Origin: Nitrososphaeria archaeon
GTDB taxonomy: Archaea > Thermoproteota > Nitrososphaeria > JACIWG01
Length of the DNA stretch: 64,000 nt
Assembly (NCBI GenBank): GCA_029776065.1
Contig: JARVJP010000011.1
Span: 24,662 to 88,661, forward strand
Reading direction: 5' to 3'
Part shown: positions 1-64,000 of the stretch, in pieces
Layout: every line of letters starts with the position of its first letter
Position numbering within the stretch: the first letter of the stretch is position 1
Notes under the pieces: model-generated
The model's database searches: none
Seen by the model: only the letters and a program-made list of their open reading frames with translations
What the model was told of the DNA's origin: nothing
Made by a program: the position numbers and the translations under genes

Positions 1-1
1 T

Positions 2-853
2 CAAGCAGCGGTTGCTATAGAGAACGCTCAGCTAATACGAGAGTTAAATAATGCGACAAACCAAGTCAAAGAGTACGCTGATCTTTTGGAGCAAAAAGTT
101 GATCAAAGGACAAAGGAACTTATTGAGGCTCAAAATAAGCTTATCAAGTCTGAAAGGCTTGCTGCAATAGGAGAGGTGGCTGCTATGGTAGGCCACGATC
201 TGAGAAACCCATTGCAGGTGATCGTTTACACTCTATTCTTAGCAAATGAAATGTTCAAGAGGATTTCTCCTGAGGTGAGAAAGATCATGGAACAGCAAGG
301 AGTGATTGAGATGCTAGAAAGGATAGGGGAACAGGTAACATATATGAACAAGATCGTCTCCGATCTACAGGATTACGCCAAACCTCTTAAGCCTGAACTC
401 CTAGAAACGAGTCTTTCTCAAATCATCAACACAATACTAGCCACGATAACGGTGCCTGAAAAGATAAAGGTCAACATCGAAGTTGCTGAAGACTTCCCCA
501 AGATACCGATGGATAAGGCCATGATAAGAAGGGTGCTGACTAACTTGATTACGAACGCAATCCAAGCAATGCCGGATGGAGGTGAGCTTACAATTAAATC
601 TTCGATCGAGGGAGACATGGCTGTAATAAGTGTCAAAGACACAGGCGTAGGTATTGCGAAGGAGAATATCGACAAACTTTTTCAGCCTCTCTATACAACT
701 AAGTCAAAAGGACAGGGACTCGGTTTGGCTGTTAGTAAGCGTTTGATCGACGCCCACGAAGGCTCCATTGAAGTCGAAAGCGAAGTCAACAAAGGTTCTA
801 CATTCACGATAAAGTTGCCATTTAGAAAGTTAAAATACTCCCAGAACGATTAG
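2..853 (+). CDS. Sensor histidine kinase, C-terminal part (GAF end, HisKA, HATPase); 5' end lies outside the window
   Basis: Frame is open from position 2 (QAAVAIENAQL, a typical GAF exit). Has the H-box GHDLRNPL, N-box NLITNAIQA, and DTGVG / GQGLGL boxes. Confidence 0.95.
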   Translation, partial: QAAVAIENAQLIRELNNATNQVKEYADLLEQKVDQRTKELIEAQNKLIKSERLAAIGEVAAMVGHDLRNPLQVIVYTLFLANEMFKRISPEVRKIMEQQGVIEMLERIGEQVTYMNKIVSDLQDYAKPLKPELLETSLSQIINTILATITVPEKIKVNIEVAEDFPKIPMDKAMIRRVLTNLITNAIQAMPDGGELTIKSSIEGDMAVISVKDTGVGIAKENIDKLFQPLYTTKSKGQGLGLAVSKRLIDAHEGSIEVESEVNKGSTFTIKLPFRKLKYSQND

Positions 854-857
854 AATT

Positions 858-1337
858 GTGGTAAAAAAAGGAGGGACATATAAGTTGGCTTTAGAGAAGG
901 TAAGCATACTTGTCATAGACGATGACAAAGACATTCTAAAAAGTCTAAAGGACATCCTCAGGACAAAGGGTTACGAAGTGGATACCGCTGAGACTGCTCA
1001 GAAGGGGATTGAAAAGGCTAGGTCTAAGTTCTTTAACTTAGCTTTATTAGATATAAAGTTACCTGATATGGAAGGCACTGAACTTCTAGCTCAAATCCAC
1101 AAGGAGAAGCCTGGCATGATGAAGATTATGATCACAGGTTACCCATCCGTCGATAACGCTGTGAGAGCGTTGAACTACGGTGCTGACGCTTACATAATGA
1201 AGCCAGTTAATCCAGAGAACCTACTAAAAGTGGTTGAAGAGAAGTTGAAAGAACAAAGGGAAGCTGAAACTATGACGGAAGAAAAGATCGCGGAGTGGAT
1301 CGAGAACCGAATAAAGAAGCTAGAGCAGAGCAAGTAA
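858..1337 (+). CDS. Response regulator receiver protein with a short C-terminal helix
   Basis: ILVIDDD, LLDIKLP (phospho-Asp), ITG and MKP motifs; directly follows the kinase. Confidence 0.93.
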   Translation: MVKKGGTYKLALEKVSILVIDDDKDILKSLKDILRTKGYEVDTAETAQKGIEKARSKFFNLALLDIKLPDMEGTELLAQIHKEKPGMMKIMITGYPSVDNAVRALNYGADAYIMKPVNPENLLKVVEEKLKEQREAETMTEEKIAEWIENRIKKLEQSK

Positions 1338-1418
1338 CCCTCAATTGAAGACTATTTATTAGCTATTTTAAACACAGGAGAAACCTTAAATGGAGCTTGA
1401 TAGAGCTGTGGCTGTAAA

Positions 1419-1856
1419 ATGGTAAAGATCGTTCATCCAGAGTTCAGTTGGCGTTGTCTACTATGTGGGAAATGTTGCAGAGACCAACCGAATAGGAAGA
1501 GGCGGATACTTCTAACCGATTACGACTTAGAAAGAATTAAGAAATTAAAAGTTAAAACAGACTTCTTTAAAGACGTGGAGCCGATAGGTGCCTTCAAGTA
1601 CCAGATGTTACAGAAAGACGGTAAATGCGTCTTCTTGTCATTTGGGAGATGCATGATATATGAAGATCGCCCTCTCATTTGCAGGTTCTACCCTTTCGCG
1701 ATGATAAAGAACGACTTCTACACCTTCCATGTCGACCCTGACTGCCCCGGTGTTGGAAGAGGTAATAGAGTTAATAAGAGACTATTCATTGAACTGGTTG
1801 AAGAAGCTGAAAATGCGTTTTCTAACGATAATCTGATCAACGTTTTCTCTATGTGA
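1419..1856 (+). CDS. YkgJ-family cysteine cluster protein (putative Fe-S/Zn binding)
   Basis: CxxCGxCC, CVFL and CxIYEDRPLICRFYPF motifs. Confidence 0.88.
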   Translation: MVKIVHPEFSWRCLLCGKCCRDQPNRKRRILLTDYDLERIKKLKVKTDFFKDVEPIGAFKYQMLQKDGKCVFLSFGRCMIYEDRPLICRFYPFAMIKNDFYTFHVDPDCPGVGRGNRVNKRLFIELVEEAENAFSNDNLINVFSM

Positions 1857-1894
1857 CGTCTATTCCAAAAATAATATAGGAGGTTTCCTTTTTG

Positions 1895-3811
1895 CTAAGG
1901 AAGCTCTATCGTCGCAACCTCATTTAAGGTGTTTATGTTGTTGACCTTGACCATTCCATGGGAGACCGTGTACAGGTATTCTTCGATGTAGAGCGCCCTC
2001 TCCACAAAGTTCTGGCTGTAGTACACTTCTTTGCTGAATTCACCTTTTATATGGGTGATCCTACCCTTTAAGACTATCCCATTTTCAGCAGTGACGTTGA
2101 ATACGTAAACTCCTTGCCACATAGGTTCACCATACGCGTTTGATGGGACTTCTCCTTGATATTGTTCCTTGTTTACCTCGGCAACTAGAATTGGTATGAC
2201 CATTAACCCTGTAGATTCGTCGAAGAGTAGTGCTTTGTGGTCGTATAGTACTGGTGAGTCTGTTCCTCTGTCACCTATCTTAAACTTCGAAGTTTCAACA
2301 GGTGCACTTACGTTTCTGACATCAAACAAGGAAATCTTGACTCCTTGGTACCACGCGAAGTCACCTTCTTCAGCAGGTACTGTTTCTTTACCTATCCCTA
2401 TTATGTAATCTCTGCCGAGTGGGTGAAGGTAATCCGAGTATCCCGGTATCTTAAGCCATCCGAGTATCTTAGGGTCTGATGGCTCATTGACATCGATTAT
2501 GAAGAACGGATCCACCTTCTTAAAAGTAACCATGTAAGCTTTTTCACCAATGAACCTAACCGAGTATATTCTTTCACCAGGTGCTATATTTTCGATCTTT
2601 CCTACGGTTTTAAGCGTTTGGTCTAAAATATATAGGTTATTCATCTGCTCAGTGCTAGCTTGCCCTCTGAAAATAGGTTGGCCGACCGTTGTCGCGACCC
2701 TAAAGTATCCTTGGTACTCGTCCATAGAAAATTGGTTTAAAACGTGGCCAGGTACCGAACCCTCTGCTTCTAGCTTTATCTCTCCATTCTGAATCTTGAC
2801 TCTATAGATCAAGGTCTCTTCTGTAGCGATAATGGCCTGCTGGTATTCTTTGACATCGTACTTTGTTAGTGTTAAGTAGATGTTATTGAGTGAAACGTAG
2901 ATGTTGCTCGCTGCACCAGTTAATAGGGTCTTGTAGACTGGTGCTTGTTGGTCCTCTCGAATGTTCAAAGATAGTATTGTTGTAAAGGAATAAGACAGAT
3001 CTGCTGCTTCTGGATAAAAAACCTCAGTCGGGTCTACCTTGTTCCCATTATTGTCGACTCTGATTTCAGGTAGTACAACCTCCTCTTTGATAAGGTATGC
3101 TGGAAACGATGCTATAACGTAAACGTAGTCGTCTATCATCCTAGAGTTCAGATAGTAACCGTCGATTGTGATGTTCCTTGCGAGTTCTGGCTGAGCTCTG
3201 TTTTGTACATCGTAAACCTCAATGCTCATCTTCGACGCGTAATAGTAGTATTCGCCTTCCTTCTCTGTTACCATATAGTTGCTCCAAGTTGACAAAAAGA
3301 CTACAAGTCTATCTCCGTTTATGAATATGGCTGTTGGAACCCTGTTCTCCTCCCAAACTATCTTTGAAAGGATCTTCGCCTCCTCAGGTGGGTAAGCCTT
3401 GAGAATTATCACCTCACCCTTTCCAGTTGAATGATCCTGTCTTAGCATATATAAATATGTACCATCACTTTTTATGATATCTGCTTCGTCAACTCCAGCT
3501 ACTTGGACATTGGTCTTTGAATAGCTACGTGAAGACTCTGCTGCTTGGGTTGAAGTCGCTACAGTGGTGAACGTCCCCCCTTTAATCCCCGGAGGGAAGA
3601 TTAAATCTACCCCAAACCATCTAGACGCAGTTTGTGTGTTCGTTTTTATGTAATTCTTAAGTTCATCATATGATGAGAAGGTTTTGAGTTCTGTTTTTAC
3701 TTCTTGCTTTGGTGGTATCAAGTAAGGTGCCATTAAGGTTGCTAATATGGTCAATAGTAAGATGGATACCGCTGCAACTGCATATAGGTGTGCATATTCT
3801 ACCTTAGACAT
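1895..3811 (-). CDS. Membrane-anchored secreted beta-propeller domain protein
   Basis: N-terminal TM helix; family motifs YSKTNVQVAGVDEADIIKSDG, LNQFSMDEY, PGERIYSVRF, KIPGYSDYLHP. Confidence 0.88.
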   Translation of the reverse strand: MSKVEYAHLYAVAAVSILLLTILATLMAPYLIPPKQEVKTELKTFSSYDELKNYIKTNTQTASRWFGVDLIFPPGIKGGTFTTVATSTQAAESSRSYSKTNVQVAGVDEADIIKSDGTYLYMLRQDHSTGKGEVIILKAYPPEEAKILSKIVWEENRVPTAIFINGDRLVVFLSTWSNYMVTEKEGEYYYYASKMSIEVYDVQNRAQPELARNITIDGYYLNSRMIDDYVYVIASFPAYLIKEEVVLPEIRVDNNGNKVDPTEVFYPEAADLSYSFTTILSLNIREDQQAPVYKTLLTGAASNIYVSLNNIYLTLTKYDVKEYQQAIIATEETLIYRVKIQNGEIKLEAEGSVPGHVLNQFSMDEYQGYFRVATTVGQPIFRGQASTEQMNNLYILDQTLKTVGKIENIAPGERIYSVRFIGEKAYMVTFKKVDPFFIIDVNEPSDPKILGWLKIPGYSDYLHPLGRDYIIGIGKETVPAEEGDFAWYQGVKISLFDVRNVSAPVETSKFKIGDRGTDSPVLYDHKALLFDESTGLMVIPILVAEVNKEQYQGEVPSNAYGEPMWQGVYVFNVTAENGIVLKGRITHIKGEFSKEVYYSQNFVERALYIEEYLYTVSHGMVKVNNINTLNEVATIELP

Positions 3812-3840
3812 TGCTCATCGCCTAATACAGTGGGGACATC

Positions 3841-3896
3841 CTTATATTATTCCATTGTATAGAACATTCAGTTTACTGTTGTTCTATTTTTTGAAC
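3841..3896 (-). promoter_or_regulatory. TATA box plus putative operator TAGAAC-N15-GTTCTA-N4-TTGAAC in a divergent promoter
   Basis: TAGAAC 3860-3865, GTTCTA 3881-3886, TTGAAC 3891-3896; minus-strand TATA (TAATATAAG) at 3849-3841, 10 nt from the first site. Same geometry at 13583-13637. Confidence 0.7.
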
Positions 3897-3944
3897 AAGT
3901 GAATTTAGAGCAAAACTCTTTTAAGAAGTATCTGGACAATCTAC

Positions 3945-4409
3945 TTGAAACTATTGTCAAAGATCATCCTTCCAGATTCTACAGTAATAGAGTCCGAGCT
4001 GGCAGGTAAGACTTTACTCGTTTACCTGTACCTGTTAAAGAGTAGAGGAGGAACTGTTGGAGTCAGAGAGGTACAGAGGAAGCTTGGTTTCTCAAGCCCG
4101 AGTGTTGCGATATATCACCTCGATAAGTTGTCTACCCTCGGCTTAGTCGAGAAGACCGATCTAGGTGAGTATTACATAAAAAGAGAGGTCAAGGTGGGTG
4201 TTCTGAAGTTTTACACAAGACTTGGAAACCTTCTGTTGCCCCGCTATCTCTTCTACACCACCCTTTTCATGGCTATGCTTACCTACTATTTGATACTGTA
4301 TCAATCTGCTTGGACTACCAACAAGGTCATCGCCGTTCTATTTGGTGCTTTAGCATCTATAATATTCTTATACGAAACTATGAAGATCTGGAAGGAGAAA
4401 CCGTTCTAG
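3945..4409 (+). CDS. Membrane-tethered winged-HTH transcription regulator (LexA-like DNA-binding domain plus 2 TM helices)
   Basis: GVREVQRKLGFSSPSVAIYHLDKL wHTH followed by two hydrophobic helices; paralog of 13679..14113. Confidence 0.82.
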   Translation: MKLLSKIILPDSTVIESELAGKTLLVYLYLLKSRGGTVGVREVQRKLGFSSPSVAIYHLDKLSTLGLVEKTDLGEYYIKREVKVGVLKFYTRLGNLLLPRYLFYTTLFMAMLTYYLILYQSAWTTNKVIAVLFGALASIIFLYETMKIWKEKPF

Positions 4410-4437
4410 GGGTGTTCTAAAGTATGGAATTAATAAG
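4403..4437 (+). promoter_or_regulatory. GTTC-N7-GTTC site followed after 10 nt by a TATA box
   Basis: GTTC 4403-4406, GTTCTA 4414-4419, AAGTATGGAA, then TTAATAAG 4430-4437, upstream of 4456..4752. Confidence 0.55.
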
Positions 4438-4455
4438 CTACCTGTTAGAAAGTAA

Positions 4456-4752
4456 GTGAGCAAGATGAATAAACTAATCCTACCAATTTTTACTGCCTTG
4501 GTTCTAGCGACGGTTCTACTGGCTGTCCCACTATATTTTCTTGAAACCCAACCTGCTAGAAGCGTTGGGGGAGAAGGTCTGCCCTCTACCATACTAGATG
4601 AATCCAAAAGCCAGTTTGGTATACAGTCAGAAAGCACGCCAACTAGTGGCATAAGTAACTACTCAAGTATATTATACATGGTTGCCTTAAGCATGCTCAT
4701 CGCCATTACAGCTACTTCCTTGATCATTAGGGTTCAACGAAGGACTTTATAG
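4456..4752 (+). CDS. Small membrane protein (2 TM with a Ser/Thr-rich loop)
   Basis: Hydrophobic N- and C-terminal helices; own TATA box. Confidence 0.6.
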   Translation: MSKMNKLILPIFTALVLATVLLAVPLYFLETQPARSVGGEGLPSTILDESKSQFGIQSESTPTSGISNYSSILYMVALSMLIAITATSLIIRVQRRTL

Positions 4753-4806
4753 TAAACAGACATCAAAAACAATATATTGTCTCTAATTTAAGTTGAGATA
4801 GGTAAC

Positions 4807-5865
4807 ATGGTTGCTCACTTTTTTAGCTTTGGTTTAAAAGCAAATGGTGTGCGTAAAGAAAAAGTAGAATTGCTAAGGTACTTCGCCCCAGTTTTAGTAG
4901 GGATATTGGTAATAGTTGTCTTCTTCACATTAGTAAACCCTTATATAGAGTCTCTTCACTCAAGCTACACCAGTACTCCAACTAAAGCAACATATACAAC
5001 GTTTACTAATACGGATAATGTAACTACAACTATTCTAGTCGACCCGATCAGATCGGAACTGGTTTCCTATGCCTTGGAGGTGATAAACCATGATCGAGAA
5101 ACATTTGGTCTCGCATCAGTTGAATTAGGGGATAATATTGCTGCCCAAAAACATTCTGAAGATTTAGTAAGGCTCAGTGTTCTGAGCCATTGGGGAGCAG
5201 ATGGCATGAAACCTTATATGAGGTATAGTGTTTACGGGGGGAAGAACTATGTTCAAGAAAACGTTGGAGTTATGTTTCTAGTTGGAAAGGCTTCGCCACC
5301 ATCTGTTGAGGAAATGAAATCATACATTAGGGAACTGGAGCATGAGATGATCTACAACGATTCTGCTGCAAATTGGGGGCATAGAGATAACATTCTCGAC
5401 CCTGCTCATACGCATGTTAACATAGGAATTGATTATACTAATAACATGTTTGTTATGGTTCAAGACTTTGAAAACGTCTACATAAATTGGAATGTGTTCG
5501 AAGTAAACGATACACAAGTAACATTAGATGGAAGTCTCTTAAAAGATTTGGAAGCATATTTGTTTGTCGTGTTCTACGATCCGCTACCAGAACCTTTAAC
5601 GAGAGAGCAATTATTAGGTCCACCTTATAACAACGGATACTTCTTTGGTGAGAAGATAGGGGCTGTCTTAAATAAAGGGTATGAAGTAGATATTCCATAC
5701 GTTTACGCTACTAAATGGTATCAAAGTGGACTTGACTTTAGCATAGAATTTGATCTCTCACCTTTTGTTCAAAAGGATGGAGTTTACACGATCCTATTCG
5801 AAGTTATAGATGAAAAAGGTCAGATATACTATGCTACAGCATACTCAATATTCATCAAAAAATGA
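4807..5865 (+). CDS. CAP/SCP domain surface protein
   Basis: TM anchor and Thr-rich linker, then INHDR, AAQKHSEDL, SHWG, QENVG, GHRDNILDP and VQDF CAP motifs. Confidence 0.85.
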   Translation: MVAHFFSFGLKANGVRKEKVELLRYFAPVLVGILVIVVFFTLVNPYIESLHSSYTSTPTKATYTTFTNTDNVTTTILVDPIRSELVSYALEVINHDRETFGLASVELGDNIAAQKHSEDLVRLSVLSHWGADGMKPYMRYSVYGGKNYVQENVGVMFLVGKASPPSVEEMKSYIRELEHEMIYNDSAANWGHRDNILDPAHTHVNIGIDYTNNMFVMVQDFENVYINWNVFEVNDTQVTLDGSLLKDLEAYLFVVFYDPLPEPLTREQLLGPPYNNGYFFGEKIGAVLNKGYEVDIPYVYATKWYQSGLDFSIEFDLSPFVQKDGVYTILFEVIDEKGQIYYATAYSIFIKK

Positions 5866-5924
5866 CTAAAAGCTTTCCCAACCTCATATATATTAGCCGT
5901 ACATGAAGTTCTAAGTTAGATATA

Positions 5925-6695
5925 TTAAATATGATATATTATAAGCACTAGGAAACCAAGAAACCAGCAATAAAACGAAAACTTGTAGAAATCCCCTTTT
6001 AAAACTAACTTAGAGACCTTCCTTATTGAAGCATAACCTACTAAAGCAGATACAAGGAAACCTATTAAAACCATCTCAAAGGAGATTTCAGTAAGGTCTA
6101 ATTCTGAGACTTCTAGTACAGAGGCTCCAAGTATAGCAACAATTGAAAGCAGGAAGGAGAACCTGTAAGCCTGTTGTCTGTCCACACCTCTTAAAATAGC
6201 AGTAGATATTGTAGAACCACTTCTAGATACCCCGGGGAAGACTGATAGCACTTGTGCCACTCCTATGGTCAACGTGTTAGATAAACTAAGATTTCCTTTT
6301 GTAGTAGAATATTTTGTTAAGAAGAGTATGAAACCATTAACTAACAAGGCGATCGCTACCGCTATAGCATCAGAAAAAGCTCTTTCAATAAGGTCTTTAA
6401 ATGTTAGACCAACGGCTACGATTGGGAGGCTTCCAACTACAACGTAGACCGATAATCTTCTTTCTTCTATGCTATTAAATCCAAGTAAAGATTTGATCAT
6501 TAAAATAATGTCCCTCCGCATGAATAAGCCCACAGATAACAATGTTCCTATGTGTAGGACGACGTCAAAAGCAACTGGTACCTTTATCCCTAATCCTTCT
6601 TGTACAAGTACTAGATGCCCAGAGCTTGAAATTGGGAACCACTCTGTTAGACCTTGTACTATCGCTAAGAACACTATTTCAATAAGTTCTACCAT
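5925..6695 (-). CDS. uppP: Undecaprenyl-diphosphate phosphatase (BacA family)
   Basis: VQGLTEWFPISSSGH and PGVSRSGSTI signature motifs; multi-TM. Confidence 0.93.
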   Translation of the reverse strand: MVELIEIVFLAIVQGLTEWFPISSSGHLVLVQEGLGIKVPVAFDVVLHIGTLLSVGLFMRRDIILMIKSLLGFNSIEERRLSVYVVVGSLPIVAVGLTFKDLIERAFSDAIAVAIALLVNGFILFLTKYSTTKGNLSLSNTLTIGVAQVLSVFPGVSRSGSTISTAILRGVDRQQAYRFSFLLSIVAILGASVLEVSELDLTEISFEMVLIGFLVSALVGYASIRKVSKLVLKGDFYKFSFYCWFLGFLVLIIYHI

Positions 6696-6769
6696 TAATT
6701 AGATATAAACTCTCCATATTTATAAATCAGATATGAATTTGGTGTCGATCTTTGCTTTGGCCCTCTCCA

Positions 6770-7480
6770 CTAGAAGATTTCTAGGAGTTCATCAAGTTCC
6801 TTAATCTCGAAATCGGGTACTTCAAAATCGTTCATAGGATACATATGTAACATGATTCCTCTTCTGATCAACACTGTCCTCATACCCAGAGACTTAGCAG
6901 GTCCAATATCTGCGTCTATCCTATCGCCGACCATAGCTGCCTCTTGGGGCACACAGTTAGCTTGGTTCAATGCATACTGGTAGACCTTGATATCTGGTTT
7001 CTTAAGGCTTACTTCCTCTGAGAGGACTATGAGTTTGAAGAACTTCGTTAAACCTAGAGACTCGAGTTTCTGTCTTGTATCTTTTGGTTGGTTGGCTAAA
7101 ACTCCTAGGCTATATTTTTCTTTAAGCTTGTTTAAAACCCTGATCGCTTCAGGTACAGGCTCCATCATTTCTACATATTTACGTGCGTTCTCTTGATAGT
7201 AGTCTATGTTCCTTTGCAAGAGGATTGGGTCGTTCGAAAAACTTTTTACAAGCTCACTTACTATACCAGTATAACCGTATCCTGTAAACCGCCTGTTTGA
7301 AATGATCTCCTTCAACGCGGCATTAAACCTATCCCAGGTTATTCCTAGCCCGGCTTCCTCTATAGACTTAAATATGTGAGTGAAGAGATATTTGTTAAAG
7401 GAGCATTCATCACATAATGTTGAACCGATATCGAGAAATATCCACTTTAGCATCTGTACCCAAGGGTATAGTTTATGCAT
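6770..7480 (-). CDS. HAD-superfamily hydrolase
   Basis: FLDIGSTL, KKPD and MVGDRIDADI motifs. Confidence 0.88.
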   Translation of the reverse strand: MHKLYPWVQMLKWIFLDIGSTLCDECSFNKYLFTHIFKSIEEAGLGITWDRFNAALKEIISNRRFTGYGYTGIVSELVKSFSNDPILLQRNIDYYQENARKYVEMMEPVPEAIRVLNKLKEKYSLGVLANQPKDTRQKLESLGLTKFFKLIVLSEEVSLKKPDIKVYQYALNQANCVPQEAAMVGDRIDADIGPAKSLGMRTVLIRRGIMLHMYPMNDFEVPDFEIKELDELLEIF

Positions 7481-7703
7481 AATTTAACGATTAAGTTGCA
7501 ACGATTTTCAAAAAGTTTGCCTTAGAGTTCTAATAAGAGGGTCACCTTTAGGAAATCTCTTATAAATATGGTTCCTGTTTGAATGTTTTAAACGTGTGTA
7601 AATTTCGCACTTATCTAACTCTGAAAGGTATGGTTCGATAGATTAACCACCTAATATGCATCTGTTCTTAATTGTTAAATACGGTTTAAACAAACTAAAG
7701 CCT

Positions 7704-7943
7704 ATGAAGATCGGGGTCTGTGGAGTGGCTTGTGAGAAATGCCCTAGGATGGTGCGAGGGACATGCCCCAATGGTGAAATAGGTTGTACACCGAAGGAGA
7801 ACAAGTTCTGCAAGGTTTCAACTTGTGCTTTCCGTAAGGGTGTTGCGCTTTGCTTTGAATGCAACGACTTTCCATGCGAAATAACGAAGAGCGGGCCATT
7901 AGACTATGGCTACTGCACCTACATATCAGGGAAGAGTATCTAA
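7704..7943 (+). CDS. Small Cys-rich metal-binding protein (DUF3795-like)
   Basis: Probable start ATG 7704 (MKIGVCGVACEKC); CFECNDFPC motif. Confidence 0.72.
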   Translation: MKIGVCGVACEKCPRMVRGTCPNGEIGCTPKENKFCKVSTCAFRKGVALCFECNDFPCEITKSGPLDYGYCTYISGKSI

Positions 7944-7980
7944 GCCTAATGTGAATGAAAAGAGCTTCTCTAGAGTTAGG

Positions 7981-9120
7981 TCATCCACTCTGTTCTATTA
8001 CCTTCTTTATAAGATGTATTACCTTCTCAACATCCTCTTTGTTGTTGTAAATGTGGGGTGAGAAACGTAGAGCGCCAAACCTTTTTGAGATGATTATCTT
8101 CTCCTCTTTTAGTTCATTAAGCAAAGTGTCAGCGTCCAAGTTGTCGAATTTTGCGGTGACTATTCCTGCTCTTTGGTGGCGGTTAAAGGGGGTGAACAGA
8201 TTAGCTCCTAAGTTTTTTAACCCCTCCATCAACTCTTGGGTAATGCCTATGACATGGTTATTGATGTTATCCACTTCAAGATCTGAAATATACTTTAGTG
8301 ATCGCGTGAAGCCGTAGATGGCTGAATAGGGCATACCTCCATATTCAAATTTTCTGGCGGTTTTTTTAAAAGAAAGTTTCAAAGGCTCAAAGACCTCGTG
8401 ATCTTCCTTGCTTCTCCACCCAGCAAAGATCGGTTCAACGTCATGGTAGACTTCGTCCTTCATGTATAGGAACCCTGCTCCAAAAGGTCCGAGGAGCCAT
8501 TTATAAGCAGCTGTGACTAGAACATCGACATCCTCCACCTTCGCATCAAATGGAATCACACCTAAGGACTGTATGGCGTCAACGACTAAAAGTGCTCCAT
8601 GCTTATGCGCTAACTCAGCAACCTCTCTTAAATTGAATCTGAACCCACTACTGTATTCCACATGGCTTAATGTGATCACTTTAGTCTTATCGTCAACCAA
8701 CCTTTCCAAGTCCTCAATTGTAACGATGCCGTTTTTGTGCCGCGCAAACCTTACCTCCAACCTTTTCTCCTCGGCGACCTTTAACCAAGGGTATGTAACT
8801 GTTGGGAACTCTAGGTCGGTGGTGACAATATTACTCCCAGGAGTCATCTTTACTGCATGCGCAGTGAAGTTCAAACCCTCACTTGTGTTTGTTACAATAG
8901 CTATGTCATCGGATTTGCAGTTTATTAGATTAGAAACTTCATCTCTTGCTTCTTCCAAAACTTGATCTTCGAAGTTATCATTAATCGTCCCAGATATTTC
9001 ATAAGTTTCCTCGAAGCTTGAGATCGCCTTAATGACTTGAATAGGTTTAAGGGAGATCGCTGCTGTATTCATGTAAACGTATACCTTTGAAGGAGGGAAG
9101 TCCTCTTTTACTGGACGCAT
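7981..9120 (-). CDS. Class V PLP-dependent aminotransferase (cysteine desulfurase-like)
   Basis: NTSEG, VDAIQSLG, YKWLLGPFGAG and RFSPHIYN motifs. Confidence 0.9.
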   Translation of the reverse strand: MRPVKEDFPPSKVYVYMNTAAISLKPIQVIKAISSFEETYEISGTINDNFEDQVLEEARDEVSNLINCKSDDIAIVTNTSEGLNFTAHAVKMTPGSNIVTTDLEFPTVTYPWLKVAEEKRLEVRFARHKNGIVTIEDLERLVDDKTKVITLSHVEYSSGFRFNLREVAELAHKHGALLVVDAIQSLGVIPFDAKVEDVDVLVTAAYKWLLGPFGAGFLYMKDEVYHDVEPIFAGWRSKEDHEVFEPLKLSFKKTARKFEYGGMPYSAIYGFTRSLKYISDLEVDNINNHVIGITQELMEGLKNLGANLFTPFNRHQRAGIVTAKFDNLDADTLLNELKEEKIIISKRFGALRFSPHIYNNKEDVEKVIHLIKKVIEQSG

Positions 9121-9399
9121 GTCTGATTGTGGATGTGAGGTACTAAAAAAGCTTATATTGAATAGACCTATTCTAAGGCAATAAGAATCTATGTGCTATA
9201 TATTGGTTTGATTCTTAAATCTTTTAGTCGGCTTAACATCATTTAAATGGTGTTTGTCAAGTTTCTTTGGTGGCGGTTCCCCTTCCAATTGGTAACTATG
9301 ATGTAATATAAAGCGATTGGTATCGCTCTCTTAAAACATATTAATTTTCGATGGCAAAAGCAGTAAGCTTAAATTAATCTAAGGAAAAATTGGCAACGG

Positions 9400-9918
9400 A
9401 TGCGTCCTGCTAAGAATCAGTTACTTATGGTAGTGGTTATAGCGTTTATGATTGTTGTAGCATACGAGTTGGCCAACTCGACCTTGGCAGTTAGAATTGA
9501 ACCAACAACTTCGACGAAGACTTCGTTGATCGAATACTCGACCCCTCCTAAAATAATTGTAACCTATCAAAATAGGAGCTATTACGGTGCGCAACATACT
9601 TACATGTGGAAGATGAGGTGTGAAGACTATGGTCCAATCTTCGGGAGGCCGGATCTAGAGTATTTAACTACAATAAGGATTGTAAATTGCTCTGAACTTA
9701 CGATTGGAATAAAAGGGTTTCGTGAACCTGAAAAATATCACTTGGTGTTTTATAGTACTGACAAAAGCGAGTACATCTTTAAAGAGGGGGTTCAACAGAA
9801 TGTAAGGATACAACTTAATCAAAAATCTTACTATCTTGTAATAATAGCTGATTGGTGGCCTCCTAACGATCCAGGAGAAACGTCGAACATCTTCAAGATT
9901 GAGTTAATTACATCTTGA
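9400..9918 (+). CDS. Hypothetical secreted or membrane-anchored protein
   Basis: 172-aa ORF with an N-terminal hydrophobic segment and an upstream TATA-like box. Confidence 0.6.
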   Translation: MRPAKNQLLMVVVIAFMIVVAYELANSTLAVRIEPTTSTKTSLIEYSTPPKIIVTYQNRSYYGAQHTYMWKMRCEDYGPIFGRPDLEYLTTIRIVNCSELTIGIKGFREPEKYHLVFYSTDKSEYIFKEGVQQNVRIQLNQKSYYLVIIADWWPPNDPGETSNIFKIELITS

Positions 9919-10017
9919 TGTGTGCGTTAATGGGATGTTCAAATAATTCATGTGTTTAATGCCATGTTCATATAAGATTGACTACGCACACCTCTTTTCC
10001 AAAATAGTTGATCCGAG

Positions 10018-10704
10018 CTAGTATTTTGTCATCATTCTCATATATCTAAGATTTTGGGCGCTTTGAATATAGGTCTCTGGATCTATCTCTTCTGCTGAGA
10101 CGTTGTCTACATCTATTATAAATACAGAGTGTAACCTCGCGTATTTGATGTCTTCTAGCCTAATAGGTGGGTTTTGGTAGTAGATATCGCAGAGCTTTTT
10201 TACCTTCCACGCTTCTTCATCACTTCTATAACGTGGTGGCTTTACAAAGTATGATGGTAAAGGGAGAATGTGGTTGGGTGGTGTGCCTAAGGCGAACTTG
10301 TTTGAGTAAGCGCTATATCGCGAAATTTTACTCGACAATCTAGCATAGTAATAGGTAAGTGGTTGTAGGGCATGTTCCGGTGACACGAAGCCAGTCTCGA
10401 CTTCAACGATCATTGTACCCTCTCCCTTGATGCAGTAGAGATCACAGACAAGGTTTTCTGATAATTTATATTCAACCTTCACATCATACCCTAGCTTAAT
10501 CAATGCCTTTGCACATACTAACTCCATTGCGGAGTGATTTATTTTAACAAGGTTCTTTTTGTATAGTGAAACTAGTTCCTGTTTCACTACTAATAACTTT
10601 TTGCATGAGCTATAATCCTCCCCATTACAAGCTTTATTCGTTAAAGTGTCCAGATCTTCTTCAAACTTGCTGGAAACCAAAGCCTTCGCTATCCTTAGGG
10701 CCAT
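10018..10704 (-). CDS. Archaeal hypothetical protein with a PD-(D/E)xK-like nuclease motif
   Basis: VKVEY...CDLY...IVEVETG pattern. Confidence 0.6.
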   Translation of the reverse strand: MALRIAKALVSSKFEEDLDTLTNKACNGEDYSSCKKLLVVKQELVSLYKKNLVKINHSAMELVCAKALIKLGYDVKVEYKLSENLVCDLYCIKGEGTMIVEVETGFVSPEHALQPLTYYYARLSSKISRYSAYSNKFALGTPPNHILPLPSYFVKPPRYRSDEEAWKVKKLCDIYYQNPPIRLEDIKYARLHSVFIIDVDNVSAEEIDPETYIQSAQNLRYMRMMTKY

Positions 10705-10767
10705 CCTCTATATAAGAGGTACCACTTCTGCAGACTATATTGGATGTGTAAACTTATTAGTTGAAGC

Positions 10768-11289
10768 GTGAGTTACACCTTTGTGGGCGGCTCAAAAAGG
10801 CGTATGATATGTGTCATGACAAGAAATAATATTAAGCCGGGTGACATAGGGTACATCATATACTTACATGGTCTTCTATATTCAGAAGAATTTGGGTTTG
10901 ACGTAACATTCGAACCTTATGTTGCAGTTCCTTTAAGCGAATTTGTTTTGTCACAAGATAAAGATAGGCAACGCATCTGGATTTTAGAGGCTGAAGGCAA
11001 GATAATTGGTTCTGTTGCTGTGGTAAAGAGGACGGAAATTCAGGCTCAACTTAGGTGGCTGATCGTGCATCCAAGGTTTAGAGGGAAAGGATTAGGAAGG
11101 AAACTTGTCAACGAAGCTATATCATTTAGTAGAAAAGCTGGTTACAAATCGATATGTCTTTGGACCGTTAGTGTTTTAGAGCATGCAGCCAACCTCTACA
11201 AGTCGCTTGGTTTTGTCAAAAAGGAAGAAAAGAAGCATATGATCTGGGGTAGAATGCTTACAGAGGAAATGTATGAACTCGAACTATAA
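10768..11289 (+). CDS. GNAT acetyltransferase
   Basis: [19 protein letters not shown] and [10 protein letters not shown] motifs; the true start may be slightly downstream. Confidence 0.9.
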
Positions 11290-11349
11290 TAAAAGCTCCA
11301 ACTTTCGCATATATACCATTTATTAATGACAACTTAGTTCATTTAACAC

Positions 11350-11904
11350 ATGATAAAGTTGAAAGTTTTAGGAATAATTGGGGCAACTTTGCCATACTTG
11401 TTCATCGTAGCTTCCATTGCTCTCTCACCATGGTTTGACTTCTACGATAACGCTTTAAGCGATCTAGGGAACATCGCGCGTAATGGGTATACCGCTTACC
11501 TCTTCAATCTGGGTCTGATGATTACTGGCGTGATTGTAGCTTTTTTTGCAATACTTTTATCTGTACAGAAACACTCTTGGAAATTCCTCACATGGACCCC
11601 CTTGCTAATGATATCGGCGTTCGATCTATTCTTGATCGGTGTCTTCAGTGAAGACGCGGGGAAAATTCATTGGATTGTATCAGTAATATTTTTTGTCACT
11701 ATTACGGTTTTGATGTTCATATACAGCTATATCTCTTGGCCACTGGGGTCTCCTGAAGTAGGTGCAATATCTCTTATCTTTGGGCTTACTTCCGCGTTTA
11801 TCTGGTTTATAGAATGGCCTTGGGCTAATGTTGCAATACAAGAATCTGTTACTGGACTGACTTCGTCTATCTGGTTGATCCTTGTTTCCTACAGGAACGT
11901 GTAG
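11350..11904 (+). CDS. DUF998-like membrane protein
   Basis: PWF..NALSDLG, LIGVFSED and H motifs; multi-TM. Confidence 0.8.
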   Translation: MIKLKVLGIIGATLPYLFIVASIALSPWFDFYDNALSDLGNIARNGYTAYLFNLGLMITGVIVAFFAILLSVQKHSWKFLTWTPLLMISAFDLFLIGVFSEDAGKIHWIVSVIFFVTITVLMFIYSYISWPLGSPEVGAISLIFGLTSAFIWFIEWPWANVAIQESVTGLTSSIWLILVSYRNV

Positions 11905-11970
11905 GTTTAAGCTTCATAAACAACGTTATTTAAAATAATCTTCACGTAGAATAAAGCATGCTTGTAATTT

Positions 11971-12900
11971 TCATTCCTCTGAAGGGTTATACTTCTTAAA
12001 CCATTTGAAACCAGCTTTTTCCATCAAGTCTAAATATGTATCATTTCCCTCAGGCATAAGGTCTGCTCTGTAATGTAGAGCAAAGTAGTATTGTGCAGGG
12101 TTTATGTAGCCTTTCCTCTTAATCAGCTCCAAGCACCTTGATGCGAAAGCTTTCCCTTGAACTTTATTACAAACTTCCTCTACTACCTTTAATCGCTCTT
12201 CATCAATCTTAACTTTGATGCGTTCATACTTCTTATTGAATGCTTTTAGAAGCTCACTGTCATCTTGTTCCTTGTATTTCTCATTATGAACGATCATTCT
12301 TAGACCTAGTTTTTGTTGTGGTAATGGTCTCGTTTTAGGGTACCCTATGCAGAGTAAGACCACAGGAAAGACCTTATCAGGTAGTTTGAGTAGTTCCCGG
12401 ATCTCGGAAAAAGCTTCAAGCACGGAGCCAATATACACCGAACCAAGACCAACGGATTCTGCTGCCGTGCATATGCTCTGCGCGCAGATGATAACGTCTT
12501 GAAACGAGACCCAAAAGTGTCGGAATGAGTTGTTGGCGGTGAAGGGTGCACATTCTAAGTTTGCCCAACGTTCTAGGCGGTGCATATCGATGGTAAACAT
12601 TAACAAGATAGGTGCTTTGCTGATAAATGCTTGTTGGCATAATTTAGCGAGCTTCTCTTTTTTCGACTTGCTTTTAATCACGATAATCGAATATGGTTGG
12701 AGGTTGCCTGCTGACGCGGAGTGAAGTCCTGCCTCAAGAATGAGGTTAAGTAGGGTTTGAGGGACCTTTTCGTCTTGAAAACTTCGTACGCTTACTCGTT
12801 CATATAGAAGCTTAATGGTTCCGTTTGGATAATTTTCCTTTCCCCCTTTTTTGTTTTGAATAAGCTTGCCATCATAGGTTAGAATTGGATTTTCTACCAT
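11971..12900 (-). CDS. Nitroreductase family protein
   Basis: RVSVRSF, SAGNLQPY, AESVGLGSVYIG and LCIGYP motifs. Confidence 0.9.
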   Translation of the reverse strand: MVENPILTYDGKLIQNKKGGKENYPNGTIKLLYERVSVRSFQDEKVPQTLLNLILEAGLHSASAGNLQPYSIIVIKSKSKKEKLAKLCQQAFISKAPILLMFTIDMHRLERWANLECAPFTANNSFRHFWVSFQDVIICAQSICTAAESVGLGSVYIGSVLEAFSEIRELLKLPDKVFPVVLLCIGYPKTRPLPQQKLGLRMIVHNEKYKEQDDSELLKAFNKKYERIKVKIDEERLKVVEEVCNKVQGKAFASRCLELIKRKGYINPAQYYFALHYRADLMPEGNDTYLDLMEKAGFKWFKKYNPSEE

Positions 12901-12997
12901 TTACCCATATGAGATAATATACTACGTATTTAAGCCTTGGTGTGTAAAGACGATCAGTTCGAGATCATGTGTCGAGACTCTGATTTGACTTCTTTTC

Positions 12998-13552
12998 TTA
13001 AGGGATTACAACTGTAGTATAGTAGTCAGAGCTCGTCTTGATCAGCACATTGTAAGTTGTATTAGATGGCAGTGGTGTGCTAAATTTCAACTTAATTGTC
13101 TGAGGTGACCGTGGTGTAACCTTAATAGGTAGATTAATGTCAAAGACTTCTCCCTTTAAGCTCGTTAAAGTGTTCCCATTAAGGAGTATGTCTGTTATAG
13201 TTATATCCCTACTGCTTCTTATGTTGACTACTATATCGGTCTGATTAAGAGCGTATACAGCCACCTCTAAACCCTCTCTTTCTGTCAAAACCTCGGTCAC
13301 AGTTGTGGTTAAGTCAGTTCTAGAAGTTGTCCCCGTTTTTGTTTCACTTGAAGGCGCCTCAGTTGGCACAGTCGTGGTGATCACATTCGTGTAGGTTGAA
13401 GGTGTTGCCGATGTTTTCCAATTAGTTGTAGAAGGGTATGCTGTGTGTATCTGCTCGGATGGGAAGTAAATACTGGCTCCATATGCGAGTGAGACCGCTA
13501 TTAAAACCCCTACTAATGCTCCTCCAGTAATCTGTTTTTTATACTCTGACAA
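12998..13552 (-). CDS. Membrane-anchored surface protein (TM, Thr-rich linker, C-terminal Ig/pilin-like beta domain)
   Basis: N-terminal TM, Thr/Ser-rich stalk, beta-rich C-terminus. Confidence 0.7.
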   Translation of the reverse strand: MSEYKKQITGGALVGVLIAVSLAYGASIYFPSEQIHTAYPSTTNWKTSATPSTYTNVITTTVPTEAPSSETKTGTTSRTDLTTTVTEVLTEREGLEVAVYALNQTDIVVNIRSSRDITITDILLNGNTLTSLKGEVFDINLPIKVTPRSPQTIKLKFSTPLPSNTTYNVLIKTSSDYYTTVVIP

Positions 13553-13582
13553 CTGTTCTCCCTTACTAGTATTCTTAGGTTC

Positions 13583-13637
13583 AAATATAATACTAAAGTT
13601 TAGAACGACTAATCAATTTATATTCTAAGATTTGAAC
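13583..13637 (-). promoter_or_regulatory. TATA box plus putative operator TAGAAC-N15-ATTCTA-N4-TTGAAC
   Basis: TAGAAC 13601-13606, ATTCTA 13622-13627, TTGAAC 13632-13637; minus-strand TTATATTT at 13590-13583. Spacing identical to 3841-3896. Confidence 0.7.
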
Positions 13638-13678
13638 TAGGAAAAAAAGCTTAAGTCATATAAATAATCGATATATTA

Positions 13679-14113
13679 GTGAAGGAGGCTATTATATTGG
13701 CGGATAAAAAAGGTTCAGATGTGTTAAAAGGAACAACTCTTAAGGTTTATCATTACATATTCAAGCAAGGTAAGCCGGTAGGTGTTCATGAAGTACAAAG
13801 AGGGCTTACATTAAGTTCTCCTTCTTTAGCTTTGTATCATATAAGCAAGCTTTTAGAAGCGGGTCTTGTCAGAGAAGAAGGTAAAGGCTACATCGTTGAC
13901 AGAGTTGTATTTGAAAACATGATAAGAGTTAGGAGAACTCTCATACCTTTCCATACCACTTATGCGATTTTCTTTATAACAACATTACTAATTCTCTTAA
14001 CCTATCTTAGACCCTCTGCGATAACCTCTACCTACGTATTTTCCCTAATTGTTAATATCGCAGCCATCTTAGTCTCAATATATGAAGCTATTAAAGCTTT
14101 GAAAAAGATTTGA
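13679..14113 (+). CDS. Membrane-tethered winged-HTH transcription regulator (paralog of 3945..4409)
   Basis: GVHEVQRGLTLSSPSLALYHISKL wHTH plus two C-terminal TM helices. Confidence 0.82.
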   Translation: MKEAIILADKKGSDVLKGTTLKVYHYIFKQGKPVGVHEVQRGLTLSSPSLALYHISKLLEAGLVREEGKGYIVDRVVFENMIRVRRTLIPFHTTYAIFFITTLLILLTYLRPSAITSTYVFSLIVNIAAILVSIYEAIKALKKI

Positions 14114-14213
14114 AATAGTAGGCCTACATTTTAAAGCTGATTTAGAATAGCCTCCTTATTTTTATCGAGGAAAATAAATAAAAGCTAGGCTAATAAAAAA
14201 TTAGTTGACCTAA

Positions 14214-14768
14214 ATGATTACATATAATGTCGGTAAAGCAAAGTTGCAAATAGTAAGAGGTGATATAACCGATCAAGAAACCGATGCGATAGTAAACGCG
14301 GCGAACTCGACCTTGATGGGTGGAGGAGGGGTGGATGGTGCGATTCACCGAAAAGGTGGCCCTAAGATACTCGAAGAATGTAAAAAGATAAGACTTACTC
14401 TATACCCAGAAGGCCTTCCAACAGGTAAAGCCGTAATAACATCAGGCGGGAATATGAAAACAAAATATGTAATACATACCGTTGGACCAATATGGAGAGG
14501 TGGTAATAGCGGGGAAGCAGAGTTGCTTTCAGAAGCTTACAAGAACAGCCTTAAACTAGCTGTATCTCGACGTCTAAAGACAATTTCTTTTCCATCAATA
14601 AGTACCGGTGCCTACGGGTTTCCTATTGAAAAAGCAAGCAAGATCGCCTTAGAATCAATTAAGAACTTCCTAGAATCTGAAGACGGTCTTGAACTGATAG
14701 TTTGCGTATTATTTAGTCAAAGCGACTTAGAAACATATGTCAAGGTTGCCAAAGAAATCTTCAGCTGA
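14214..14768 (+). CDS. Macro-domain O-acetyl-ADP-ribose deacetylase (YmdB-like)
   Basis: GDIT, AIVNAAN, GGGGVDGAIH, HTVGP and FPSISTGAYGFP motifs. Confidence 0.93.
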   Translation: MITYNVGKAKLQIVRGDITDQETDAIVNAANSTLMGGGGVDGAIHRKGGPKILEECKKIRLTLYPEGLPTGKAVITSGGNMKTKYVIHTVGPIWRGGNSGEAELLSEAYKNSLKLAVSRRLKTISFPSISTGAYGFPIEKASKIALESIKNFLESEDGLELIVCVLFSQSDLETYVKVAKEIFS

Positions 14769-14884
14769 TTTAGTAACCTTAGATCATCCCTCCTCTTAAT
14801 TAAGCTGTTTTCTTAATGTCATTAGCTTAAAAGCTTGATGTTAGAAGGTTAATATAATAGGTTGTTCATAGAAATAAGATAGTT

Positions 14885-17242
14885 TTGCATAGTGATACAA
14901 GTCTTATTGAAGGATTTGGCGTTGTAGAGTCAGGAGTTAATATTGCAACCGCTACTATACAAGACGCGGGGGTTTATGACATAATATTGGAAGTAGGTGA
15001 AATTATAGGTGCCTATCCTAGAATAGAGGTCAAATCACCTAATGGTTGGTTGCAGTTAAAGAAAAACGCTGATCTGTTCAAACTCAGTGACGAACTCCGT
15101 GTAATCTTTTGTGATAATACAGGTAGCAACCTAGTAAACGATAAACCCTATTTCTACAATTCATACGTAGGTTCACCTGATATGATGGGTGTAGGTGTGT
15201 TCTCAATTCCCTTACGCCTCCATATTAAGCGGTTTCTCGAAGGGCAGCTATCTCCTTTAAACAAAGGCGGAAATCTTAGAATTGAAGTTGAGCTCTTAGA
15301 CCCTGATGAAGATATAAATTCAATCGACGGCGTTAGGCAAAGATCTGGTAAGGAGTTTGTGGAACTCTTCCATAACGAGATTTTAAATAAATTCCAAAGT
15401 TTCGACAACTGTCCAGAAGAGTTAGCCCCATCAATATACGCTTTAAGGTCAGGGGATGTTGGTGGAATAAAGTCTGACAAGATGCGTTTTATATTCTTCG
15501 TTCTAAACCCCACTCTTAGTCCAAGCTACTCGTATAAGGTCAACTACGCTGACAATAAAGTGATAGTAAGTTACGAATTCAATGCGGACGACGTTACTGG
15601 AGTAGAAGATCTCGTTTTTGAAGTGCTCTTTAATCCTCCAGGCGTTCTTGGCAATAACTATAAGGTTAGAGTGAACCTAGTGAGACCTGATACAGGAGAA
15701 CCATGTAGCACTAAGGTAACAGGTTACGAAACCCCTAAGATAACCGTGTGGCGGGAGACTACGTTAGAGCTTTTTCTCCAAGGTGAAGACTTGAACGACA
15801 AATCACTCTATGACGATATCGAATGGGATGAGGTTCAAAGAGCGTTTGAAGACGCTTACATAATAGTAAACTACCCTAAAAAACCTTCAACAAAGACCCA
15901 TGTGACAGGAAAAAATGATTGGATCATGTTCTTGGAAAATTTTGTGTACAACAATTGGAGGACAGCTGCTTGGAACCTTATTAAGAACAAGTATCCACAA
16001 CAACTATCACAAGATCTGCGACAATACTCCTTTCCTCAGAGAGTCCTAGTTAATGATATTAAGTTCGATGGTTCCATGCAATACGAACTGAGTAATGATG
16101 TTAACGGAATCGCCACATCAGACATCGTTGTCGAAGGGGTGAATCAAGGATGGTCAACCACATTCTTGCAGGGGACTGACTATATAATTAACGGTACTAA
16201 GATCGAATGGCAAGTTGGGAACATAGTGCCAGACAATAATACAAACTTCAAAGTTTATGCTGAGCTCGCTCCTACTACAAACTCCTCTTGGGAAACCTCC
16301 TCCTACGCACAGATAGAGAAGATGGCATATCAGATCGTAAGTTCAATAATAGGCGTCAACCCAAAGGACAGTCTCCCAGCAAAGAGACCATTTTATGTTT
16401 TAGTCTGTAAACCTCCAACAGCTGGGCAGACTGGTATGGGTTGTTTCCTAGGAGGAAAGTTGTTTTATATAGTCACTGGTGCTGACAGTGCTCAAACCTT
16501 CACACATGAAATGGGTCACGCTCTTTTCCTTAACCACGGCTCAACATCTTTTATACAAAGTCCATCACTGAATATTGTTGTACAATTTAATGGTGGCGGC
16601 TCAAGTGGGCCATTTTGGCACGATCACGACTCAGAAGACATGATCTCCTGCGTCATGTCATATTGCGTTGCTCATAAACTTCAAGTTCATCCTTGTGATT
16701 GGCATTTCTGCGGTGTGTGCTTACTACTATTGAAGTTCTATGACGGTTTCAAGCTTCAGGGAAGTGATGTTATGAAGAAACTACAGTATTCTTTAAGGAA
16801 AGGTAATGGCCCTATAAGAATTATTAGTGCAGACTACCAAATTGTAAATGTCGGAGCCTCACAAGAGCTTCAAATAGGGAACTTTAACTTCACAGGGCAG
16901 TGTAGCATAAATAGCGAATCATTTAAGCAAGGTGCGGCTGTTTCTAAAATTCTTTTCGTCGCTTATCCTAAAGAAGGTGTAATTAACAACACGGGAGTTG
17001 ACTACTTCAAAGATATTTCTAGCTTTCCTTGGCACCTTTGGAAGGTTTACGATGACACGACAGGGCAGGAGATAAGTCCATCAAATTCCATCTTTAGCTT
17101 TTCTTACTTTTCACCTGACGCAAGGTTATTCACTATGATAACCTTAAAGGGTATAAAGGGAAGAAACAGGATAGTGTTTGAGGTAAATTATAATAGCAAT
17201 AACCCAATTCAAAGTGAGCCCTTTATTGTAGAGGTTGTTTAA
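14885..17242 (+). CDS. Large hypothetical protein with a metzincin-like Zn-metallopeptidase domain
   Basis: THEMGHALFLNH (HExxHxxxxxH), Met-turn CVMSY and FCGVC cluster; no signal peptide seen. Confidence 0.7.
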   Translation: MHSDTSLIEGFGVVESGVNIATATIQDAGVYDIILEVGEIIGAYPRIEVKSPNGWLQLKKNADLFKLSDELRVIFCDNTGSNLVNDKPYFYNSYVGSPDMMGVGVFSIPLRLHIKRFLEGQLSPLNKGGNLRIEVELLDPDEDINSIDGVRQRSGKEFVELFHNEILNKFQSFDNCPEELAPSIYALRSGDVGGIKSDKMRFIFFVLNPTLSPSYSYKVNYADNKVIVSYEFNADDVTGVEDLVFEVLFNPPGVLGNNYKVRVNLVRPDTGEPCSTKVTGYETPKITVWRETTLELFLQGEDLNDKSLYDDIEWDEVQRAFEDAYIIVNYPKKPSTKTHVTGKNDWIMFLENFVYNNWRTAAWNLIKNKYPQQLSQDLRQYSFPQRVLVNDIKFDGSMQYELSNDVNGIATSDIVVEGVNQGWSTTFLQGTDYIINGTKIEWQVGNIVPDNNTNFKVYAELAPTTNSSWETSSYAQIEKMAYQIVSSIIGVNPKDSLPAKRPFYVLVCKPPTAGQTGMGCFLGGKLFYIVTGADSAQTFTHEMGHALFLNHGSTSFIQSPSLNIVVQFNGGGSSGPFWHDHDSEDMISCVMSYCVAHKLQVHPCDWHFCGVCLLLLKFYDGFKLQGSDVMKKLQYSLRKGNGPIRIISADYQIVNVGASQELQIGNFNFTGQCSINSESFKQGAAVSKILFVAYPKEGVINNTGVDYFKDISSFPWHLWKVYDDTTGQEISPSNSIFSFSYFSPDARLFTMITLKGIKGRNRIVFEVNYNSNNPIQSEPFIVEVV

Positions 17243-17246
17243 GGCT

Positions 17247-18686
17247 ATGAGCTATAAGCTTTCACTTAAGTTGGATGTTAACAAGAATTTGTTTATAGAG
17301 TCGGAGTCTATCAAAGTATGTTTAACTATTTACAACGCAGACATTCAAACAATTAGGCTAGAGGATTTGACGATATCAAACAACCCTGTTTTCTTCAAGA
17401 TCGTTAATAGATCAGGCCAAGAGTTTACATGCTCATTGCAAAGCCTTCGAGATAGAGATGGAGTAGGAGAAAAGCCGCCTTTAGAAAAGACGTGGGTTGA
17501 ACTAAAACCTGGCGCTTCGAAAACGATTAATGTCGACCTAATGAGCCTTCTTCCAAAATTACCAATAAACGTTTACGAAGTAATGGCTTACTATAGGACA
17601 AGCCCACTCTCATTCCTATTATCTAACAAGGTCATGTTTGAAGTTTTAAAGATGAACTGCATTTATGCTAAGACCACTATGGATTATACATGGTACGATA
17701 ACACACCTTTTTACACTGTTTGGGTGAACGAAGATAAAGAGGGTCGACAATTATTCTCTATGGTTAATAGTGCAAATGCTCCTCAAAACGTGATTTCAAA
17801 TAATAGAGTTACAAAGGTTGCTGAGTTCAAAGAAATTTTATGTTCTCTCCCTCTGACTCTGGAGCAGGAGAGAAGGCATATAATTTGGACTGAGGGGCAC
17901 ATGATAAATGTTGGTGTTATTAAAAATGGTGAACTTACAAGCGTAGAGGCGCTTAGTGGGGAATATGGTGTACCGCTTTCACCTTCCATCACAACAGAAT
18001 ATGGGGAATTAAAATTTTTAACTCTTTTAAAAAGAGGGAATGATTTTCACTTCTTTTTTGTACGTGTACTCCCAAGTGATGAAGTTGATGTAAAAGAAGT
18101 CTTTAAAGGAACTGGAAGCATAGGGCAATATTCTATTATCTTTGATAAGAATAGGCTTCCCCATGTAGCGTTTACTCTGGACAATACGATTTTTTATCTG
18201 AGAATTGGTGGATTATTTAATAAAGGTTTTGAGTTAAGGGAAATCTTCAAGGCCAATGACTCTAAGATTTTCGTCAAGTTGATGGAAAGGTTCTCTGTAG
18301 TTGATAGGGGGTACAAGGTGATCCTTAACTATACTTTAAAGGAAGGTGATAAAATGGTTTCAAACAGCTTTGATCTAGTCGATTTTAAGCATCTGTCAAA
18401 TTATTACATACCATTAGAAATAGAAGACCTCTGCATCTTACAGATGGTACTTGATGACATAAACTCGCCGTACTTCCTGCTGGTTGATGAAGACGGTAAC
18501 TTATGGTTCAAGGGTGCGAAGGATGGAATAGAAAGAGCAACTCTTGAAGGAGAAAGATACCCTAGCAACATAGTAGCGCCAACTCTGCTTCTATCGTCAC
18601 GGTATAATGTGAACTATGGTGTCTACCTAAGGTATGTAAAAGATGGTGACTTCGTTTACAGAAAGCTCAAAACATTAAGAGTCTAA
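17247..18686 (+). CDS. Hypothetical protein coupled to the metallopeptidase (N-terminal Ig-like region, beta-rich C-terminus)
   Basis: Long ORF starting 5 nt after the peptidase stop (ATG 17247; the ORF track starts at 17235). Confidence 0.65.
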   Translation: MSYKLSLKLDVNKNLFIESESIKVCLTIYNADIQTIRLEDLTISNNPVFFKIVNRSGQEFTCSLQSLRDRDGVGEKPPLEKTWVELKPGASKTINVDLMSLLPKLPINVYEVMAYYRTSPLSFLLSNKVMFEVLKMNCIYAKTTMDYTWYDNTPFYTVWVNEDKEGRQLFSMVNSANAPQNVISNNRVTKVAEFKEILCSLPLTLEQERRHIIWTEGHMINVGVIKNGELTSVEALSGEYGVPLSPSITTEYGELKFLTLLKRGNDFHFFFVRVLPSDEVDVKEVFKGTGSIGQYSIIFDKNRLPHVAFTLDNTIFYLRIGGLFNKGFELREIFKANDSKIFVKLMERFSVVDRGYKVILNYTLKEGDKMVSNSFDLVDFKHLSNYYIPLEIEDLCILQMVLDDINSPYFLLVDEDGNLWFKGAKDGIERATLEGERYPSNIVAPTLLLSSRYNVNYGVYLRYVKDGDFVYRKLKTLRV

Positions 18687-18738
18687 TACCGTCTTCGTAA
18701 TAATTCTTTTATAGAGAAAGGAAATAGGGGGTGCCATA

Positions 18739-20169
18739 TTGCCATCCCAAGGTTCTACTTCTAAATTAGAGAAAAATTCTAGACGTTCCGTACTACTTGC
18801 GACGACAATATCATCTTTTTTGGTTGCCTTTATGGTGTCAGCGGCGAATGTCGCTCTCCCTTTGATTGGTGTTGAATTCAAGCTTGATCCTATTATGCTA
18901 GGTTGGATACAATCGTCTTATTTTCTAGCGTCTGTTGTCTTCCTGGTTCCAATAGGTAGGATTGCGGACATTAAAGGTAGAAAGAATATCTTCATTTTTG
19001 GGTTGTTTTTATACACGATCACGTCGCTTTTAGCATCGTTTTCAAGTTCAAACCATTTCTTGCTCTCTGTTCGCGTATTTCAAGGGGTCGGCGGTGCGAT
19101 GATAGTCGCAACAGCCGTCGCTATCCTTATTGAAGCCTTCCCTGAAAGGGAATGGGGTAAAGTTCTTGGTATAAATACTGCTGCAGTTTACATTGGAGTG
19201 TCATCAGGCCCTTCTTTGAGCGGTTTTCTGATACAATATTTTGGTTGGAGAAGTATATTCTTGATTAATGCCCCATTAGGGGTATTGACTCTCGGTCTAT
19301 CACTTTTAAAGTTGAAAGATGATTGGATTCAAATTAAGGACTCGAAGTTTGATCTTTTAGGTACAGTTGTTTACGGCCTTGGTTTGACGATGATCATATA
19401 TGGTGTATCATCTGCTTTTTCAGCATCATCTAACAGCTGGAATGTAAGTTTTGAAGCCATTTTCATCCCTCTTGTTATCTTGGTGTTTGGAACCTTTACG
19501 ATGATAGGGTTCATAGTATGGGAAACAAAGTCTCATTCACCTATTCTAGATTTAAAATTATTTAAATTGAATAAAGTCTTCTCTTATACGAACTTCGCAA
19601 CACTAATAAATTATAGCGCAAATTCTGCGACTTCTCTCTTGTTAAGCCTGTACCTCCTATTGGTGAAGGGCTTGGAACCTGAAATGGTGGGTCTAACCTT
19701 GCTTCCGCAACCAGCGATCCAAGCTGCTCTTTCTCCTGTTGCAGGCTGGCTTTCTGATCGAATTCAAGCTAGGGTTTTAGCGTCCCTTGGAATGGCGATC
19801 ACAGGTGTTGGATTAGCACTGTTTATGTTTCTTGAACCTTCAACAAATATAACGTTTATAATGTTAAATCTCATTCTAATAGGCATAGGATTTGCCTTTT
19901 TTAGTTCACCAAACACAAATTTGTTGATGAGCTCCGTAAGTGATCGCGATCATGGTGTTGCCTCTTCGATGCTCGCTACGATGAGGCAGTTAGGGATGAT
20001 AACTAGTACTATAATTGCTACAAGTGTCATCTCATATTACGTTAAAGGGGTTGAAATATCAGAAGCCCCCACGCATCTTTTAGTTTCGGGGGTAAGCCGA
20101 TCCTTCGCCATCTCCGCGGTGTTATGCTTCATTGGGGGGATTCTATCGTGGAGAGCCGTCAATAGGTAG
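18739..20169 (+). CDS. MFS drug:H+ antiporter (DHA2, 14-TM type)
   Basis: GRIADIKGRK, RVFQGVGG and GWRSIFLINAPLG motifs. Confidence 0.92.
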   Translation: MPSQGSTSKLEKNSRRSVLLATTISSFLVAFMVSAANVALPLIGVEFKLDPIMLGWIQSSYFLASVVFLVPIGRIADIKGRKNIFIFGLFLYTITSLLASFSSSNHFLLSVRVFQGVGGAMIVATAVAILIEAFPEREWGKVLGINTAAVYIGVSSGPSLSGFLIQYFGWRSIFLINAPLGVLTLGLSLLKLKDDWIQIKDSKFDLLGTVVYGLGLTMIIYGVSSAFSASSNSWNVSFEAIFIPLVILVFGTFTMIGFIVWETKSHSPILDLKLFKLNKVFSYTNFATLINYSANSATSLLLSLYLLLVKGLEPEMVGLTLLPQPAIQAALSPVAGWLSDRIQARVLASLGMAITGVGLALFMFLEPSTNITFIMLNLILIGIGFAFFSSPNTNLLMSSVSDRDHGVASSMLATMRQLGMITSTIIATSVISYYVKGVEISEAPTHLLVSGVSRSFAISAVLCFIGGILSWRAVNR

Positions 20170-20576
20170 TATAAGAGTACTTGGTTAAGAGTTGTTGAAT
20201 TTATGTACCGTTTTCAGATTAAATTGATTTCAGTGCCCTAGCTTTCACCTTTACAATTGTTCGATTAAAAAAGAGTGACATACAATCACAGCATCAGTTA
20301 GAACCTAGGAGGATTTACTCGAAGAAGAGTTATATTCGCCCTCCATTTGTTCGCCAGAGTAACCACTTAAGACGTTCCACCTCCAACATGGTGGCTGAGG
20401 CTGAAGAGAACGCATTCCAGTTAATTACTCTTTCGCATATCATTTTCCTATGTTTCAATATGAACAGACCACTTCCACCTCTACCTAACATCATAAAACT
20501 TCGCATCAAAGATTTTACGAAATTAACCGTTATTACTAAAAATATCTCTATATTATTGCTCAATTATTAAATCATC

Positions 20577-20681
20577 TCCGGATTTCAATCTTGTACTAGC
20601 ATCTTATATGCGTTGCTCATTAATATTCGGATATTATTCATAAGTTTAACAAAATTTTTGTAATAAACCAAATATTCCGGA
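20577..20681. promoter_or_regulatory. Three regularly spaced T(C/T)CGGA sites upstream of the Lrp/AsnC gene
   Basis: TCCGGA 20577-20582, TTCGGA 20626-20631, TCCGGA 20676-20681 (spacing 49 and 50 nt) in AT-rich flanks. Confidence 0.4.
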
Positions 20682-20747
20682 TGATATCTTATGTGCGACG
20701 ATAATCTTAATAAAGAACTTCCAATTTTTCATGATGTTGGTAACTAG

Positions 20748-21236
20748 TTGACTCAACTCAAGAGGCCTATACAAGCCAAGGATAAATATCAAGTAGACGA
20801 AGTTGATAAGAAAGTATTAAGAGGGTATCAGCAAGACGCCTCACTTTCTTACAAAGAGTTAAGTGAAATTATTGGTCTACCCTCATCAACAATATTCGAT
20901 AGAGTTAAACGGTTACGTAAAGCTGGTATAATAAAGGCAATTGTGCCAATTTTGGACCCAGAGATGCTGGGGCTTCACACAACGGCATGGATTACGGCTA
21001 AGGTAGAGAAGGGCGCAGACTGTTGCGAGACAGCGGATAGGATTGCTAAGATACCTGGGGTACTAGAAGTCCACGAAATCGTGGGTCTCTATGACATATT
21101 TATCAAGGTTAAAGTGTGTGATAACATAGATTTGCACAATATAAGTGAGCTTATATCGAAGACACCGGGTGTTCAAGAAGCTCATTCTATGGTCGCGTTA
21201 AGAACGGTGAAGGAAGACGTTAGACTTAATATTTGA
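20748..21236 (+). CDS. Lrp/AsnC family transcription regulator
   Basis: DEVDKKVL...STIFDRVKRL HTH, and an EVHEIVGLYD ligand-binding domain. Confidence 0.92.
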   Translation: MTQLKRPIQAKDKYQVDEVDKKVLRGYQQDASLSYKELSEIIGLPSSTIFDRVKRLRKAGIIKAIVPILDPEMLGLHTTAWITAKVEKGADCCETADRIAKIPGVLEVHEIVGLYDIFIKVKVCDNIDLHNISELISKTPGVQEAHSMVALRTVKEDVRLNI

Positions 21237-21267
21237 TCTTAATATAAGATGATAAAAAAAGAAGATC

Positions 21268-21534
21268 TTATTCCAAAAGCTTTAGAGCTTCTTCTCTTGG
21301 AACAGCGACTAGAGTCTCAGATGATACTATTTCGCCATACTTTATCATGGTTTCCATTATCACTTTCTCGTTAGGCGCCTGTGAAATCAGTATGGCGTCA
21401 TATCTGCCTAAGGTCCAATACATAGAGATCGGCTTGAGTCCTTTACTCGCCATTTCTGCTAAAATTTTATTGCTCTCTTCTGGGAAGGTCTTAGAAGGCT
21501 TCTTCTTGAACTTCACTAAGGATATGAATATCAT
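21268..21534 (-). CDS. GYD-domain protein
   Basis: YWTLGRYD motif; 88 aa. Confidence 0.85.
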   Translation of the reverse strand: MIFISLVKFKKKPSKTFPEESNKILAEMASKGLKPISMYWTLGRYDAILISQAPNEKVIMETMIKYGEIVSSETLVAVPREEALKLLE

Positions 21535-21768
21535 ATTCTTCGAATTTTAAACAAAGAAGTTATATTTAAACTTTTATCATAAAAATTCATTATTTTTTTT
21601 AAAAAATATTTAGTTCAATAATTTTTTACATCAAATTTAACTTATGATTTTGAAATTTTAATATAACTAATACATCATTCCATCCATATGTTCCTCCCTC
21701 TGAAATTTGAAATTAAAACTAGAAACAATACTTTAAGAAGGTCGAATACTAGACCTCCTAAAGGTAGG

Positions 21769-22485
21769 ATGATTAATAGACGCCAACTATTCTATATTTC
21801 AACTGCCTCAGTTCTAGGATTAGGTTTTGAGATAGGATATGCCGAAACCAAGCGAATAGAAGTTACAAAACTAGATGTAGGTATAGGAAGAAAAATCATC
21901 TTCTTGGCTGATCTCCATATAGGTGTCTTAGGTCATGTGGCAGAAGAAATAATTGAGTTAGTTGATGAAGAAGAACCGGACATAATTATGCTAGGAGGAG
22001 ATACTGTAGACGAACTAACGGTAGACGTTAAATCGGCTTTAAAAAGTCTTTCTAGTTTAGAAGCTCGAGAAAAGTTTGCTGTCATGGGTAACCACGAATA
22101 TTGGAGTGGTAAAGCAGGAGAGTTGGCGGAGAATCTTAAAGATCAAGGGTTTAAAGTTCTCTACAATTCAGTTGTTTCAAGCACAGCAGGAAAGGTCTAT
22201 GGCTTAGACTGGAAGGAAGACAGGAAATACCCGCAGATAAAGGCTGAAGGAATAGTTATTGTTCACGATCCAAATGCTGCGATGTCTGTGTCTGGTAGCG
22301 CTTTGATACTCGCAGGCCATACTCATGGTGGAGTGGTTCTATTTGGTTTGAAGTATTCTAACTCAGTTTTTACGCGTGGTCTATACAAGATCGATGGGGG
22401 TGGAGTTCTTTATGTTTCAAGAGGGCTTGGACAGATGTTCCCTTGGCGTCTATCTTCCCCTTTAGAACTAGTGATAATAGAATAA
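21769..22485 (+). CDS. Calcineurin-like metallophosphoesterase with a Tat-like signal
   Basis: Probable start MINRRQLF; DLH, GD, GNHE, GHTHGG and VSRGLG motifs. Confidence 0.88.
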   Translation: MINRRQLFYISTASVLGLGFEIGYAETKRIEVTKLDVGIGRKIIFLADLHIGVLGHVAEEIIELVDEEEPDIIMLGGDTVDELTVDVKSALKSLSSLEAREKFAVMGNHEYWSGKAGELAENLKDQGFKVLYNSVVSSTAGKVYGLDWKEDRKYPQIKAEGIVIVHDPNAAMSVSGSALILAGHTHGGVVLFGLKYSNSVFTRGLYKIDGGGVLYVSRGLGQMFPWRLSSPLELVIIE

Positions 22486-22586
22486 GTTGAGAGAAGGTTG
22501 TGTTAACGTACTAACATGCAGGTTTCGTGAGGTGCTTGTTCTTTGATAAGATTTATATGCGACTTCATAGAAGAGTGTATTAAATA

Positions 22587-22910
22587 ATGGGAAATACTAA
22601 GTCCTTGTTACTAATATTTTATGCAGTAAGTTTGATTTTGCTAGCTTTAGCTCCTTGGCTTGATGATGAGGAAATACATGACAGGATACTTAGGGAAAAG
22701 GGTAGAGTAGATGGTACAATTGTGCCGATAGAAAATATTGTTGGAAGCGAGGAAGCGTTAAAAGATATGATAGCATATAGTAAAGCGCATGGCGTAACGG
22801 AAGGACTTCTAATCTGCGATTATGAAGTGATGTGGGCTCCATTTGGAAGGTGGGTTGCAAGCTGTGAAGGTGGTTATTACGTTACATTCTATGGCCAGGT
22901 TATCCCGTAA
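22587..22910 (+). CDS. Hypothetical membrane-anchored protein
   Basis: N-terminal TM, upstream TATA (TTTATAT), conserved-looking WAPFGRWVASCEGGYY C-terminus. Confidence 0.6.
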   Translation: MGNTKSLLLIFYAVSLILLALAPWLDDEEIHDRILREKGRVDGTIVPIENIVGSEEALKDMIAYSKAHGVTEGLLICDYEVMWAPFGRWVASCEGGYYVTFYGQVIP

Positions 22911-22927
22911 ACCGCTAAACCTTTAAT

Positions 22928-23407
22928 CTAAAAACTTAGTGGGAGTTCTTTGCATGAATCGATGATCGTTTTACTAGCTGAGAGCATCCATAAGACTTCT
23001 TCCTTTGTTATAGGTTGGTCGAGAGTTGATCTAAGCTTTATTGTGTTTATATGTTGCGTTGCTTCAATAAAGGATACTTTGACACCTTTTGAGAGGGCTA
23101 GAAAGGACATGTCCACGATGTTCAATTCTGGAGAGAACGGGATTTGAAGAGAAGAGAGTACCTTTGTAAGGACATCTTTCACAGCTGAGTAAGAAAGGGA
23201 TATTGCCTCTTTATAATTCATCGAGTCATAGCTTTCTTTTGCTTTACTGTAGAGTGCTATAGCATCGTTTAGATCTATTGAGATGAAATATTCGCGAGTA
23301 GGTTGAACTGGAATGGATCCTTGCGGGTGAGAAGCTCTTGGTCCTTTAGTAAGATTGTAAGTTATAGCGACAGCTACCATAATACCAAAGGTAATCAGAC
23401 TCCACAT
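22928..23407 (-). CDS. Hypothetical protein: TM anchor plus helical HEPN-like domain
   Basis: AKESYDSMNYKEAISLSYSAV resembles HEPN N-terminal helices; no RxxxxH motif. Confidence 0.5.
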   Translation of the reverse strand: MWSLITFGIMVAVAITYNLTKGPRASHPQGSIPVQPTREYFISIDLNDAIALYSKAKESYDSMNYKEAISLSYSAVKDVLTKVLSSLQIPFSPELNIVDMSFLALSKGVKVSFIEATQHINTIKLRSTLDQPITKEEVLWMLSASKTIIDSCKELPLSF

Positions 23408-23503
23408 AGTGAGGGCGAGTACATCTATCTTTAGCGTAGTTGATCAACCTATGGTAAAGGCTTTGCCTAAAAAACTTTTATAACTTAAAAAGTTGTTCAA
23501 TTA

Positions 23504-23573
23504 ATGGCGTCGATGAGGAATCAGAGTTAATGAGAAGCCTTAATGACTTGAAGGCATTTGTCTGAGACGCCAT
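23504..23573 (+). ncRNA. C/D-box guide sRNA (double guide; probable 23S rRNA targets)
   Basis: 8-bp terminal stem ATGGCGTC/GACGCCAT, C-box ATGAGGA 23513-23519, D' ATGA 23530-23533, D-box CTGA 23562-23565, TATA TTTTATAA 23476-23483. Guides are complementary to UAACUCUGA and CAAAUGCCUU, which I recall from archaeal 23S H69-H71. Confidence 0.78.
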
Positions 23574-23575
23574 CT

Positions 23576-24889
23576 TTAATGAGTATCTGCCAGAGGGACC
23601 TTTGAGCGCAACCATATCACGCTATCTACTTCTTTGAAGCTTTTAATGTAGTGTATAACGACTGTCAACGTCAAAATAAGCATTAGACTTCTAAATACGA
23701 ATAGAATTTTAAGGCTTGGTAAAAGTTCTAAGTAGAGGAGGCGTCTTGAAAGTTCAAGGACGAGGCCACCTAAAGGCGATCCGATGATCATTGATATGTC
23801 CCTTACGACACCGTAAGCGCCATAACCTGCACCCCGCGCCTCTAGGGGTAAGGCGTCTCCAACTAATGCTGTAAACATCGGAGTAGCCATAGCATTGGCT
23901 CCCAAAACTAATGGGATAATTATATAAGCGTCCATGATGTTGTCCACAAATAATAGTAATGGTGAAGTAAGAACTGAAATAAATACTCCTAAAAGCAAAA
24001 CCTTCCATTTGCCATACTTATCTCCAACTTCTCCGAAAAAGAATTGAACAACTAAACTGAAGATCCCTGTTAAGCCTAAGATTAAACCTGTATCTAATTC
24101 GTCGCCGTTTAGGACATTTGTTATGAAGATAGGTGTATACCCTTGCATTAATGAGGCTGCGGTATACAATATTAGTGCGGAGACGGCAAGGTTCTTTAAT
24201 GCCGGAAACTTTTTGAACGTCATCGATGCTTTTTTGAAGTGTTGTACAAAGTTCATCGAATAGATGGCATTAACTCCTTCAAACCTTTCCCTCTTCTGAA
24301 CTGTTTCTTTTAAAAAGAAAAGGGCGAAAACGAAGGCAATAAACGAGAGGCCTGCGCTAAATCCGAAGGTAGCGTTTAGCCCGTACATATTAGAAATTAC
24401 ACCGCCAACAAATGGTCCTGTAAACCAACCAGTGTTATACGCTATTTGAATGGTGGAGATAACCTTCCCTCGGTGTTTGGGTTCGCAGACATCCATTACC
24501 ATCGCATCTGAAACAGGCCACAACGCGCCTGAAAAGAATCCTTGAAAAGCCCTAATCGCAAGGACATGCCAAGTTTGAGTAGCGAATATGTAGAAGATCG
24601 ACACCAAACCGTAGGCAAAAAGTGGTATTACTATGAAGGCCTTGCGACCGTATCTGTCTGAAAGCGACCCGATAGGGCCTTGGGAAAGAACTCTAGTGAC
24701 CGCAAAGATACTTATAGTTAGACCTATTTCGATTTCCGAAGCGTTAAGCTTGTCGTATAGCAGAATAGGGATGATGGGAAGTATCTGACCAAAACCGAGC
24801 ATGGTGATGCCGTTTGAAAGAATTAGGATACCTATTGTTGGGTTCCGTAGAAGAGACCTCCTTGAAAAAGACGCTTCTTTGTTTGGCAT
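23576..24889 (-). CDS. MFS transporter (DHA1-like)
   Basis: GSLSDRYGRK and RAFQG motifs; 12 TM. Confidence 0.9.
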   Translation of the reverse strand: MPNKEASFSRRSLLRNPTIGILILSNGITMLGFGQILPIIPILLYDKLNASEIEIGLTISIFAVTRVLSQGPIGSLSDRYGRKAFIVIPLFAYGLVSIFYIFATQTWHVLAIRAFQGFFSGALWPVSDAMVMDVCEPKHRGKVISTIQIAYNTGWFTGPFVGGVISNMYGLNATFGFSAGLSFIAFVFALFFLKETVQKRERFEGVNAIYSMNFVQHFKKASMTFKKFPALKNLAVSALILYTAASLMQGYTPIFITNVLNGDELDTGLILGLTGIFSLVVQFFFGEVGDKYGKWKVLLLGVFISVLTSPLLLFVDNIMDAYIIIPLVLGANAMATPMFTALVGDALPLEARGAGYGAYGVVRDISMIIGSPLGGLVLELSRRLLYLELLPSLKILFVFRSLMLILTLTVVIHYIKSFKEVDSVIWLRSKVPLADTH

Positions 24890-24919
24890 TTGGAAGAAAC
24901 TTCCCCTCTTCTTAGGTGG

Positions 24920-25768
24920 CTAAATCCTTCCAAGAGCGATGTCCCATAAAATTCTAATATCGTTCATACAAGCCTCATCTGAGTCATATGGTGTTTCCAT
25001 TATTATAGGTAAGTCCTTAATCTCTCTCCTTTGTAAGAAAAACTTGAAGCCTTCTAGGCCTATTTGGCCGAGTCCGATATGTTCATGTCGGTCTAGATGG
25101 CCGTTGAGGGCTCCTTTTGAATCATTGGCATGCACCATTTTTAGACGGTTGAGCCCTATTACTTTGTCAAAATCAGATAGCAAAGATTCTATTTTTGATT
25201 GGGAACGTATATCGTATCCTGCAGCGAACCCGTGGCAGGTGTCGTAACATATTCCAATATGTTTATCATCATCTATTAAGTCTATGCATCTTCTCAAATG
25301 TTCGAATGTGTGGCCTACGCTATTTTTTTGGCCTGCGGTATTCTCAAGTAGTATCATAACGTTGTCGGAAGAAGAAGTTAGAGCGGTGTCGCAAGCTGAT
25401 GCAACTCTTCTAATCCCTTCTTCCTCTGATGTACCCATATGGCTCCCTAAATGAGTTACAAGATAAGGTATGCCTAACTTACCACATTTTACAACTTCTT
25501 CGCATAGAACATTCAAAGACTTTTCGTATTGTTCGCGATTTGGGGAAGCGATGTTAGGGAGATACGGCATGTGAGCGATGGGAAAGAGCTTGGTTTCTTT
25601 GTATTTATTTTTAAAGTTGATATAATCGTATTCAACAAGTTGTTTAGCTCTCCAACCTCGAGGGTTTCTTGTGAAAATTTGGAAAGCAGTGCAACCCATC
25701 GCTTTAGCTCTTTCAAATGATAGACTAATTTCACCTATAATTGAAACATGTGCTCCGATTAGAGGCAT
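24920..25768 (-). CDS. nfo: Endonuclease IV (AP endonuclease)
   Basis: GAHVS, HMPYLPN, LENTAG, DTCH, HANDS, DRHEHIG and MET motifs. Confidence 0.95.
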   Translation of the reverse strand: MPLIGAHVSIIGEISLSFERAKAMGCTAFQIFTRNPRGWRAKQLVEYDYINFKNKYKETKLFPIAHMPYLPNIASPNREQYEKSLNVLCEEVVKCGKLGIPYLVTHLGSHMGTSEEEGIRRVASACDTALTSSSDNVMILLENTAGQKNSVGHTFEHLRRCIDLIDDDKHIGICYDTCHGFAAGYDIRSQSKIESLLSDFDKVIGLNRLKMVHANDSKGALNGHLDRHEHIGLGQIGLEGFKFFLQRREIKDLPIIMETPYDSDEACMNDIRILWDIALGRI

Positions 25769-25841
25769 TCTATCAGAAGAGTTAGACCTTTATAAAATAT
25801 ATAAGCATTAAATTTTAAAGAAGTATGAGAAGTTGGCTTGG

Positions 25842-27077
25842 CTAAGGAGACTCTCCAGCTAACTTCATCGCTTCTACAACTCTATTAACACTCACCACCA
25901 TCGCAGCAGTTCTCATGTCTATGTCCTTCGATTTCGATATAGTGTAAATGTCAAAGAAAGCTTCTCTAATTCTTTTAACCAGCATCTTGTTTACTTCGTC
26001 CTCACTCCAATAGTTTCGTGAAAGGTTCTGTAGCCACTCGAAGTAGCTGACTAAAACCCCGCCGCTGTTAGCTAAGATATCAGGTACCAAAAGTACACCG
26101 TTATCAAAAAGGATTTTGTCCGCTTCAGGTGTTGTAGGACCATTTGCACCTTCAACTATTACTTTAGCTTGGATGTTGTTCGCATTCCCTTTATGTATTT
26201 GTCCCTCCATAGCGGAAGGTATTAGTATGTCGCATTTAATCTCTAAAAGCTCCTCGTTGGTTATGTTCTTAGCTCCTGGAAAATTAATTACAGACCCTGT
26301 TTTCTCTTTATGTTCAAGTAATTTCAATGGGTTCAATCCGTTCTCGTTATATACTCCGCCTTTGGAATCGCTCACCGCTACAATCTTTGCGCCTAGCTCT
26401 TTTGCTATGATCGCAGCGTTTGCCCCAACATTCCCATATCCTTGTATAGCGACCGCACCCTTTATGCTCTTCCTAACTATTTTGGCTGCCTCCTTAGCGA
26501 CAATCACTGCCCCCCTTGAAGTAGCGGTGGTTCGCCCTAAAGATCCGCCAAGAGCAATGGGCTTTCCTGTCACAACACCAGGTTCTTGGTGTCCTACGAG
26601 TTGGCTGTAAGTGCTCATTATCCAAGCCATGACTTGTGCATCGGTGTATACATCAGGTGCTGGGATATCAACATAAGGGCCGATGATTGGGGAAATCATA
26701 ATTGTGAATTTTTTCGTTAAACGTTCGAGTTCTGGCTTTGACATTTCCTTTGGATTGCATGTTACACCTCCTTTTGCACCACCATATGGGATGTTCACAA
26801 CTGCGGTCTTCCAAGTCATCCACATAGCCAAGGCACGAACTTCATTTAAATCTACGTTTGGGTGATACCTTATACCTCCTTTGTAGGGACCACGAGCATC
26901 GTTATGTTGGACGCGATACCCTGTGAAGACCTTGACTTCGCCATTATTCATCTTCACAGGGAAGCTGACCTGTAATTCTCTTTTCGGTTTACTTAAAATT
27001 TCGAGGTATGACTTATCATGGTCGATATGCTTCCAAGAACTTTTAAGTTGTTCGATTGCGATATCATATGCGTTCAA
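25842..27077 (-). CDS. gdhA: Glutamate dehydrogenase
   Basis: GPYKGGIRYHP, GGAKGG, PAPDV, QGYGNVG, EGANGP and NSGGVLVSYFEW motifs. Confidence 0.95.
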   Translation of the reverse strand: MNAYDIAIEQLKSSWKHIDHDKSYLEILSKPKRELQVSFPVKMNNGEVKVFTGYRVQHNDARGPYKGGIRYHPNVDLNEVRALAMWMTWKTAVVNIPYGGAKGGVTCNPKEMSKPELERLTKKFTIMISPIIGPYVDIPAPDVYTDAQVMAWIMSTYSQLVGHQEPGVVTGKPIALGGSLGRTTATSRGAVIVAKEAAKIVRKSIKGAVAIQGYGNVGANAAIIAKELGAKIVAVSDSKGGVYNENGLNPLKLLEHKEKTGSVINFPGAKNITNEELLEIKCDILIPSAMEGQIHKGNANNIQAKVIVEGANGPTTPEADKILFDNGVLLVPDILANSGGVLVSYFEWLQNLSRNYWSEDEVNKMLVKRIREAFFDIYTISKSKDIDMRTAAMVVSVNRVVEAMKLAGESP

Positions 27078-27156
27078 CTAATCATCACGTCAAAGTTAGC
27101 TTTTCCACATAGGTTATAAGTTTTTTTAAACATGCTATAAAAGGTTTAAGTGGAAT

Positions 27157-27825
27157 CTAACTGGATGTGATCAGTGGAAGTAGTTCTCCAAGTGAATGTA
27201 TTATGTAGTCGGGTTTCTCTTGGACCAGTTTCTCTATTGGCGTATACCCTCCAACGACAACTACAGTCTTTATTCCAGCTGCCTTTGATGGAATGATGTC
27301 GATAACGCCGTCTCCAACAGTTAAACATTCATCGGCTTTCACTTTGAAGAGGGAAAGTAGGTGGTAGATCCCTTCAGGGGATGGTTTCATGAACTTCACC
27401 TCGTCCCTAGTCAAAACTATATCAAAATATTTGCGTATGTTAAACTTTTCTAGAATTTCATCAACGGCTTTTTTTCCGCTGTTTGTTAGCAACGCAACTA
27501 TTTTACCCTGTTCTTTTAAGGCTGATAAAGCCTCTAAAGCACCTTTTCTAAGAATGGATTCTTTAGCTGCTTTCTCTTCAAACTTGTCTAGAACTCTGAA
27601 TATGGCAGACCGAACCTTTAAATAAGTCTCATCATCACTGATTCGTCTAACCTCATCGAGCATGGTCATGTAGCTTTGCCTGTAGTCGATTCCGTGTGCT
27701 TTTGGAATGGTTGATTGAATCACTTTGACAACTTCTTCTTTAGCGCTTTGGACATCTAACTTGAATTCTATCAGCGTGCCATCGAGGTCGAAGAAGACTG
27801 CTTTTATCATCGTAGTAGTAAACAA
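27157..27825 (-). CDS. HAD-superfamily hydrolase (phosphoglycolate phosphatase-like)
   Basis: FDLDGTL, LTN, KPSP and VGD motifs. Confidence 0.9.
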   Translation of the reverse strand: MFTTTMIKAVFFDLDGTLIEFKLDVQSAKEEVVKVIQSTIPKAHGIDYRQSYMTMLDEVRRISDDETYLKVRSAIFRVLDKFEEKAAKESILRKGALEALSALKEQGKIVALLTNSGKKAVDEILEKFNIRKYFDIVLTRDEVKFMKPSPEGIYHLLSLFKVKADECLTVGDGVIDIIPSKAAGIKTVVVVGGYTPIEKLVQEKPDYIIHSLGELLPLITSS

Positions 27826-27960
27826 CTTAATGGCTAAAATATTTTTATGAAAAGTTTGATAAGATTTGAAGAATGAATATGCTCTCCGAATTTTATTATC
27901 TGCTTTCTTTCCCTGTTTCTAAAAAAAATTTATGTTTGGATACTGGTAAATCCGATTGTA

Positions 27961-29016
27961 TTGGAAAAAATTCTCGGCTATAGGTGTGTTAGGGAAGGTA
28001 GGCTTTATCAAAAGATGGGTGACAATGGTGTTAAATGTTTATTATGCCATAGAGCATGTTTTATCAAGGAAAATGGGCATGGTTTTTGTAGGACTAGAAC
28101 GAATATTGGAGGGAAGCTGTACACCCTCGTCTATGGGGATATCTCGTCGTTATCACTTAATCCTATAGAAAAGAAGCCGTTCTACCACTTTTTTCCTGGT
28201 AGTGAAGCCTTAACCATTGGAACATGGAGTTGTAACTTTATCTGCCCATGGTGCCAGAACTTTTCCATAAGTAGAGTCTATCCTAAGCCTCAAAGCTCAA
28301 ATTATATTTCACCTGAAGATTTAGTTGAGAGAGCTTACTCTTTAAGATCTCAAGGTACTTCTTTCTCGTTTAATGAACCCACTTTGCTCTTTGAATACGC
28401 TTTAGATGTTTTCCCATTAGCTCATAAAAAGAAGCTTTACAACACGTATGTATCTAATGGTTATATGAGTGATAAAGCCTTAATTTACTTAAAGGAATTC
28501 GGTCTTGACGCTATAAAATTTGATATCAAGGGCGACTTAGAAGTTGTTAGAAGATATTGTGACGCAGATTTAGGGCATATTTGGGGAAATGTAAAATTGG
28601 CTAAAAGGCTTGGTTTACATGTTGAATTGGTAAACCTAATCATCCCAACTGTGAACGACGGAGAGGACATTATAAAAGATGTTGTAGAAGGATTTCTTAA
28701 GTATGCTGGTGAAATGACGCCGTTACATTTTACCCGCTTCTTTCCGAGTTATAAAATGAGTGATGTTAAGCCGACACCTGTTAGTACCCTTGAAAAGGCC
28801 TATGAGATCGCTAAAAAGATGGGGATAAAATACGTTTACTTAGGAAATGTGCCTGGTCATCGATATGAAAACACTTACTGCCATAACTGCGGGAAGCTAC
28901 TCTTAGAGAGAAGTGGGTTTGCAATATTTAAAAACCGTCTTAGTGACGGACGTTGTCCAAATTGCAATACAAAGGTTCCTATAATTGAATATCTTCCATT
29001 CGATCAGGCCAAATGA
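27961..29016 (+). CDS. AmmeMemoRadiSam-type radical SAM enzyme (PFL-activase-like)
   Basis: NPIEKKPFYHFFPG, CNFICPWCQN, LHFTRFFP, YVYLGNV and a C-terminal Zn ribbon. Confidence 0.88.
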   Translation: MEKILGYRCVREGRLYQKMGDNGVKCLLCHRACFIKENGHGFCRTRTNIGGKLYTLVYGDISSLSLNPIEKKPFYHFFPGSEALTIGTWSCNFICPWCQNFSISRVYPKPQSSNYISPEDLVERAYSLRSQGTSFSFNEPTLLFEYALDVFPLAHKKKLYNTYVSNGYMSDKALIYLKEFGLDAIKFDIKGDLEVVRRYCDADLGHIWGNVKLAKRLGLHVELVNLIIPTVNDGEDIIKDVVEGFLKYAGEMTPLHFTRFFPSYKMSDVKPTPVSTLEKAYEIAKKMGIKYVYLGNVPGHRYENTYCHNCGKLLLERSGFAIFKNRLSDGRCPNCNTKVPIIEYLPFDQAK

Positions 29017-29111
29017 GTTATCGCAAAACATTTGTTGATTCAAATTTTATTAGAGGAAAGTTTCGCCTTCTAAAAATTAATGTTTGTTAGATATATGCTT
29101 AAAGGTAGCGT

Positions 29112-30242
29112 TTGGCGAGTAGGTTGTTGAGCATACTATTGGGTAAATGCAAAGTCTGTAAAAAGGTTTCACCGCTTATTTCCAGCAATTTAGGTGTCTG
29201 CTTAGAATGCATTAGAAAAAGGCCTGAAGAAGCGCTGAGAGTAACAGATGAAGTTCACGCATTCACCCGTAAGGAGTACGCTCTCCCGCCAAAGCCTCCT
29301 AAAAAAGGTATTTCATGTAGCATATGTTCAAACGATTGTAGGATTCCTGAAGGCGAAAAAGGTTATTGCGGTCTGGTGTACAATAAAGAAGGCCAGCTTT
29401 ACAGGATCGGAGGGACTCATGAGAAAGGTTTACTTGAATGGTATTATGACCCATTACCTACCAACTGCGTTGCGGAATGGTTCTGTCCCGGGTGTACTGG
29501 CGCTGGTTATCCGAAGTATGCATATAGATGTTCTGCAGAATATGGGTACTCTAATTTAGCTGTCTTTTATGGTGCATGCAGTTTCGATTGCTTGTTCTGT
29601 CAAAACTGGCATTATAAGAGTTTAACGTTTAAAGGCAACCCTATAGTAAGTTCCCAATACCTAGCATCACAAGTGAGAGCTAATGTCTCTTGTATTTGTT
29701 ACTTTGGTGGAGACCCATCTGTTCAAATGCCACATGCACTTAAAACATGTCAAATAGTGTTAGAGCGTGCCAAAGTAACTGGTCGCATACTTAGGGTGTG
29801 CTGGGAGACCAATGGATACTGGAAGAGAGAGTTTGCTCTACAAGCTACGAAGATCTCACTTGAAAGTGGTGGTATCATCAAAGTCGATCTGAAATCATGG
29901 GATGAAAACTTGAACAAGGCTTTTTGTGGGGTGTCAAACACCCCGACCTTGATTGTCTTTAAAGAAATTGGCAAGTTTTTCAGAGAACGCCCTGAACTAC
30001 CGGTTTTAACTGCTAGCACACTCCTCGTTCCAGGATATGTAGATGTGGAAGAAGTTCGTAATTTAGCCAAGTTCATCTCTGAAATCGACCCTAGGATACC
30101 TTACTCCCTTTTAGCCTTCTGCCCACAATATATCCTAACGGACCTTCTAACAACAAGTAAAGAACACGCTTTCAACTGTTATGAAGTGGCTAAAAAATAC
30201 CTCGAAAACGTTAAGATAGAAAACATTCAACTACTTTCATGA
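29112..30242 (+). CDS. Radical SAM protein (PFL-activase-like, N-terminal Cys clusters)
   Basis: YYDPLPTNCV, CSFDCLFCQN, YFGGDP and WETNG motifs. Confidence 0.88.
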   Translation: MASRLLSILLGKCKVCKKVSPLISSNLGVCLECIRKRPEEALRVTDEVHAFTRKEYALPPKPPKKGISCSICSNDCRIPEGEKGYCGLVYNKEGQLYRIGGTHEKGLLEWYYDPLPTNCVAEWFCPGCTGAGYPKYAYRCSAEYGYSNLAVFYGACSFDCLFCQNWHYKSLTFKGNPIVSSQYLASQVRANVSCICYFGGDPSVQMPHALKTCQIVLERAKVTGRILRVCWETNGYWKREFALQATKISLESGGIIKVDLKSWDENLNKAFCGVSNTPTLIVFKEIGKFFRERPELPVLTASTLLVPGYVDVEEVRNLAKFISEIDPRIPYSLLAFCPQYILTDLLTTSKEHAFNCYEVAKKYLENVKIENIQLLS

Positions 30243-30364
30243 TAGAAGTGGGCGTGATAAATTATTAGTCACTTAGAGAAGATTTTTATCGTTTTTACTA
30301 CTTTTAACTAATATCCATTTAAAGTTTTTTTAAAAAAATTATTTTGATCGTTTATCACTAGCCT

Positions 30365-30547
30365 TTACCGAGCCCCTGTATTTGATGAGAACCCAATGAT
30401 GTAACCGCATTTCTTACAGACGTACGCGTAATGTTTTTCAAACCCTCCTCGAAAGTTTACGTCTAATATGTCATTAATGTTCAACCATTGATCGCATTTT
30501 GGACATTTTCCTATATTACCACCTGGCATAACTATCAAAGCTATCAC
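30365..30547 (-). CDS. Small Zn-ribbon protein
   Basis: CPKC...CKKCG; TATA TTTTATAAA and an AGGTGA SD-like sequence upstream (true start probably MPGGN). Confidence 0.65.
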   Translation of the reverse strand: MIALIVMPGGNIGKCPKCDQWLNINDILDVNFRGGFEKHYAYVCKKCGYIIGFSSNTGAR

Positions 30548-30642
30548 CTTGTTTATAAAAGTGATGCGGTTAGGGCTTCAAATACCTCCATTAAACCTTA
30601 TAAGAAATAACGTTATATTCGTTGTTTTCTTAGGTTGAGTGG

Positions 30643-31461
30643 ATGTACTTTAGTGACCGAGTACGTAAAGAACTAAGATACTTGGGTCACCCAGCTCGGA
30701 AGAGGATAATCGAACTCCTAGGTTCAAAGGAGGTGGTTTCTATAACAGAATTGAGAGCTGAAACCGGTTTACCAGTTGGTACCCTCTACTACCATCTTGA
30801 TGTCTTAAAGGACTTAATAGTTCAAGACGAGGAGAGAAAGTATCACTTAAGCCGGGAGGGTCGGAAAATATATGAGTCACTGGTTAAAGAAAAAGGTCTC
30901 CCTGTGGCCAGTACTGTTGTAAGTAGGTTTCTCCCGGGATGGCTTTTCATTAAAGTTGGTGAAAATCTAGGTGTAGCTGTCTTGTCGTGGATGATTATTG
31001 GGCTGTTAGGCTCACTGCTCTCATATTACGAGGGCGGGGTTCAGTTTTTAGTTCACTATGGTTTCTCCACCCTCTCTGGCTGGTTACGTGCCTTATTCTT
31101 CCCAATTAGCATGGCTTTCTATTCTGTTTTTAACTATCTTCTGGTCTGGTTCTTGGTTGGGAGAAGGGTCTTAGCGAGTGGTTTCTTCGCTTCTGGAATA
31201 GTGTATGCTCCTTTCTTGTTCATTCCCATTCTATCTGTCGTAGCTTTTGATACGTTCAGTGTATATAAGATCATTTTTCTCTTTATTGTCATTTTTGCTC
31301 AAATATTATTCCTAATCCTAGGTGCCACATACGTCTCAGTTGTTTATGGAATAAGGTTTGAAAGATCTTTACTTATCCAACTAATCTTCTATCTTATAGC
31401 ATCATTAGCATTCTCTTTTCTCCAACTCCTTAATTTAATTAATGAGCCTTGGATGATATAA
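30643..31461 (+). CDS. ArsR-like winged-HTH regulator fused to a multi-pass membrane domain
   Basis: LGHPARKRIIELL...GTLYYHLDVL wHTH followed by about 5 TM helices. Confidence 0.82.
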   Translation: MYFSDRVRKELRYLGHPARKRIIELLGSKEVVSITELRAETGLPVGTLYYHLDVLKDLIVQDEERKYHLSREGRKIYESLVKEKGLPVASTVVSRFLPGWLFIKVGENLGVAVLSWMIIGLLGSLLSYYEGGVQFLVHYGFSTLSGWLRALFFPISMAFYSVFNYLLVWFLVGRRVLASGFFASGIVYAPFLFIPILSVVAFDTFSVYKIIFLFIVIFAQILFLILGATYVSVVYGIRFERSLLIQLIFYLIASLAFSFLQLLNLINEPWMI

Positions 31462-31493
31462 GAAATAAAAAAATAGAAGATTAGGGGTTTGGT

Positions 31494-32600
31494 TTACCTA
31501 GTAATTTTAAGCTTTGGTTCCACTAATACTTTGCGTGCAGCGAACACTATTACCCCTATTACAGTTATGACGGTAACAACTGTGATCAAGGAGAAGAGTC
31601 CAGGATACGCTGTTGGAAGAGAAATGTTTGATACAGGAACTTGGTAAGTAGGTATGTCTTGTATGTTGCCAGAAGCAACACCAATTACTGGGTCATGAGT
31701 GATGTTATTGCCATGGGGATAGTTGAATTCAACGATGTTGACCGTTCCATTAGCCTTTTTATATGCTATGACCGGCATGGGTGCTTCGTCGATGAAAGCT
31801 TCGCTTGCCCAAGTGAAGTAGGCGTAAGCGTCTCTGTTGATTATCACCTCAGTACTATTATCGTAATGCGTTATCTGAGCCAAACCAGACACCCCTCCGA
31901 ACGAAGTCACTAGAGCTAGTCTACTGTTTTCTTCAACCCATGGGAAGTTTTCGAAGATGAAGTCGACTTTAGCTTCATTTGGAGCTATGGGTGTGCCATC
32001 ACCTAAGACTACTCCAGTGTTAAAGATCTTTGTTCGGATCGTATATTTTGCTCCTCTGTCCTCCGCTGTTAACTCGATGGCCCAACCCTTAGTTCCGTTG
32101 ATTGTTTGGGGGGTTGCTGAGAGTTTCCAATCGAGTTTTGCAAAGTTCACGAACTGTAGTCTTGTGTCATTGTCTGCAGGGAGGAAGAAACCGTCGTTGT
32201 TTTTGTCTTGGTATTCAATCAATCCAAACGTTTTAAGTAGCCCATTTACCCATTCCAAGGTCTTATTGCCACCTTCTTTTGTAATATCTGCCATTGCTAC
32301 ATAAATACTGGGTACTCCTTGTTTATGAATTCTAAGCAGGAACGCTTGGGTAGTGTTGTCTTCCTTTGTAGAGATGAAGTCAACGAAATTTGGTGCTTTA
32401 TTCATCATTAGAAAATGTTTAACTTGAAATCTCTGACGTAATTTCTCTAATCTTTGCATCTGTTCCTGGGCCATTCTATTCTGCCCTTTTTTCACATTGT
32501 TGTCCGCTGATGCTGAGGCGAATTCTGCTGTAAAGGAAGTTAGCGCTATGAGGGCTATAGTTGCTAAGATTACTGTGTTTTTCAGATACACTTTGTTCAT
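31494..32600 (-). CDS. Secreted protein with a C-terminal membrane anchor (surface protein)
   Basis: Signal peptide, LIEYQDKNNDG, KVDFIFENFPW, THDPVIG and a C-terminal TM. Confidence 0.75.
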   Translation of the reverse strand: MNKVYLKNTVILATIALIALTSFTAEFASASADNNVKKGQNRMAQEQMQRLEKLRQRFQVKHFLMMNKAPNFVDFISTKEDNTTQAFLLRIHKQGVPSIYVAMADITKEGGNKTLEWVNGLLKTFGLIEYQDKNNDGFFLPADNDTRLQFVNFAKLDWKLSATPQTINGTKGWAIELTAEDRGAKYTIRTKIFNTGVVLGDGTPIAPNEAKVDFIFENFPWVEENSRLALVTSFGGVSGLAQITHYDNSTEVIINRDAYAYFTWASEAFIDEAPMPVIAYKKANGTVNIVEFNYPHGNNITHDPVIGVASGNIQDIPTYQVPVSNISLPTAYPGLFSLITVVTVITVIGVIVFAARKVLVEPKLKITR

Positions 32601-32632
32601 TTTTATCTGGAGTTGTTTTTTGTTTTTGTTGG

Positions 32633-32698
32633 TATTTAATATCTGATCTTCTAGAACATCGTTCGAACTATTCTACTGATGTTCGAATTTTCTAGAAC
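32633..32698 (-). promoter_or_regulatory. TATA box plus array of GAAC/GTTC half-sites with ~10-nt period
   Basis: TAGAAC 32652-32657, GTTCGAAC 32661-32668, ATTCTA 32670-32675, GTTCGAA 32681-32687, TAGAAC 32693-32698; minus-strand TATTAAATA begins 10 nt from the first site. Confidence 0.65.
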
Positions 32699-32883
32699 AT
32701 GATATTTTATTTTGTCTAACGTCTTTATTGCTTTATATTGGTTGCCTGAATACTTCTACTATGAAGAACTTGAGCATGTCTGTCAACCAACAGTACCTAG
32801 CACGATATAAACTTGACGAGTTAGTCTACATCTTAAAGGGGATTACTGCGTGATGAGACATTTGATATTAAATCCGCCAAAGT

Positions 32884-33384
32884 TCACGAGTTTATTTTGT
32901 CTTGAGGGGTGACATTAAGCGCAATAGCGAGCCTTTTAAGGTCGTCTTCGCTAATCCATTCAGTTTTAAGATATGAGTAGATCTCGTCATCCGTCATCCC
33001 TATCCTCCTCGCCTCTGAAACAGCAAGTTTGTAGGCCTCAACCTCGGTTGGCCTTTCAACGTAAGAAAACCTGTCATCAAATAACTCCTTACCTTCCAAG
33101 TACTGCTTTATATGGCATAATTCGTGGATTATATCGAGATAGATCTCTTTCTCGCTCCCGTTTTTTAGATAGTATGTGCTAACCATGAGATGCCCGCCAT
33201 CAGGGTTCACCCCCATGTATCCGTATCTGGAAGAGAAGAACTCAACCTTTAACCGGCTAAGTGTTTTTTCAACATCTTTTCCAAATAAGTTTCTGACCAC
33301 TTCTACGTTTTCAAAGCCTTTAAAATAGTCAACGAATCTATATAATTTTATTTTTACTTCTCGAGTTATGGTAACATCTAGCAT
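32884..33384 (-). CDS. Hypothetical zincin-like protein
   Basis: IIHELCH and EVEA motifs. Confidence 0.7.
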   Translation of the reverse strand: MLDVTITREVKIKLYRFVDYFKGFENVEVVRNLFGKDVEKTLSRLKVEFFSSRYGYMGVNPDGGHLMVSTYYLKNGSEKEIYLDIIHELCHIKQYLEGKELFDDRFSYVERPTEVEAYKLAVSEARRIGMTDDEIYSYLKTEWISEDDLKRLAIALNVTPQDKINS

Positions 33385-33466
33385 CTTGAATCACTTTGTT
33401 CACTTTTATAGGGTCTGACTGAGGATTAAAAAGTTTAAGACTCCCTCCAACAAAAGAGTTGCCCAC

Positions 33467-34618
33467 ATGGTTCACCAGCGTAGCATAATACTCTCTTCTC
33501 TGCTCACGGATCTCTTCTTCTTCGGGCTCTTTATCAGCCTATTTGGGCCATCTAATATAAAGATGATGGAAGAATTTGATGTGGATTTTGCGACTATAGG
33601 TTTAGTCGTATCCGCTCAGTCACTAGGTACCGTGCTCTGCTTCTTTACAGGTGCTATCTCTGATAAGTATGGTCATTATAATGTTGTGAGATTGAGCCTA
33701 CTTGTTTTAGGCGTATTCACAATTCTAATGGGCGTCTCTCCTAGCATATCTTTTTTGATCCTGTTTTCTTTTGTTATAGGAATTGCTTTTGGAATGTTTA
33801 ACACCTCATTTAACCCCGTTATATTTGACCTCTATCCTGATGAGAAGTTTAAGATGTTAAATCTTGTTTTAGTTTCTTTTGGCATAGGCATTGTGTTCGG
33901 TCCAGCCATTATTGCCGGTATGATTTCTTTTTTTGGAAATTGGAGAATAGGCTATATCCTCTTCGGTCTGTTATTGGTGGTTGTTGCGATATTCGAGCTT
34001 ATGATAAAGACTCAAAGTGGAGGGAGCTCAAAGGTAAGTCGAGGGCAAATGCACTTTGACCGGCCTTTCCTATTGCTTCTTGCATGTATGTTCTTTTTCT
34101 ATCTTTTCGCTACTGGGATTACATCATGGATTCCAACTTATATTGTAAAAACTAACAAAGTTGAATACTTAGAAGCAGGCGTAGTTCTAAGCTGTTTTTG
34201 GTTGGTAGTCACTTTAACGAGGCTCTACTCCTGGAAGATAACAAAAGTTTTAGGGCAAGAGAAGGTCATCACATGCCTATCTCTTTTAGGATTCTGTGCC
34301 GGGTTGTTATCTGTATTCTGTACTGGTTTCATATCGAATCTGATTGTGTGGGGGTTAATGGGATTGGCTTTCGCACTGGTATACCCATCGGTTATCTCTA
34401 TTGCACATAGTAATTATCAAAACTCGCCAGGTAAAGCGATTGGTAGACTTATCTCCCTTGGTAGTGTAGGTGCATTTGTTTCAGCGCCCATGATAGGTTT
34501 GATAGCTAATTTTACAAGTGCTGATATTGCAACCTTGGTAATCCCATTTTCAAGTCTTATCGTCGCTATACTATTCTTTAAGCTGAGCCATCTAAAAAAC
34601 TTTAAGTCAAGACATTAA
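33467..34618 (+). CDS. MFS transporter (fucose/TsgA-like)
   Basis: GAISDKYG motif; 12 TM. Confidence 0.88.
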   Translation: MVHQRSIILSSLLTDLFFFGLFISLFGPSNIKMMEEFDVDFATIGLVVSAQSLGTVLCFFTGAISDKYGHYNVVRLSLLVLGVFTILMGVSPSISFLILFSFVIGIAFGMFNTSFNPVIFDLYPDEKFKMLNLVLVSFGIGIVFGPAIIAGMISFFGNWRIGYILFGLLLVVVAIFELMIKTQSGGSSKVSRGQMHFDRPFLLLLACMFFFYLFATGITSWIPTYIVKTNKVEYLEAGVVLSCFWLVVTLTRLYSWKITKVLGQEKVITCLSLLGFCAGLLSVFCTGFISNLIVWGLMGLAFALVYPSVISIAHSNYQNSPGKAIGRLISLGSVGAFVSAPMIGLIANFTSADIATLVIPFSSLIVAILFFKLSHLKNFKSRH

Positions 34619-34729
34619 TGTACAATAAAACCTTCGCGAGACGGATCGCATTATTTCTTTGTTGTTATGGATCGCAACGCTAATTGTTGTTTAGATAAAT
34701 TTATATATTGCTTACATCAATGTTATTAC

Positions 34730-34932
34730 ACTGTCATAACAAGCCTGTGCGACCCCAGCAGGCTCAACCCGCCTATCCAACACCAATCCATCTCCTAAGA
34801 TGGCAGTCTTGGCCGAGGCCAAGGTGTAGCAAAGCTGCATGCTTTAGGAAATGTTCCTAGAGCGCAGAACTGTCTGTTTAAACCTTGGTTCGGCCAAGCT
34901 AGGAGATGTTTATTAGATATGGTTAAGTTTTT
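34730..34932 (+). ncRNA. Candidate structured ncRNA of unknown family
   Basis: TATA TTTATATA 34700-34707; nested long-range stems 34789-34797/34900-34908 and 34808-34824/34883-34898 enclosing three hairpins; G-U wobbles favour the + strand; T-run at 34928-34932; no ORF. Confidence 0.7.
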
Positions 34933-35059
34933 GTGTAGTGGTACAACTACGTTTAACAGATTTACTTGGCTGTTATCAAGTTTTGATTAACACCGAGTTA
35001 TCCAAACTTTTATATCCACCTTCTAAAGTGTATAAAATCAAGTTGAGGTGTGATGAATT

Positions 35060-36121
35060 ATGGGGAAGAAAGGGGTAAGTAATTTAATTGTGGTTGTGTT
35101 AATTATATTTGTTCTAGCTTTTAGTCTATTATCTGTTTATCTGCTCGCACAAATTAATCCTTTACAGAACCAGATTAACGGCCTTCTTGCGGAGAGGGAC
35201 GACTTAAGCTCTAGACTTTCTTTACTTAATTCAAAAAATGATGAATTGATCAAGGAAAACGAACATTTGAAGAGTAGTGTTGAATTAGGTGACAAGGAGG
35301 TTGAGTCACTTAAAAAGCAAGTTAATGAACTATATTCTCAAATACAAATATTAAATCAAGAGAAAAGTGATCTCCAAGAGAAATATAGTATGTTACGTTA
35401 TGAAATGGATAAGGTAAATCTTTCATATTCTCGATTCAAAGCATTTCTATTATCGTATTCTACTTGGAACCTCAATTACACTTTTAAAAGGGTCTTCGAT
35501 GACAAGGAAATCTTATCTTTAAAAAGTTTACTTCTTGCAAAAGTGCTTACCACTACGAATGATCCATGGAGAAGTTTTCAAGATATATATAATTGGATCA
35601 CTAAAAATATAAAGTACGTATATGATGAGCCATTTCCCGTTCCCCCAAGTTTTAACGAACTAGTTAATGAGATTGTACAAAATGAAACTGTGCTTGATTC
35701 GATAATGGCTCCGAGCGAGTCTCTCAAGTTGATGCAAGGTGACTGCGATGATCAATCGATTCTTTCGTATGCTATGATAAAATCGTATGAAGCTTATGTT
35801 CTTGGTAAAGAATACAGGAAATGGTTGATGGTTATCTACTTTAACGACGACTCTGGTCACATGTGTTTAGCTATCCCTGTCTTAGGAGATGGTGGAAAAA
35901 CGGAATTAACAATATTAGATCCAGCTGGCCACTACCTTACTAACAAGTTAGGGGTTATAACTTCAAAGGAGCCCCTCAGTGAATTGAATAATTACAGCTC
36001 ATACTGGTCAAGCCATAGGGGTATTAAAACTATAGAATTATATCGGGTAGAAGGTAACGTTGCTTATTTGGACATCAGCGGCAGTATATCCGATGTTGCT
36101 GACTTTATTGGAAGTATCTAA
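35060..36121 (+). CDS. Transglutaminase-like cysteine protease with a class III (pilin-type) signal peptide and coiled coil
   Basis: MGKKG|VSNLIVVVL, heptad region, and GDCDD / GHM / LDP catalytic triad. Confidence 0.82.
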   Translation: MGKKGVSNLIVVVLIIFVLAFSLLSVYLLAQINPLQNQINGLLAERDDLSSRLSLLNSKNDELIKENEHLKSSVELGDKEVESLKKQVNELYSQIQILNQEKSDLQEKYSMLRYEMDKVNLSYSRFKAFLLSYSTWNLNYTFKRVFDDKEILSLKSLLLAKVLTTTNDPWRSFQDIYNWITKNIKYVYDEPFPVPPSFNELVNEIVQNETVLDSIMAPSESLKLMQGDCDDQSILSYAMIKSYEAYVLGKEYRKWLMVIYFNDDSGHMCLAIPVLGDGGKTELTILDPAGHYLTNKLGVITSKEPLSELNNYSSYWSSHRGIKTIELYRVEGNVAYLDISGSISDVADFIGSI

Positions 36122-36126
36122 AGCCC

Positions 36127-37563
36127 TTATCCCAAACCCTTTTCAGATTTTTCCTTCCACTTCATAATTAACCATTGTTCTTTTCCTTCTTTTGTCTTAA
36201 ACTTTAATAGTTGATAAGCCCCGTGTAATCTATCACCTTTAAGCCTAAACTTTATCTGCCCCTCTTTTTTCTTTATCAGTTCATATTCTCCACGGTCCCA
36301 TATTGTAACCTTTCCAGCGCCGTACTCCCCCTCCGGTATTGAATTAGATACTAGCATAGAACCAGCAAAATAGTTATTGTTTTCTTCCACTTGTATGTCG
36401 TACATTTTTTGGCTTCGAATTTTTTGTTTTGGAGCTTTTTCAATTGAAGCTATTTTCACCGGTATTACACCCTCTTTACCTTTTTCATATTTCCATTCTA
36501 ATTTACATGGTTTAAGATATGTTTTGTAACGAAGTTCTGGCAAAATGTAATGATCTACTAATGTGAGGAATCTCATAGAACTTATTTTGTCTAAGTGAAT
36601 GAAATACATATTACCACCTTTTTTCCTATTTTTACGGTAAACTTTAGCATTTATTTGCCATTTCTTTCTTAGGAATTCCACAATTAGACTGTTCTCCTCT
36701 TTTGTGAAACCCTGTGTAGAAAATTCGACATATTTATTCCAAAGATATCCATCATCCATATACCAAATCGCTAATCCACGCTCGTCCAAAAGCAAAAGTA
36801 TTTCTTCACTTAATATTTTTACTTTATTTCTATAAAATTTAGGATAAATATCAACTAGAGCAATATGTGTGAAACGAAAACTCCATGAATTAGAGCTCTT
36901 TCTTTTATGGGTCTTTGTATAGGGAGCAAGTACATTTCTTATGAATTCTAAATAGCTTTTTTGGTTACCGCTATTGGTAAGTTGATAACAAGGAATTTTT
37001 GTTCCTTTTTGAAGTTCAAGATGAGCGTCTCCTAACAAAGTCCCTATTAAAACTTGAAATTGCTCCTCACTCCACTTCATTCCAGGAACAAAAATACTAT
37101 CTCCAACTTTTAATTCCTTGGCAAGTTTAATGCCATTGGGAGTAAATATTTTATGATTATGTGTAACAGTAATTATACGTCTTCCACCATATTGGCCAGG
37201 TATTCTTATTCTTAAGAAATTAGTTGTTTTGCCGTTGCAAAACCAGTTTATGATCGGTTTCCACTCCAATTGATATGTTTTGAAATTATAAGAAAGACAT
37301 TTTATCTTCTTTTTTTCTTTAACTATATTACCTATATTTAAACTACCTTCTTCTGTTATAACTTTTGTATAAAATTCAAAACAACCTTCAAAATCTCCAT
37401 ATTCCAAGGGGTGATCTTCAACTTTAATCGCCAATCTTCTTATGCCATAGCTTTCAGGCACTCCCTTTGGGACTGCCCAGGACTTTAATACGCCATCAAC
37501 TTCTATTCTGAAGTCGAAATGATGCGTAGACGCCCAATGTTCATGGACAACGAATTTTGGCAT
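36127..37563 (-). CDS. Stand-alone LigD 3'-phosphoesterase (PE) domain interrupted by an intein
   Basis: Extein motifs FVVHEH..HFDFR, LKSWAVPKG, RLAIKVEDHPLEY, then SIPEGEYGAG and WDRG; the spliced product would be 131 aa. Confidence 0.92.
   Translation of the reverse strand: MPKFVVHEHWASTHHFDFRIEVDGVLKSWAVPKGVPESYGIRRLAIKVEDHPLEYGDFEGCFEFYTKVITEEGSLNIGNIVKEKKKIKCLSYNFKTYQLEWKPIINWFCNGKTTNFLRIRIPGQYGGRRIITVTHNHKIFTPNGIKLAKELKVGDSIFVPGMKWSEEQFQVLIGTLLGDAHLELQKGTKIPCYQLTNSGNQKSYLEFIRNVLAPYTKTHKRKSSNSWSFRFTHIALVDIYPKFYRNKVKILSEEILLLLDERGLAIWYMDDGYLWNKYVEFSTQGFTKEENSLIVEFLRKKWQINAKVYRKNRKKGGNMYFIHLDKISSMRFLTLVDHYILPELRYKTYLKPCKLEWKYEKGKEGVIPVKIASIEKAPKQKIRSQKMYDIQVEENNNYFAGSMLVSNSIPEGEYGAGKVTIWDRGEYELIKKKEGQIKFRLKGDRLHGAYQLLKFKTKEGKEQWLIMKWKEKSEKGLG
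36343..37383 (-). mobile_element. Intein with LAGLIDADG homing endonuclease (347 aa)
   Basis: Starts at C61 (CFEFYTKV); block B VTHNHKIF; LIGTLLGDA and LAIWYMDDG; block F YDIQVEENNNYFA; ends VSN before a +1 Ser; visibly AT-richer than its flanks. Confidence 0.93.
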
Positions 37564-37714
37564 ATTTTGTTGTTAAAAAATGTCAAGATATAGGTGTTTT
37601 GCTTAGTATTATTTGATTGGACTGAATCCTACCCCTCTCTGATATTTTCTATTTTTTTTACTATTAAGAACGCTTTAAAACCTTTTAATGTTTGACTACA
37701 AGTTCAGATGATGT

Positions 37715-38401
37715 ATGGAACCCCTTAAAGTTGTTGTCGACAGTTACATGGAAAAGGTTTCCGGTATTAAAGAACTTTGTGATAGATGTTTAAGGACAGA
37801 GAGGTGGGGTGGAAATGTTGTCTTGATGGTTGTTGACGCAGCATTTAATTCTATAGGGTTGAACTACTTTACTGCCATCGTTCCTAAAGTGGAAGAGTTC
37901 GAAAACAAATTTGTAAGGACGAACAAAATTAAGGCGCTGAAGGATCTAATAATTATGGACATCAGCGTTCTTCGGTCTATATGGAAGAACGAGAGATCTT
38001 GGAGTATTGCAAAGGAAATAGCTTCATTTTTTTCTAAGTTTGATGACGATAGACTTGCATTAAGAGTTTGGGCAAAGAACTCTAGGCTTATTGGATGGGA
38101 AGAGGATCCTATAGGTAGAATAAAGGGTGTGGGTCTTGTGACATATCAATACCTTCGGATGATGGGTGGCATTGATACTGTTATGCCTGACAAGATCGTT
38201 AAGAGAGTCGTAAACGAAATTCTTGTAAAAGTGGGGCAGAAGCCGGTTGAAGACGATATAGAGTTCATAAAGAAGTCTGAGGAAATCGCTCTCCTAACAG
38301 GTTATCGCCCAATTGAACTTTGTTGGATGACATGGTTGATTCAACCCGAAGGTAGGATTATGAGGATGGCAAAGTATTCAAATATCTTCACTAAAATCTG
38401 A
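37715..38401 (+). CDS. Hypothetical protein with an HhH-GPD-like DNA glycosylase motif
   Basis: IKGVGLVTYQYLRMMGGIDTVMPD helix-hairpin-helix plus PD. Confidence 0.65.
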   Translation: MEPLKVVVDSYMEKVSGIKELCDRCLRTERWGGNVVLMVVDAAFNSIGLNYFTAIVPKVEEFENKFVRTNKIKALKDLIIMDISVLRSIWKNERSWSIAKEIASFFSKFDDDRLALRVWAKNSRLIGWEEDPIGRIKGVGLVTYQYLRMMGGIDTVMPDKIVKRVVNEILVKVGQKPVEDDIEFIKKSEEIALLTGYRPIELCWMTWLIQPEGRIMRMAKYSNIFTKI

Positions 38402-38407
38402 TGCCAT

Positions 38408-38851
38408 TTAATATTTCACTTCAAATTCTAGTGAGGGTCTAACAGTCCCTAGATAATTTTCATCTAAGTAAACGTCTATTGCATCTAATCCTAATTGCAC
38501 GATCCTGACTGTGAATTGTTCACCTCCAACACGTCTCTTTATCTCAATGATCAAGTCTAAGTAGTCGAGGTCTGCTGTAGCACCTCCATACCTATCTTCG
38601 AATCCAATAACATATGTTTCGAACACTTCCTCTGTTTGATATGTTCCTTTTTGCACACCGATAACCTTGTAGGAAAATATGGTTTCATTTGTACTTTGAT
38701 TGATAAACTTGAATCTAATTAGTTGTTTTTGTAGGTCATGTGGTAGTTTCTGTCTTTGATGGTTCAGTACTTCAGTGATCGAATAGCCAACAATCAGCCC
38801 TAAGATTAGAAAGGTTGAAGCAACTAAGACTGTCTTCCTATCTTTGAGCAT
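38408..38851 (-). CDS. Hypothetical membrane-anchored protein
   Basis: N-terminal TM; GFED...DLDYLD possible Ca-binding loop. Confidence 0.6.
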   Translation of the reverse strand: MLKDRKTVLVASTFLILGLIVGYSITEVLNHQRQKLPHDLQKQLIRFKFINQSTNETIFSYKVIGVQKGTYQTEEVFETYVIGFEDRYGGATADLDYLDLIIEIKRRVGGEQFTVRIVQLGLDAIDVYLDENYLGTVRPSLEFEVKY

Positions 38852-38956
38852 GGGGTTATAATAGGTAGCTACTTCGTTATTAATCTTCGCATATAAATAG
38901 AATTTGACGATAGTAACAAAAGTATGCTACTGGTTTTGGTAAGGTCAAGTCTAATG

Positions 38957-39922
38957 TCAGCTGAAGCTTACGATTAAAAAGATGCTATATAAGAAAACTA
39001 GCATAACCCCCTCTCTCCAACCTATTCTCTCGTTTGAAATGAAGTACCATAGAAGCAGATTTGATATAAGGGAAAATATAGCTACACTTGAAAAGGCAGA
39101 TATGTTTACGTTAAAGGGGGATGCAATCAAAGTTACTCCTAAGATACAGGTTAAGTTCACAAATCCACTTCCAATAATGTTGCCAAATGCAAGGTTAAGA
39201 TGGCCTTGTCTAGTCGCCTGTAGGCTTGTAGCAAATTCGGGGACCGTCGTTCCAAATGCGACAATAGTGGACCCAATTACTATAGAAGGCACCCCAAGTG
39301 CTAAAGCAATGTAAGAGGCAGAATCAATTAAGAAGTATGCGCTGCCAGCGACCCCTATCACTCCAAGTAGTGTCAACAATAGGCAAGGTAATACCTTTGC
39401 ACATTCCCGGTCTGGGACTTCTTCCTTGGGCGAAGTTCTCTCCTTCGATAGTTGATAGGTATTAAAAATAAAGAGCACTAGTAAAGCTACTCCAATATAC
39501 TGACTTGCCTCCTTTAAGTAAAGAAGTATCAGAGGAATAATAGATGCCATAAAAAGACCAAAGTATAAGCTTCCAACCTCTTCCTTTGTAATTAACATCG
39601 TAAAAGAGATCGATCTATTTCCTTTTAAAGTGGAGAGCAAGATGCAAACACCAAGGATGAGGCATATATTTGTGATATTGGCGCCCAACACGTTCCCAAC
39701 TGCAACGCCAACAGTTCCATGTCCTAATGCTGCAAATATGGCGACTAAAAGTTCTGGAAGCGATGTTGCAAATGCGACTAGTAAAAATCCGATTGTGGTC
39801 TTCCCAAACCCTGTCGCTGTAGAGACCTTTACCGCATTTGTAATTACGATGTGACTCGACTTGCTTAGCACTAGCAGAGATACTATAAGAACTAATATGT
39901 TTGGTAAAATCCCATCGACCAA
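38957..39922 (-). CDS. Cation/Ca2+ antiporter (CaCA, YrbG-like)
   Basis: Two alpha-repeats: ATSLPE...GNVLGAN and GTTVPE...GNIIGS. Confidence 0.92.
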   Translation of the reverse strand: MVDGILPNILVLIVSLLVLSKSSHIVITNAVKVSTATGFGKTTIGFLLVAFATSLPELLVAIFAALGHGTVGVAVGNVLGANITNICLILGVCILLSTLKGNRSISFTMLITKEEVGSLYFGLFMASIIPLILLYLKEASQYIGVALLVLFIFNTYQLSKERTSPKEEVPDRECAKVLPCLLLTLLGVIGVAGSAYFLIDSASYIALALGVPSIVIGSTIVAFGTTVPEFATSLQATRQGHLNLAFGNIIGSGFVNLTCILGVTLIASPFNVNISAFSSVAIFSLISNLLLWYFISNERIGWREGVMLVFLYSIFLIVSFS

Positions 39923-39999
39923 GATGTACCCTTGCTATGCGGTCTAATTATGTGATAAAAACTTTTCTTCAATACCTAAAATAATCCTTTATCTGTCAA

Positions 40000-41217
40000 T
40001 TAAAGATTCTTATTAACTAAATACTTTCCAAGCTTCTCTTCATCTATTGTAAGCCCTAGGCCAACTCTATCTATTGTTCTAACATACCCATTTGAGACCA
40101 CTTCTACTGGGGAGTTACAGACCTCAAAAGCAAGAGGATTCGGGCTCTCTTTTATATCATATACCTCATATGTGAAGAAGGTGTCTGTTGGAAGCGAAGT
40201 AGAGAAATGTATACTTGCTGCTCTACAACCTGCTCCGGATAAACCTACATGTGGTGTATACTTTATATTATAAGTTCTCGCTAGGTTTACAATCTTTATG
40301 CATTCTGATATCCCACCCGCTCTCGATATATCTGGTTGTATTATGTCTACAGCGTCCCTCGTAACAAGTTCTTTAAAATCATATCTTGTGAAATGTGATT
40401 CGCCTGCGCAAAGAGGTATGTCGAGTTTCTTCTTTAATTTAATATACCCTTCTATATCATATGGTGGAACTGGTTCTTCGAACCATGTTACGTCTAATCT
40501 TTCTAAGATCTTGCCAAGTTTTAATGCTTGATTTGAATTGTAGGCTGAATTGGCATCTACCATTATCTCAACACTGTTTCCAACCTCTGTCCTTATGCAT
40601 CTAATATTTTCCTCATCTTGTTCAACTCCCATCCCGACTTTAACTTTTACTTGGTCATATCCTTCGTCAACCCACTTCCTTGCCTTTTTAGCCATGTTTT
40701 GAGGTTTATCAAAGACTATAGAAGAAGCGTAAGCCTTCAATCTGTCTTGAAACTTGCCACCTAACAAGTTGTACACGGGTTGTTTTAGTAACTTTCCCTT
40801 CAAATCCCAAAGGGCTATGTCGACACCAGAAAGTGCTTCTATGAAAAACCCCTTAGTGTGACCTCTTGTATTAAGTGTTGAAAACATCTGCTCCCAAAGC
40901 ACCTCGGTTTCTAAAGGGTCTTTTTCTATGATTATCGTTTTTAAGAGCTTATCGATGATTAAAGCTGTAGCTTGCGGAGCCTCTCTAACAAGACTTTCGC
41001 CAAATCCATATTCGCCGTTATCTGCTACCACTTTAACGAAGCATGAAGCATAACCTCTTCTAATTTTGCTTGATAATTTTTCCCCATAGGGAAGGTAACC
41101 ACTGATAGCTGTACTTGCGCTAGCGTATACAGGATACGTTTTGACGTCTATGATCTTCATATTTTTCGCTCGTTCAACTATATGTTCAATTCCTTTAATT
41201 TCTTTATCTAAAATCAA
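40000..41217 (-). CDS. Mandelate racemase/muconate-lactonizing enzyme family protein (probable acid-sugar dehydratase)
   Basis: SGVDIALWDLKGK, KVKVG, MVDAN, FEEP, AGE and QPD motifs. Confidence 0.92.
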   Translation of the reverse strand: MILDKEIKGIEHIVERAKNMKIIDVKTYPVYASASTAISGYLPYGEKLSSKIRRGYASCFVKVVADNGEYGFGESLVREAPQATALIIDKLLKTIIIEKDPLETEVLWEQMFSTLNTRGHTKGFFIEALSGVDIALWDLKGKLLKQPVYNLLGGKFQDRLKAYASSIVFDKPQNMAKKARKWVDEGYDQVKVKVGMGVEQDEENIRCIRTEVGNSVEIMVDANSAYNSNQALKLGKILERLDVTWFEEPVPPYDIEGYIKLKKKLDIPLCAGESHFTRYDFKELVTRDAVDIIQPDISRAGGISECIKIVNLARTYNIKYTPHVGLSGAGCRAASIHFSTSLPTDTFFTYEVYDIKESPNPLAFEVCNSPVEVVSNGYVRTIDRVGLGLTIDEEKLGKYLVNKNL

Positions 41218-41251
41218 TCCTCGTATCCAAATTTATGGCTTGTTAAGTAAA

Positions 41252-42172
41252 CTATATCTTATAAGCGGTGCCATCTATGTGATATACTTGAAGGATAAGT
41301 TCTCTCATCTTAGCCGAGACCTGTTGTCTAGCATATTCTATGTCGTTTGGTTTTACCTTTAACGCCCGCTCATATGCTTGTCTGATATCTGTCCCTATGT
41401 TGATTTTTGTAATGCCATTTTTAATCGCATCTAGAACGTATTCTGTCTTGATCCCCGATCCCCCGTGAAGTACCAGGGGAATACCTGTTTTCTCCCTAAT
41501 CTTTTTAAGATGCTTTATGTTTAAGCGAGCTTGTACTTTATCTTTATCTTTTGCTGCGCCGCTTACTGCCCCATGGATGTTTCCTATTGCTACTGAAAGC
41601 CAGTCTACCTTGGTTTCCCTAACAAAGCGTGTTGCCTCATTCACGTCTGTGAACCCTATTCCCTTTTCATAAATCTCATCATATGACATTGTAAGGTTCT
41701 TTTCATGTCCTAACACCGCACCTAACTCGGCCTCAGTCGCCCTCCCTTTCACATGGGCCATTTCAACTACCTTTTTGGTTACCTCCATGTTTTCGGAGAA
41801 TGGTAAACGCGAGCCATCGACCATAACAGAGTCGTACCCTGCATTCAAGCCTTCTTCTATACAACTTTTCCAATCCACTCTTAATCCATCTTCATCTATT
41901 ACTGGGACATGATCTTGGTGAAGCCTTGTGAATCCCAAATTCATATACTTCCTGTATTCTTCAGCAACAGCTGTAAAGCTTTTCGCAGTAAACTTTACAA
42001 CCTCTAATCTAGCTACTTCAACTAAGCCGAAGGTTTGGCATTCTACTAATGTTTCTACAATAGGCTTAACCATAGGTAAGTGGGCTGCATTAAATGCTGG
42101 TACCAAAATCCTTTTTTGGTAAGCCCTTTTCATGATCTCTGAGACGTTTTCTGATTCTAGCATATAACTCAA
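41252..42172 (-). CDS. Class II fructose/tagatose-bisphosphate aldolase
   Basis: HQDH, SVMVDGS, EAELG, AIGNIHG, LVLHGGSG and KINIGT motifs. Confidence 0.92.
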   Translation of the reverse strand: MSYMLESENVSEIMKRAYQKRILVPAFNAAHLPMVKPIVETLVECQTFGLVEVARLEVVKFTAKSFTAVAEEYRKYMNLGFTRLHQDHVPVIDEDGLRVDWKSCIEEGLNAGYDSVMVDGSRLPFSENMEVTKKVVEMAHVKGRATEAELGAVLGHEKNLTMSYDEIYEKGIGFTDVNEATRFVRETKVDWLSVAIGNIHGAVSGAAKDKDKVQARLNIKHLKKIREKTGIPLVLHGGSGIKTEYVLDAIKNGITKINIGTDIRQAYERALKVKPNDIEYARQQVSAKMRELILQVYHIDGTAYKI

Positions 42173-42365
42173 GTCAAGCTTTTAGCGGGTCTAGGATATT
42201 AATTTAACCTTTTTCTTCCTCTCTGGCCTTATCTGCCTCATACTTTATAAATTCTGTCTTAATGTATAGACCAAACTAATCTCATTGTTATATGAATTGG
42301 CCAAATACGTGTTAAGCCATAAAAGTTATAAAAAGGTAACGATTAGAAAAAGTAAGAGTGTTTAA

Positions 42366-42989
42366 ATGAGTGGGAAGAAAGTTGTGAACAGAAACGTAGC
42401 TATTGCGCTAGGCATTACTGTTGTTATCCTTCTGGCGGGGTTGGTGGGTTTGGTGATAAGTTATAATTCAATAATAAACTAGAAAGACAACGTTATTGTA
42501 ACGAAGGATTCCCAGATACAAGTGCTTACAAATCAAATAATTCAACTCCAGGCATGGTTTGATGAAAATAAAACTGAATTTAAACAACAAATACAACAGC
42601 TTCAGCAAAAAATATTGCAAGTAGAACAACAAACGCTACAATTTCAACGACAAATAATGAATCTGCAAGCATTTATTAATTCATTAATGATACCAAAACT
42701 CATAAAAGTTGACCTTAAAGCCAATGATAATAGACCTTTGCTTGGAAAACCTTATCTTCATGTATATGGATATATTTGTAATATTGGAAAATATTCTGCG
42801 CTAAATTCTACTGTTCATGTAGTTGCCTTTCAAAGTGGTGAAATTGTAGCGATAGATACTTACATCGATTTAGGCTCAATAGATGGTGGATCATAGACAG
42901 TTGTGGATTCAAATATTTATTATAGTGAAAGTGAATTAGTGAATTACACATTAACACTAGGATGGGTATCTCTACCTATGCCAGTTTAA
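42366..42989 (+). pseudogene. Membrane-anchored coiled-coil protein gene interrupted by two in-frame TAG codons
   Basis: ATG 42366 (MSGKKVVNRNVAIALGI plus TM), TAG 42480-42482, TAG 42894-42896, final TAA 42987-42989, all in one frame. Confidence 0.7.
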
Positions 42990-43397
42990 CGAATAACTAT
43001 TTTAGACGTGATGTTTGCAGTTAAAATAAATTATATATCTGTAGCTAGCTAAGTTAAAGCCTAAAACATGGGATGAAGTAACTTTTTTGTACTGCTTATC
43101 TGTGCGTCTATTTATGTCTCATAGTAAAAAATGAAGGTGTATATTTAAGCTGTAATGAAATCGTGGGCTAGAGGTTACTGTAAACCGCTGAGCATTATCA
43201 TTTACAGCTGTTTACATTAAGCGTTTATCAAACCTATTATAACTTATGTTTATAAAGATGACCTCTTAAAGTTAAATAAAACAAGTTGTTCTCAAAATAA
43301 GTTGAGGCTATCAAGATAACATTACTGCGCATGCTATAAATAAGCCGGTTAGAACAGACTCACAATATTGAAGGCAACCAAACTCTATTAAAAATAA

Positions 43398-43640
43398 TTA
43401 CTTAATTTTCTCTACTGTTATTGCACTAACTGGACACACGTCAGCCCCTTCCTTTGCACACTGATATAACTCATCAGGAACTTCTCCAACAGACTTGTCC
43501 TCCAATATTTCTTTACTGTATTGTTCAACCACTCGATTTTTTCCGTTGTCGTTTCCTAAATAGTACACTCTTGGGCAGGCAGCTGGTGCAGCTCCACATG
43601 CAATACATAACACCCTATCTACGGTCACTTTATACGGCAT
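43398..43640 (-). CDS. Single-cluster ferredoxin
   Basis: VDRVLCIACGA...ACP and CPVSAI motifs. Confidence 0.88.
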   Translation of the reverse strand: MPYKVTVDRVLCIACGAAPAACPRVYYLGNDNGKNRVVEQYSKEILEDKSVGEVPDELYQCAKEGADVCPVSAITVEKIK

Positions 43641-43693
43641 ATCTTAATTACATCCCTCCTAGTTAATATATTTTTTACTCATCTCCTAGAAGC

Positions 43694-43969
43694 TCATTCT
43701 AATCTTTTAATAATGTGCCAACCAAATTGTGTCTTTATAGGGTTTGAAATTTGTCCTTTGTTAAGCGCGAAGGCTGAAATTTCGAACTCGCGAACCATCC
43801 TTCCCCTACCAAACGTCCCTAGGTCACCACCCTTTTTCTTGGAAGGACATAATGATTTTTCGCTCGCGAGCTTTGTGAAGCTAGCTCCTTTGTTCAGTTG
43901 ATCAAGAATCGCTCTCGCTTCTTGTTCTGTCTTAACTAGAATATGGGCACAGTGCACTTTACCAACCAT
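43694..43969 (-). CDS. Parvulin-type peptidyl-prolyl isomerase
   Basis: Probable start MVGKVHCAHILV; SLCPS, GGDLG, MVREFE and TQFGWHII motifs. Confidence 0.92.
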   Translation of the reverse strand: MVGKVHCAHILVKTEQEARAILDQLNKGASFTKLASEKSLCPSKKKGGDLGTFGRGRMVREFEISAFALNKGQISNPIKTQFGWHIIKRLE

Positions 43970-44028
43970 ATAGAGGTAACCGACATTAGCTTTTATAAAA
44001 CTTTTCAAAAGATAGGCTTTTGAATGAA

Positions 44029-44409
44029 TCACTTTTTTATTTTAAATCCAAGCTCTGAAAGTTTGTCAACAGTCTTTTGAAGCGCACCTTCTTTAACCAA
44101 TATGTGATCGGTTGAGTAAGAAGAAATAACTAAAAACGGTATTCCTTCACTTGCTAAAGCAGTAGCTATTCTAGATATAAACCCAACTAGTTCGAAAGGT
44201 AGTCTCATGTCGAAGGTGATTACTTTCCACCCTTCTTCTAACTCTATTACTTTATCAAGGCTTAACTTATCCCTTTCAACGATCACCGTTATTTCTCTTT
44301 TATCTTGTATTACTGCGAATGCATTACTAACTGGTTCCTTTGACTTAACTAATGCAAATTCTTCTTTCCACAAATAAGCCTTTTTATCCTTGAAACCTTC
44401 TAACCACAT
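44029..44409 (-). CDS. ACT-domain protein (CASTOR/ACT_7-like)
   Basis: LVGFISRIATALASEGI and SSYSTDHILV motifs; probable start ATG 44409. Confidence 0.82.
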   Translation of the reverse strand: MWLEGFKDKKAYLWKEEFALVKSKEPVSNAFAVIQDKREITVIVERDKLSLDKVIELEEGWKVITFDMRLPFELVGFISRIATALASEGIPFLVISSYSTDHILVKEGALQKTVDKLSELGFKIKK

Positions 44410-44776
44410 ATGGAATACAGCTATCTTTGGAATATAAGAATATAACGTATGATACTGGCCAATGATTATAGCCAGCATCATACATTTGATACGACTCGTG
44501 AAGGCCTTTGCCTTCACTTTGATAACATTACGTATGTATTTAATCGCCAATAAGAGAAAATATAATTGGTTGGGTGATCTTTAAAGCCAGGTCTTTCAAC
44601 TTACTGTTAAGCCTATACAAACTCAATTAATACCTACAAAATATTGTCTAGGTTCTTCTATTTAATTATTATCAAGGCATTTGACGTTTGGTTTGGTTAC
44701 TATTCAATGCTCTTTGCTCATAACTTAGCTCTAAAGATCTAGCGTTGGTTCTTTTATTTCTCGTTAGATTGTCTTC

Positions 44777-45565
44777 TTGATGGTTGATCAATGTTCTTAT
44801 TGCGGAGAAAGATTGGCAATCGATAAATATGGTGAAATAGTGTGTTCACAATGTGGAGCTGTTGTTGGGCATGTTGAGGAAACATGCTTTGAACATTCTA
44901 CATACCCTGCTAGTTTGGCTTTACAAAAGAAGAGCGATTATGGTGTAATACATATCATTAACAGTGTATGTGGTCGTTTAGGACTAAACAACAAGGTCGC
45001 TTTCGAAGCACGGCGTATTGCGGAGGATATAACGAGCGAACGGGCTAGAAGTAACTCTGTTGAAACCGCTTTCTTCAGCATGTACATGGCATGTAAATAC
45101 CATTGTCCATCATTTTGTGGTAAATTAATAACAGAATTCCGTCAAATAGGTCTAAAGGGGAATGGGAGGAACTGCCTTAAAGTGTTAAATAAGTTTTGGG
45201 CCTTCTACAAGCATCCAAGAGCAGAGAGCTATTCTTACTTGGAGCTGTACCTTGATAGGTTGAAATCAAATATGTACATAAAAAACTACGTAGATATTCT
45301 AGTGGGTGGCCAATCTAGCTTGTTATGGACTAAGGTTCGTGAATTTTCGATGCTACTTTTAAATAGATCCCGCTTTGAGGGCTATTCCACAAGAGTTAGG
45401 GTTTTATGTGTACTACATATTGCGTGCGGGAAGATTTTTAAGCTGTTTGGAATAGAAAATCCGATAACACTTGATTTTATATCGCAATATTTCTCTTTAA
45501 ACAAGAATAATCTTCGGAAGGCTGTTGAAAAGATTCTCGTGAACTACTATGAAAACTTGGGTTGA
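44777..45565 (+). CDS. Divergent TFIIB/TFB-like protein
   Basis: Zn ribbon CSYC...IVCSQCGAV, cyclin-like repeats (ICxRLGL, YMACK) and a C-terminal HTH-like segment; B-reader region apparently absent. Confidence 0.7.
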   Translation: MMVDQCSYCGERLAIDKYGEIVCSQCGAVVGHVEETCFEHSTYPASLALQKKSDYGVIHIINSVCGRLGLNNKVAFEARRIAEDITSERARSNSVETAFFSMYMACKYHCPSFCGKLITEFRQIGLKGNGRNCLKVLNKFWAFYKHPRAESYSYLELYLDRLKSNMYIKNYVDILVGGQSSLLWTKVREFSMLLLNRSRFEGYSTRVRVLCVLHIACGKIFKLFGIENPITLDFISQYFSLNKNNLRKAVEKILVNYYENLG

Positions 45566-46622
45566 ATGCGAATATTCATATGTTCCGGTGGAGATGGTGT
45601 ATCCTAACTCATTTAACACGAATCATATGAAGGCTGGAGAATATGAAAAACTGAAAAGTGATCTTGTTCAAAAAGGGGTTGAAGGTTTTCCTCCCATATT
45701 AGTTACACCTAGGGGTGACAAGTTTATGATAGTTGATGGAGAGCATAGGTGGAGGGCTGCTGTTGAACTTGGTTGTTTGAAGATTAAGGCTGAAATAGTC
45801 CATCTTAATGATGAAGAAGCTAAGGTGGAGTGTTTTAAAAGAAACTATCAAAGGGGTTGGATAAATTATTTTAAAGCAGCAGAACTGTTTTGGAAGGAAA
45901 AGCAAAATGGGATGACTATAAGAGAAATAGCTGAGAAGTATAGTCTTTCCACTTACACAGTTGACAGTATTATCCGGTTTTCCAAGTTCCCCCCTGATTT
46001 GAAGGAATTAATCGTATCAGTTAATGATGAATCTGAAGAGTTGTCGGAGCAGGGTTTCAAATTCACCTTTCGCCACCTTGTTGCATTATCTAAATTGCCT
46101 GTTGAGAGGATGATGGATTTCGCGGAATGGTTTCAAAGTGATAGAATTTCAGGTCCTCTAGCAGAGAAGGAAGTTGCGGTTTTTTTGATAAAACAGCACC
46201 TTTTAGGGGTACTTGATGAAAAGAAAAGGGAAGGAGTTATCTTTCCCAAAGTCGCAGAAATGTTGAAGACGATCTTTCAAAGGAATCCAGCACTTTACTC
46301 AGAGGAGAAGATACAAGCTCTAATAGATGTAGGTGATGAAAAAAGGCAGGAGACTTTGGCAAAAAGGCTTTTTCTAGAAGAAATGGGGGAAAGGTTTTCT
46401 CTGTACTCAATAGCGCCTACCATTAATAATAAAGTGCCAAAGAATAATAGCTTTTTTAGTTTTAAATGTAACTGTGGTAGGGTATACAAGGTACATGGGA
46501 GGATAGTTGACGCACTTGAGAAATGGGATACTCCTCCAACTAAGACTATTGAAATAAGGCCTGAGCACTTAGGGAAGAAGCTTTACATAAACTATGCTGA
46601 TATGGTTTATTATTTCGAATGA
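45549..46622 (+). CDS. ParB/Srx-domain protein with HTH
   Basis: PILV...IVDGEHRWRAA and MTIREIAEKYSLS; overlaps the TFB-like gene by 17 nt. Confidence 0.88.
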   Translation: MKTWVECEYSYVPVEMVYPNSFNTNHMKAGEYEKLKSDLVQKGVEGFPPILVTPRGDKFMIVDGEHRWRAAVELGCLKIKAEIVHLNDEEAKVECFKRNYQRGWINYFKAAELFWKEKQNGMTIREIAEKYSLSTYTVDSIIRFSKFPPDLKELIVSVNDESEELSEQGFKFTFRHLVALSKLPVERMMDFAEWFQSDRISGPLAEKEVAVFLIKQHLLGVLDEKKREGVIFPKVAEMLKTIFQRNPALYSEEKIQALIDVGDEKRQETLAKRLFLEEMGERFSLYSIAPTINNKVPKNNSFFSFKCNCGRVYKVHGRIVDALEKWDTPPTKTIEIRPEHLGKKLYINYADMVYYFE

Positions 46623-46623
46623 A

Positions 46624-48135
46624 TTATATATCAACTTTTACAAGTTCAGCCATGCCGTATTTGTTCTTTATTAGCGCTATTATCGTATTTTCATCCAGAA
46701 TTGCGAATTGGTAGGGGAAGTACTCGTAACCCCAGTCTCCTCCATCAGAAATGTACTCTGATTGATATGCAGCTAATGGGTTGTACCATGTCGTATTAGG
46801 AAAGGTTACTCTTTTTGATATTGTTAAGTCAGGGTTGTATATTTCGAATCCGTTTAATTTGATAAAGATTAAGCCATAGTCCGTGTTTTTAAATGCTGTT
46901 GGCCTATATGATATATTTACGGTCTTCCATTGCAAAGTCTGAAGACTTTTTGCTCCTATGATTAGTCCATTATATGTTGTGTTATAGCTGTAAAAGAAAC
47001 CATCTCCTACAAAGTAGGAGGTGTAGTCTGAGTATCTTGTTGAGAATAGCTTAACCGCTCTGCTATCGTTGATGAACTTATAAACCGTGATCGTATCAGG
47101 GTTTGTTCCATATATTCGAGTTACAAAGTACGGGTAGTCATAGCTCCATACATAATACTTTGAACCTGTATAAGAAGCGTACATTGTAACATTTGTTCTG
47201 TAGACTTTAAATGTTGAAGTTTGAACATCATATACACCGTGCATTACATAAGCAGTTTTGCCGCCGTAGTTCGACGCAGAAACTCCGAGTACCCTGTTAC
47301 CTGACTTTGATTGGACTACAAAATTTAGTGGAACACTTGTCTCTAGGGAATAGGCTGTAGTATTTTGTGTTCCAATTTTATCTGCGGGGCTCAGTATCCA
47401 GTCTTCGAATAGAAAGCATAGATCGTGAAACTCCCCTACACCGTATCCCTTTTCAAGTGAAACTATTCTATACCCTGTCCATCCAGAGTGGTTGGCCATA
47501 GGGTATGCAGGTGCGAGTTTAAACCCCCAAGAATGGTACGGTATGTCTGCGACATAGTAGTAGGCATCTAGGTGATAAGTACCAATCTTCGTACCATTAC
47601 TATGGAAGTGATATAAGGTGTTAAGCCCTTCCACAACAAAGAAAGTAGTGGTGTTATTAGGGTTAACAAAGATCCTTACAGGTATAGTACCTCCTTGCTC
47701 ATTCATCCCTCCAAAGCAATTGTTTGGAAGTTCGTTTACCCTCGATTCTTTTTGAGCTGGAAATATGTTACCAAGTGTTGTTATTACTGCTACACTATCT
47801 GTTATGTTATCTAACTGTATTTTCATAAGATTTCTAGGGGCTAATGTGATATTGACGTTTAAAACCTGTTTAACTAAATTATTCTCATTAAATAATATGA
47901 TGTAATTTATTTTTGTGTACTTTACCCACTCGTTCTCAATTAGAAGTGTTCTTCCACTTATTGAGCAATTGATTTTCTCCCTAATTTTGTCTAATTGATC
48001 TTTCATTTTTATCTCTTCTGATTTCGCTTCTTCCCTAAAACTTTCTACTTGGCTGTACAATGTTGTAAACGCTGAAATGAACATTAGTGCTATGAACACT
48101 ATCGCTATGGTAGCGGATTGTCCTCTTCTCTTCAT
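46624..48135 (-). CDS. Large pilin/adhesin-like protein with a class III signal peptide
   Basis: MKRRG|QSATIAIVFIALMF, an ITTLGNIF pilin-like domain and a Tyr/Thr-rich beta C-terminus. Confidence 0.72.
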   Translation of the reverse strand: MKRRGQSATIAIVFIALMFISAFTTLYSQVESFREEAKSEEIKMKDQLDKIREKINCSISGRTLLIENEWVKYTKINYIILFNENNLVKQVLNVNITLAPRNLMKIQLDNITDSVAVITTLGNIFPAQKESRVNELPNNCFGGMNEQGGTIPVRIFVNPNNTTTFFVVEGLNTLYHFHSNGTKIGTYHLDAYYYVADIPYHSWGFKLAPAYPMANHSGWTGYRIVSLEKGYGVGEFHDLCFLFEDWILSPADKIGTQNTTAYSLETSVPLNFVVQSKSGNRVLGVSASNYGGKTAYVMHGVYDVQTSTFKVYRTNVTMYASYTGSKYYVWSYDYPYFVTRIYGTNPDTITVYKFINDSRAVKLFSTRYSDYTSYFVGDGFFYSYNTTYNGLIIGAKSLQTLQWKTVNISYRPTAFKNTDYGLIFIKLNGFEIYNPDLTISKRVTFPNTTWYNPLAAYQSEYISDGGDWGYEYFPYQFAILDENTIIALIKNKYGMAELVKVDI

Positions 48136-48174
48136 AGTATCCTATATTCTATGTTCCGATAAACCCCTTTAAGC

Positions 48175-49395
48175 TCATCCTTGTTTTCTGCTTAAGTACA
48201 TTATTAGATTGGTCTTTAAGGCTAAGCTCTCAATAACCTTCTCCTTGTTCACATTATTTATTTTTGCCCATAATTGAAGTATTTTGCTCTTATCGTACAA
48301 CTGTTTAGGTGTGTCACATCCACTTATTCTTATGGGTGCTTCTTGTTCATCCACTTTTTCTATATACTCAATGTTCTCGGTTAGCTGATTGTTTGGGAAT
48401 ATTAAGCGTATCTCCATCCCGGCTGTTGCCTCTAAAGGCGTTTGTCTACTGTATATGAAACATATTTCTTCTGTTGGAAGTATAATTTTTTCCTGGATAT
48501 CATCTCCATCTACTATGACGTATTCTACACCGGATCTTCTCGCTATTTCAAGTGCTCTCCTATAGTCAAGTCCGGTTTTTTCGTTAACATTCACTTTAAA
48601 GACGAATTCATGTGAAGTCATCGGAAGTGGCGTTTTCTCGATCATCATAATCTTTGACTTTAATGGGATCATTTCTATTAGTCCGTTGAGAAAGCACTTT
48701 CTCTCTTCATGGCTTGCCCCGATGAGCGCGATTGTAACCTTGGTTTCTATTATGGTCCATAAATACACCATCTCTTGTGGAGTGAGTATCTTCTCATCTA
48801 GTAGCCACAAGTTAGTTGTTTGGGTTTCTATTCTTCTTTTTAAAAAGCATATGCTGTTATAGGGTTCTTTTTGGATTATTATTTGGGCATAGAAGTTGTG
48901 GTCTACTAAACCTTCATCTGTGTTGATGCAGTTGTTTACTGTTATCTTTGTTTTAATTCGTTCTATTATATCGTTTATCTCTTTATTGTCTTTGAGCTTT
49001 AGGTTAGTCTTAATATATGAATTTTTGGGAAAGTGTCTGTGTTTTATGTAGATCGGCTTGTCTACCGCTATTATGTCGATTTCCAAGATGTTAGGGTCTA
49101 GTGTTAGAGGGTAAATCTTACCATAGCATGACAACATTTTTCTGATATGATATTGTATTGGTTCTGGAAGTTTTGCCACTTCTTTATCCACTGTGTTGGT
49201 GTTCCTCCTTTTTAATGAACGTTCTATTGAATAGATGTTGTCCACATGAGTTTTTACGATCTTCATGTCTTTATCTGATGTTTGAGGTTCCTTGACGTAG
49301 TATTCAACTTCTTTATCCTTCCCTATTATTGCCACTTCTACTTCTTGAACTTTATATTTCTCGACGACTTCTTCGAGTTGAATGGCGTCTTCCAT
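48175..49395 (-). CDS. Degenerate T2SS/T4P (VirB11/ArlI-like) ATPase
   Basis: YYVKEP and YGKIYPLTLDPNI N-domain retained; Walker A reads GASHEERK, Walker B reads VIVD. Confidence 0.72.
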   Translation of the reverse strand: MEDAIQLEEVVEKYKVQEVEVAIIGKDKEVEYYVKEPQTSDKDMKIVKTHVDNIYSIERSLKRRNTNTVDKEVAKLPEPIQYHIRKMLSCYGKIYPLTLDPNILEIDIIAVDKPIYIKHRHFPKNSYIKTNLKLKDNKEINDIIERIKTKITVNNCINTDEGLVDHNFYAQIIIQKEPYNSICFLKRRIETQTTNLWLLDEKILTPQEMVYLWTIIETKVTIALIGASHEERKCFLNGLIEMIPLKSKIMMIEKTPLPMTSHEFVFKVNVNEKTGLDYRRALEIARRSGVEYVIVDGDDIQEKIILPTEEICFIYSRQTPLEATAGMEIRLIFPNNQLTENIEYIEKVDEQEAPIRISGCDTPKQLYDKSKILQLWAKINNVNKEKVIESLALKTNLIMYLSRKQG

Positions 49396-51170
49396 TAAGT
49401 TCCACCTATAACATTTCTGATGATCTGTGTAATATGTTCCATTTCAAGTACACAGACTGATGCGATGACTAAAGCTAAAGCTATTGGTATAGTGTTCTCA
49501 TATGTGCCTTCTTGTACGTATTTTGAAATGAAGGCGTTAGAAGCGGTTGCTATGATTATCATTTGGTAGATCCATTCCTTTTGAGTTTGTGTGATCGTTA
49601 ATGGTAAGATCTGTGTTTCTGTAATATTCCCTGTGACGATCTCTGCTAGTGCGAAAATCGATGCTGTGACAAATGTGAATAGTAGTGGTGAAAGGTAGGT
49701 TAGGTATGTTGCTAAGCTTGTTTCTTTTTTCACTCTATCCTTTTCTGTTTTGGTGTCTTCAATTAGATTAGCTAGTTCCATTAATATATCTGTGTTTCCT
49801 CCTCCGCTTTTTTGCATTAGGTCGATGTTATCGAATACGTAGTCGACTAACCATATTCCTGTAGTAGGGTTCACATTAGTAGCGTTGAATGTTAGTCTGT
49901 TTTTTATTTGATTAAGTAGGTCTGAGAATCTTTTGTTATACTTATTCTCTTTGTCTGTTAAAGCTATTCCTTGGTATATGCTTTTTCCAGCTGCTTTATA
50001 GTCTGCTATATTTCTTATAAAGTTTGGTAGTGGTTCTTCTAGTTCTTCTATCTCCTGTAATCGTCTCTTTCCTCTGTACCCGTAAAGAAATGCGAATGTT
50101 ATTATAGATATTGCGGTTGAGAACCATATACTATTTGATAATAAGTAGGAAGTTAGTAACATTGTTGTGGCTAGTGAAATTTCGAGCATCTTTGGCTTTA
50201 ACTTCACGTTTCCTGTACCCATCTTAGGTTTTATGCCTTCTATCACTAAAACGACTGTGAAAGTGTATACTATAAGGAAGAAGGTCGTTAAGATCTGGGC
50301 TATCGATGTAGCTTGTGATCCAATTGAGGCGGAACCTATTATCACAGTAGGTAGTATGACGGTGAGTATTAGGTTGACTTCAGAAATCATAAGTGCCTTT
50401 TCTATGTAGCTGGTGTTTCTTGCTTTAAAGTCTTGTTTTATGATTTGTAGCTGGTGTTCTAAATATCGTAACAGGTTTCCTCCTGTTGCGTATAATCCTG
50501 CGTATCCATCAAGAAACCTTCTGTAGAGTACTGCTTTAGTTGTTGAAGACCTTGCCCTAAGCGACGTGTAGAGGTTCTGAGTGTGTATCATTAAATCTGT
50601 TAAAATGATCTTTGACTCTGTTCTTATCCATCTAAAGATGTCTCTACCCATTACATGGTTGAAGGTTTGATCTATATTCTGCCCGCTTTCTTGGTATATG
50701 TATGTGGTAAAGATGAAGAAGGGGAGCTCGTTATTGATTGCCTTATCTCTCTCGCCTTTTATTGCAAGGTAATCTATATATGGATAAAATATTGTTAGAA
50801 AGCCTGTTAGTCCTATAAATATCATAAACATGTTTTTGAAGATTAATGTTAGAATGGCTGAGACTACTAATGTCAATGCTCCTAATATTATCGAATTGTA
50901 TACGACCTGTTCTATGTAATCTAATAATCCTTCTGAGCCTTTTTCTACTCCCGCATTTTTGTATCGGGGAATAAGGTCTGCGGCTATGTCGTAGACTAGT
51001 TTTCTGATTTTTGGGGAATTAACTATTTTTTCTTTTAGGTTGAACTTTACCATCTTTTGGCGTTTTATGAGATTCGGGTACCTATCTAATAGAAGGATGA
51101 CCATGTTCACCAAGGTGGTTAAGGCCATCACGTAAAGAAGTACTTGGTTAGGCTCCATATCTTCCACCAT
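49395..51170 (-). CDS. T4P/archaellum membrane platform protein (TadC/ArlJ-like, duplicated T2SSF)
   Basis: INNELPFF, TGGNL, EEPLPNFIRNI..AG and SGG motifs; multi-TM. Confidence 0.85.
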   Translation of the reverse strand: MVEDMEPNQVLLYVMALTTLVNMVILLLDRYPNLIKRQKMVKFNLKEKIVNSPKIRKLVYDIAADLIPRYKNAGVEKGSEGLLDYIEQVVYNSIILGALTLVVSAILTLIFKNMFMIFIGLTGFLTIFYPYIDYLAIKGERDKAINNELPFFIFTTYIYQESGQNIDQTFNHVMGRDIFRWIRTESKIILTDLMIHTQNLYTSLRARSSTTKAVLYRRFLDGYAGLYATGGNLLRYLEHQLQIIKQDFKARNTSYIEKALMISEVNLILTVILPTVIIGSASIGSQATSIAQILTTFFLIVYTFTVVLVIEGIKPKMGTGNVKLKPKMLEISLATTMLLTSYLLSNSIWFSTAISIITFAFLYGYRGKRRLQEIEELEEPLPNFIRNIADYKAAGKSIYQGIALTDKENKYNKRFSDLLNQIKNRLTFNATNVNPTTGIWLVDYVFDNIDLMQKSGGGNTDILMELANLIEDTKTEKDRVKKETSLATYLTYLSPLLFTFVTASIFALAEIVTGNITETQILPLTITQTQKEWIYQMIIIATASNAFISKYVQEGTYENTIPIALALVIASVCVLEMEHITQIIRNVIGGT

Positions 51171-52716
51171 AGAATCCTATTAAAAGTGGGTGAAGTTGAT
51201 TAAACGTGTTGATTCTTTGATCGACTAGTTGTGTTATGAAGTTTCGCTTCCTTCTGAGTTCATTTAATGTGTCTTCGTCGTCTTCTAGCTTTTTTAAAAG
51301 CTTGCTTCTTTTGTAAAATTCGTCGATTCCTTTTCCATCTAGTACATCTTCATAAGATGTCAGGATCTTTATTGACGATGTTCTTCCATTTCTGAAGATA
51401 GGTTCCTCAATAGAGCATATTCTTTTTACTTGTTTCCCGTTGGCAAGTTTTATATTGGATAGAAATACCACGCATCTGATTGTTTGTAAGAATGATTCAC
51501 CTACTGAGAGAGGTTTTCCTTTCATTCTGCTTAGGAGTTCTTCCAAATTTCCTGCATGGAATGTTGTTATGCAGCCTAACCCTGTTCCAGCAGCTTGAAC
51601 AAGTGCTTGGATTTCTGCCCCTCTGACTTCACCTAAGGCTACATAATCGGAAGAGGTTCTTAGCGAAAGTATGGTTAGCTCCATTAGCCCGATATCTTGA
51701 CATGAACTTTGTCCTACTCTTCTAGAAATTAAGCGTTGCCAGTTTGGCCTATTTCCAATAGCTATCTCCGCGGCATCTTCTATGGTAAGTATCTTACTTG
51801 ATGGATCAGTTAGTTGAATAAGAGTTGAAAGGAGAGTGGTCTTTCCTGAACCCATTGGGCCACTAATTATAATAAACTGTCTTTTTTCTAAGACATGCCA
51901 TAGATATGCCGCGATGTCTTCATTTATGGTTTTGTTTACGACGATCTTCTGTATTGTCCAGGGTTGTGATGGAAACTTTCTTATTGAAAAAGTAGATGAA
52001 GGTAGCGAAATTTCTGTCTTATATGTTAGCATGATTCGGTGGCCCTCTTTAGTGATTATCTCTATGTGAGGTGACAGAATGTTAACCCCTCTACCATACA
52101 TTGAAGCGATTTTTTGTACAATAGTATCTAATTCCTCTTCAGAAAGAGTTATGTTCGTGGCCATCCAATTGTATTCAGAGTACTCTCTGTGCTTAACGAA
52201 GATTGGTTGATTGTATGAAGAGCAAGAAATATCTGAAAGGTTATCATCAGAAATAAGCGGTTGGACTAAGCTATATCCCAGTATTTCTCTAGCAATTATC
52301 TCAGAAAATAAAGCTACCTTTTTGTCATCGACTTTTATGTTGATTTCTTTTGAAATTTCTAAGATCTTTTTTTCTAAGGCCTCCAAATAACGTATTCTAT
52401 CGAAGTCTTTTGTATCCATTGAAGAAATTATGTATCCGAGTATTACCCTAAATTGTTCTTTATCGGTCTCGTTTAATGCTGGTTCCTCAACAAGGTAGTA
52501 GCTTTGGCCTTTTGCCTCTGCTATGTAGATCTTAGGTCTGTATTCCTTTCCAAGTTCAAGGAAGTAAGATTCTATGATCTTGTAATCATTGTCTTTTTGG
52601 ATAGTTGTTAATTTTATTTGGTTTCCTTCACTTTGTTTATATAAATTCTCTTTGAACCTATTTTGTGGCTCTTTAGAAAATATGCTTGTGATTAAACCTC
52701 TTCTTTCTTTAATCAT
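51148..52716 (-). CDS. T2SS/T4P assembly ATPase (VirB11/ArlI-like)
   Basis: STFSIRKF, GPMGSGKTT, TIEDAAE, LGEVRG and TTFHA motifs. Confidence 0.93.
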   Translation of the reverse strand: MIKERRGLITSIFSKEPQNRFKENLYKQSEGNQIKLTTIQKDNDYKIIESYFLELGKEYRPKIYIAEAKGQSYYLVEEPALNETDKEQFRVILGYIISSMDTKDFDRIRYLEALEKKILEISKEINIKVDDKKVALFSEIIAREILGYSLVQPLISDDNLSDISCSSYNQPIFVKHREYSEYNWMATNITLSEEELDTIVQKIASMYGRGVNILSPHIEIITKEGHRIMLTYKTEISLPSSTFSIRKFPSQPWTIQKIVVNKTINEDIAAYLWHVLEKRQFIIISGPMGSGKTTLLSTLIQLTDPSSKILTIEDAAEIAIGNRPNWQRLISRRVGQSSCQDIGLMELTILSLRTSSDYVALGEVRGAEIQALVQAAGTGLGCITTFHAGNLEELLSRMKGKPLSVGESFLQTIRCVVFLSNIKLANGKQVKRICSIEEPIFRNGRTSSIKILTSYEDVLDGKGIDEFYKRSKLLKKLEDDEDTLNELRRKRNFITQLVDQRINTFNQLHPLLIGFYGGRYGA

Positions 52717-52904
52717 CTACAAATAAATGTGATTATTTTTCTTTTAAGCAAAAAAGGAGGGATGCCGTTTCCTATAGTTTTATGGTACTTCTGTGTTCTT
52801 TGATCGATATAATACATAACTACTGTAGTATGTAGCTAGTTTCTGTGTTGTTATTGGGGTACTTGTGTAAGACATGGCTCAACGCCTTAGCATTCATCAA
52901 ATTC

Positions 52905-53327
52905 CTATGGTTTCGCTGTTGTTGTATATGTTGTAGTGTAGACTCCTTGGCCATTTTCGTTTAGGGCGGTGAGGGCTATTGTGTATTGTTTACCTGCTAC
53001 AACACTTTGCGTATTGATTGTTAACACGGTCTCCTTTCCAGGTGAAAGTTGAATGTCTAGGTTTGTCGAACTACTATCAATTGTAACGCTCATATTGGCT
53101 ACATTGGTTGTCCCAACATTTTTTACAATTATGTAAGCTTTGTTTTGTGTGGCTATGATATCTGCTTGCTCTATTATGATCTTAGTGGTTCCCGACATAT
53201 TTAATGAATAGTTATTGTACAGTGAGAAGGCGCCAATGGCTGTTGTAGAAGCTAGGAGAAGAAATATCATCTCTGTTAGGACACGGCTTAAACCCTTTCT
53301 CTTCCTGAATCTATTTTTTGTTGTCAT
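52905..53327 (-). CDS. Archaeal type IV pilin
   Basis: RKRKG|LSRVLTEMIFLLL class III signal; VKNVG and LSPG motifs. Confidence 0.85.
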   Translation of the reverse strand: MTTKNRFRKRKGLSRVLTEMIFLLLASTTAIGAFSLYNNYSLNMSGTTKIIIEQADIIATQNKAYIIVKNVGTTNVANMSVTIDSSSTNLDIQLSPGKETVLTINTQSVVAGKQYTIALTALNENGQGVYTTTYTTTAKP

Positions 53328-53416
53328 GTAATAAATTTATTGCTCTTTTATGATTTTTAAGGAGGGTTTTAAAGGTGCTTTTAACCCTTTTTTTATAATT
53401 AACTTTTTGATAGAAC

Positions 53417-53758
53417 TTGAAGCTGGTCTTTGATGAACTTATTTGCCTAGTGGTTTTAGTTTTAATTCTAAGCCAGTTTCAGTTTAACTCATCGAATGTG
53501 TTACCAGATCGTGCTATGGAGGTAGAGTTGGTTGGAACCTTCATCTTCAACAACAGTACTTCAATTTTTATTAGGAATGTTGGTTCATTACAAGTTGACG
53601 TAATAGGTGTATTAATAGATGGCATATACTTCCACTTAGACCCTATGGTGAACATTTACCCAGGTGTCATATCTAGAGTTGTTTTAGACCAAATTACTCT
53701 CAGCCCTGGTTCTATTCTAGTTTTCTTCGATGGAGGCGGTTGTTGCAGGGTGATGTAA
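53417..53758 (+). CDS. Pilin-like accessory protein
   Basis: N-terminal hydrophobic helix; IRNVG...IDG...IYPG pilin-type beta domain. Confidence 0.65.
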   Translation: MKLVFDELICLVVLVLILSQFQFNSSNVLPDRAMEVELVGTFIFNNSTSIFIRNVGSLQVDVIGVLIDGIYFHLDPMVNIYPGVISRVVLDQITLSPGSILVFFDGGGCCRVM

Positions 53759-54166
53759 TTGAAAAAAGGCCTATCCACAGCCTTAACCTCATTAATCATT
53801 CTATCTTTGACGATTGCTTCATCAACCTACCTGTTGGCTGTATTTATGCCATGGTTTGGCAGCATAACAATAATCAAAGCTCCTAGGCCTTCTTATGAAA
53901 TTGATTTTATCTCTATTCAAGAGGGTACGTCATCAGTCGAAATACTTCTATACAATAATGGGCCAACATCTTGGAAGGTCGATGAAGTTATATTCGACAA
54001 CGTTTCAGTCCCATTTACCGTCAAATTTGCTAACCTAACAGAATCTAATGATAAGATGATACTTCCAAATGGTCTCACAATTTTAGTAGCCACGGCACCT
54101 CTCTCAGGTTATGATGTAATCTACCTTAAATCTGAAGGGAAGATTTTAGTTTTCTATAAGATATGA
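53759..54166 (+). CDS. Archaeal type IV pilin
   Basis: MKKG|LSTALTSLIILSL class III signal; LYNNG and ILPNG motifs. Confidence 0.8.
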   Translation: MKKGLSTALTSLIILSLTIASSTYLLAVFMPWFGSITIIKAPRPSYEIDFISIQEGTSSVEILLYNNGPTSWKVDEVIFDNVSVPFTVKFANLTESNDKMILPNGLTILVATAPLSGYDVIYLKSEGKILVFYKI

Positions 54167-54357
54167 GGAGTATGCCAAGGCCTGAAGTTAAAATTATAAT
54201 CATCTTCTTTGTGATCATTATTTCGGCGTTAAGCTTAATTTTCTTTATGCGAATTAGTCGGATTTCGATCTTGGTTCTAGTCTTCCTTCTCATCGAACTC
54301 ACTTTTATAAACGTTGTGACATTTACGAGCAATAGAAAAACAGAAAAGGATAATTAA
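54163..54357 (+). CDS. Small 2-TM membrane protein
   Basis: Overlaps the pilin stop (ATGA); two hydrophobic helices. Confidence 0.5.
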   Translation: MRSMPRPEVKIIIIFFVIIISALSLIFFMRISRISILVLVFLLIELTFINVVTFTSNRKTEKDN

Positions 54358-54381
54358 TTGAACCTTTGAAGCACCAAATAA

Positions 54382-54455
54382 GGGCCTGTAGCTCAGCCAG
54401 GTAGAGCATCGGACTTTTAATCCGAGGGTCGAGGGTCCGAATCCCCCCAGGCCCG
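54382..54455 (+). tRNA. tRNA-Lys (anticodon TTT), intron-less, CCA not encoded
   Basis: Acceptor GGGCCTG/CAGGCCC, D-arm GCTC/GAGC, anticodon arm TCGGA-CTTTTAA-TCCGA, T-arm GAGGG-TCCGAAT-CCCCC. Confidence 0.95.
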
Positions 54456-54614
54456 CTCTATTTAGGGTCAGAAAGGTTAGCCTACCATAAGATGATAACT
54501 AAAGAAAAGTACAAGCATCTTTTTGAAGGGGCTCTTTAATCTTAGGCTCTGTGTTTGATGAGAAGCTGGAATAGTGTTGTGTCAAAAAAAGAAGGGAAAG
54601 TTTTATAGAAATCT

Positions 54615-54677
54615 TTATGGGTTCTTTTGCTCAGCAGGTTGCTGCTGAGGCTGCTCCTTCTTTTTTTTCTTAGCCAA
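54615..54677 (-). CDS. Candidate 20-aa small peptide MAKKKKKEQPQQQPAEQKNP
   Basis: TTG start, TAA stop, strong TTATATA box about 30 nt upstream and a T-run downstream. Confidence 0.35.
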   Translation of the reverse strand: MAKKKKKEQPQQQPAEQKNP

Positions 54678-55013
54678 GAAGGTCAGGTTGGCAATGGAAA
54701 AGTACGTTATATATAAGTTTTGTTTTCCAAATTCGTTTACCTTATGTTTAAAACACGGCTTTAGTGGAGTGCGGCGGAGTCTAGAATATGGTATTAAAAA
54801 CGTGTGAAAGCAATTTTTGCGTATTATTTAGCCTTCTAGAAGCTGTTAAAGTTTCTGTATGCATTCTAAGGATATCAGTTTACCATTAGAAATGTCTGCA
54901 GCCTTCTCATCTTAGGGCTTGGTGTAACTTAATAGCCAATAAAGCTTTCATTTGCCAAGTTTAATATAGACTTCTGCTTTCTTAACTAATAGAAACGCTT
55001 AAATGGAAAGCTA

Positions 55014-55034
55014 TCCCACTTTATAGCTGTGGGA
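55014..55034. promoter_or_regulatory. Inverted repeat TCCCAC-N9-GTGGGA, probable TA operator
   Basis: Lies immediately upstream of the antitoxin start codon. Confidence 0.5.
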
Positions 55035-55036
55035 AA

Positions 55037-55279
55037 TTGGAGGAGACTCAACTTAAGATCGACTCTAAAGGTAGACTCTACATTCCACCAGAAATAAGGG
55101 AACAGATTGGAGAGACAGCTATACTCAAGAAAACGGATGAAGGATACCTAATAGTTCCTGGCAAGCCTAGAAATTTCTTAGACAACTTCAATAAAGTTAT
55201 AATATCGAAGCCCACTAGAACAGGCAAACCCGAAAACTGGCCACCATCAAAGATGAAGAGAATATGGTGTACAACCTAG
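55037..55279 (+). CDS. AbrB/MazE-type antitoxin
   Basis: KIDSKGRLYIPPEIRE swapped-hairpin motif; upstream of a PIN toxin. Confidence 0.87.
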   Translation: MEETQLKIDSKGRLYIPPEIREQIGETAILKKTDEGYLIVPGKPRNFLDNFNKVIISKPTRTGKPENWPPSKMKRIWCTT

Positions 55280-55280
55280 A

Positions 55281-55712
55281 ATGATTATAGGACTGGATAC
55301 TAATATCGTATGTTATTCGCTCGACTCAGCGTATCCTGAGCATGAAAAACTCAAGAACCTGTTAATCAGCCTCTCCCCAGAAAACCGTGTAGCCATTAAT
55401 CCTACAATACTACATGAGATATATCACACTCTTGTCTTTGGCCAAAAATGGGTTCCTAGCGAAGCTGTGAGAAGGTTGAAAATGCTGTTGGAGCATCCAT
55501 ACATCGAATTTTTTAATCAAACAAAGAAAACCTGTATTATAGCACTTAATTTAGCCTTGAAACATAAACTAGGAGGAAGAGACGCTCTAATAATAGCTAA
55601 CTTCATTACGAACAAAATTCCTATTATCTACACCAATGATCAAGAACTTCTCGTCTTAAAAAGAATTGTCTGGAAAGACTTCTATGTAGCCTTTAAAAAT
55701 CCTTTAGATTAG
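55281..55712 (+). CDS. vapC: PIN-domain toxin (VapC family)
   Basis: LDTNIV, HE, RDALIIA and YTND motifs. Confidence 0.88.
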   Translation: MIIGLDTNIVCYSLDSAYPEHEKLKNLLISLSPENRVAINPTILHEIYHTLVFGQKWVPSEAVRRLKMLLEHPYIEFFNQTKKTCIIALNLALKHKLGGRDALIIANFITNKIPIIYTNDQELLVLKRIVWKDFYVAFKNPLD

Positions 55713-56315
55713 AGTTGGCAATGTGAAGGAAAGCTGCTAAAGCATAGGCTTCATCTGGATGTATTTGGATAAGTGTGGTTTGTGCTAATCTTTTCCTCAT
55801 TATGTTTTAGCATGCTGTTGTGGTAATGTTTGTGTTAAAGTGGTGTAAGGTCCAACTTTTAGACCTTTCCCCCATGAAATTGGTAGAATGACGACTTAGA
55901 GACTATGGCAGTTAACCTGAAACTGCTCTGATCAAATAAGCTTACGGATTGTTGGTTGGTGAGATTCATATATAGTATTTCAAGTAAACTTTTAATACAA
56001 CTATATTAAAACAAATGTTTTATAAAGTAGTTGCTTTAATCGAGTAAATAAGCATAACTCTGACTACCTGATAAATAGTCAAAGGAGGCTTGTGAGGGAA
56101 AAAAAGGCTTTTATAGCTTAATATCTTTAATTAAGAGTAGTAATATCTATCCAAGAACGAATATATAAATTACTAGTTCGATTATTTAGTAGCATCGAGG
56201 AAGGTTTAAACTAAAAGAATTTTTCTCTGTCAATTTTTAAACATAATGAATATACTTTACATTTCTTAAATAAAAAAAATTTAATAATTCTTATTCAGTT
56301 GATTATGGAGGGATA

Positions 56316-57644
56316 TTGTTGGAAATATCAAATTTTAAAAGGTCTGAACAGTTATTAGAACGCGCTTTAAAGGTGACCCCTTATGGAGTTCACAGTATGG
56401 CCAGAAGTACTCTAACGAGTGGTAAAGTGTCCGGTTTTCCTATTCAATGTCCAAAATTCTTTAATAAAGCAAAAGGTTCAAGGGTCTTTGATGTGGATGG
56501 GAACCAATATACCGACAACCTTTTAGGGCTGGGGCCTATAATACTGGGGCACTGTCATCCTGGAGTTAATGAGTTTGTAAAAGAACAGATCGAAAAAGCA
56601 GATATGTTTGGTGCAAATAGTGAAATTGAAGTAGAGCTTAGTGAAAAAATTGTTAAAAATGTACCTTGTGCAGAAAAAGTAATTCTCTTGAATACAGGAA
56701 CGCAAGCTAATACTATGGCTGTAAGAATGGCTAAATCTTACACTGGAAGAGAGAAAGTCATAAGATTTGAAGGTCATTATCATGGGTATTGGGATTGGAG
56801 TTTATTTGATCGTGTGCCTGTGGGAAAATGGCGATATGCAGGAATATCTAAGAAGGTAGTTGAAGAAAATATAATTTTGCCATGGAATGATTTAGATTTG
56901 GTGGAGCGTTTTCTAAAAGATTATGGAAATGAAATTGCAGCTATAATATGCGAACCTATTGTGTTTAATTGCAACGCTATAATGCCAGAACCTGGTTTTC
57001 TTGAAGGTTTACGAAAAATTACTAAAGACTATGGTATTGTGTTGATATTTGATGAAGTTGTGACAGGGTTTAGAGTAAGTTTAGGCGGTTTCCAAAGTAA
57101 GTTTGGTGTCATTCCTGATTTAGCAGCTTTTGGTAAAGCAATAGGAAACGGTTATCCAATAGCGGCACTGGCTGGTAAGAAAGAGATAATGGAAACTCGT
57201 AGTTATTATGGAGGAACATTTAATTCTCATCCTTTTTGTGTAGCCGCATCTTTGGCTACAATAACTGAACTTGAAAAGCCTGGAGTATACAAATACATAT
57301 ATGATATAGGAGAAACCATTATTAAAGGGCTAAGAGATGCTATCGAAGACACTGGTATTGAAGCGATAGTGCAAGGCGTAGGCTCTTGCTTTGCAATTAC
57401 CTTTACAGAACTAAAAAAAATTAAAAACTATCAAGAAGCGCACATGCCGAGTGTAATTCCCCATGATATAAGAGCCGTAGTCTTTTACCAAGAAATGATA
57501 AAGAGAGGTATTTTAAATAACGTAGCAAATGGTTTCCGTTGGTGTATATGTGCAGCACATACCAAAGAAGAAGCTAGTAAAACTATTGAAATAGCAGAAG
57601 AAGCTTTCAAGAAGGCAAAAAAGGTTATACTTTCAAGTCAATAA
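56316..57644 (+). CDS. Class III PLP aminotransferase (GSA-aminomutase-like)
   Basis: DVDGNQY, FEGHYHG, IFDEVVTGFR, FGKAIGNG and GGTF motifs. Confidence 0.92.
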   Translation: MLEISNFKRSEQLLERALKVTPYGVHSMARSTLTSGKVSGFPIQCPKFFNKAKGSRVFDVDGNQYTDNLLGLGPIILGHCHPGVNEFVKEQIEKADMFGANSEIEVELSEKIVKNVPCAEKVILLNTGTQANTMAVRMAKSYTGREKVIRFEGHYHGYWDWSLFDRVPVGKWRYAGISKKVVEENIILPWNDLDLVERFLKDYGNEIAAIICEPIVFNCNAIMPEPGFLEGLRKITKDYGIVLIFDEVVTGFRVSLGGFQSKFGVIPDLAAFGKAIGNGYPIAALAGKKEIMETRSYYGGTFNSHPFCVAASLATITELEKPGVYKYIYDIGETIIKGLRDAIEDTGIEAIVQGVGSCFAITFTELKKIKNYQEAHMPSVIPHDIRAVVFYQEMIKRGILNNVANGFRWCICAAHTKEEASKTIEIAEEAFKKAKKVILSSQ

Positions 57645-57833
57645 TCTATTTCTCCTAAAACCTTATTTCATAAATTTATTAATGTTAACTATTTGTGTTA
57701 GAATTTTTCTCTTCAATCGTTGATAAAACTATAAGATAAGTGTACAAGGATTCATCAAACTATATCTTTTTTTGTTATCATACTTTTCTTCCTGCCTACC
57801 AAATAGAGAACCAAAATAAAGAAAAAACTATGG

Positions 57834-59372
57834 TTATTGCATAGTAGAGTGGTATATTCCAGATAGTTTTGAATAAGCCTCTTTAAAATTGTTATAAAGA
57901 GGATTATAAACATTGTAGTATTTTTCTCTTGGTTTCACCTCGAACATTACTGGAAGAAGTGCGTCAAGATCTTCAACCTTTTTGTAAACGTTTAAGCCTA
58001 CTGCTGCGGTCAATGCCGCCCCTATGGCCCCAGCATACTGGGGCCACTTAACCACTTGTATGTTCTTTCCTGTTATGTCTGCAAAAATTTGTGCCCAAAC
58101 TTTACTCTTCATTCCTCCACCTATTGAACGTAACGAATTAATTTTAAGTCCTGTAAGTTGTTCAACTAATTCTAATATCCATCTTATGTTATAGGCCACG
58201 CCTTCCATTATCGCTCTAATTAAATGTGCTTTAGTGTGAGTGAAACTTAACCCTATGAAAGCTCCCCGTGCGTAGTCATCTCTTATAGGTGCTCTCTCAC
58301 CCCACATCCATGGTGTGAAAATTAAATTCTTGGCACCAGCATCCACTTTTTTAGCCATTTCATCAATAAGAGTATATGGGTCTTTGCAAGATCTGTTTGC
58401 CTCCTCCAATAAATCTTTTGCAAAGTTGTCTTTAAACCATTCAATACAACTAGAGGCGTTTTCTGTTTCGAAACCAAGTACCCATTTAGTTGGGTCAACA
58501 CCTAGCATAGTAAAAAATCTTCCTTTTGGATCAACATACTTCTCTTTGACTGATAAAGCTACCCAACCAGATGAACCAACATATAAATGTGCTCGCCCAT
58601 ATTTGATAGCGCCAGCGCCAACGACTGCACAAGGAAAATCTCCTGCCCCGCATATAACCGGTGTTCCTTTTTGTAATCCTGTTTCTCTAGCCGCTTGACT
58701 TGTTATCTCACCTACTGTTTCAGTAGACTGGGCAACTTTAGGTAACTTGTCTATCGGTATATCAAGAATTGAGCATACTTCTTTAGACCATTCTCTTTTT
58801 TCGATGTCAAACGCAATTGCTTGAGCACAAGTCAAATCTGTAATAAAATTTCCAGTAAATTTATAAACAATGTAATCTTTGCAATCAAGAATTTTATAAG
58901 CTTGGTTGAAAGTATTTGGTTTATTTTCTTTAAGCCACAAAATCTTGGAAATAGGATCTTTTGCGCTTACATCCAAACCAACATTTTCTTTAATCCACTT
59001 AGCTTGACGCTCACTCCTTAGGTCCAGCCATGTCATGCATGGTCTAAGAGGTTTGCCCTTTTTGTTCACTGGGAGTGTGCCTAGCATTTGGGCACAAAAA
59101 CTAACACCAAGTATGTTATCGGGTGATATCTTAGATGTTTTTATAACTTTTTTTGTTGTTAAAATTACAGCCTTCCACCATTCATCCGGATCCTGTTCAG
59201 CCCAGAGAGGTTTTACATGAATTAATTTGTAGCGTTCCGTCGCGGAACTTATCATGTTTCCTCTCAAATCAGTTATTACTGCTTTTGTTCCACTAGTTCC
59301 TATGTCATAAGCAATTAAATACTTACTATACTCATTGACCATTTTTAAATCATTTATTGAATATAATTTCAA
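57834..59372 (-). CDS. FGGY carbohydrate kinase (xylulokinase-like)
   Basis: DIGTSGTKA, EQDPDEWW, GAGD, GERAP, EGVA and GGG motifs; probable start 59342. Confidence 0.92.
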   Translation of the reverse strand: MKLYSINDLKMVNEYSKYLIAYDIGTSGTKAVITDLRGNMISSATERYKLIHVKPLWAEQDPDEWWKAVILTTKKVIKTSKISPDNILGVSFCAQMLGTLPVNKKGKPLRPCMTWLDLRSERQAKWIKENVGLDVSAKDPISKILWLKENKPNTFNQAYKILDCKDYIVYKFTGNFITDLTCAQAIAFDIEKREWSKEVCSILDIPIDKLPKVAQSTETVGEITSQAARETGLQKGTPVICGAGDFPCAVVGAGAIKYGRAHLYVGSSGWVALSVKEKYVDPKGRFFTMLGVDPTKWVLGFETENASSCIEWFKDNFAKDLLEEANRSCKDPYTLIDEMAKKVDAGAKNLIFTPWMWGERAPIRDDYARGAFIGLSFTHTKAHLIRAIMEGVAYNIRWILELVEQLTGLKINSLRSIGGGMKSKVWAQIFADITGKNIQVVKWPQYAGAIGAALTAAVGLNVYKKVEDLDALLPVMFEVKPREKYYNVYNPLYNNFKEAYSKLSGIYHSTMQ

Positions 59373-59433
59373 TTGCTATATAAAACTTTTATAACATAAC
59401 CTATAGCTCATTATATTGTCTTTTTAGAATAGG

Positions 59434-60393
59434 TTACCCACTGGTAAAAAGATAACTTTTAACACTCTTCTCATCAATATTAATTATACAACCACGAAGG
59501 ACTCCCTCGCCATACTCACTTCCAGGGTTAATGCATAGTGTCTGATTAATTTTTTCAGCGCCTCGTGACTCATGTATATGTCCATGAAGACCCAAGAGTG
59601 GGCCGTATTTTTCAATACTTTTACGGACTGCTATACTGCCTACAGGAATCATTAATGGTGAACCACCCGACATAACTGGAGTTAAGTTTTCATCAACTTT
59701 TGGTGCAATGTCAAGTAAAGTATTAAATGGTGGGCAGTGAAAGTTGAAAATGCAGCTGCTTATGTTTCTAACTCTGGAAGCCATATCTTCAATTTTTTCA
59801 ATCAATTTTTCTTCTGGGATATCTCTAGGTGCATTCCATGGAGTAGTATTACTATATCCTGTACTTATCATCTCATGTTTATCATCTAAATAAACAACTT
59901 TTCCTTCTGGATTAATTATATAGTCTCCTTCAAGACCTTTGAATGCTTGATCAATTATGAAGTCGTCGTCATTACCTGGTAAAAGAAATAATTTGACATT
60001 TTTCCCCTTTAAATGTTTTTCAGCCATCAGCAACCATCTCCTTATAGATTCTAGCATTAAGTCTTTAAAAACTAAATCCTGTTTCTTTTTATTTGATTTA
60101 AATTCTTCAAGTTCCTCTTGAGTGGTACACCAAGGATACCATCCATTAACTCTAATTTCATTTTTTACTTTTTCTAATTCTTCCATGTTTTTCATCATAT
60201 AACTTGCTCCTAATAACTTTGTTACGAACGTCCCATCCTTTTGTCTTATTATAGGAATTATTGCTTTTCCAGTAAGGTCACCACATACATTAATTATATT
60301 TGGTTTATATAGATCTATACTACGAAGAAGTTTACTAAAGCAGAATTCAGAGCCGTGAAGATCTGATACGTGAAATATTCTTGTTAATTTCAT
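59434..60393 (-). CDS. Icc-related metallophosphoesterase
   Basis: SDLHGS, GDLTGK, PGNDD, HCPP, HGHIHE and NPGSEY motifs. Confidence 0.88.
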   Translation of the reverse strand: MKLTRIFHVSDLHGSEFCFSKLLRSIDLYKPNIINVCGDLTGKAIIPIIRQKDGTFVTKLLGASYMMKNMEELEKVKNEIRVNGWYPWCTTQEELEEFKSNKKKQDLVFKDLMLESIRRWLLMAEKHLKGKNVKLFLLPGNDDDFIIDQAFKGLEGDYIINPEGKVVYLDDKHEMISTGYSNTTPWNAPRDIPEEKLIEKIEDMASRVRNISSCIFNFHCPPFNTLLDIAPKVDENLTPVMSGGSPLMIPVGSIAVRKSIEKYGPLLGLHGHIHESRGAEKINQTLCINPGSEYGEGVLRGCIINIDEKSVKSYLFTSG

Positions 60394-60397
60394 GCAA

Positions 60398-61180
60398 TTA
60401 ACCTCCTATTTCATCGACTTCAGAGTACCATTTCTTCTTCGTACCTATCTTTGAACGTAATCTCCAAGATAGAGTTTTCGGCTCACATTCAATAATGTCT
60501 AAAAGTTTATCGATTTTTGATCTAATATCTGTATTATCTTTTTTGGATATCCATTCATATTTATCTAGCATTTTTTGAACTTTATTTAAATTTGTTTTTA
60601 CGGTGTAGTAAAATCCCCAGTCGCTTGACAATAATTGGGCAATATATTTCGCATTAATTAAATCATTATCATTATCTCCGATCTCATGTGTTGCAAGGAG
60701 TAGTATCGTGTCCTTAATATCCTTCTCATTTATTTTCACTATCTGCATTTTTTCTAAGAGTAGCATAGCAATAGGAATCGTAGGATAATCGACCTCAAGT
60801 TTTTTATTAAAATAAATTGTATGGCACATTTCCAGTTTGTCCACAAAGACGTCGATGAATTTTTCCAAGTTGTCTCGTTCAAAATATCGTAACTGTTTTC
60901 CTCCGTGAATTATGTTAAATCTTGTAAAAGGAACATAACCTTCTTCAATAAATAAAGAATCAAGACTAGGTGAATCTCTCGAATATGTAGCAAAGTCTAT
61001 GTCAGTAAGCTTTCTTTCATTTGTAAATGCACTTAAAATTGGGCAGCTTGGAGGTACATGAACTCTAATAGCGCATGCGCCAATTAACCTTAAAATTAAA
61101 TTCTTTTCTTGTGCCTTCTCAATTAAATGCAAAGCGTCATTAATAAGATCTTTTGAATTTACGTGAGTATTTCCTTTCAC
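60398..61180 (-). CDS. Uncharacterised nucleotidyltransferase-fold protein
   Basis: LRLIGACA, DIDF, DVF and LLLEKMQIVKINEKDIKD motifs. Confidence 0.72.
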   Translation of the reverse strand: MKGNTHVNSKDLINDALHLIEKAQEKNLILRLIGACAIRVHVPPSCPILSAFTNERKLTDIDFATYSRDSPSLDSLFIEEGYVPFTRFNIIHGGKQLRYFERDNLEKFIDVFVDKLEMCHTIYFNKKLEVDYPTIPIAMLLLEKMQIVKINEKDIKDTILLLATHEIGDNDNDLINAKYIAQLLSSDWGFYYTVKTNLNKVQKMLDKYEWISKKDNTDIRSKIDKLLDIIECEPKTLSWRLRSKIGTKKKWYSEVDEIGG

Positions 61181-61409
61181 TTTACCTCCCGAATTTTATA
61201 AAAGCCTTACTATTTAAATTTTCATCTTTTTTATATATAAAAGCAAGAAATATATATTTTTGCCACGTTTTCTGTAATTGCTGAATGATATATTTCATAT
61301 ATTTATATAAGGGTAACTCTTGTGTTAGCTAAATCATATCTCACTATGTGGATTGAGTGCTCCCGTTTTCTTGAAAAGTCTTATTTATAATAAAAAAGAA
61401 AAGGGGTGA

Positions 61410-63005
61410 TTATTCTGGAGGTACCTCTTTGTAAACTAGTGAAGTGTCAAGTCCTCTACGTGACCAATAGATCTTCGATAGTAGCCAGATTATGGGACCT
61501 AAAAGCAGTAGAATAATCATGAATATCCATACCCCTATATTTGGTGGCCCACCATATTCAGGGTGAATAATGACATAGATGGCAGCAAATGCGAAGAAAG
61601 TAAATGATATAGCCGCTGATAAGAGCGTTAGTACTTTGTGTTTTTTTACCACGTCAGCGTGTTCATAGAGGTTTTTTCCAATTACTGGGAACAACAGTAC
61701 TGAGGCTGCTATAAGTACAATATTTAATAGACTAATTGATCTGTAGGGCAGCCCTATGTATACGACGCCTGCGGCGTAATAGCAACTAAAAGCTAAGCCA
61801 ATCTCATATATTATGCCGAAGAAAAGTATGTTGACCCAAGGGGTATGATGTTTTTTATCAACTTTTGAAAAGAATGTTGGAAGAAATCTGTCAAAGCTAA
61901 AGGCTAGCCAATAACGACTTGACACTATATAGGAAACAGCTACTAGACCAAGACATCCACTTAACAGCCCAAGTGGTATTATCACTGCGAGGATAGGGTT
62001 TAAGCCTGTTGCAATAACCGCGTAGAGGAAAGGATCGGCAGGAGCTGGAACTGTCCATAATTCTGGTTTACTGTAAAAAAGATACATTGAGCTATAAATG
62101 AATTTTTGGCCGACTACATTCTGCTGTGCCCAACACATTATGAATAATACTACTGCTCCTAAAGCGACGCAAGCTAAAGTTGCTATTGGTATACTTCTTC
62201 TTGCAGACTTTATCTCACCTGCAAATGAGATCGACGCTGCATATCCAATGTTCATTTCATAAGTGCAGGCTATAAGACCGAAAAGTGCTCCAAATGTGCC
62301 AAGGCCTATAGGTATATACTCATAGCCATTGCTTATAGCAGTGTTAATAACCTGATCGTATGTTAAGTAAGACCCAAATAAGTTGTTCCATTGTGTTATA
62401 AAGTATTGGTTAGAACTGAATAATAAAGTGAATCCAGACACTAAACCAGCAATAGTTCCAAGAATAGCCATCGTAGATATCCATTTAAGAGATAGTTTAA
62501 GAGATTTAATATTTACTATGGCGAAGACCCAGATCAATATTGAGACGATGAGAAACCTCACATTAGGATCTTGGAGTGTTGTTGAAATCGAGGACATCGC
62601 TGGGTTGTTCAAAGAAATACCTAAACATGTAAAGATTGTACCTAACCCGCCATAGATACCCCAATCTATAAATCCGGGAGTGACTAAAGCACCAATTACT
62701 TGTAGAGCGAATATCGTTGACGTTACAACGTAGGGTGGAAGTATTCTACTTGCCCACACGTAATCTCCTCCTGATCTAGGAAACTGACTAGTCATAATTG
62801 ATAGAAGTATTGCGTGAGTAGTGACAGGTATTAGACTTAGCAGAAAAATTGTTGGAACATCCCATCCTGGGAACATCCACGCTGTAAGAAATACATAAAA
62901 TCCTGGTAATCCGATTTGAAGTTGTGCTATATTAGACATTAGAGCTTGGAACCACGAAGCCTCTCTAACCACGCCGGTGGCCTTCCTTGTAAAGACTTCA
63001 GCCAT
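61410..63005 (-). CDS. APC-family permease
   Basis: FTRKATGVVRE, PRSGGDYVWASR, AGEIK, AFSFDRFLP and C-terminal EVPPE motifs. Confidence 0.9.
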   Translation of the reverse strand: MAEVFTRKATGVVREASWFQALMSNIAQLQIGLPGFYVFLTAWMFPGWDVPTIFLLSLIPVTTHAILLSIMTSQFPRSGGDYVWASRILPPYVVTSTIFALQVIGALVTPGFIDWGIYGGLGTIFTCLGISLNNPAMSSISTTLQDPNVRFLIVSILIWVFAIVNIKSLKLSLKWISTMAILGTIAGLVSGFTLLFSSNQYFITQWNNLFGSYLTYDQVINTAISNGYEYIPIGLGTFGALFGLIACTYEMNIGYAASISFAGEIKSARRSIPIATLACVALGAVVLFIMCWAQQNVVGQKFIYSSMYLFYSKPELWTVPAPADPFLYAVIATGLNPILAVIIPLGLLSGCLGLVAVSYIVSSRYWLAFSFDRFLPTFFSKVDKKHHTPWVNILFFGIIYEIGLAFSCYYAAGVVYIGLPYRSISLLNIVLIAASVLLFPVIGKNLYEHADVVKKHKVLTLLSAAISFTFFAFAAIYVIIHPEYGGPPNIGVWIFMIILLLLGPIIWLLSKIYWSRRGLDTSLVYKEVPPE

Positions 63006-63135
63006 TGCTCTCTCTTAAACCTTGCCTTACCTCACTTATATACTTTATTACTACTTCATGATTTAACCAAATTTTTTTATTTAAAAACTCTTTTGATAAG
63101 AAAAATTTATAGCTACGACTAATTTAGAATTAAAT

Positions 63136-64000
63136 ATGTCTTCAAAATCTTTATTAGAAAATGTCATTCAACAATTAGAACTCGTTGGGGAGTCTCTAAA
63201 ATTAGATAGAAATATTATAGAATTTCTCAAGCATCCAAAAAGAACGGTTGAAGTGTCTGTCCCAGTTAAGAGAGATGATGGTTCGATCAGCATCTTTAAA
63301 GGTTATAGAGTCCAACATACCGATGCGAGAGGGCCATATAAAGGAGGAATTAGGTATCACCCAGATGTTACATTAGATGAAATTAAAGCTTTAGCTATGC
63401 TAATGACTTGGAAGTGCGCTGTTGTAGACATACCTTATGGGGGTGCTAAAGGGGGAGTGATATGTGACCCATATAAGATGTCTACAAACGAAGTCGAACG
63501 TTTAACTCGTAGATATACTGCTATGGTATCCGATATAATCGGTCCATTCAGAGATGTCCCTGCTCCCGATATAAATACGGGGGCTAGGGAAATGGCTTGG
63601 ATAATGGATACATATAGCCAATTGCATGGTTACTTAATACCTGAAGTCGTAACAGGTAAACCTCTTACTGTGGGCGGTTCTGAAGGAAGGTTAGATGCTA
63701 CTGGGAAGGGTATAGCAATATGTGCTAAAGAAGCTTTAAAGGTATTGGGTCTAGAAAAGACTTCTGTTGCAATTCACGGATTTGGGAAGGTTGGTTCTTA
63801 TGCAGCATATTGGATGAATAAGTTCGGAGTTAAGGTCATCGCTATAAGTACCCATTTGGGAAGCGCTTACGACTCTGGAGGAATAAATGTGGAACTTGCG
63901 ATGGAAATGGGAGTGAACTCAGATGCTCGGCGTATAATGAACTACCCTAAAGGTCAAGTCTCTAAAGACCCTGATGTCCCATTGTATGTGGATGCAGATG
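63136..64000 (+). CDS. gdhA: Second glutamate dehydrogenase, truncated by the window end
   Basis: Translated by hand from ATG 63136: GYRVQH, RGPYKGGIRYHP, YGGAKGG, PAPDIN, HGFGKVG; no stop before 64000 (absent from the ORF track). Confidence 0.92.
   Translation, partial: MSSKSLLENVIQQLELVGESLKLDRNIIEFLKHPKRTVEVSVPVKRDDGSISIFKGYRVQHTDARGPYKGGIRYHPDVTLDEIKALAMLMTWKCAVVDIPYGGAKGGVICDPYKMSTNEVERLTRRYTAMVSDIIGPFRDVPAPDINTGAREMAWIMDTYSQLHGYLIPEVVTGKPLTVGGSEGRLDATGKGIAICAKEALKVLGLEKTSVAIHGFGKVGSYAAYWMNKFGVKVIAISTHLGSAYDSGGINVELAMEMGVNSDARRIMNYPKGQVSKDPDVPLYVDAD

Follow-up and report, generated by a model that had tools for sequence, protein, structure and literature searches.

The term transmembrane transcription regulator (TTR) covers single proteins predicted to have both a DNA-binding domain and one or more membrane helices, and the text of a census of the class gives approximately 4 TTRs per archaeal genome, with enrichment in Thermoproteota (PMC10269533). 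The 64-kb window (the whole stretch of DNA analysed here) encodes two regulators that fall under this definition, with a winged helix, two helices in the structural model and weak matches to winged-helix families. The first-pass annotation knew of no description of these regulators with their operator. We found no description of this regulator family or its operator in the literature, but the class itself, ArnR included, is already known from the published accounts (PMC10269533, PMC6396743). LexA, ArsR, Bathyarchaeota and Crenarchaeota have 0 occurrences each in the main text of the census, whose supplementary lists may include members of the family (PMC10269533).

Like the regulators, the TTRs ToxR, TcpP (with TcpH) and CadC have their DNA-binding domain and their membrane anchor in a single protein. 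In the ToxR type, an OmpR-type domain is combined with a single membrane helix and a sensor domain in the periplasm, whereas the regulators have a generic ArsR/LexA/TrmB-like winged helix and a helical hairpin with an outside loop of approximately 6-9 residues. They gave no Trans_reg_C match and have two membrane helices, which sets them apart from the ToxR/CadC/TcpP type. Their earlier description as ToxR-like is accurate in the broad sense of a TTR, but they have neither the OmpR-type domain nor an outside domain. TcpH, a small membrane protein with a single pass, is described as the partner that controls TcpP (PMC11323476), and by analogy the regulator and a small membrane protein encoded beside it may form a parallel pair.

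ArnR and ArnR1 of Sulfolobus acidocaldarius are membrane-bound one-component activators of the archaellum. ArnR binds inverted repeats before cell-surface structure genes, with two boxes needed per promoter, and is described as responding to membrane lipid state through cleavage (PMC6396743, PMC12107092). It acts on type IV pilus genes, and its boxes (TCGAC-N5-GTCGA) lie at -43 to -84, whereas the regulators' sites (GTTCTA-N4/5-TAGAAC) lie against the TATA box. ArnR has HAMP-like and sensor domains between its DNA-binding domain and membrane helices, while the regulators have room for neither and gave no HAMP matches. They share one feature of the ArnR architecture as that account gives it (PMC6396743), ArnR being compared by description only. 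When the family profile was run on five Sulfolobaceae-type genomes, all strong matches (E 2e-22 to 6e-32) were in frames of 125-144 aa; weaker matches were mostly short frames, with one 392-aa frame at E 9.9e-4.

LexA boxes are GAAC-N4-GTTC in Gram-positive bacteria and GTTC-N7-GTTC in alphaproteobacteria. The regulators' sites share GTTC/GAAC half-sites with LexA but differ in orientation (GTTC-N8/9-GAAC) and spacing, and they precede genes of membrane-anchored (envelope) proteins while LexA targets repair genes. PF01726 (LexA_DNA_bind) is the best Pfam match of regulator 1 (E 8e-5), with 22.8 bits for regulator 1, 12.5 for regulator 2 and 15.8 for a third paralogue against a cut-off of 23.7, and TIGR00498 scored 17.5 against 110.95. 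At E <= 0.001, LexA_DNA_bind matched 10 of 42 family members, HTH_20 13 of 42 and TrmB 9; in PDB fold and sequence searches LexA ranked no better than MarR, ArsR and IclR, and the fold matches were equally weak. Peptidase_S24 gave no match at E <= 1, the C-terminal half being two hydrophobic helices in the model. With scores below the curated cut-offs, no S24 peptidase and no SOS-type box before DNA-repair genes, we rejected membership in the LexA repressor family. What stands of the LexA likeness first proposed is a generic winged-helix resemblance; the PF01726 score and a half-site orientation inverse to the Gram-positive box speak against more. Relatives carry the database label 'ArsR family'. 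The ArsR/SmtB family was also rejected (HTH_20 23.9 bits against 27 for regulator 2; NF033788 14-19 bits against 55).

The regulators and their neighbours

The open reading frames, 38% identity over 134 residues (E 6e-17) and the AlphaFold model agree with the earlier reading of regulators 1 and 2 as paralogues with a winged helix-turn-helix and two transmembrane helices. Their common sequence SSPS(V/L)A(I/L)YH is modelled as the third helix of the winged helix (pLDDT 84). The model places the winged helix at residues 22-78 and long hydrophobic helices at 85-118 and 125-151, from which the regulators are predicted to be inserted in the membrane. Proteins of the family have a linker of only approximately 15 residues and a total length of 135-160 aa; they are essentially without an outside domain. 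Conserved in the family are the recognition helix S-S-P-S-x-A-x-(Y/H)-H and the hairpin residues P99, Y104 and E144.

Also as first reported, each window regulator and a gene for a protein with an initial membrane helix are divergently oriented (Table 1), and a third paralogue, encoded elsewhere in the same genome, is likewise divergent from a membrane-anchored protein gene. The N-terminal hydrophobic stretch of target gene 1 is visible in its translation, and a family search with the target gene 3 product gave no match. In the product of target gene 2, a Ser/Thr/Pro-rich stretch separates the N-terminal from the C-terminal helix and a basic tail follows; this small two-pass protein is a candidate partner of the regulator. 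Nitrososphaera-type regulators are extended at the C-terminus by a part that has the architecture of the small membrane protein, but hhalign detected no similarity in sequence between the two (probability 0.9%). Of 301 Thermoproteota genomes sampled, 181 carry the family. Its carriers include heat-loving and ammonia-oxidising archaea.

Table 1. Genes, promoter elements and candidate operator sites in the 64-kb window
Feature	Position	Strand	Description
Target gene 1	1895..3811	-	638 aa; N-terminal membrane helix; Beta_propel PF09826, E 2e-156
TATA box, target gene 1 (putative)	3842..3849	-	TAATATAA on - strand; within conserved block TATATTATTCCAT
Proximal N5 dyad, target gene 1	3849..3865	-	GTTCTA-TACAA-TGGAAT, abuts TATA box; C10:28508-28526
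Distal N4 dyad, locus 1	3881..3896	.	GTTCTATTTTTTGAAC; 1 mismatch to GTTCTA-N4-TAGAAC
Core promoter, regulator 1 (putative)	3913..3927	+	AAACTCTTTTAAGAA; block (nearly) identical in L001-L005
Regulator 1	3945..4409	+	TTG start, 154 aa; winged helix-turn-helix, then two-helix membrane hairpin (predicted)
Extra GTTCTA half-site	4403..4408	+	last codons of regulator 1, CCG TTC TAG (Pro-Phe-stop)
N5 dyad, target gene 2	4414..4430	+	GTTCTA-AAGTA-TGGAAT; abuts TATA box TTAATAAG (4430-4437)
Target gene 2	4456..4752	+	small two-pass membrane protein; start GTG 4456 (98 aa) or ATG 4465 (95 aa)
Target gene 3	12998..13552	-	184 aa, Thr-rich; N-terminal membrane helix
TATA box and proximal N5 dyad, target gene 3	13582..13606	-	TATA 13582-13589; dyad GTTCTA-AACTT-TAGTAT 13590-13606; C10:38247-38267
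Distal N4 dyad, locus 2	13622..13637	.	ATTCTAAGATTTGAAC; 2 mismatches
Regulator 2	13679..14113	+	GTG start, 144 aa; paralogue of regulator 1, same architecture

Candidate operator sites in the window and beyond

The first-pass annotation read a tripartite operator at both divergent loci. Its halves are TAGAAC (3860-3865), GTTCTA (3881-3886) and TTGAAC (3891-3896) at locus 1 and TAGAAC (13601-13606), ATTCTA (13622-13627) and TTGAAC (13632-13637) at locus 2, and the spacing of N15 then N4 is identical at 3860-3896 and 13601-13637. The exact 37-base pattern TAGAAC-N15-RTTCTA-N4-TTGAAC has 2 matches in the 64-kb window against a mean of 0.00 in 100 dinucleotide-preserving shuffles (0/100 with a match). 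The sequence and spacing stand, but the sites parse better as two dyads, GTTCTA-N4/5-TAGAAC. A proximal form, GTTCTA-N5-T(A/G)G(A/T)AT, abuts the TATA box, and a distal form, GTTCTA-N4-T(A/T)GAAC, lies further off; at both divergent loci the N5 dyad is against the TATA box of the surface-protein gene, with the N4 dyad on the side of the regulator's own promoter. The 10 nt previously counted between operator and TATA box (3850-3859; 13591-13600) hold as a distance but are no spacer: the loop and second half of the N5 dyad, which reaches the TATA box, make them up.

We read 3842-3849 as a TATA box from its sequence and distance to the ATG; its block TATATTATTCCAT is kept in the orthologous loci L002-L005. 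The dyad at 3849-3865 has the same layout as those at 4414-4437 and 13582-13606. Distal dyads stop 21 nt short of regulator 1's own TATA box and 11 nt short of regulator 2's own TATA-like GCTTAAGT (13649-13656). The putative core promoter of regulator 1 is approximately 20 nt before its TTG start, and a leaderless mRNA is therefore implied. Across L002-L005, the GAAC/GTTC/GAAC footprint, with the GTTC..GAAC of the 3881-3896 dyad, and both core promoters are kept while the spacers diverge, and orthologues of locus 2 carry 1-4 copies of TTCTAATTTTAGAA at the distal-dyad position.

A third promoter had been reported, and its GTTC (4403-4406), GTTCTA (4414-4419) and TTAATAAG (4430-4437) are present. 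We rejected the GTTC-N7-GTTC direct repeat proposed there because the first GTTC is part of the Pro-Phe-stop codons and the functional unit appears to be the N5 dyad at 4414-4430. No other site of the family is conserved as often as this dyad, which lies between the regulator 1 stop codon and the small membrane protein gene. At 16 of 55 related sites, the regulator's Pro-Phe-stop codons form the left half of the operator.

Conservation of the motif beside orthologues was borne out. At least one flanking dyad (<=2 mismatches) was found at 34 of 56 close-relative loci and 27 of 55 phylum loci (one per genus), against approximately 3 expected per set from this genome's intergenic rate, while coding controls had none (0/56 and 0/55). 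Dyad-positive loci occur in 11 of the 27 GTDB families of the phylum sample; at the same threshold, 50 of 111 loci had no dyad and 16 of 27 phylum families were without any. Among loci fetched after the model was fixed, all 10 of 10 had a dyad, upstream in 4/4 fused forms and downstream in 6/6 split forms. An unbiased search of 56 upstream regions with 3,328 dyads (256 words, gaps 0-12) recovered GTTC-N8-GAAC at 8 loci, which belong to 3 protein clusters; of 60 shuffled sets, 57 lacked it and 3 had it once each. The top non-homopolymer 6-mers were TTAGAA, GTTCAA, TGAACA and GTTCTA. An N5 dyad (<=3 mismatches) stands at the regulator's stop codon in 55 of 111 loci, with the consensus GTTCTAA..TAGAAT followed by a TA-rich stretch, and a reading frame with an initial membrane helix follows the dyad in 35 of 37 loci (<=2 mismatches), starting a median of 30 nt after it. 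Of five Sulfolobaceae homologues with the same architecture, two are divergent from a membrane-anchored protein gene and none has a GTTC/GAAC dyad.

In this genome, dyads are present at all 3 paralogue regions, the third paralogue locus included, and three further promoters of membrane-anchored proteins have the same layout; counts of such layouts by our patterns P1 and P2 are partly circular because the patterns were written after the window sites had been seen. Downstream of 2 perfect intergenic palindromes and one two-dyad promoter are genes for three proteins that begin with a membrane helix, one with a SIMPL domain and two of 285 aa and 169 aa, against a genome background of 381 of 1,761 crude ORFs. 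The genome holds at least six or seven dyad-type target promoters. Two of the 6 intergenic places with <=1 mismatch adjoin genes without an initial membrane helix. At 2 mismatches, intergenic dyads of this genome are no commoner than composition predicts (14 against approximately 13, a rough calculation); only perfect or one-mismatch sites and clustered layouts are informative genome-wide.

Possible regulation from the membrane

Taken as a whole, these sequence comparisons are probably best explained by membrane-anchored regulators that, with a shared dyad, control genes of membrane-anchored proteins. The regulators would be small TTRs with a cytoplasmic winged helix-turn-helix, a short linker and a membrane hairpin, and their dimers would bind GTTCTA-N4/5-TAGAAC, as adjacency suggests. 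The targets are neighbouring genes for proteins with an initial membrane helix, and the most consistent of them encodes the small two-pass protein just behind the regulator. At their promoters the dyad is directly against the TATA box, with the proximal half-site in place of the BRE, and a second dyad is often 4-15 bp further upstream or beside the regulator's own promoter.

At archaeal promoters, a factor in the BRE position favours repression. The site geometry here favours repression over activation because the proximal half-site occupies that position, and we consider it slightly the better bet that a bound regulator blocks TFB/TBP and so represses the target genes; that the regulator activates, or acts either way depending on site position, is a tentative alternative. 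We infer the sign of regulation only from promoter geometry and general knowledge of archaeal promoters.

The regulators had first been cast as activators. In its specific form, this would have the same membrane-tethered proteins at the same sites recruit TBP/TFB as Ptr2 or ArnR do, which we regard as rather unlikely. Archaeal factors bound directly beside the TATA box are generally known as repressors, and at target promoters the proximal half-site abuts the TATA box, where TFB contacts DNA. At the regulators' own promoters and in fused forms, the dyad is instead 11-30 nt upstream of the TATA box, a typical upstream-activating position, and target promoters have no obvious separate BRE, for which a bound factor could stand in. 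The known integral-membrane regulators ArnR, ToxR, CadC and TcpP are mostly activators according to published accounts (PMC6396743).

It is improbable that another factor (a soluble regulator or an envelope-specific alternative TFB/TBP) binds the dyad and the winged-helix protein is merely a member of the regulon. Binding by the regulator is read from adjacency, and phylum-wide the dyad is mostly downstream, before the next gene (25 of 55 loci), rather than upstream of the regulator (6 of 55). Against this, the site follows the gene family through divergent, tandem and fused arrangements and through 11 of 27 phylum families, and paralogue-rich genomes have a site array at each paralogue. Half-site variants also track recognition-helix variants, S-N-P-S clades having mostly GTTCAA and S-S-P-S clades mostly GTTCTA, a covariation that is suggestive only since it comes from one clade.

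That the inverted repeats are RNA hairpins (for example terminators, or elements that stabilise the regulator mRNA at its 3' end) is very improbable, although many sites directly follow a stop codon and the common right-half variants TGGAAT and TAGAAT would keep pairing via G-U wobble. The sites at 3849-3896 and 13590-13637 are upstream of both putative core promoters and should be untranscribed, and for an organism that lives in hot springs the predicted hairpins are weak (0, -2.4, -4.3 and -5.4 kcal/mol at 37 C). Conservation extends beyond pairing to the sequence, which keeps a fixed register to the TATA box, and an Rfam search of 3000-15000 gave no family match.

Under the preferred reading, that of membrane-anchored regulators acting at the dyad, a membrane or envelope change would relieve or alter binding of the regulator. 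The conserved membrane hairpin may carry the signal, perhaps partnered by the small membrane protein; alternatively the signal may come via cleavage, as reported for ArnR. The link first drawn between the regulator/operator pair and genes of membrane-anchored, extracytoplasmic proteins has strong comparative evidence, and the other dyad promoters of the genome agree with it. Our data point to an undescribed, testable circuit that would link the membrane to gene control.

A hairpin-anchored winged-helix family and its genomic setting

The assembly containing the window is archaeal and comprises 1.74 Mb in 16 contigs with approximately 40% G+C. The nearest relatives of its proteins are source-labelled 'Nitrososphaeria archaeon' and more distant ones are Bathyarchaeota. 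The first-pass annotation had described two winged-helix regulators, each divergent from a surface-protein gene, together with GAAC/GTTC motifs in the DNA between them, and direct reading of the window places every one of these ORFs and motifs where that annotation had put them. Regulators 1 and 2 share 38% identity (E 6e-17). A third paralogue, found on another contig of the same genome, again has a divergent neighbour, which codes for a Thr-rich, membrane-anchored protein (426 aa, DUF4382), and the DNA between them is dense in TTGAAC, GTTCTA, and GTTCAA words and includes the perfect palindrome GTTCAACATGTTGAAC. Other genes in the window were read by eye from their translations: the C-terminal part of a histidine kinase (2-853) with a receiver-only response regulator next to it (858-1337), and, directly downstream of regulator 2, a macro-domain-like protein (14214-14768) and a 785-aa protein with a HEMGH zinc-protease-like motif (14885-17242).

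Regulators, neighbouring genes, and candidate sites in the window and elsewhere on contigs C3 and C10 of the same assembly
Feature	Location	Strand	Description
Surface-protein gene	1895-3811	-	Beta_propel; divergent from regulator 1
Regulator 1	3945-4409	+	154 aa
Surface-protein gene	12998-13552	-	Thr-rich; divergent from regulator 2
Regulator 2	13679-14113	+	144 aa
Third paralogue	C3:715661-716077		Other contig of the same genome
Small membrane protein gene	4456 or 4465 to 4752		Behind regulator 1
Proximal N5 dyad and TATA box	3865-3842	-	GTTCTA-TACAA-TGGAAT-AATATAA
Proximal N5 dyad and TATA box	13606-13583	-	GTTCTA-AACTT-TAGTAT-TATATTT
Distal N4 dyads	3881-3896; 13622-13637		Toward the regulator's own TATA-like box
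Third promoter of the first-pass annotation	4414-4437		GTTCTA-AAGTA-TGGAAT-TAATAAG; same layout as the proximal dyads
SIMPL/DUF541 protein gene	C3:404456-405229		Perfect palindrome upstream
285-aa protein gene	C10:410603-411460		Perfect palindrome upstream
Promoter with two N5 dyads	C3:638885-638930		Proximal dyad against TAAATATT; ahead of a 169-aa protein

An AlphaFold model based on a 42-sequence alignment (pLDDT 84, pTM 0.57) contains a winged helix made up of three helices and a two-strand wing, followed by a hydrophobic hairpin of helices 85-118 and 125-151. The family alignment shows a conserved recognition helix, S-S-P-S-x-A-x-Y/H-H, as well as conserved P99, Y104, E144, and a C-terminal W-(R/K)-x-x-P-F. 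Since these latter positions lie in and around the hairpin, the membrane part is probably more than an anchor.

The regulators had been called LexA-like, and LexA_DNA_bind is indeed the family nearest to regulator 1, but at 22.8 bits the match falls below the cut-off of 23.7. The families nearest to regulator 2 (HTH_20) and the third paralogue (HTH_5, TrmB, and SdpR) are likewise below cut-off; none of the three proteins matched a curated family above cut-off, and NCBIfam returned sub-threshold matches only (lexA, ArsR, and SdpR). Across 42 family members, matches were to HTH_20 (13), LexA_DNA_bind (10), TrmB (9), and HTH_5 (4). PDB searches by sequence (nothing below E 0.05) and by fold (nothing below E 1e-3) gave generic winged-helix matches only, neither of them indicating a specific family. 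The family profile retrieved 1,061 clusters (50% identity) at E ≤ 0.001 and 688 at E ≤ 1e-10, nearly all of 130-160 aa, and the family is present in 181 of 301 sampled Thermoproteota genomes.

The GTTCTA/TAGAAC dyad and its place in candidate promoters

The pattern TAGAAC-N15-RTTCTA-N4-TTGAAC, originally presented as a tripartite site, matches the 64 kb exactly twice (3860-3896 and 13601-13637) and was found in 0 of 100 dinucleotide shuffles. The pattern is real, but related loci indicate that its unit is a dyad, GTTCTA-N4-TAGAAC or GTTCTA-N5-TAGAAC; among regulator 2 orthologues, (G)TTCTAATTTTAGAA(C) is present once to four times. Read on the surface-gene strand, both regions consist of a proximal N5 dyad at the TATA box and a distal N4 dyad. 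The third promoter proposed in the first-pass annotation has its site at the TATA box, again as an N5 dyad, but the GTTC at 4403-4406 that had been counted with it is simply part of the Pro-Phe-stop codons of regulator 1.

We searched 56 upstream regions from 31 related genomes for all 4-mer dyads with gaps of 0-12. GTTC-N8-GAAC occurred at 8 loci in 3 protein clusters; of 60 shuffled sets, 3 contained it, once each, and 57 did not. The commonest dyads overall, TCTA-N4-TAGA and TTCT-N6-AGAA, are pieces of the same palindrome, and the top enriched non-homopolymer 6-mers, relative to a background of mostly coding DNA, were TTAGAA, GTTCAA, TGAACA, and GTTCTA. At the four nearest orthologous loci (protein identity 69-77%), GAAC, GTTC, GAAC, and the two core-promoter blocks are retained with variable spacers, and three of the four have an additional GAAC.

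Across the phylum, sampled at one locus per genus (55 usable of 56, L116 having no start codon), the dyad lies upstream of the regulator at 6 of 55 loci and just past its stop codon at 25 of 55. At least one flanking dyad (N4 or N5, up to 2 mismatches) accompanies 34 of 56 close-relative loci and 27 of 55 phylum loci, compared with approximately 3 per set expected from the own genome's intergenic rate. Coding controls gave no flanking dyad, and all 10 loci fetched once the model was fixed carried a dyad with up to 2 mismatches. Dyad-positive loci belong to 11 of the 27 GTDB families in the phylum sample, leaving 16 families with none. Two genomes of one genus (loci L049-L055; genomes G004 and G006) contain 5-6 regulator-2-type paralogues, each behind 2-4 tandem dyads with a period of approximately 22 bp and each followed, 4 nt on, by a gene for a Thr-rich protein starting with a membrane helix.

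Homologues in Sulfolobaceae are 125-144 aa, and databases annotate them as winged helix or as ArsR family. Of five examined, two lie divergently to the gene of a membrane-anchored protein and none has a GTTC/GAAC dyad upstream, so the operator is not simply transferable to Sulfolobaceae; a Sulfolobaceae-type operator, if any, must be different from the dyad. Two Sulfolobaceae-type loci (L063 and L064; 135-141 aa, same architecture, divergent from a membrane-anchored protein gene) have no GTTC/GAAC words in their intergenic DNA.

An N5 dyad (up to 3 mismatches) lies between -12 and +120 of the regulator stop codon at 55 of 111 loci, with the column consensus GTTCTAA-aat-n-TAGAAT followed by TA-rich sequence. 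At 16 of these 55 sites the left half-site is formed by the regulator's last codons, CCG TTC TAA/TAG, and because these codons are themselves the left operator half, the DNA site and the conserved P-F at the C-terminus may limit one another. This Pro-Phe-stop half-site is seen in the window at 4401-4409 and at loci L007, L010, L079, L082, L084, L087, L090, L102, and others. Where the dyad has up to 2 mismatches, an ORF starting with a membrane helix follows 8-90 nt past it at 35 of 37 loci (median 30 nt, quartiles 25-39). By the distance rule of general archaeal promoter knowledge, this spacing fits a TATA box directly after the dyad and leaderless or short-leader mRNAs.

In a scan of the own genome (crude ORF calls; 1,761 ORFs, 192 kb intergenic), each of the three paralogue regions contained dyads at up to 2 mismatches. 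Perfect N4 palindromes occur twice in intergenic DNA, compared with approximately 0.02 estimated from base composition, upstream of the SIMPL/DUF541 and 285-aa protein genes, and each of these promoters has a second dyad abutting a TA-rich box. Both products, as well as the 169-aa protein behind two N5 dyads, begin with a membrane helix, against a background of 381 of 1,761 ORFs. Six intergenic places match with no more than 1 mismatch; genes whose products start with a membrane helix adjoin four of them but not the other two. Genome-wide counts at 2-3 mismatches equal background and were disregarded, so isolated weak sites mean nothing.

Rfam gave no match to 3000-15000. Two runs labelled as metatranscriptomes and flagged 'probably DNA' contained 7% of words; their contigs, 90-99% alike, fall on 3300-3757 and 4419-4725 and are uninformative on starts, strand, or level.

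Proposed mechanism and the small membrane protein

Our observations comprise the sites and how they are conserved, the register in which they stand to TA-rich boxes, the kinds of gene beside them, and the architecture predicted for the protein. On this basis we propose that the regulator would be inserted in the membrane with its DNA-binding domain inside the cell, that it would dimerise and bind the dyad, and that the TA-rich boxes beside the dyads would be promoters. The proximal half-site occupies the 6 bp immediately ahead of the TATA box. In archaea, TFB reads the BRE directly upstream of TATA, and factors bound there usually exclude TFB/TBP. Because the proximal half-site fills the BRE position, we lean toward the regulator repressing its target genes. 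Activation, or a position-dependent dual action, is a minority reading that we take seriously, because the distal dyads and those at the regulator's own promoter sit at upstream-activating positions. A system identical in all but sign, with the regulator as activator, is possible, if doubtful. The conserved dyads might instead be bound by another factor, which we judge improbable, and it is hardly credible that the repeats act as RNA hairpins since predicted folds are weak and the divergent sites should not be transcribed.

The part of the protein outside the cell would be a loop of only approximately 6-9 residues. As input, the lipids or proteins surrounding the hairpin, the small partner protein, or proteolysis are likely. 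For ArnR, C-terminal cleavage is reported to depend on lipid cyclisation (PMC12107092).

The small membrane protein encoded behind regulator 1 has two membrane helices, separated by approximately 45 residues rich in Ser, Thr, and Pro, and ends in a basic tail. Nine related loci preserve this layout at only 15-34% identity to the window's protein. A word-based search for relatives retrieved nothing beyond the query (1 protein), because its sequence changes too quickly in evolution for such a search. The gene at 4807-5865, 55 nt further on, could be co-transcribed with the small membrane protein gene; its 352-aa product starts with a membrane helix and matches the CAP domain weakly (E 0.0042, below cut-off).

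Nine of the best 150 family clusters are fused forms of 253-314 aa that continue past the hairpin with a short linker, a third helix, 60-90 low-complexity residues, and a fourth helix followed by a basic tail; those that carry names are from assemblies of Nitrososphaera and Nitrosomirales. The fetched genomes contain four uninterrupted fused-form ORFs. At four fused loci a dyad precedes the TATA-like CCTTAAAT box of the fused gene itself by 17-30 nt, and one of these dyads is the perfect palindrome GTTCTAGTGCTAGAAC. Run at E ≤ 1e-20 over 115 genomes belonging to a single family within the same class, the fused-form profile matched none. Loci L129-L132, from Nitrososphaera-type genomes (G430, G440, G456, and G378), encode four-helix fused forms of 276-369 aa with the dyad ahead of their own promoter, and their downstream genes also start with signal- or anchor-like sequences.

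Since the extension and the separate small protein share their design, this architecture by itself suggests a gene fusion of two partners. Profile-profile comparison of the small-protein and fused-form alignments gave a probability of 0.9%, with no sequence similarity detected between the two, and hmmsearch with the fused-form profile matched no separate downstream ORF. Read-through profile matches (e.g., positions 4-266 across one TAG) were rejected as homology since both comparisons were negative. Complex prediction between the regulator hairpin (80-154) and the small protein, each represented by its alignment and run without controls, gave a score of 0.01 (mark 0.32), which speaks neither for nor against a complex.

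A wider reading would make the regulator and the small two-pass protein halves of one split sensor, which Nitrososphaera-type ammonia oxidisers would have fused into a protein of four helices. The pair would act as a minimal switch for envelope state, widespread in Thermoproteota, that holds surface-protein promoters at the membrane, shuts them via the BRE position, and takes its input from the exposed Ser/Thr/Pro-rich loop or the lipid-embedded hairpin. Taken whole, we consider this reading unlikely.

Known relatives and significance

Transmembrane transcription regulators are already known as a class: Demey et al. 2023 reported 1,384 from archaea, enriched in Thermoproteota (PMC10269533), and ArnR and ArnR1 are studied archaeal membrane-bound transcription factors (PMC6396743). 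Full-text searches returned no account of this family of small hairpin-anchored proteins, of the operator, or of the partner gene; the supplementary lists of PMC10269533 may include members. Two features are unusual for archaeal promoter architecture, namely an operator in the place of the BRE and a left half-site that is often the regulator's own Pro-Phe-stop codons.

To our knowledge, almost nothing is known about envelope-gene control in uncultured Thermoproteota (Bathyarchaeia and hot-spring Nitrososphaeria) or in ammonia-oxidising archaea. Our data provide a concrete and widespread regulator family, together with its defined operator and promoter layout and a small set of genes predicted as targets. 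Since the fused gene of Nitrososphaera-type genomes is preceded by perfect palindromes, cultured organisms may offer a test of the prediction.

Follow-up and report, generated by a model that had tools for sequence, protein, structure and literature searches.

A candidate lineage-restricted gene for a structured RNA between an MFS gene and a DUF553 gene of a Nitrososphaeria archaeon

We found that an intergenic block in the 64,000-nucleotide stretch of Nitrososphaeria DNA that was analysed (the window) is best read as a lineage-restricted gene for a structured small RNA (sRNA) of about 180–200 nt, which would run on the plus strand from about position 34730 to 34910–34932. No other non-coding stretch of the genome folds as strongly as the block once GC is corrected for, and its promoter is of the textbook kind; for these reasons it is a promising representative of a possible new RNA family in archaea. 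A stand-alone plus-strand gene for a structured RNA is, in our judgement, likely; the joint claim that the gene is real and that its RNA acts via the 5' region is evenly balanced. On the best reading, the candidate stands for a new family of structured sRNAs in archaea that is restricted to one genus. To our knowledge, very few structured ncRNAs beyond the universal ones have been described for Nitrososphaeria, and a literature search surfaced no description of such an RNA from this lineage, although one may have been published. The general importance of the candidate is reduced by its confinement to one genus, which also keeps the present comparative data from pointing to a function.

A preliminary description of the block, made from its letters, had proposed a novel archaeal ncRNA or RNA switch with a possible pseudoknot. 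The ncRNA is the part that is best supported, by the lack of an Rfam match, the single copy, the promoter and oligo-T signals, the extreme folding and the conservation in one close relative. No positive support was obtained for the switch or for the pseudoknot, which we regard on the basis of modelling as possible.

Locus, transcription signals and predicted fold

The block lies between an upstream MFS gene and a downstream gene (35060–36121) for a transglutaminase-like DUF553 protein, both co-oriented with it. The surrounding 22 kb encodes functions of ordinary metabolism and transport (MFS transporters, glutamate dehydrogenase, radical-SAM enzymes, aldolase and enolase-superfamily proteins), as well as a Na/Ca exchanger and a LigD phosphoesterase with an intein, and contains no mobile-element genes. 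The TATA box and the T5 run named in the preliminary description, and all coordinates and pairings given there, are present in the sequence (Table 1). The hexamer that abuts the TATA box was called BRE-like on RNWAAW, which we take to be the BRE consensus. The combination RNWAAW+TTTATATA occurs at six sites on the two strands of the 1.74-Mb genome, including that at 34694–34707, and at none within a same-strand ORF. Three of the six are no more than 60 nt from an ORF start; the site at the RNA block is 360 nt from the next ORF of at least 80 aa. The transcription start site (TSS) was derived from the TATA position by what we take to be the established archaeal TATA-to-start spacing, and it coincides with the first base of an 8-nt segment complementary to the asymmetric bulge of the fold.

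Table 1. Predicted features of the candidate RNA gene and variable positions inside the RNA; the promoter and the terminator are sequence readings
Feature	Position	Strand	Description
Archaeal promoter	34694..34707	+	BRE-like GATAAA (34694-34699) abutting TATA box TTTATATA (34700-34707)
Predicted 5' end	34730..34741	+	TSS at about 34730, C/A pyrimidine-purine step, about 27 nt from TATA centre
5' hairpin	34742..34764	+	7 bp (34742-34748/34758-34764, one U.G), 9-nt C-rich loop; MFE and centroid
Single-stranded linker, C/A-rich, G-poor	34765..34788	+	Unpaired in MFE and centroid
Outer stem 5' arm	34789..34797	+	Pairs with 34900-34908 (9 bp); anti-Shine-Dalgarno-like
Asymmetric bulge	34798..34807	+	10 nt against 1 nt opposite (34899), between outer and inner stem
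Inner stem 5' arm	34808..34824	+	Pairs with 34883-34898; palindromic itself; one bulged G at 34817/34818
Four-way junction cap	34825..34876	+	Hairpins 34825-34839 (triloop), 34841-34863 (10 bp, triloop), 34865-34876 (4 bp, tetraloop)
Junction linker	34877..34882	+	MFE
Inner stem 3' arm	34883..34898	+	MFE
Outer stem 3' arm	34900..34908	+	MFE
3' tail, unstructured	34909..34932	+	Ends in T5 run (34928-34932), probable archaeal terminator
Variant A>G	34821		Inner stem 5' arm; A-U to G.U on plus strand; would be A.C on minus strand
Variant A>G	34828		Cap hairpin; A-U to G.U on plus strand; would be A.C on minus strand
Variant T>C	34840		Unpaired junction nucleotide
Variant A>G, or deleted in X4	34851		Unpaired triloop nucleotide
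Variant A>G	34849		Cap hairpin; A-U to G.U on plus strand; would be A.C on minus strand
Variant G>C in X3	34824		Terminal inner-stem pair broken; no listed compensation at 34883

Between the T5 run and the DUF553 gene there is a poorly conserved spacer of 127 nt, and the DUF553 gene has TATA-like boxes and a Shine-Dalgarno sequence of its own. As far as such signals can be read from the letters, BRE/TATA and the oligo-T end are placed with only the RNA block to transcribe, and the minus strand of the block has no promoter or T-run comparable to those of the plus strand. This arrangement bears on a different reading, namely that the block is a cis element, either a leader or attenuator (thermosensor, riboswitch-like) of the DUF553 gene or a 3' element of the MFS mRNA. 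In favour of such an element are the common orientation with both neighbours and the gene order, which is kept in relatives. However, the T5 run, the variable spacer and the separate signals of the DUF553 gene stand between the block and the role of a leader, and T-rich tracts that follow the MFS stop, together with an MFS-RNA spacer that cannot be aligned in relatives, speak against a 3' element. Taken with the evidence on folding, orthologues and variants given below, a cis element appears very unlikely. The riboswitch and cis leader class, whose members lie in the 5' UTR of the gene they regulate and have a conserved aptamer and an expression platform, was rejected on the same T5 run, spacer and TATA-like boxes, on the lack of an Rfam match and on an orthologue of the DUF553 gene, in genome G003, that is without the element.

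As had been described, the block is GC-richer than its surroundings (0.47–0.53 vs 0.31–0.38 in the flanking spacers and 0.40 in the genome); this corresponds to only about the 97–99th percentile of 120-nt windows and is less striking than the folding. The term "ORF-free" was too loose, since three ORFs of 42–50 aa overlap the block, at 34667–34798 (+), 34708–34860 (+) and 34712–34840 (−), but none of them has a Pfam match at E≤0.1. These ORFs are also the ground for supposing a small protein gene, which would leave the extreme folding unexplained.

The fold that had been claimed (hairpin, outer and inner stems, three cap hairpins) was recovered by ViennaRNA RNAfold, unguided. For 34728–34915 on the plus strand (188 nt) the minimum free energy (MFE) was −72.7 kcal/mol (z −5.57), and none of 200 dinucleotide shuffles was as low; the centroid was nearly the same as the MFE structure, and a longer version of 211 nt gave z −4.78. 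The MFE structure contains 54 pairs, and each of its five non-Watson-Crick pairs is a G.U on the plus strand. In the overall architecture, a 5' hairpin is followed by a C/A-rich single strand (unpaired, as had been noted; one G in the 34 nt of 34765–34798), a long interrupted rod and a three-hairpin cap. The 5' arm of the outer stem matches the 3' end of the organism's own 16S rRNA in 7 of 8 letters, and its 3' arm (34900–34908) resembles a Shine-Dalgarno sequence plus AUG, with a 6-codon mini-ORF at 34906–34926. The rod is still the MFE structure at 60°C and persists at 75°C (−25.5 kcal/mol) and 85°C (−14.6 kcal/mol) with shifted cap and outer pairings.

In a scan of all 180-nt windows outside ORFs of at least 90 aa (n=2334, both strands, energy regressed on GC), the block ranked first of 2334, with the most negative GC-corrected residual (z −4.7), above the windows of the rRNA operon and the SRP RNA. 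The top-ranked window folds at −70.7 kcal/mol on the plus and −49.2 kcal/mol on the minus strand. For the minus strand of the block, an MFE of −71.3 kcal/mol is nearly equal in raw energy to that of the plus strand, but its z was only −3.43 and 2 of 200 shuffles were as low.

The near equality of the two strands in raw energy is one of several observations that would fit a DNA-level feature or relic, i.e. paired palindromic protein-binding sites or the remnant of an inserted element with imperfect direct repeats. Also, each inner-stem arm is a palindrome, and the two arms repeat one and the same palindrome in direct orientation at a distance of about 75 bp; the block is flanked by imperfect direct repeats (34685–34697/34907–34919, 11 of 13 positions; 34674–34693/34893–34912, 70%), and the element is confined to one genus. 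Short two-copy repeats of this kind are, however, common by chance, and operators would explain neither the other four hairpins nor the dedicated promoter. The G.U pairs and the A>G variants would be mismatches in DNA. A relic of a mobile element is further opposed by the lack of terminal inverted repeats at the block ends and of mobile genes nearby, by the single copy and by the lack of a match in phages, plasmids or viral contigs. We consider a DNA-level origin of the signal quite unlikely.

Two mutually exclusive folds had also been proposed. Both inner-stem arms are palindromic and 34788–34793 can pair with 34798–34803, so that a fold of local hairpins does exist, but at −56.1 kcal/mol (span limit 30) it is 16.6 kcal/mol weaker than the rod at 37°C; this difference counts against both the switch and the cis element, for which the existence of two folds and the sequestering of the SD-like sequence plus AUG in the outer stem would otherwise speak. 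The local-hairpin fold is predicted to be a co-transcriptional intermediate. The complementarity of the bulge at 34800–34807 to the 5' end at 34730–34737 was confirmed (8 bp, −9.6 kcal/mol). This helix would cross the outer stem and form a true pseudoknot, and both partners are invariant in X3, one of the close relatives; a helix as good was reached by 81 of 2000 shuffles of the unpaired segments (about 4%). With these elements one may picture a riboregulator in which the outer stem is a mimic of a Shine-Dalgarno/anti-SD helix and the RNA switches between rod and local hairpins when triggered by heat or a factor. Such a rearrangement would be permitted by the palindromic arms together with the pairing of 5' end and bulge, and toggling would bare either an anti-SD mimic capturing ribosome-binding sites of mRNAs or an SD mimic engaging the 3' end of 16S rRNA. 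If true, the RNA would be a regulator of translation, or a ribosome decoy, gated by temperature, of which we know no described counterpart in archaea; we regard this as a highly improbable scenario.

Known RNA classes and occurrence of the element

The 4227 covariance models of Rfam 15 were applied to the whole window at gathering scores and to 34600–35060 at E≤10 with lax filters. A strong Rfam hit had been named beforehand as what would make the RNA a known one. At gathering score nothing in the 64-kb window fell on the block, and the sole match was a tRNA-Lys at 54382–54455. At E≤10, the region 34600–35060 had one match of 17.2 bits, to an unstructured vertebrate lncRNA model with a gathering score of 55, which we attribute to chance. 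The preliminary description had found no hallmarks of tRNA, SRP RNA, RNase P RNA, hammerhead ribozymes or C/D sRNAs, and Rfam, ARAGORN and the motif search agree.

RNase P RNA (C3:224867-225147, 187 bits), SRP RNA (C3:267793-268102, 114 bits) and 5S rRNA (C3:256298-256417) were each rejected, as the genome's copies are located elsewhere, all on a contig other than that of the block. For tRNA, including intron-bearing and permuted forms, ARAGORN reported only the tRNA-Lys in the window and the tRNA model had no match at E≤10; the loops of the cap hairpins are 3–4 nt, and neither a 7-nt T-loop nor a 3-nt/4-bp/3-nt bulge-helix-bulge is present. Box C/D sRNAs carry a C box (RUGAUGA) and a D box (CUGA) near their ends, and RTGATGA, TGATG and CTGA are absent from both strands of 34728–34935. 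Hallmarks of box H/ACA sRNAs are an ACA/ANA box placed directly after the lower stem, a K-turn or K-loop within the upper one and, in the hairpin, a two-sided pseudouridylation pocket. The internal loop of the candidate (10 nt vs 1 nt) is not a two-sided pocket, ACA occurs only at 34728, 34739 and 34780 and never directly 3' of a stem, and a tandem G.A motif beside a 3-nt bulge was not found. Small self-cleaving ribozymes (hammerhead, hairpin, twister, pistol, hatchet, HDV-like) gave no Rfam match at E≤10, and a CUGANGA core is lacking. As judged by covariance models and motifs, the block is a member of no catalogued RNA family tested. A trans-acting base-pairing sRNA would have its own transcript, an accessible seed, a complementary and conserved target site and an effect on that target; the block may belong to this class, as it has promoter and terminator signals and a single-stranded tract that is invariant in X3, but the best predicted target site, described below, is only marginally better than shuffles.

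The block is present once in the 1.74-Mb assembly (one blastn match and one covariance model match), and blastn-short of the RNA against its own genome found no recurrence longer than 14 nt elsewhere. A MITE had been the other reading named in advance, to be recognized by dispersed copies with target-site duplications; with one genomic copy by both methods, no terminal inverted repeats at the block ends and weak flanking direct repeats, this reading fails.

Searches of other genomes gave a consistent picture. Among 41 genomes, only the organism's own was matched by blastn. In the family, which makes up the whole order, a covariance model matched 1 of 10 genomes (the own genome, and 0 of 9 others); it also matched 1 of 151 genomes of the phylum and 2 of 151 genomes of the class. 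The model was built from a single sequence and is weak for fast-evolving RNAs, and these results read as "not found", not as "absent". The second class match was a 50-nt partial hairpin in genome G035 with the same 19 specified letters. It was rejected as a homologue, being at chance level (at two or fewer mismatches the pattern occurs at 14 places in 13 other genomes of 401, vs 8 for a reversed control), with no rod domain adjoining and no Rfam match. GTDB-representative contigs contained no match to a 32-mer or a 20-mer pattern. In JGI metagenome contigs a 20-mer had six matches, all in contigs of 65–73% GC with only 20–23 nt shared and none fitting the model. Similarly, viral contigs had no match to a 21-mer and 31 matches to a 17-mer, none of which fitted the model, and phage and plasmid collections had no match by blastn at distant settings.

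We also looked beside orthologues of the flanking genes, using the covariance model with filters off. No element accompanied the downstream-gene orthologues in G003, G007, G001 and G008 or the MFS-gene orthologues in G003, G006 and G004. In other genera of the family the flanking-gene orthologues are 42–48% identical and not adjacent to each other. For example, the G003 orthologue of the downstream gene (48% identical) has a 77-nt upstream spacer without the element, which also argues against a cis element. Because the RNA was not found in nine other genomes of the family and the flanking orthologues in other genera occur without it, it is either young or fast-evolving, and its restriction to one genus is the best reading of these searches.

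Sequence variation among close relatives

The search for relatives proposed in the preliminary description yielded nothing beyond the own genome among genomes of the family, class and phylum, but metagenome contigs of runs X2 (sediment), X3 (hot spring) and X4 (sediment), from three other studies, carry the locus. It is also carried by run X1, a metagenome labelled hot springs, which may be the sample that the analysed DNA came from and is not counted among the relatives. The X2–X4 contigs are 89–97% identical to the locus and jointly span the 3' end of the MFS gene, the RNA block and the start of the DUF553 gene, so that the order MFS-RNA-DUF553 is conserved. The spacer at 34600–34673 is unalignable in X2 and also diverges in X3 and X4, with loose ends at 34599 and 34676. 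The alignment with X2–X4 resumes at 34674, 34676 and 34693, i.e. at BRE/TATA.

In X3, the promoter and RNA (34693–34905) differ at 6 of 213 nt. The MFS and DUF553 coding pieces of the same relative differ at 14 of 178, 11 of 121 and 6 of 62 nt (31 of 361 in total), and the downstream region 34878–35077 at 22 of 200 nt plus two gaps. The block is thus several-fold better conserved than the flanking coding DNA in X3 (Fisher p=0.0075 vs the coding flanks; p=0.0013 vs all other pieces). This holds for X3 only, as X2 (21 differences in 293 nt across the block) and X4 (26 in 333 nt) have no fewer differences there than in their own flanks.

Of the 69 variable places, 40 are listed, and most block differences of X2 and X4 fall outside the listed set. 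Five of the six block differences of X3 are listed (34708, 34709, 34824, 34849 and 34851), so X3 has at most one difference in 34710–34823, a segment that comprises the 5' end, hairpin, linker, outer arm, bulge and most of the inner 5' arm. Positions 34708 and 34709, between TATA and start, differ in all of X2, X3 and X4. Among the listed places, no variant of X2–X4 falls in the promoter (34694–34707) or in the 5' hairpin (34742–34764).

Inside the RNA, the six listed variable places (Table 1) comprise three changes from A-U to G.U, two at unpaired nucleotides and one that breaks a helix-terminal pair. No compensatory double base-pair change occurs among the listed variants, which include four paired-site changes. 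On these numbers the pattern fits both the fold and the plus strand without amounting to statistical proof.

One-base deletions were present at 34922–34924 in X2, X3 and X4. They indicate that the 3' tail is free to vary and destroy the 6-codon mini-ORF, and a mini-ORF that is frameshifted behind the SD-like arm in three of three relatives is a further point against a cis element. Together with the deletion at 34851, they also argue against the overlapping small ORFs. The X4 deletion lies inside the ORF at 34708–34860, one ORF begins in the spacer that is unalignable in relatives, and the listed variants show no 3-nt periodicity. A small protein gene, suggested by the presence of the three ORFs, is therefore extremely improbable.

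Possible mode of action and comparison with known systems

In the mechanism that we propose for a stand-alone RNA, the 3' rod with its three-hairpin cap would form a thermostable body in which structure-neutral changes are tolerated. The working surface would be the invariant 5' part, i.e. the 5' end, the C-rich hairpin loop, the C/A-rich linker and the anti-Shine-Dalgarno-like CAUCUCCU. We infer this division into a recognition surface and a stable body, the latter fitting a hot habitat, from the fact that the cap tolerates neutral substitutions and a loop deletion, as against a sequence that is kept throughout the 5' half, unpaired parts included. The 5' surface would most likely base-pair in trans with G-rich ribosome-binding regions of mRNAs, protein binding being less likely, and the 5' arm of the outer stem would pair with a canonical Shine-Dalgarno sequence. 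In the favoured fold the 9-bp outer stem hides this anti-SD-like arm, a point against pairing in trans.

Duplex energies were calculated over 2680 ORF-start windows of the own genome. The best predicted site belongs to the gene that starts at C14:48911 and encodes a membrane protein of 331 aa (−37.6 kcal/mol), with 15 bp across the Shine-Dalgarno sequence and 7 bp at +8 to +15. The best of 12 shuffled tracts reached −36.8 kcal/mol, in a control that is weak since shuffling destroys the SD-complementary motif. With so small a margin this gene is no clear outlier and may be taken as a lead only.

The RNA could instead be real and act by binding protein, as a scaffold within an RNP or as a decoy that soaks up an RNA-binding protein; the site bound would be the C/A-rich strand, the four-way junction or the rod. 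The long near-perfect helix, the defined asymmetric bulge and the compact junction would suit such a function, and a 5' half that is invariant in X3, single strand included, could be kept for a protein as well. Besides, there is no convincing antisense target, since nothing longer than 14 nt is found in the genome and the best duplex barely beats shuffles. On the other hand, the motif search and inspection of the fold gave neither a K-turn nor C/D, H/ACA or any other element known to bind protein, no candidate for a partner gene is located nearby, orthologues of the MFS and transglutaminase-like neighbours occur without the RNA, and the cap hairpins vary among relatives. We consider a scaffold or decoy unlikely and continue with base pairing via the 5' region as the preferred mode of action.

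Four known systems offer a comparison. With MITEs and palindromic intergenic repeats the block shares the compact, hairpin-rich intergenic form and short flanking direct repeats; unlike them, it occurs once in the genome and in none of nine other genomes of the family, has no terminal inverted repeats and carries a promoter. Bacterial 6S RNA, a rod-like regulator of RNA polymerase of about 180 nt, is similar in length and is also a mostly double-stranded rod with an asymmetric interruption. However, the candidate has no large central bubble resembling an open promoter, its 5' 60 nt lie outside the rod, and no Rfam 6S match was found; we know of no archaeal 6S RNA. The Hgc ncRNAs reportedly described by Klein et al. 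in 2002 from GC-rich islands of the AT-rich hyperthermophiles Methanocaldococcus and Pyrococcus resemble the candidate in being GC-richer, strongly folding islands in an AT-rich thermophile genome, with their own promoter and no assigned function, and the candidate came to notice in the way that those RNAs reportedly did. They differ from it in that HgcC, HgcE, HgcF and HgcG gave no match at E≤10, the GC contrast here is modest (0.50–0.53 vs 0.40) and the architecture is different.

The fourth system is sRNA162 of Methanosarcina mazei, a trans-acting sRNA whose unstructured linker, according to the account given in a review, masks a ribosome-binding site (Babski et al. 2014, PMC4152357). As far as that account goes, the candidate differs in having no sequence or structural homology to sRNA162 and a far larger 3' domain (rod and four-way junction), and in that its anti-SD-like stretch belongs to a helix of the favoured fold; phylum and lifestyle differ as well, and the pairing here is predicted. 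Within the same account, the two are alike in their intergenic location, in their own transcription (predicted here) and in a single-stranded linker between folded domains, which is the working part of sRNA162. In the candidate this linker is G-poor, leads from the 5' hairpin to the 3' domain and runs into the anti-SD-like sequence. If our inference about the 5' region is right, the RNA would work in trans in the manner of sRNA162 and archaeal sRNAs of its type, as these are portrayed in the review.

Sequences surrounding the RNA block

We found that the promoter and the predicted structured RNA were bracketed by two pairs of imperfect direct repeats, and that the start of the first repeat copy was the point where the close relatives from sequencing runs X2 and X4 become alignable. 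These repeats may have arisen by chance or may represent an insertion scar. Besides, a short-word search of the whole genome detected a perfect 13-nt complement of positions 34788–34800 (the 5' arm of the outer stem and the beginning of the bulge) inside the downstream DUF553 gene, which is probably a chance match because its genome-wide E-value was 4.2. A nearby gene for a LigD-type 3'-phosphoesterase was split by an intein that carries a homing-endonuclease domain of the LAGLIDADG type; its Pfam matches were LigD_N in two separate stretches, Intein_splicing and LAGLIDADG_2.

A similar hairpin in another family

In G035, a genome from another family of the same class, 19 of 21 positions of one hairpin were identical to the 5' hairpin of the RNA block. 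It was located in a 163-nt spacer that precedes a 212-aa ORF, and no adjoining rod domain was found. This hairpin was rejected as a homologue, its similarity being at chance level in a scan that allowed mismatches and used the reversed pattern as a control.

Other candidate loci in the genome

After ORFs of at least 90 aa had been masked, several other stretches of the genome (L022, L024, L025–L027 and L033) also folded strongly, and none had an Rfam match at E≤0.01. They may be additional RNAs that have not been catalogued; alternatively, they may be small genes that escaped the ORF mask. With regard to promoters, the studied BRE+TATA site and one of the five other full consensus sites had no ORF of at least 80 aa within 150 nt downstream, and this second site could mark another non-coding gene.

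Location of features in the window, the organism's genome (G000) and G035
Feature	Location	Strand	Detail
Direct repeat, longer pair	window 34674-34693, 34893-34912		70% over 20 nt
Direct repeat, shorter pair	window 34685-34697, 34907-34919		11/13 identical
Complement in DUF553 gene	window 35880-35892		
Intein-bearing gene	window 36127-37563	-	
Similar hairpin	G035:C26:271196-271216		L016 1515-1535
Folding stretch L022	G000 C10:330960-331160	+	-79.4 kcal/mol per 200 nt
Folding stretch L024	G000 C10:376280-376480	+	-72.0 kcal/mol per 200 nt
BRE+TATA site	G000 C8:25341	-	
BRE+TATA site	G000 C10:288403	-	
BRE+TATA site	G000 C3:235943	+	
BRE+TATA site	G000 C3:292250	+	
BRE+TATA site	G000 C3:8502	-
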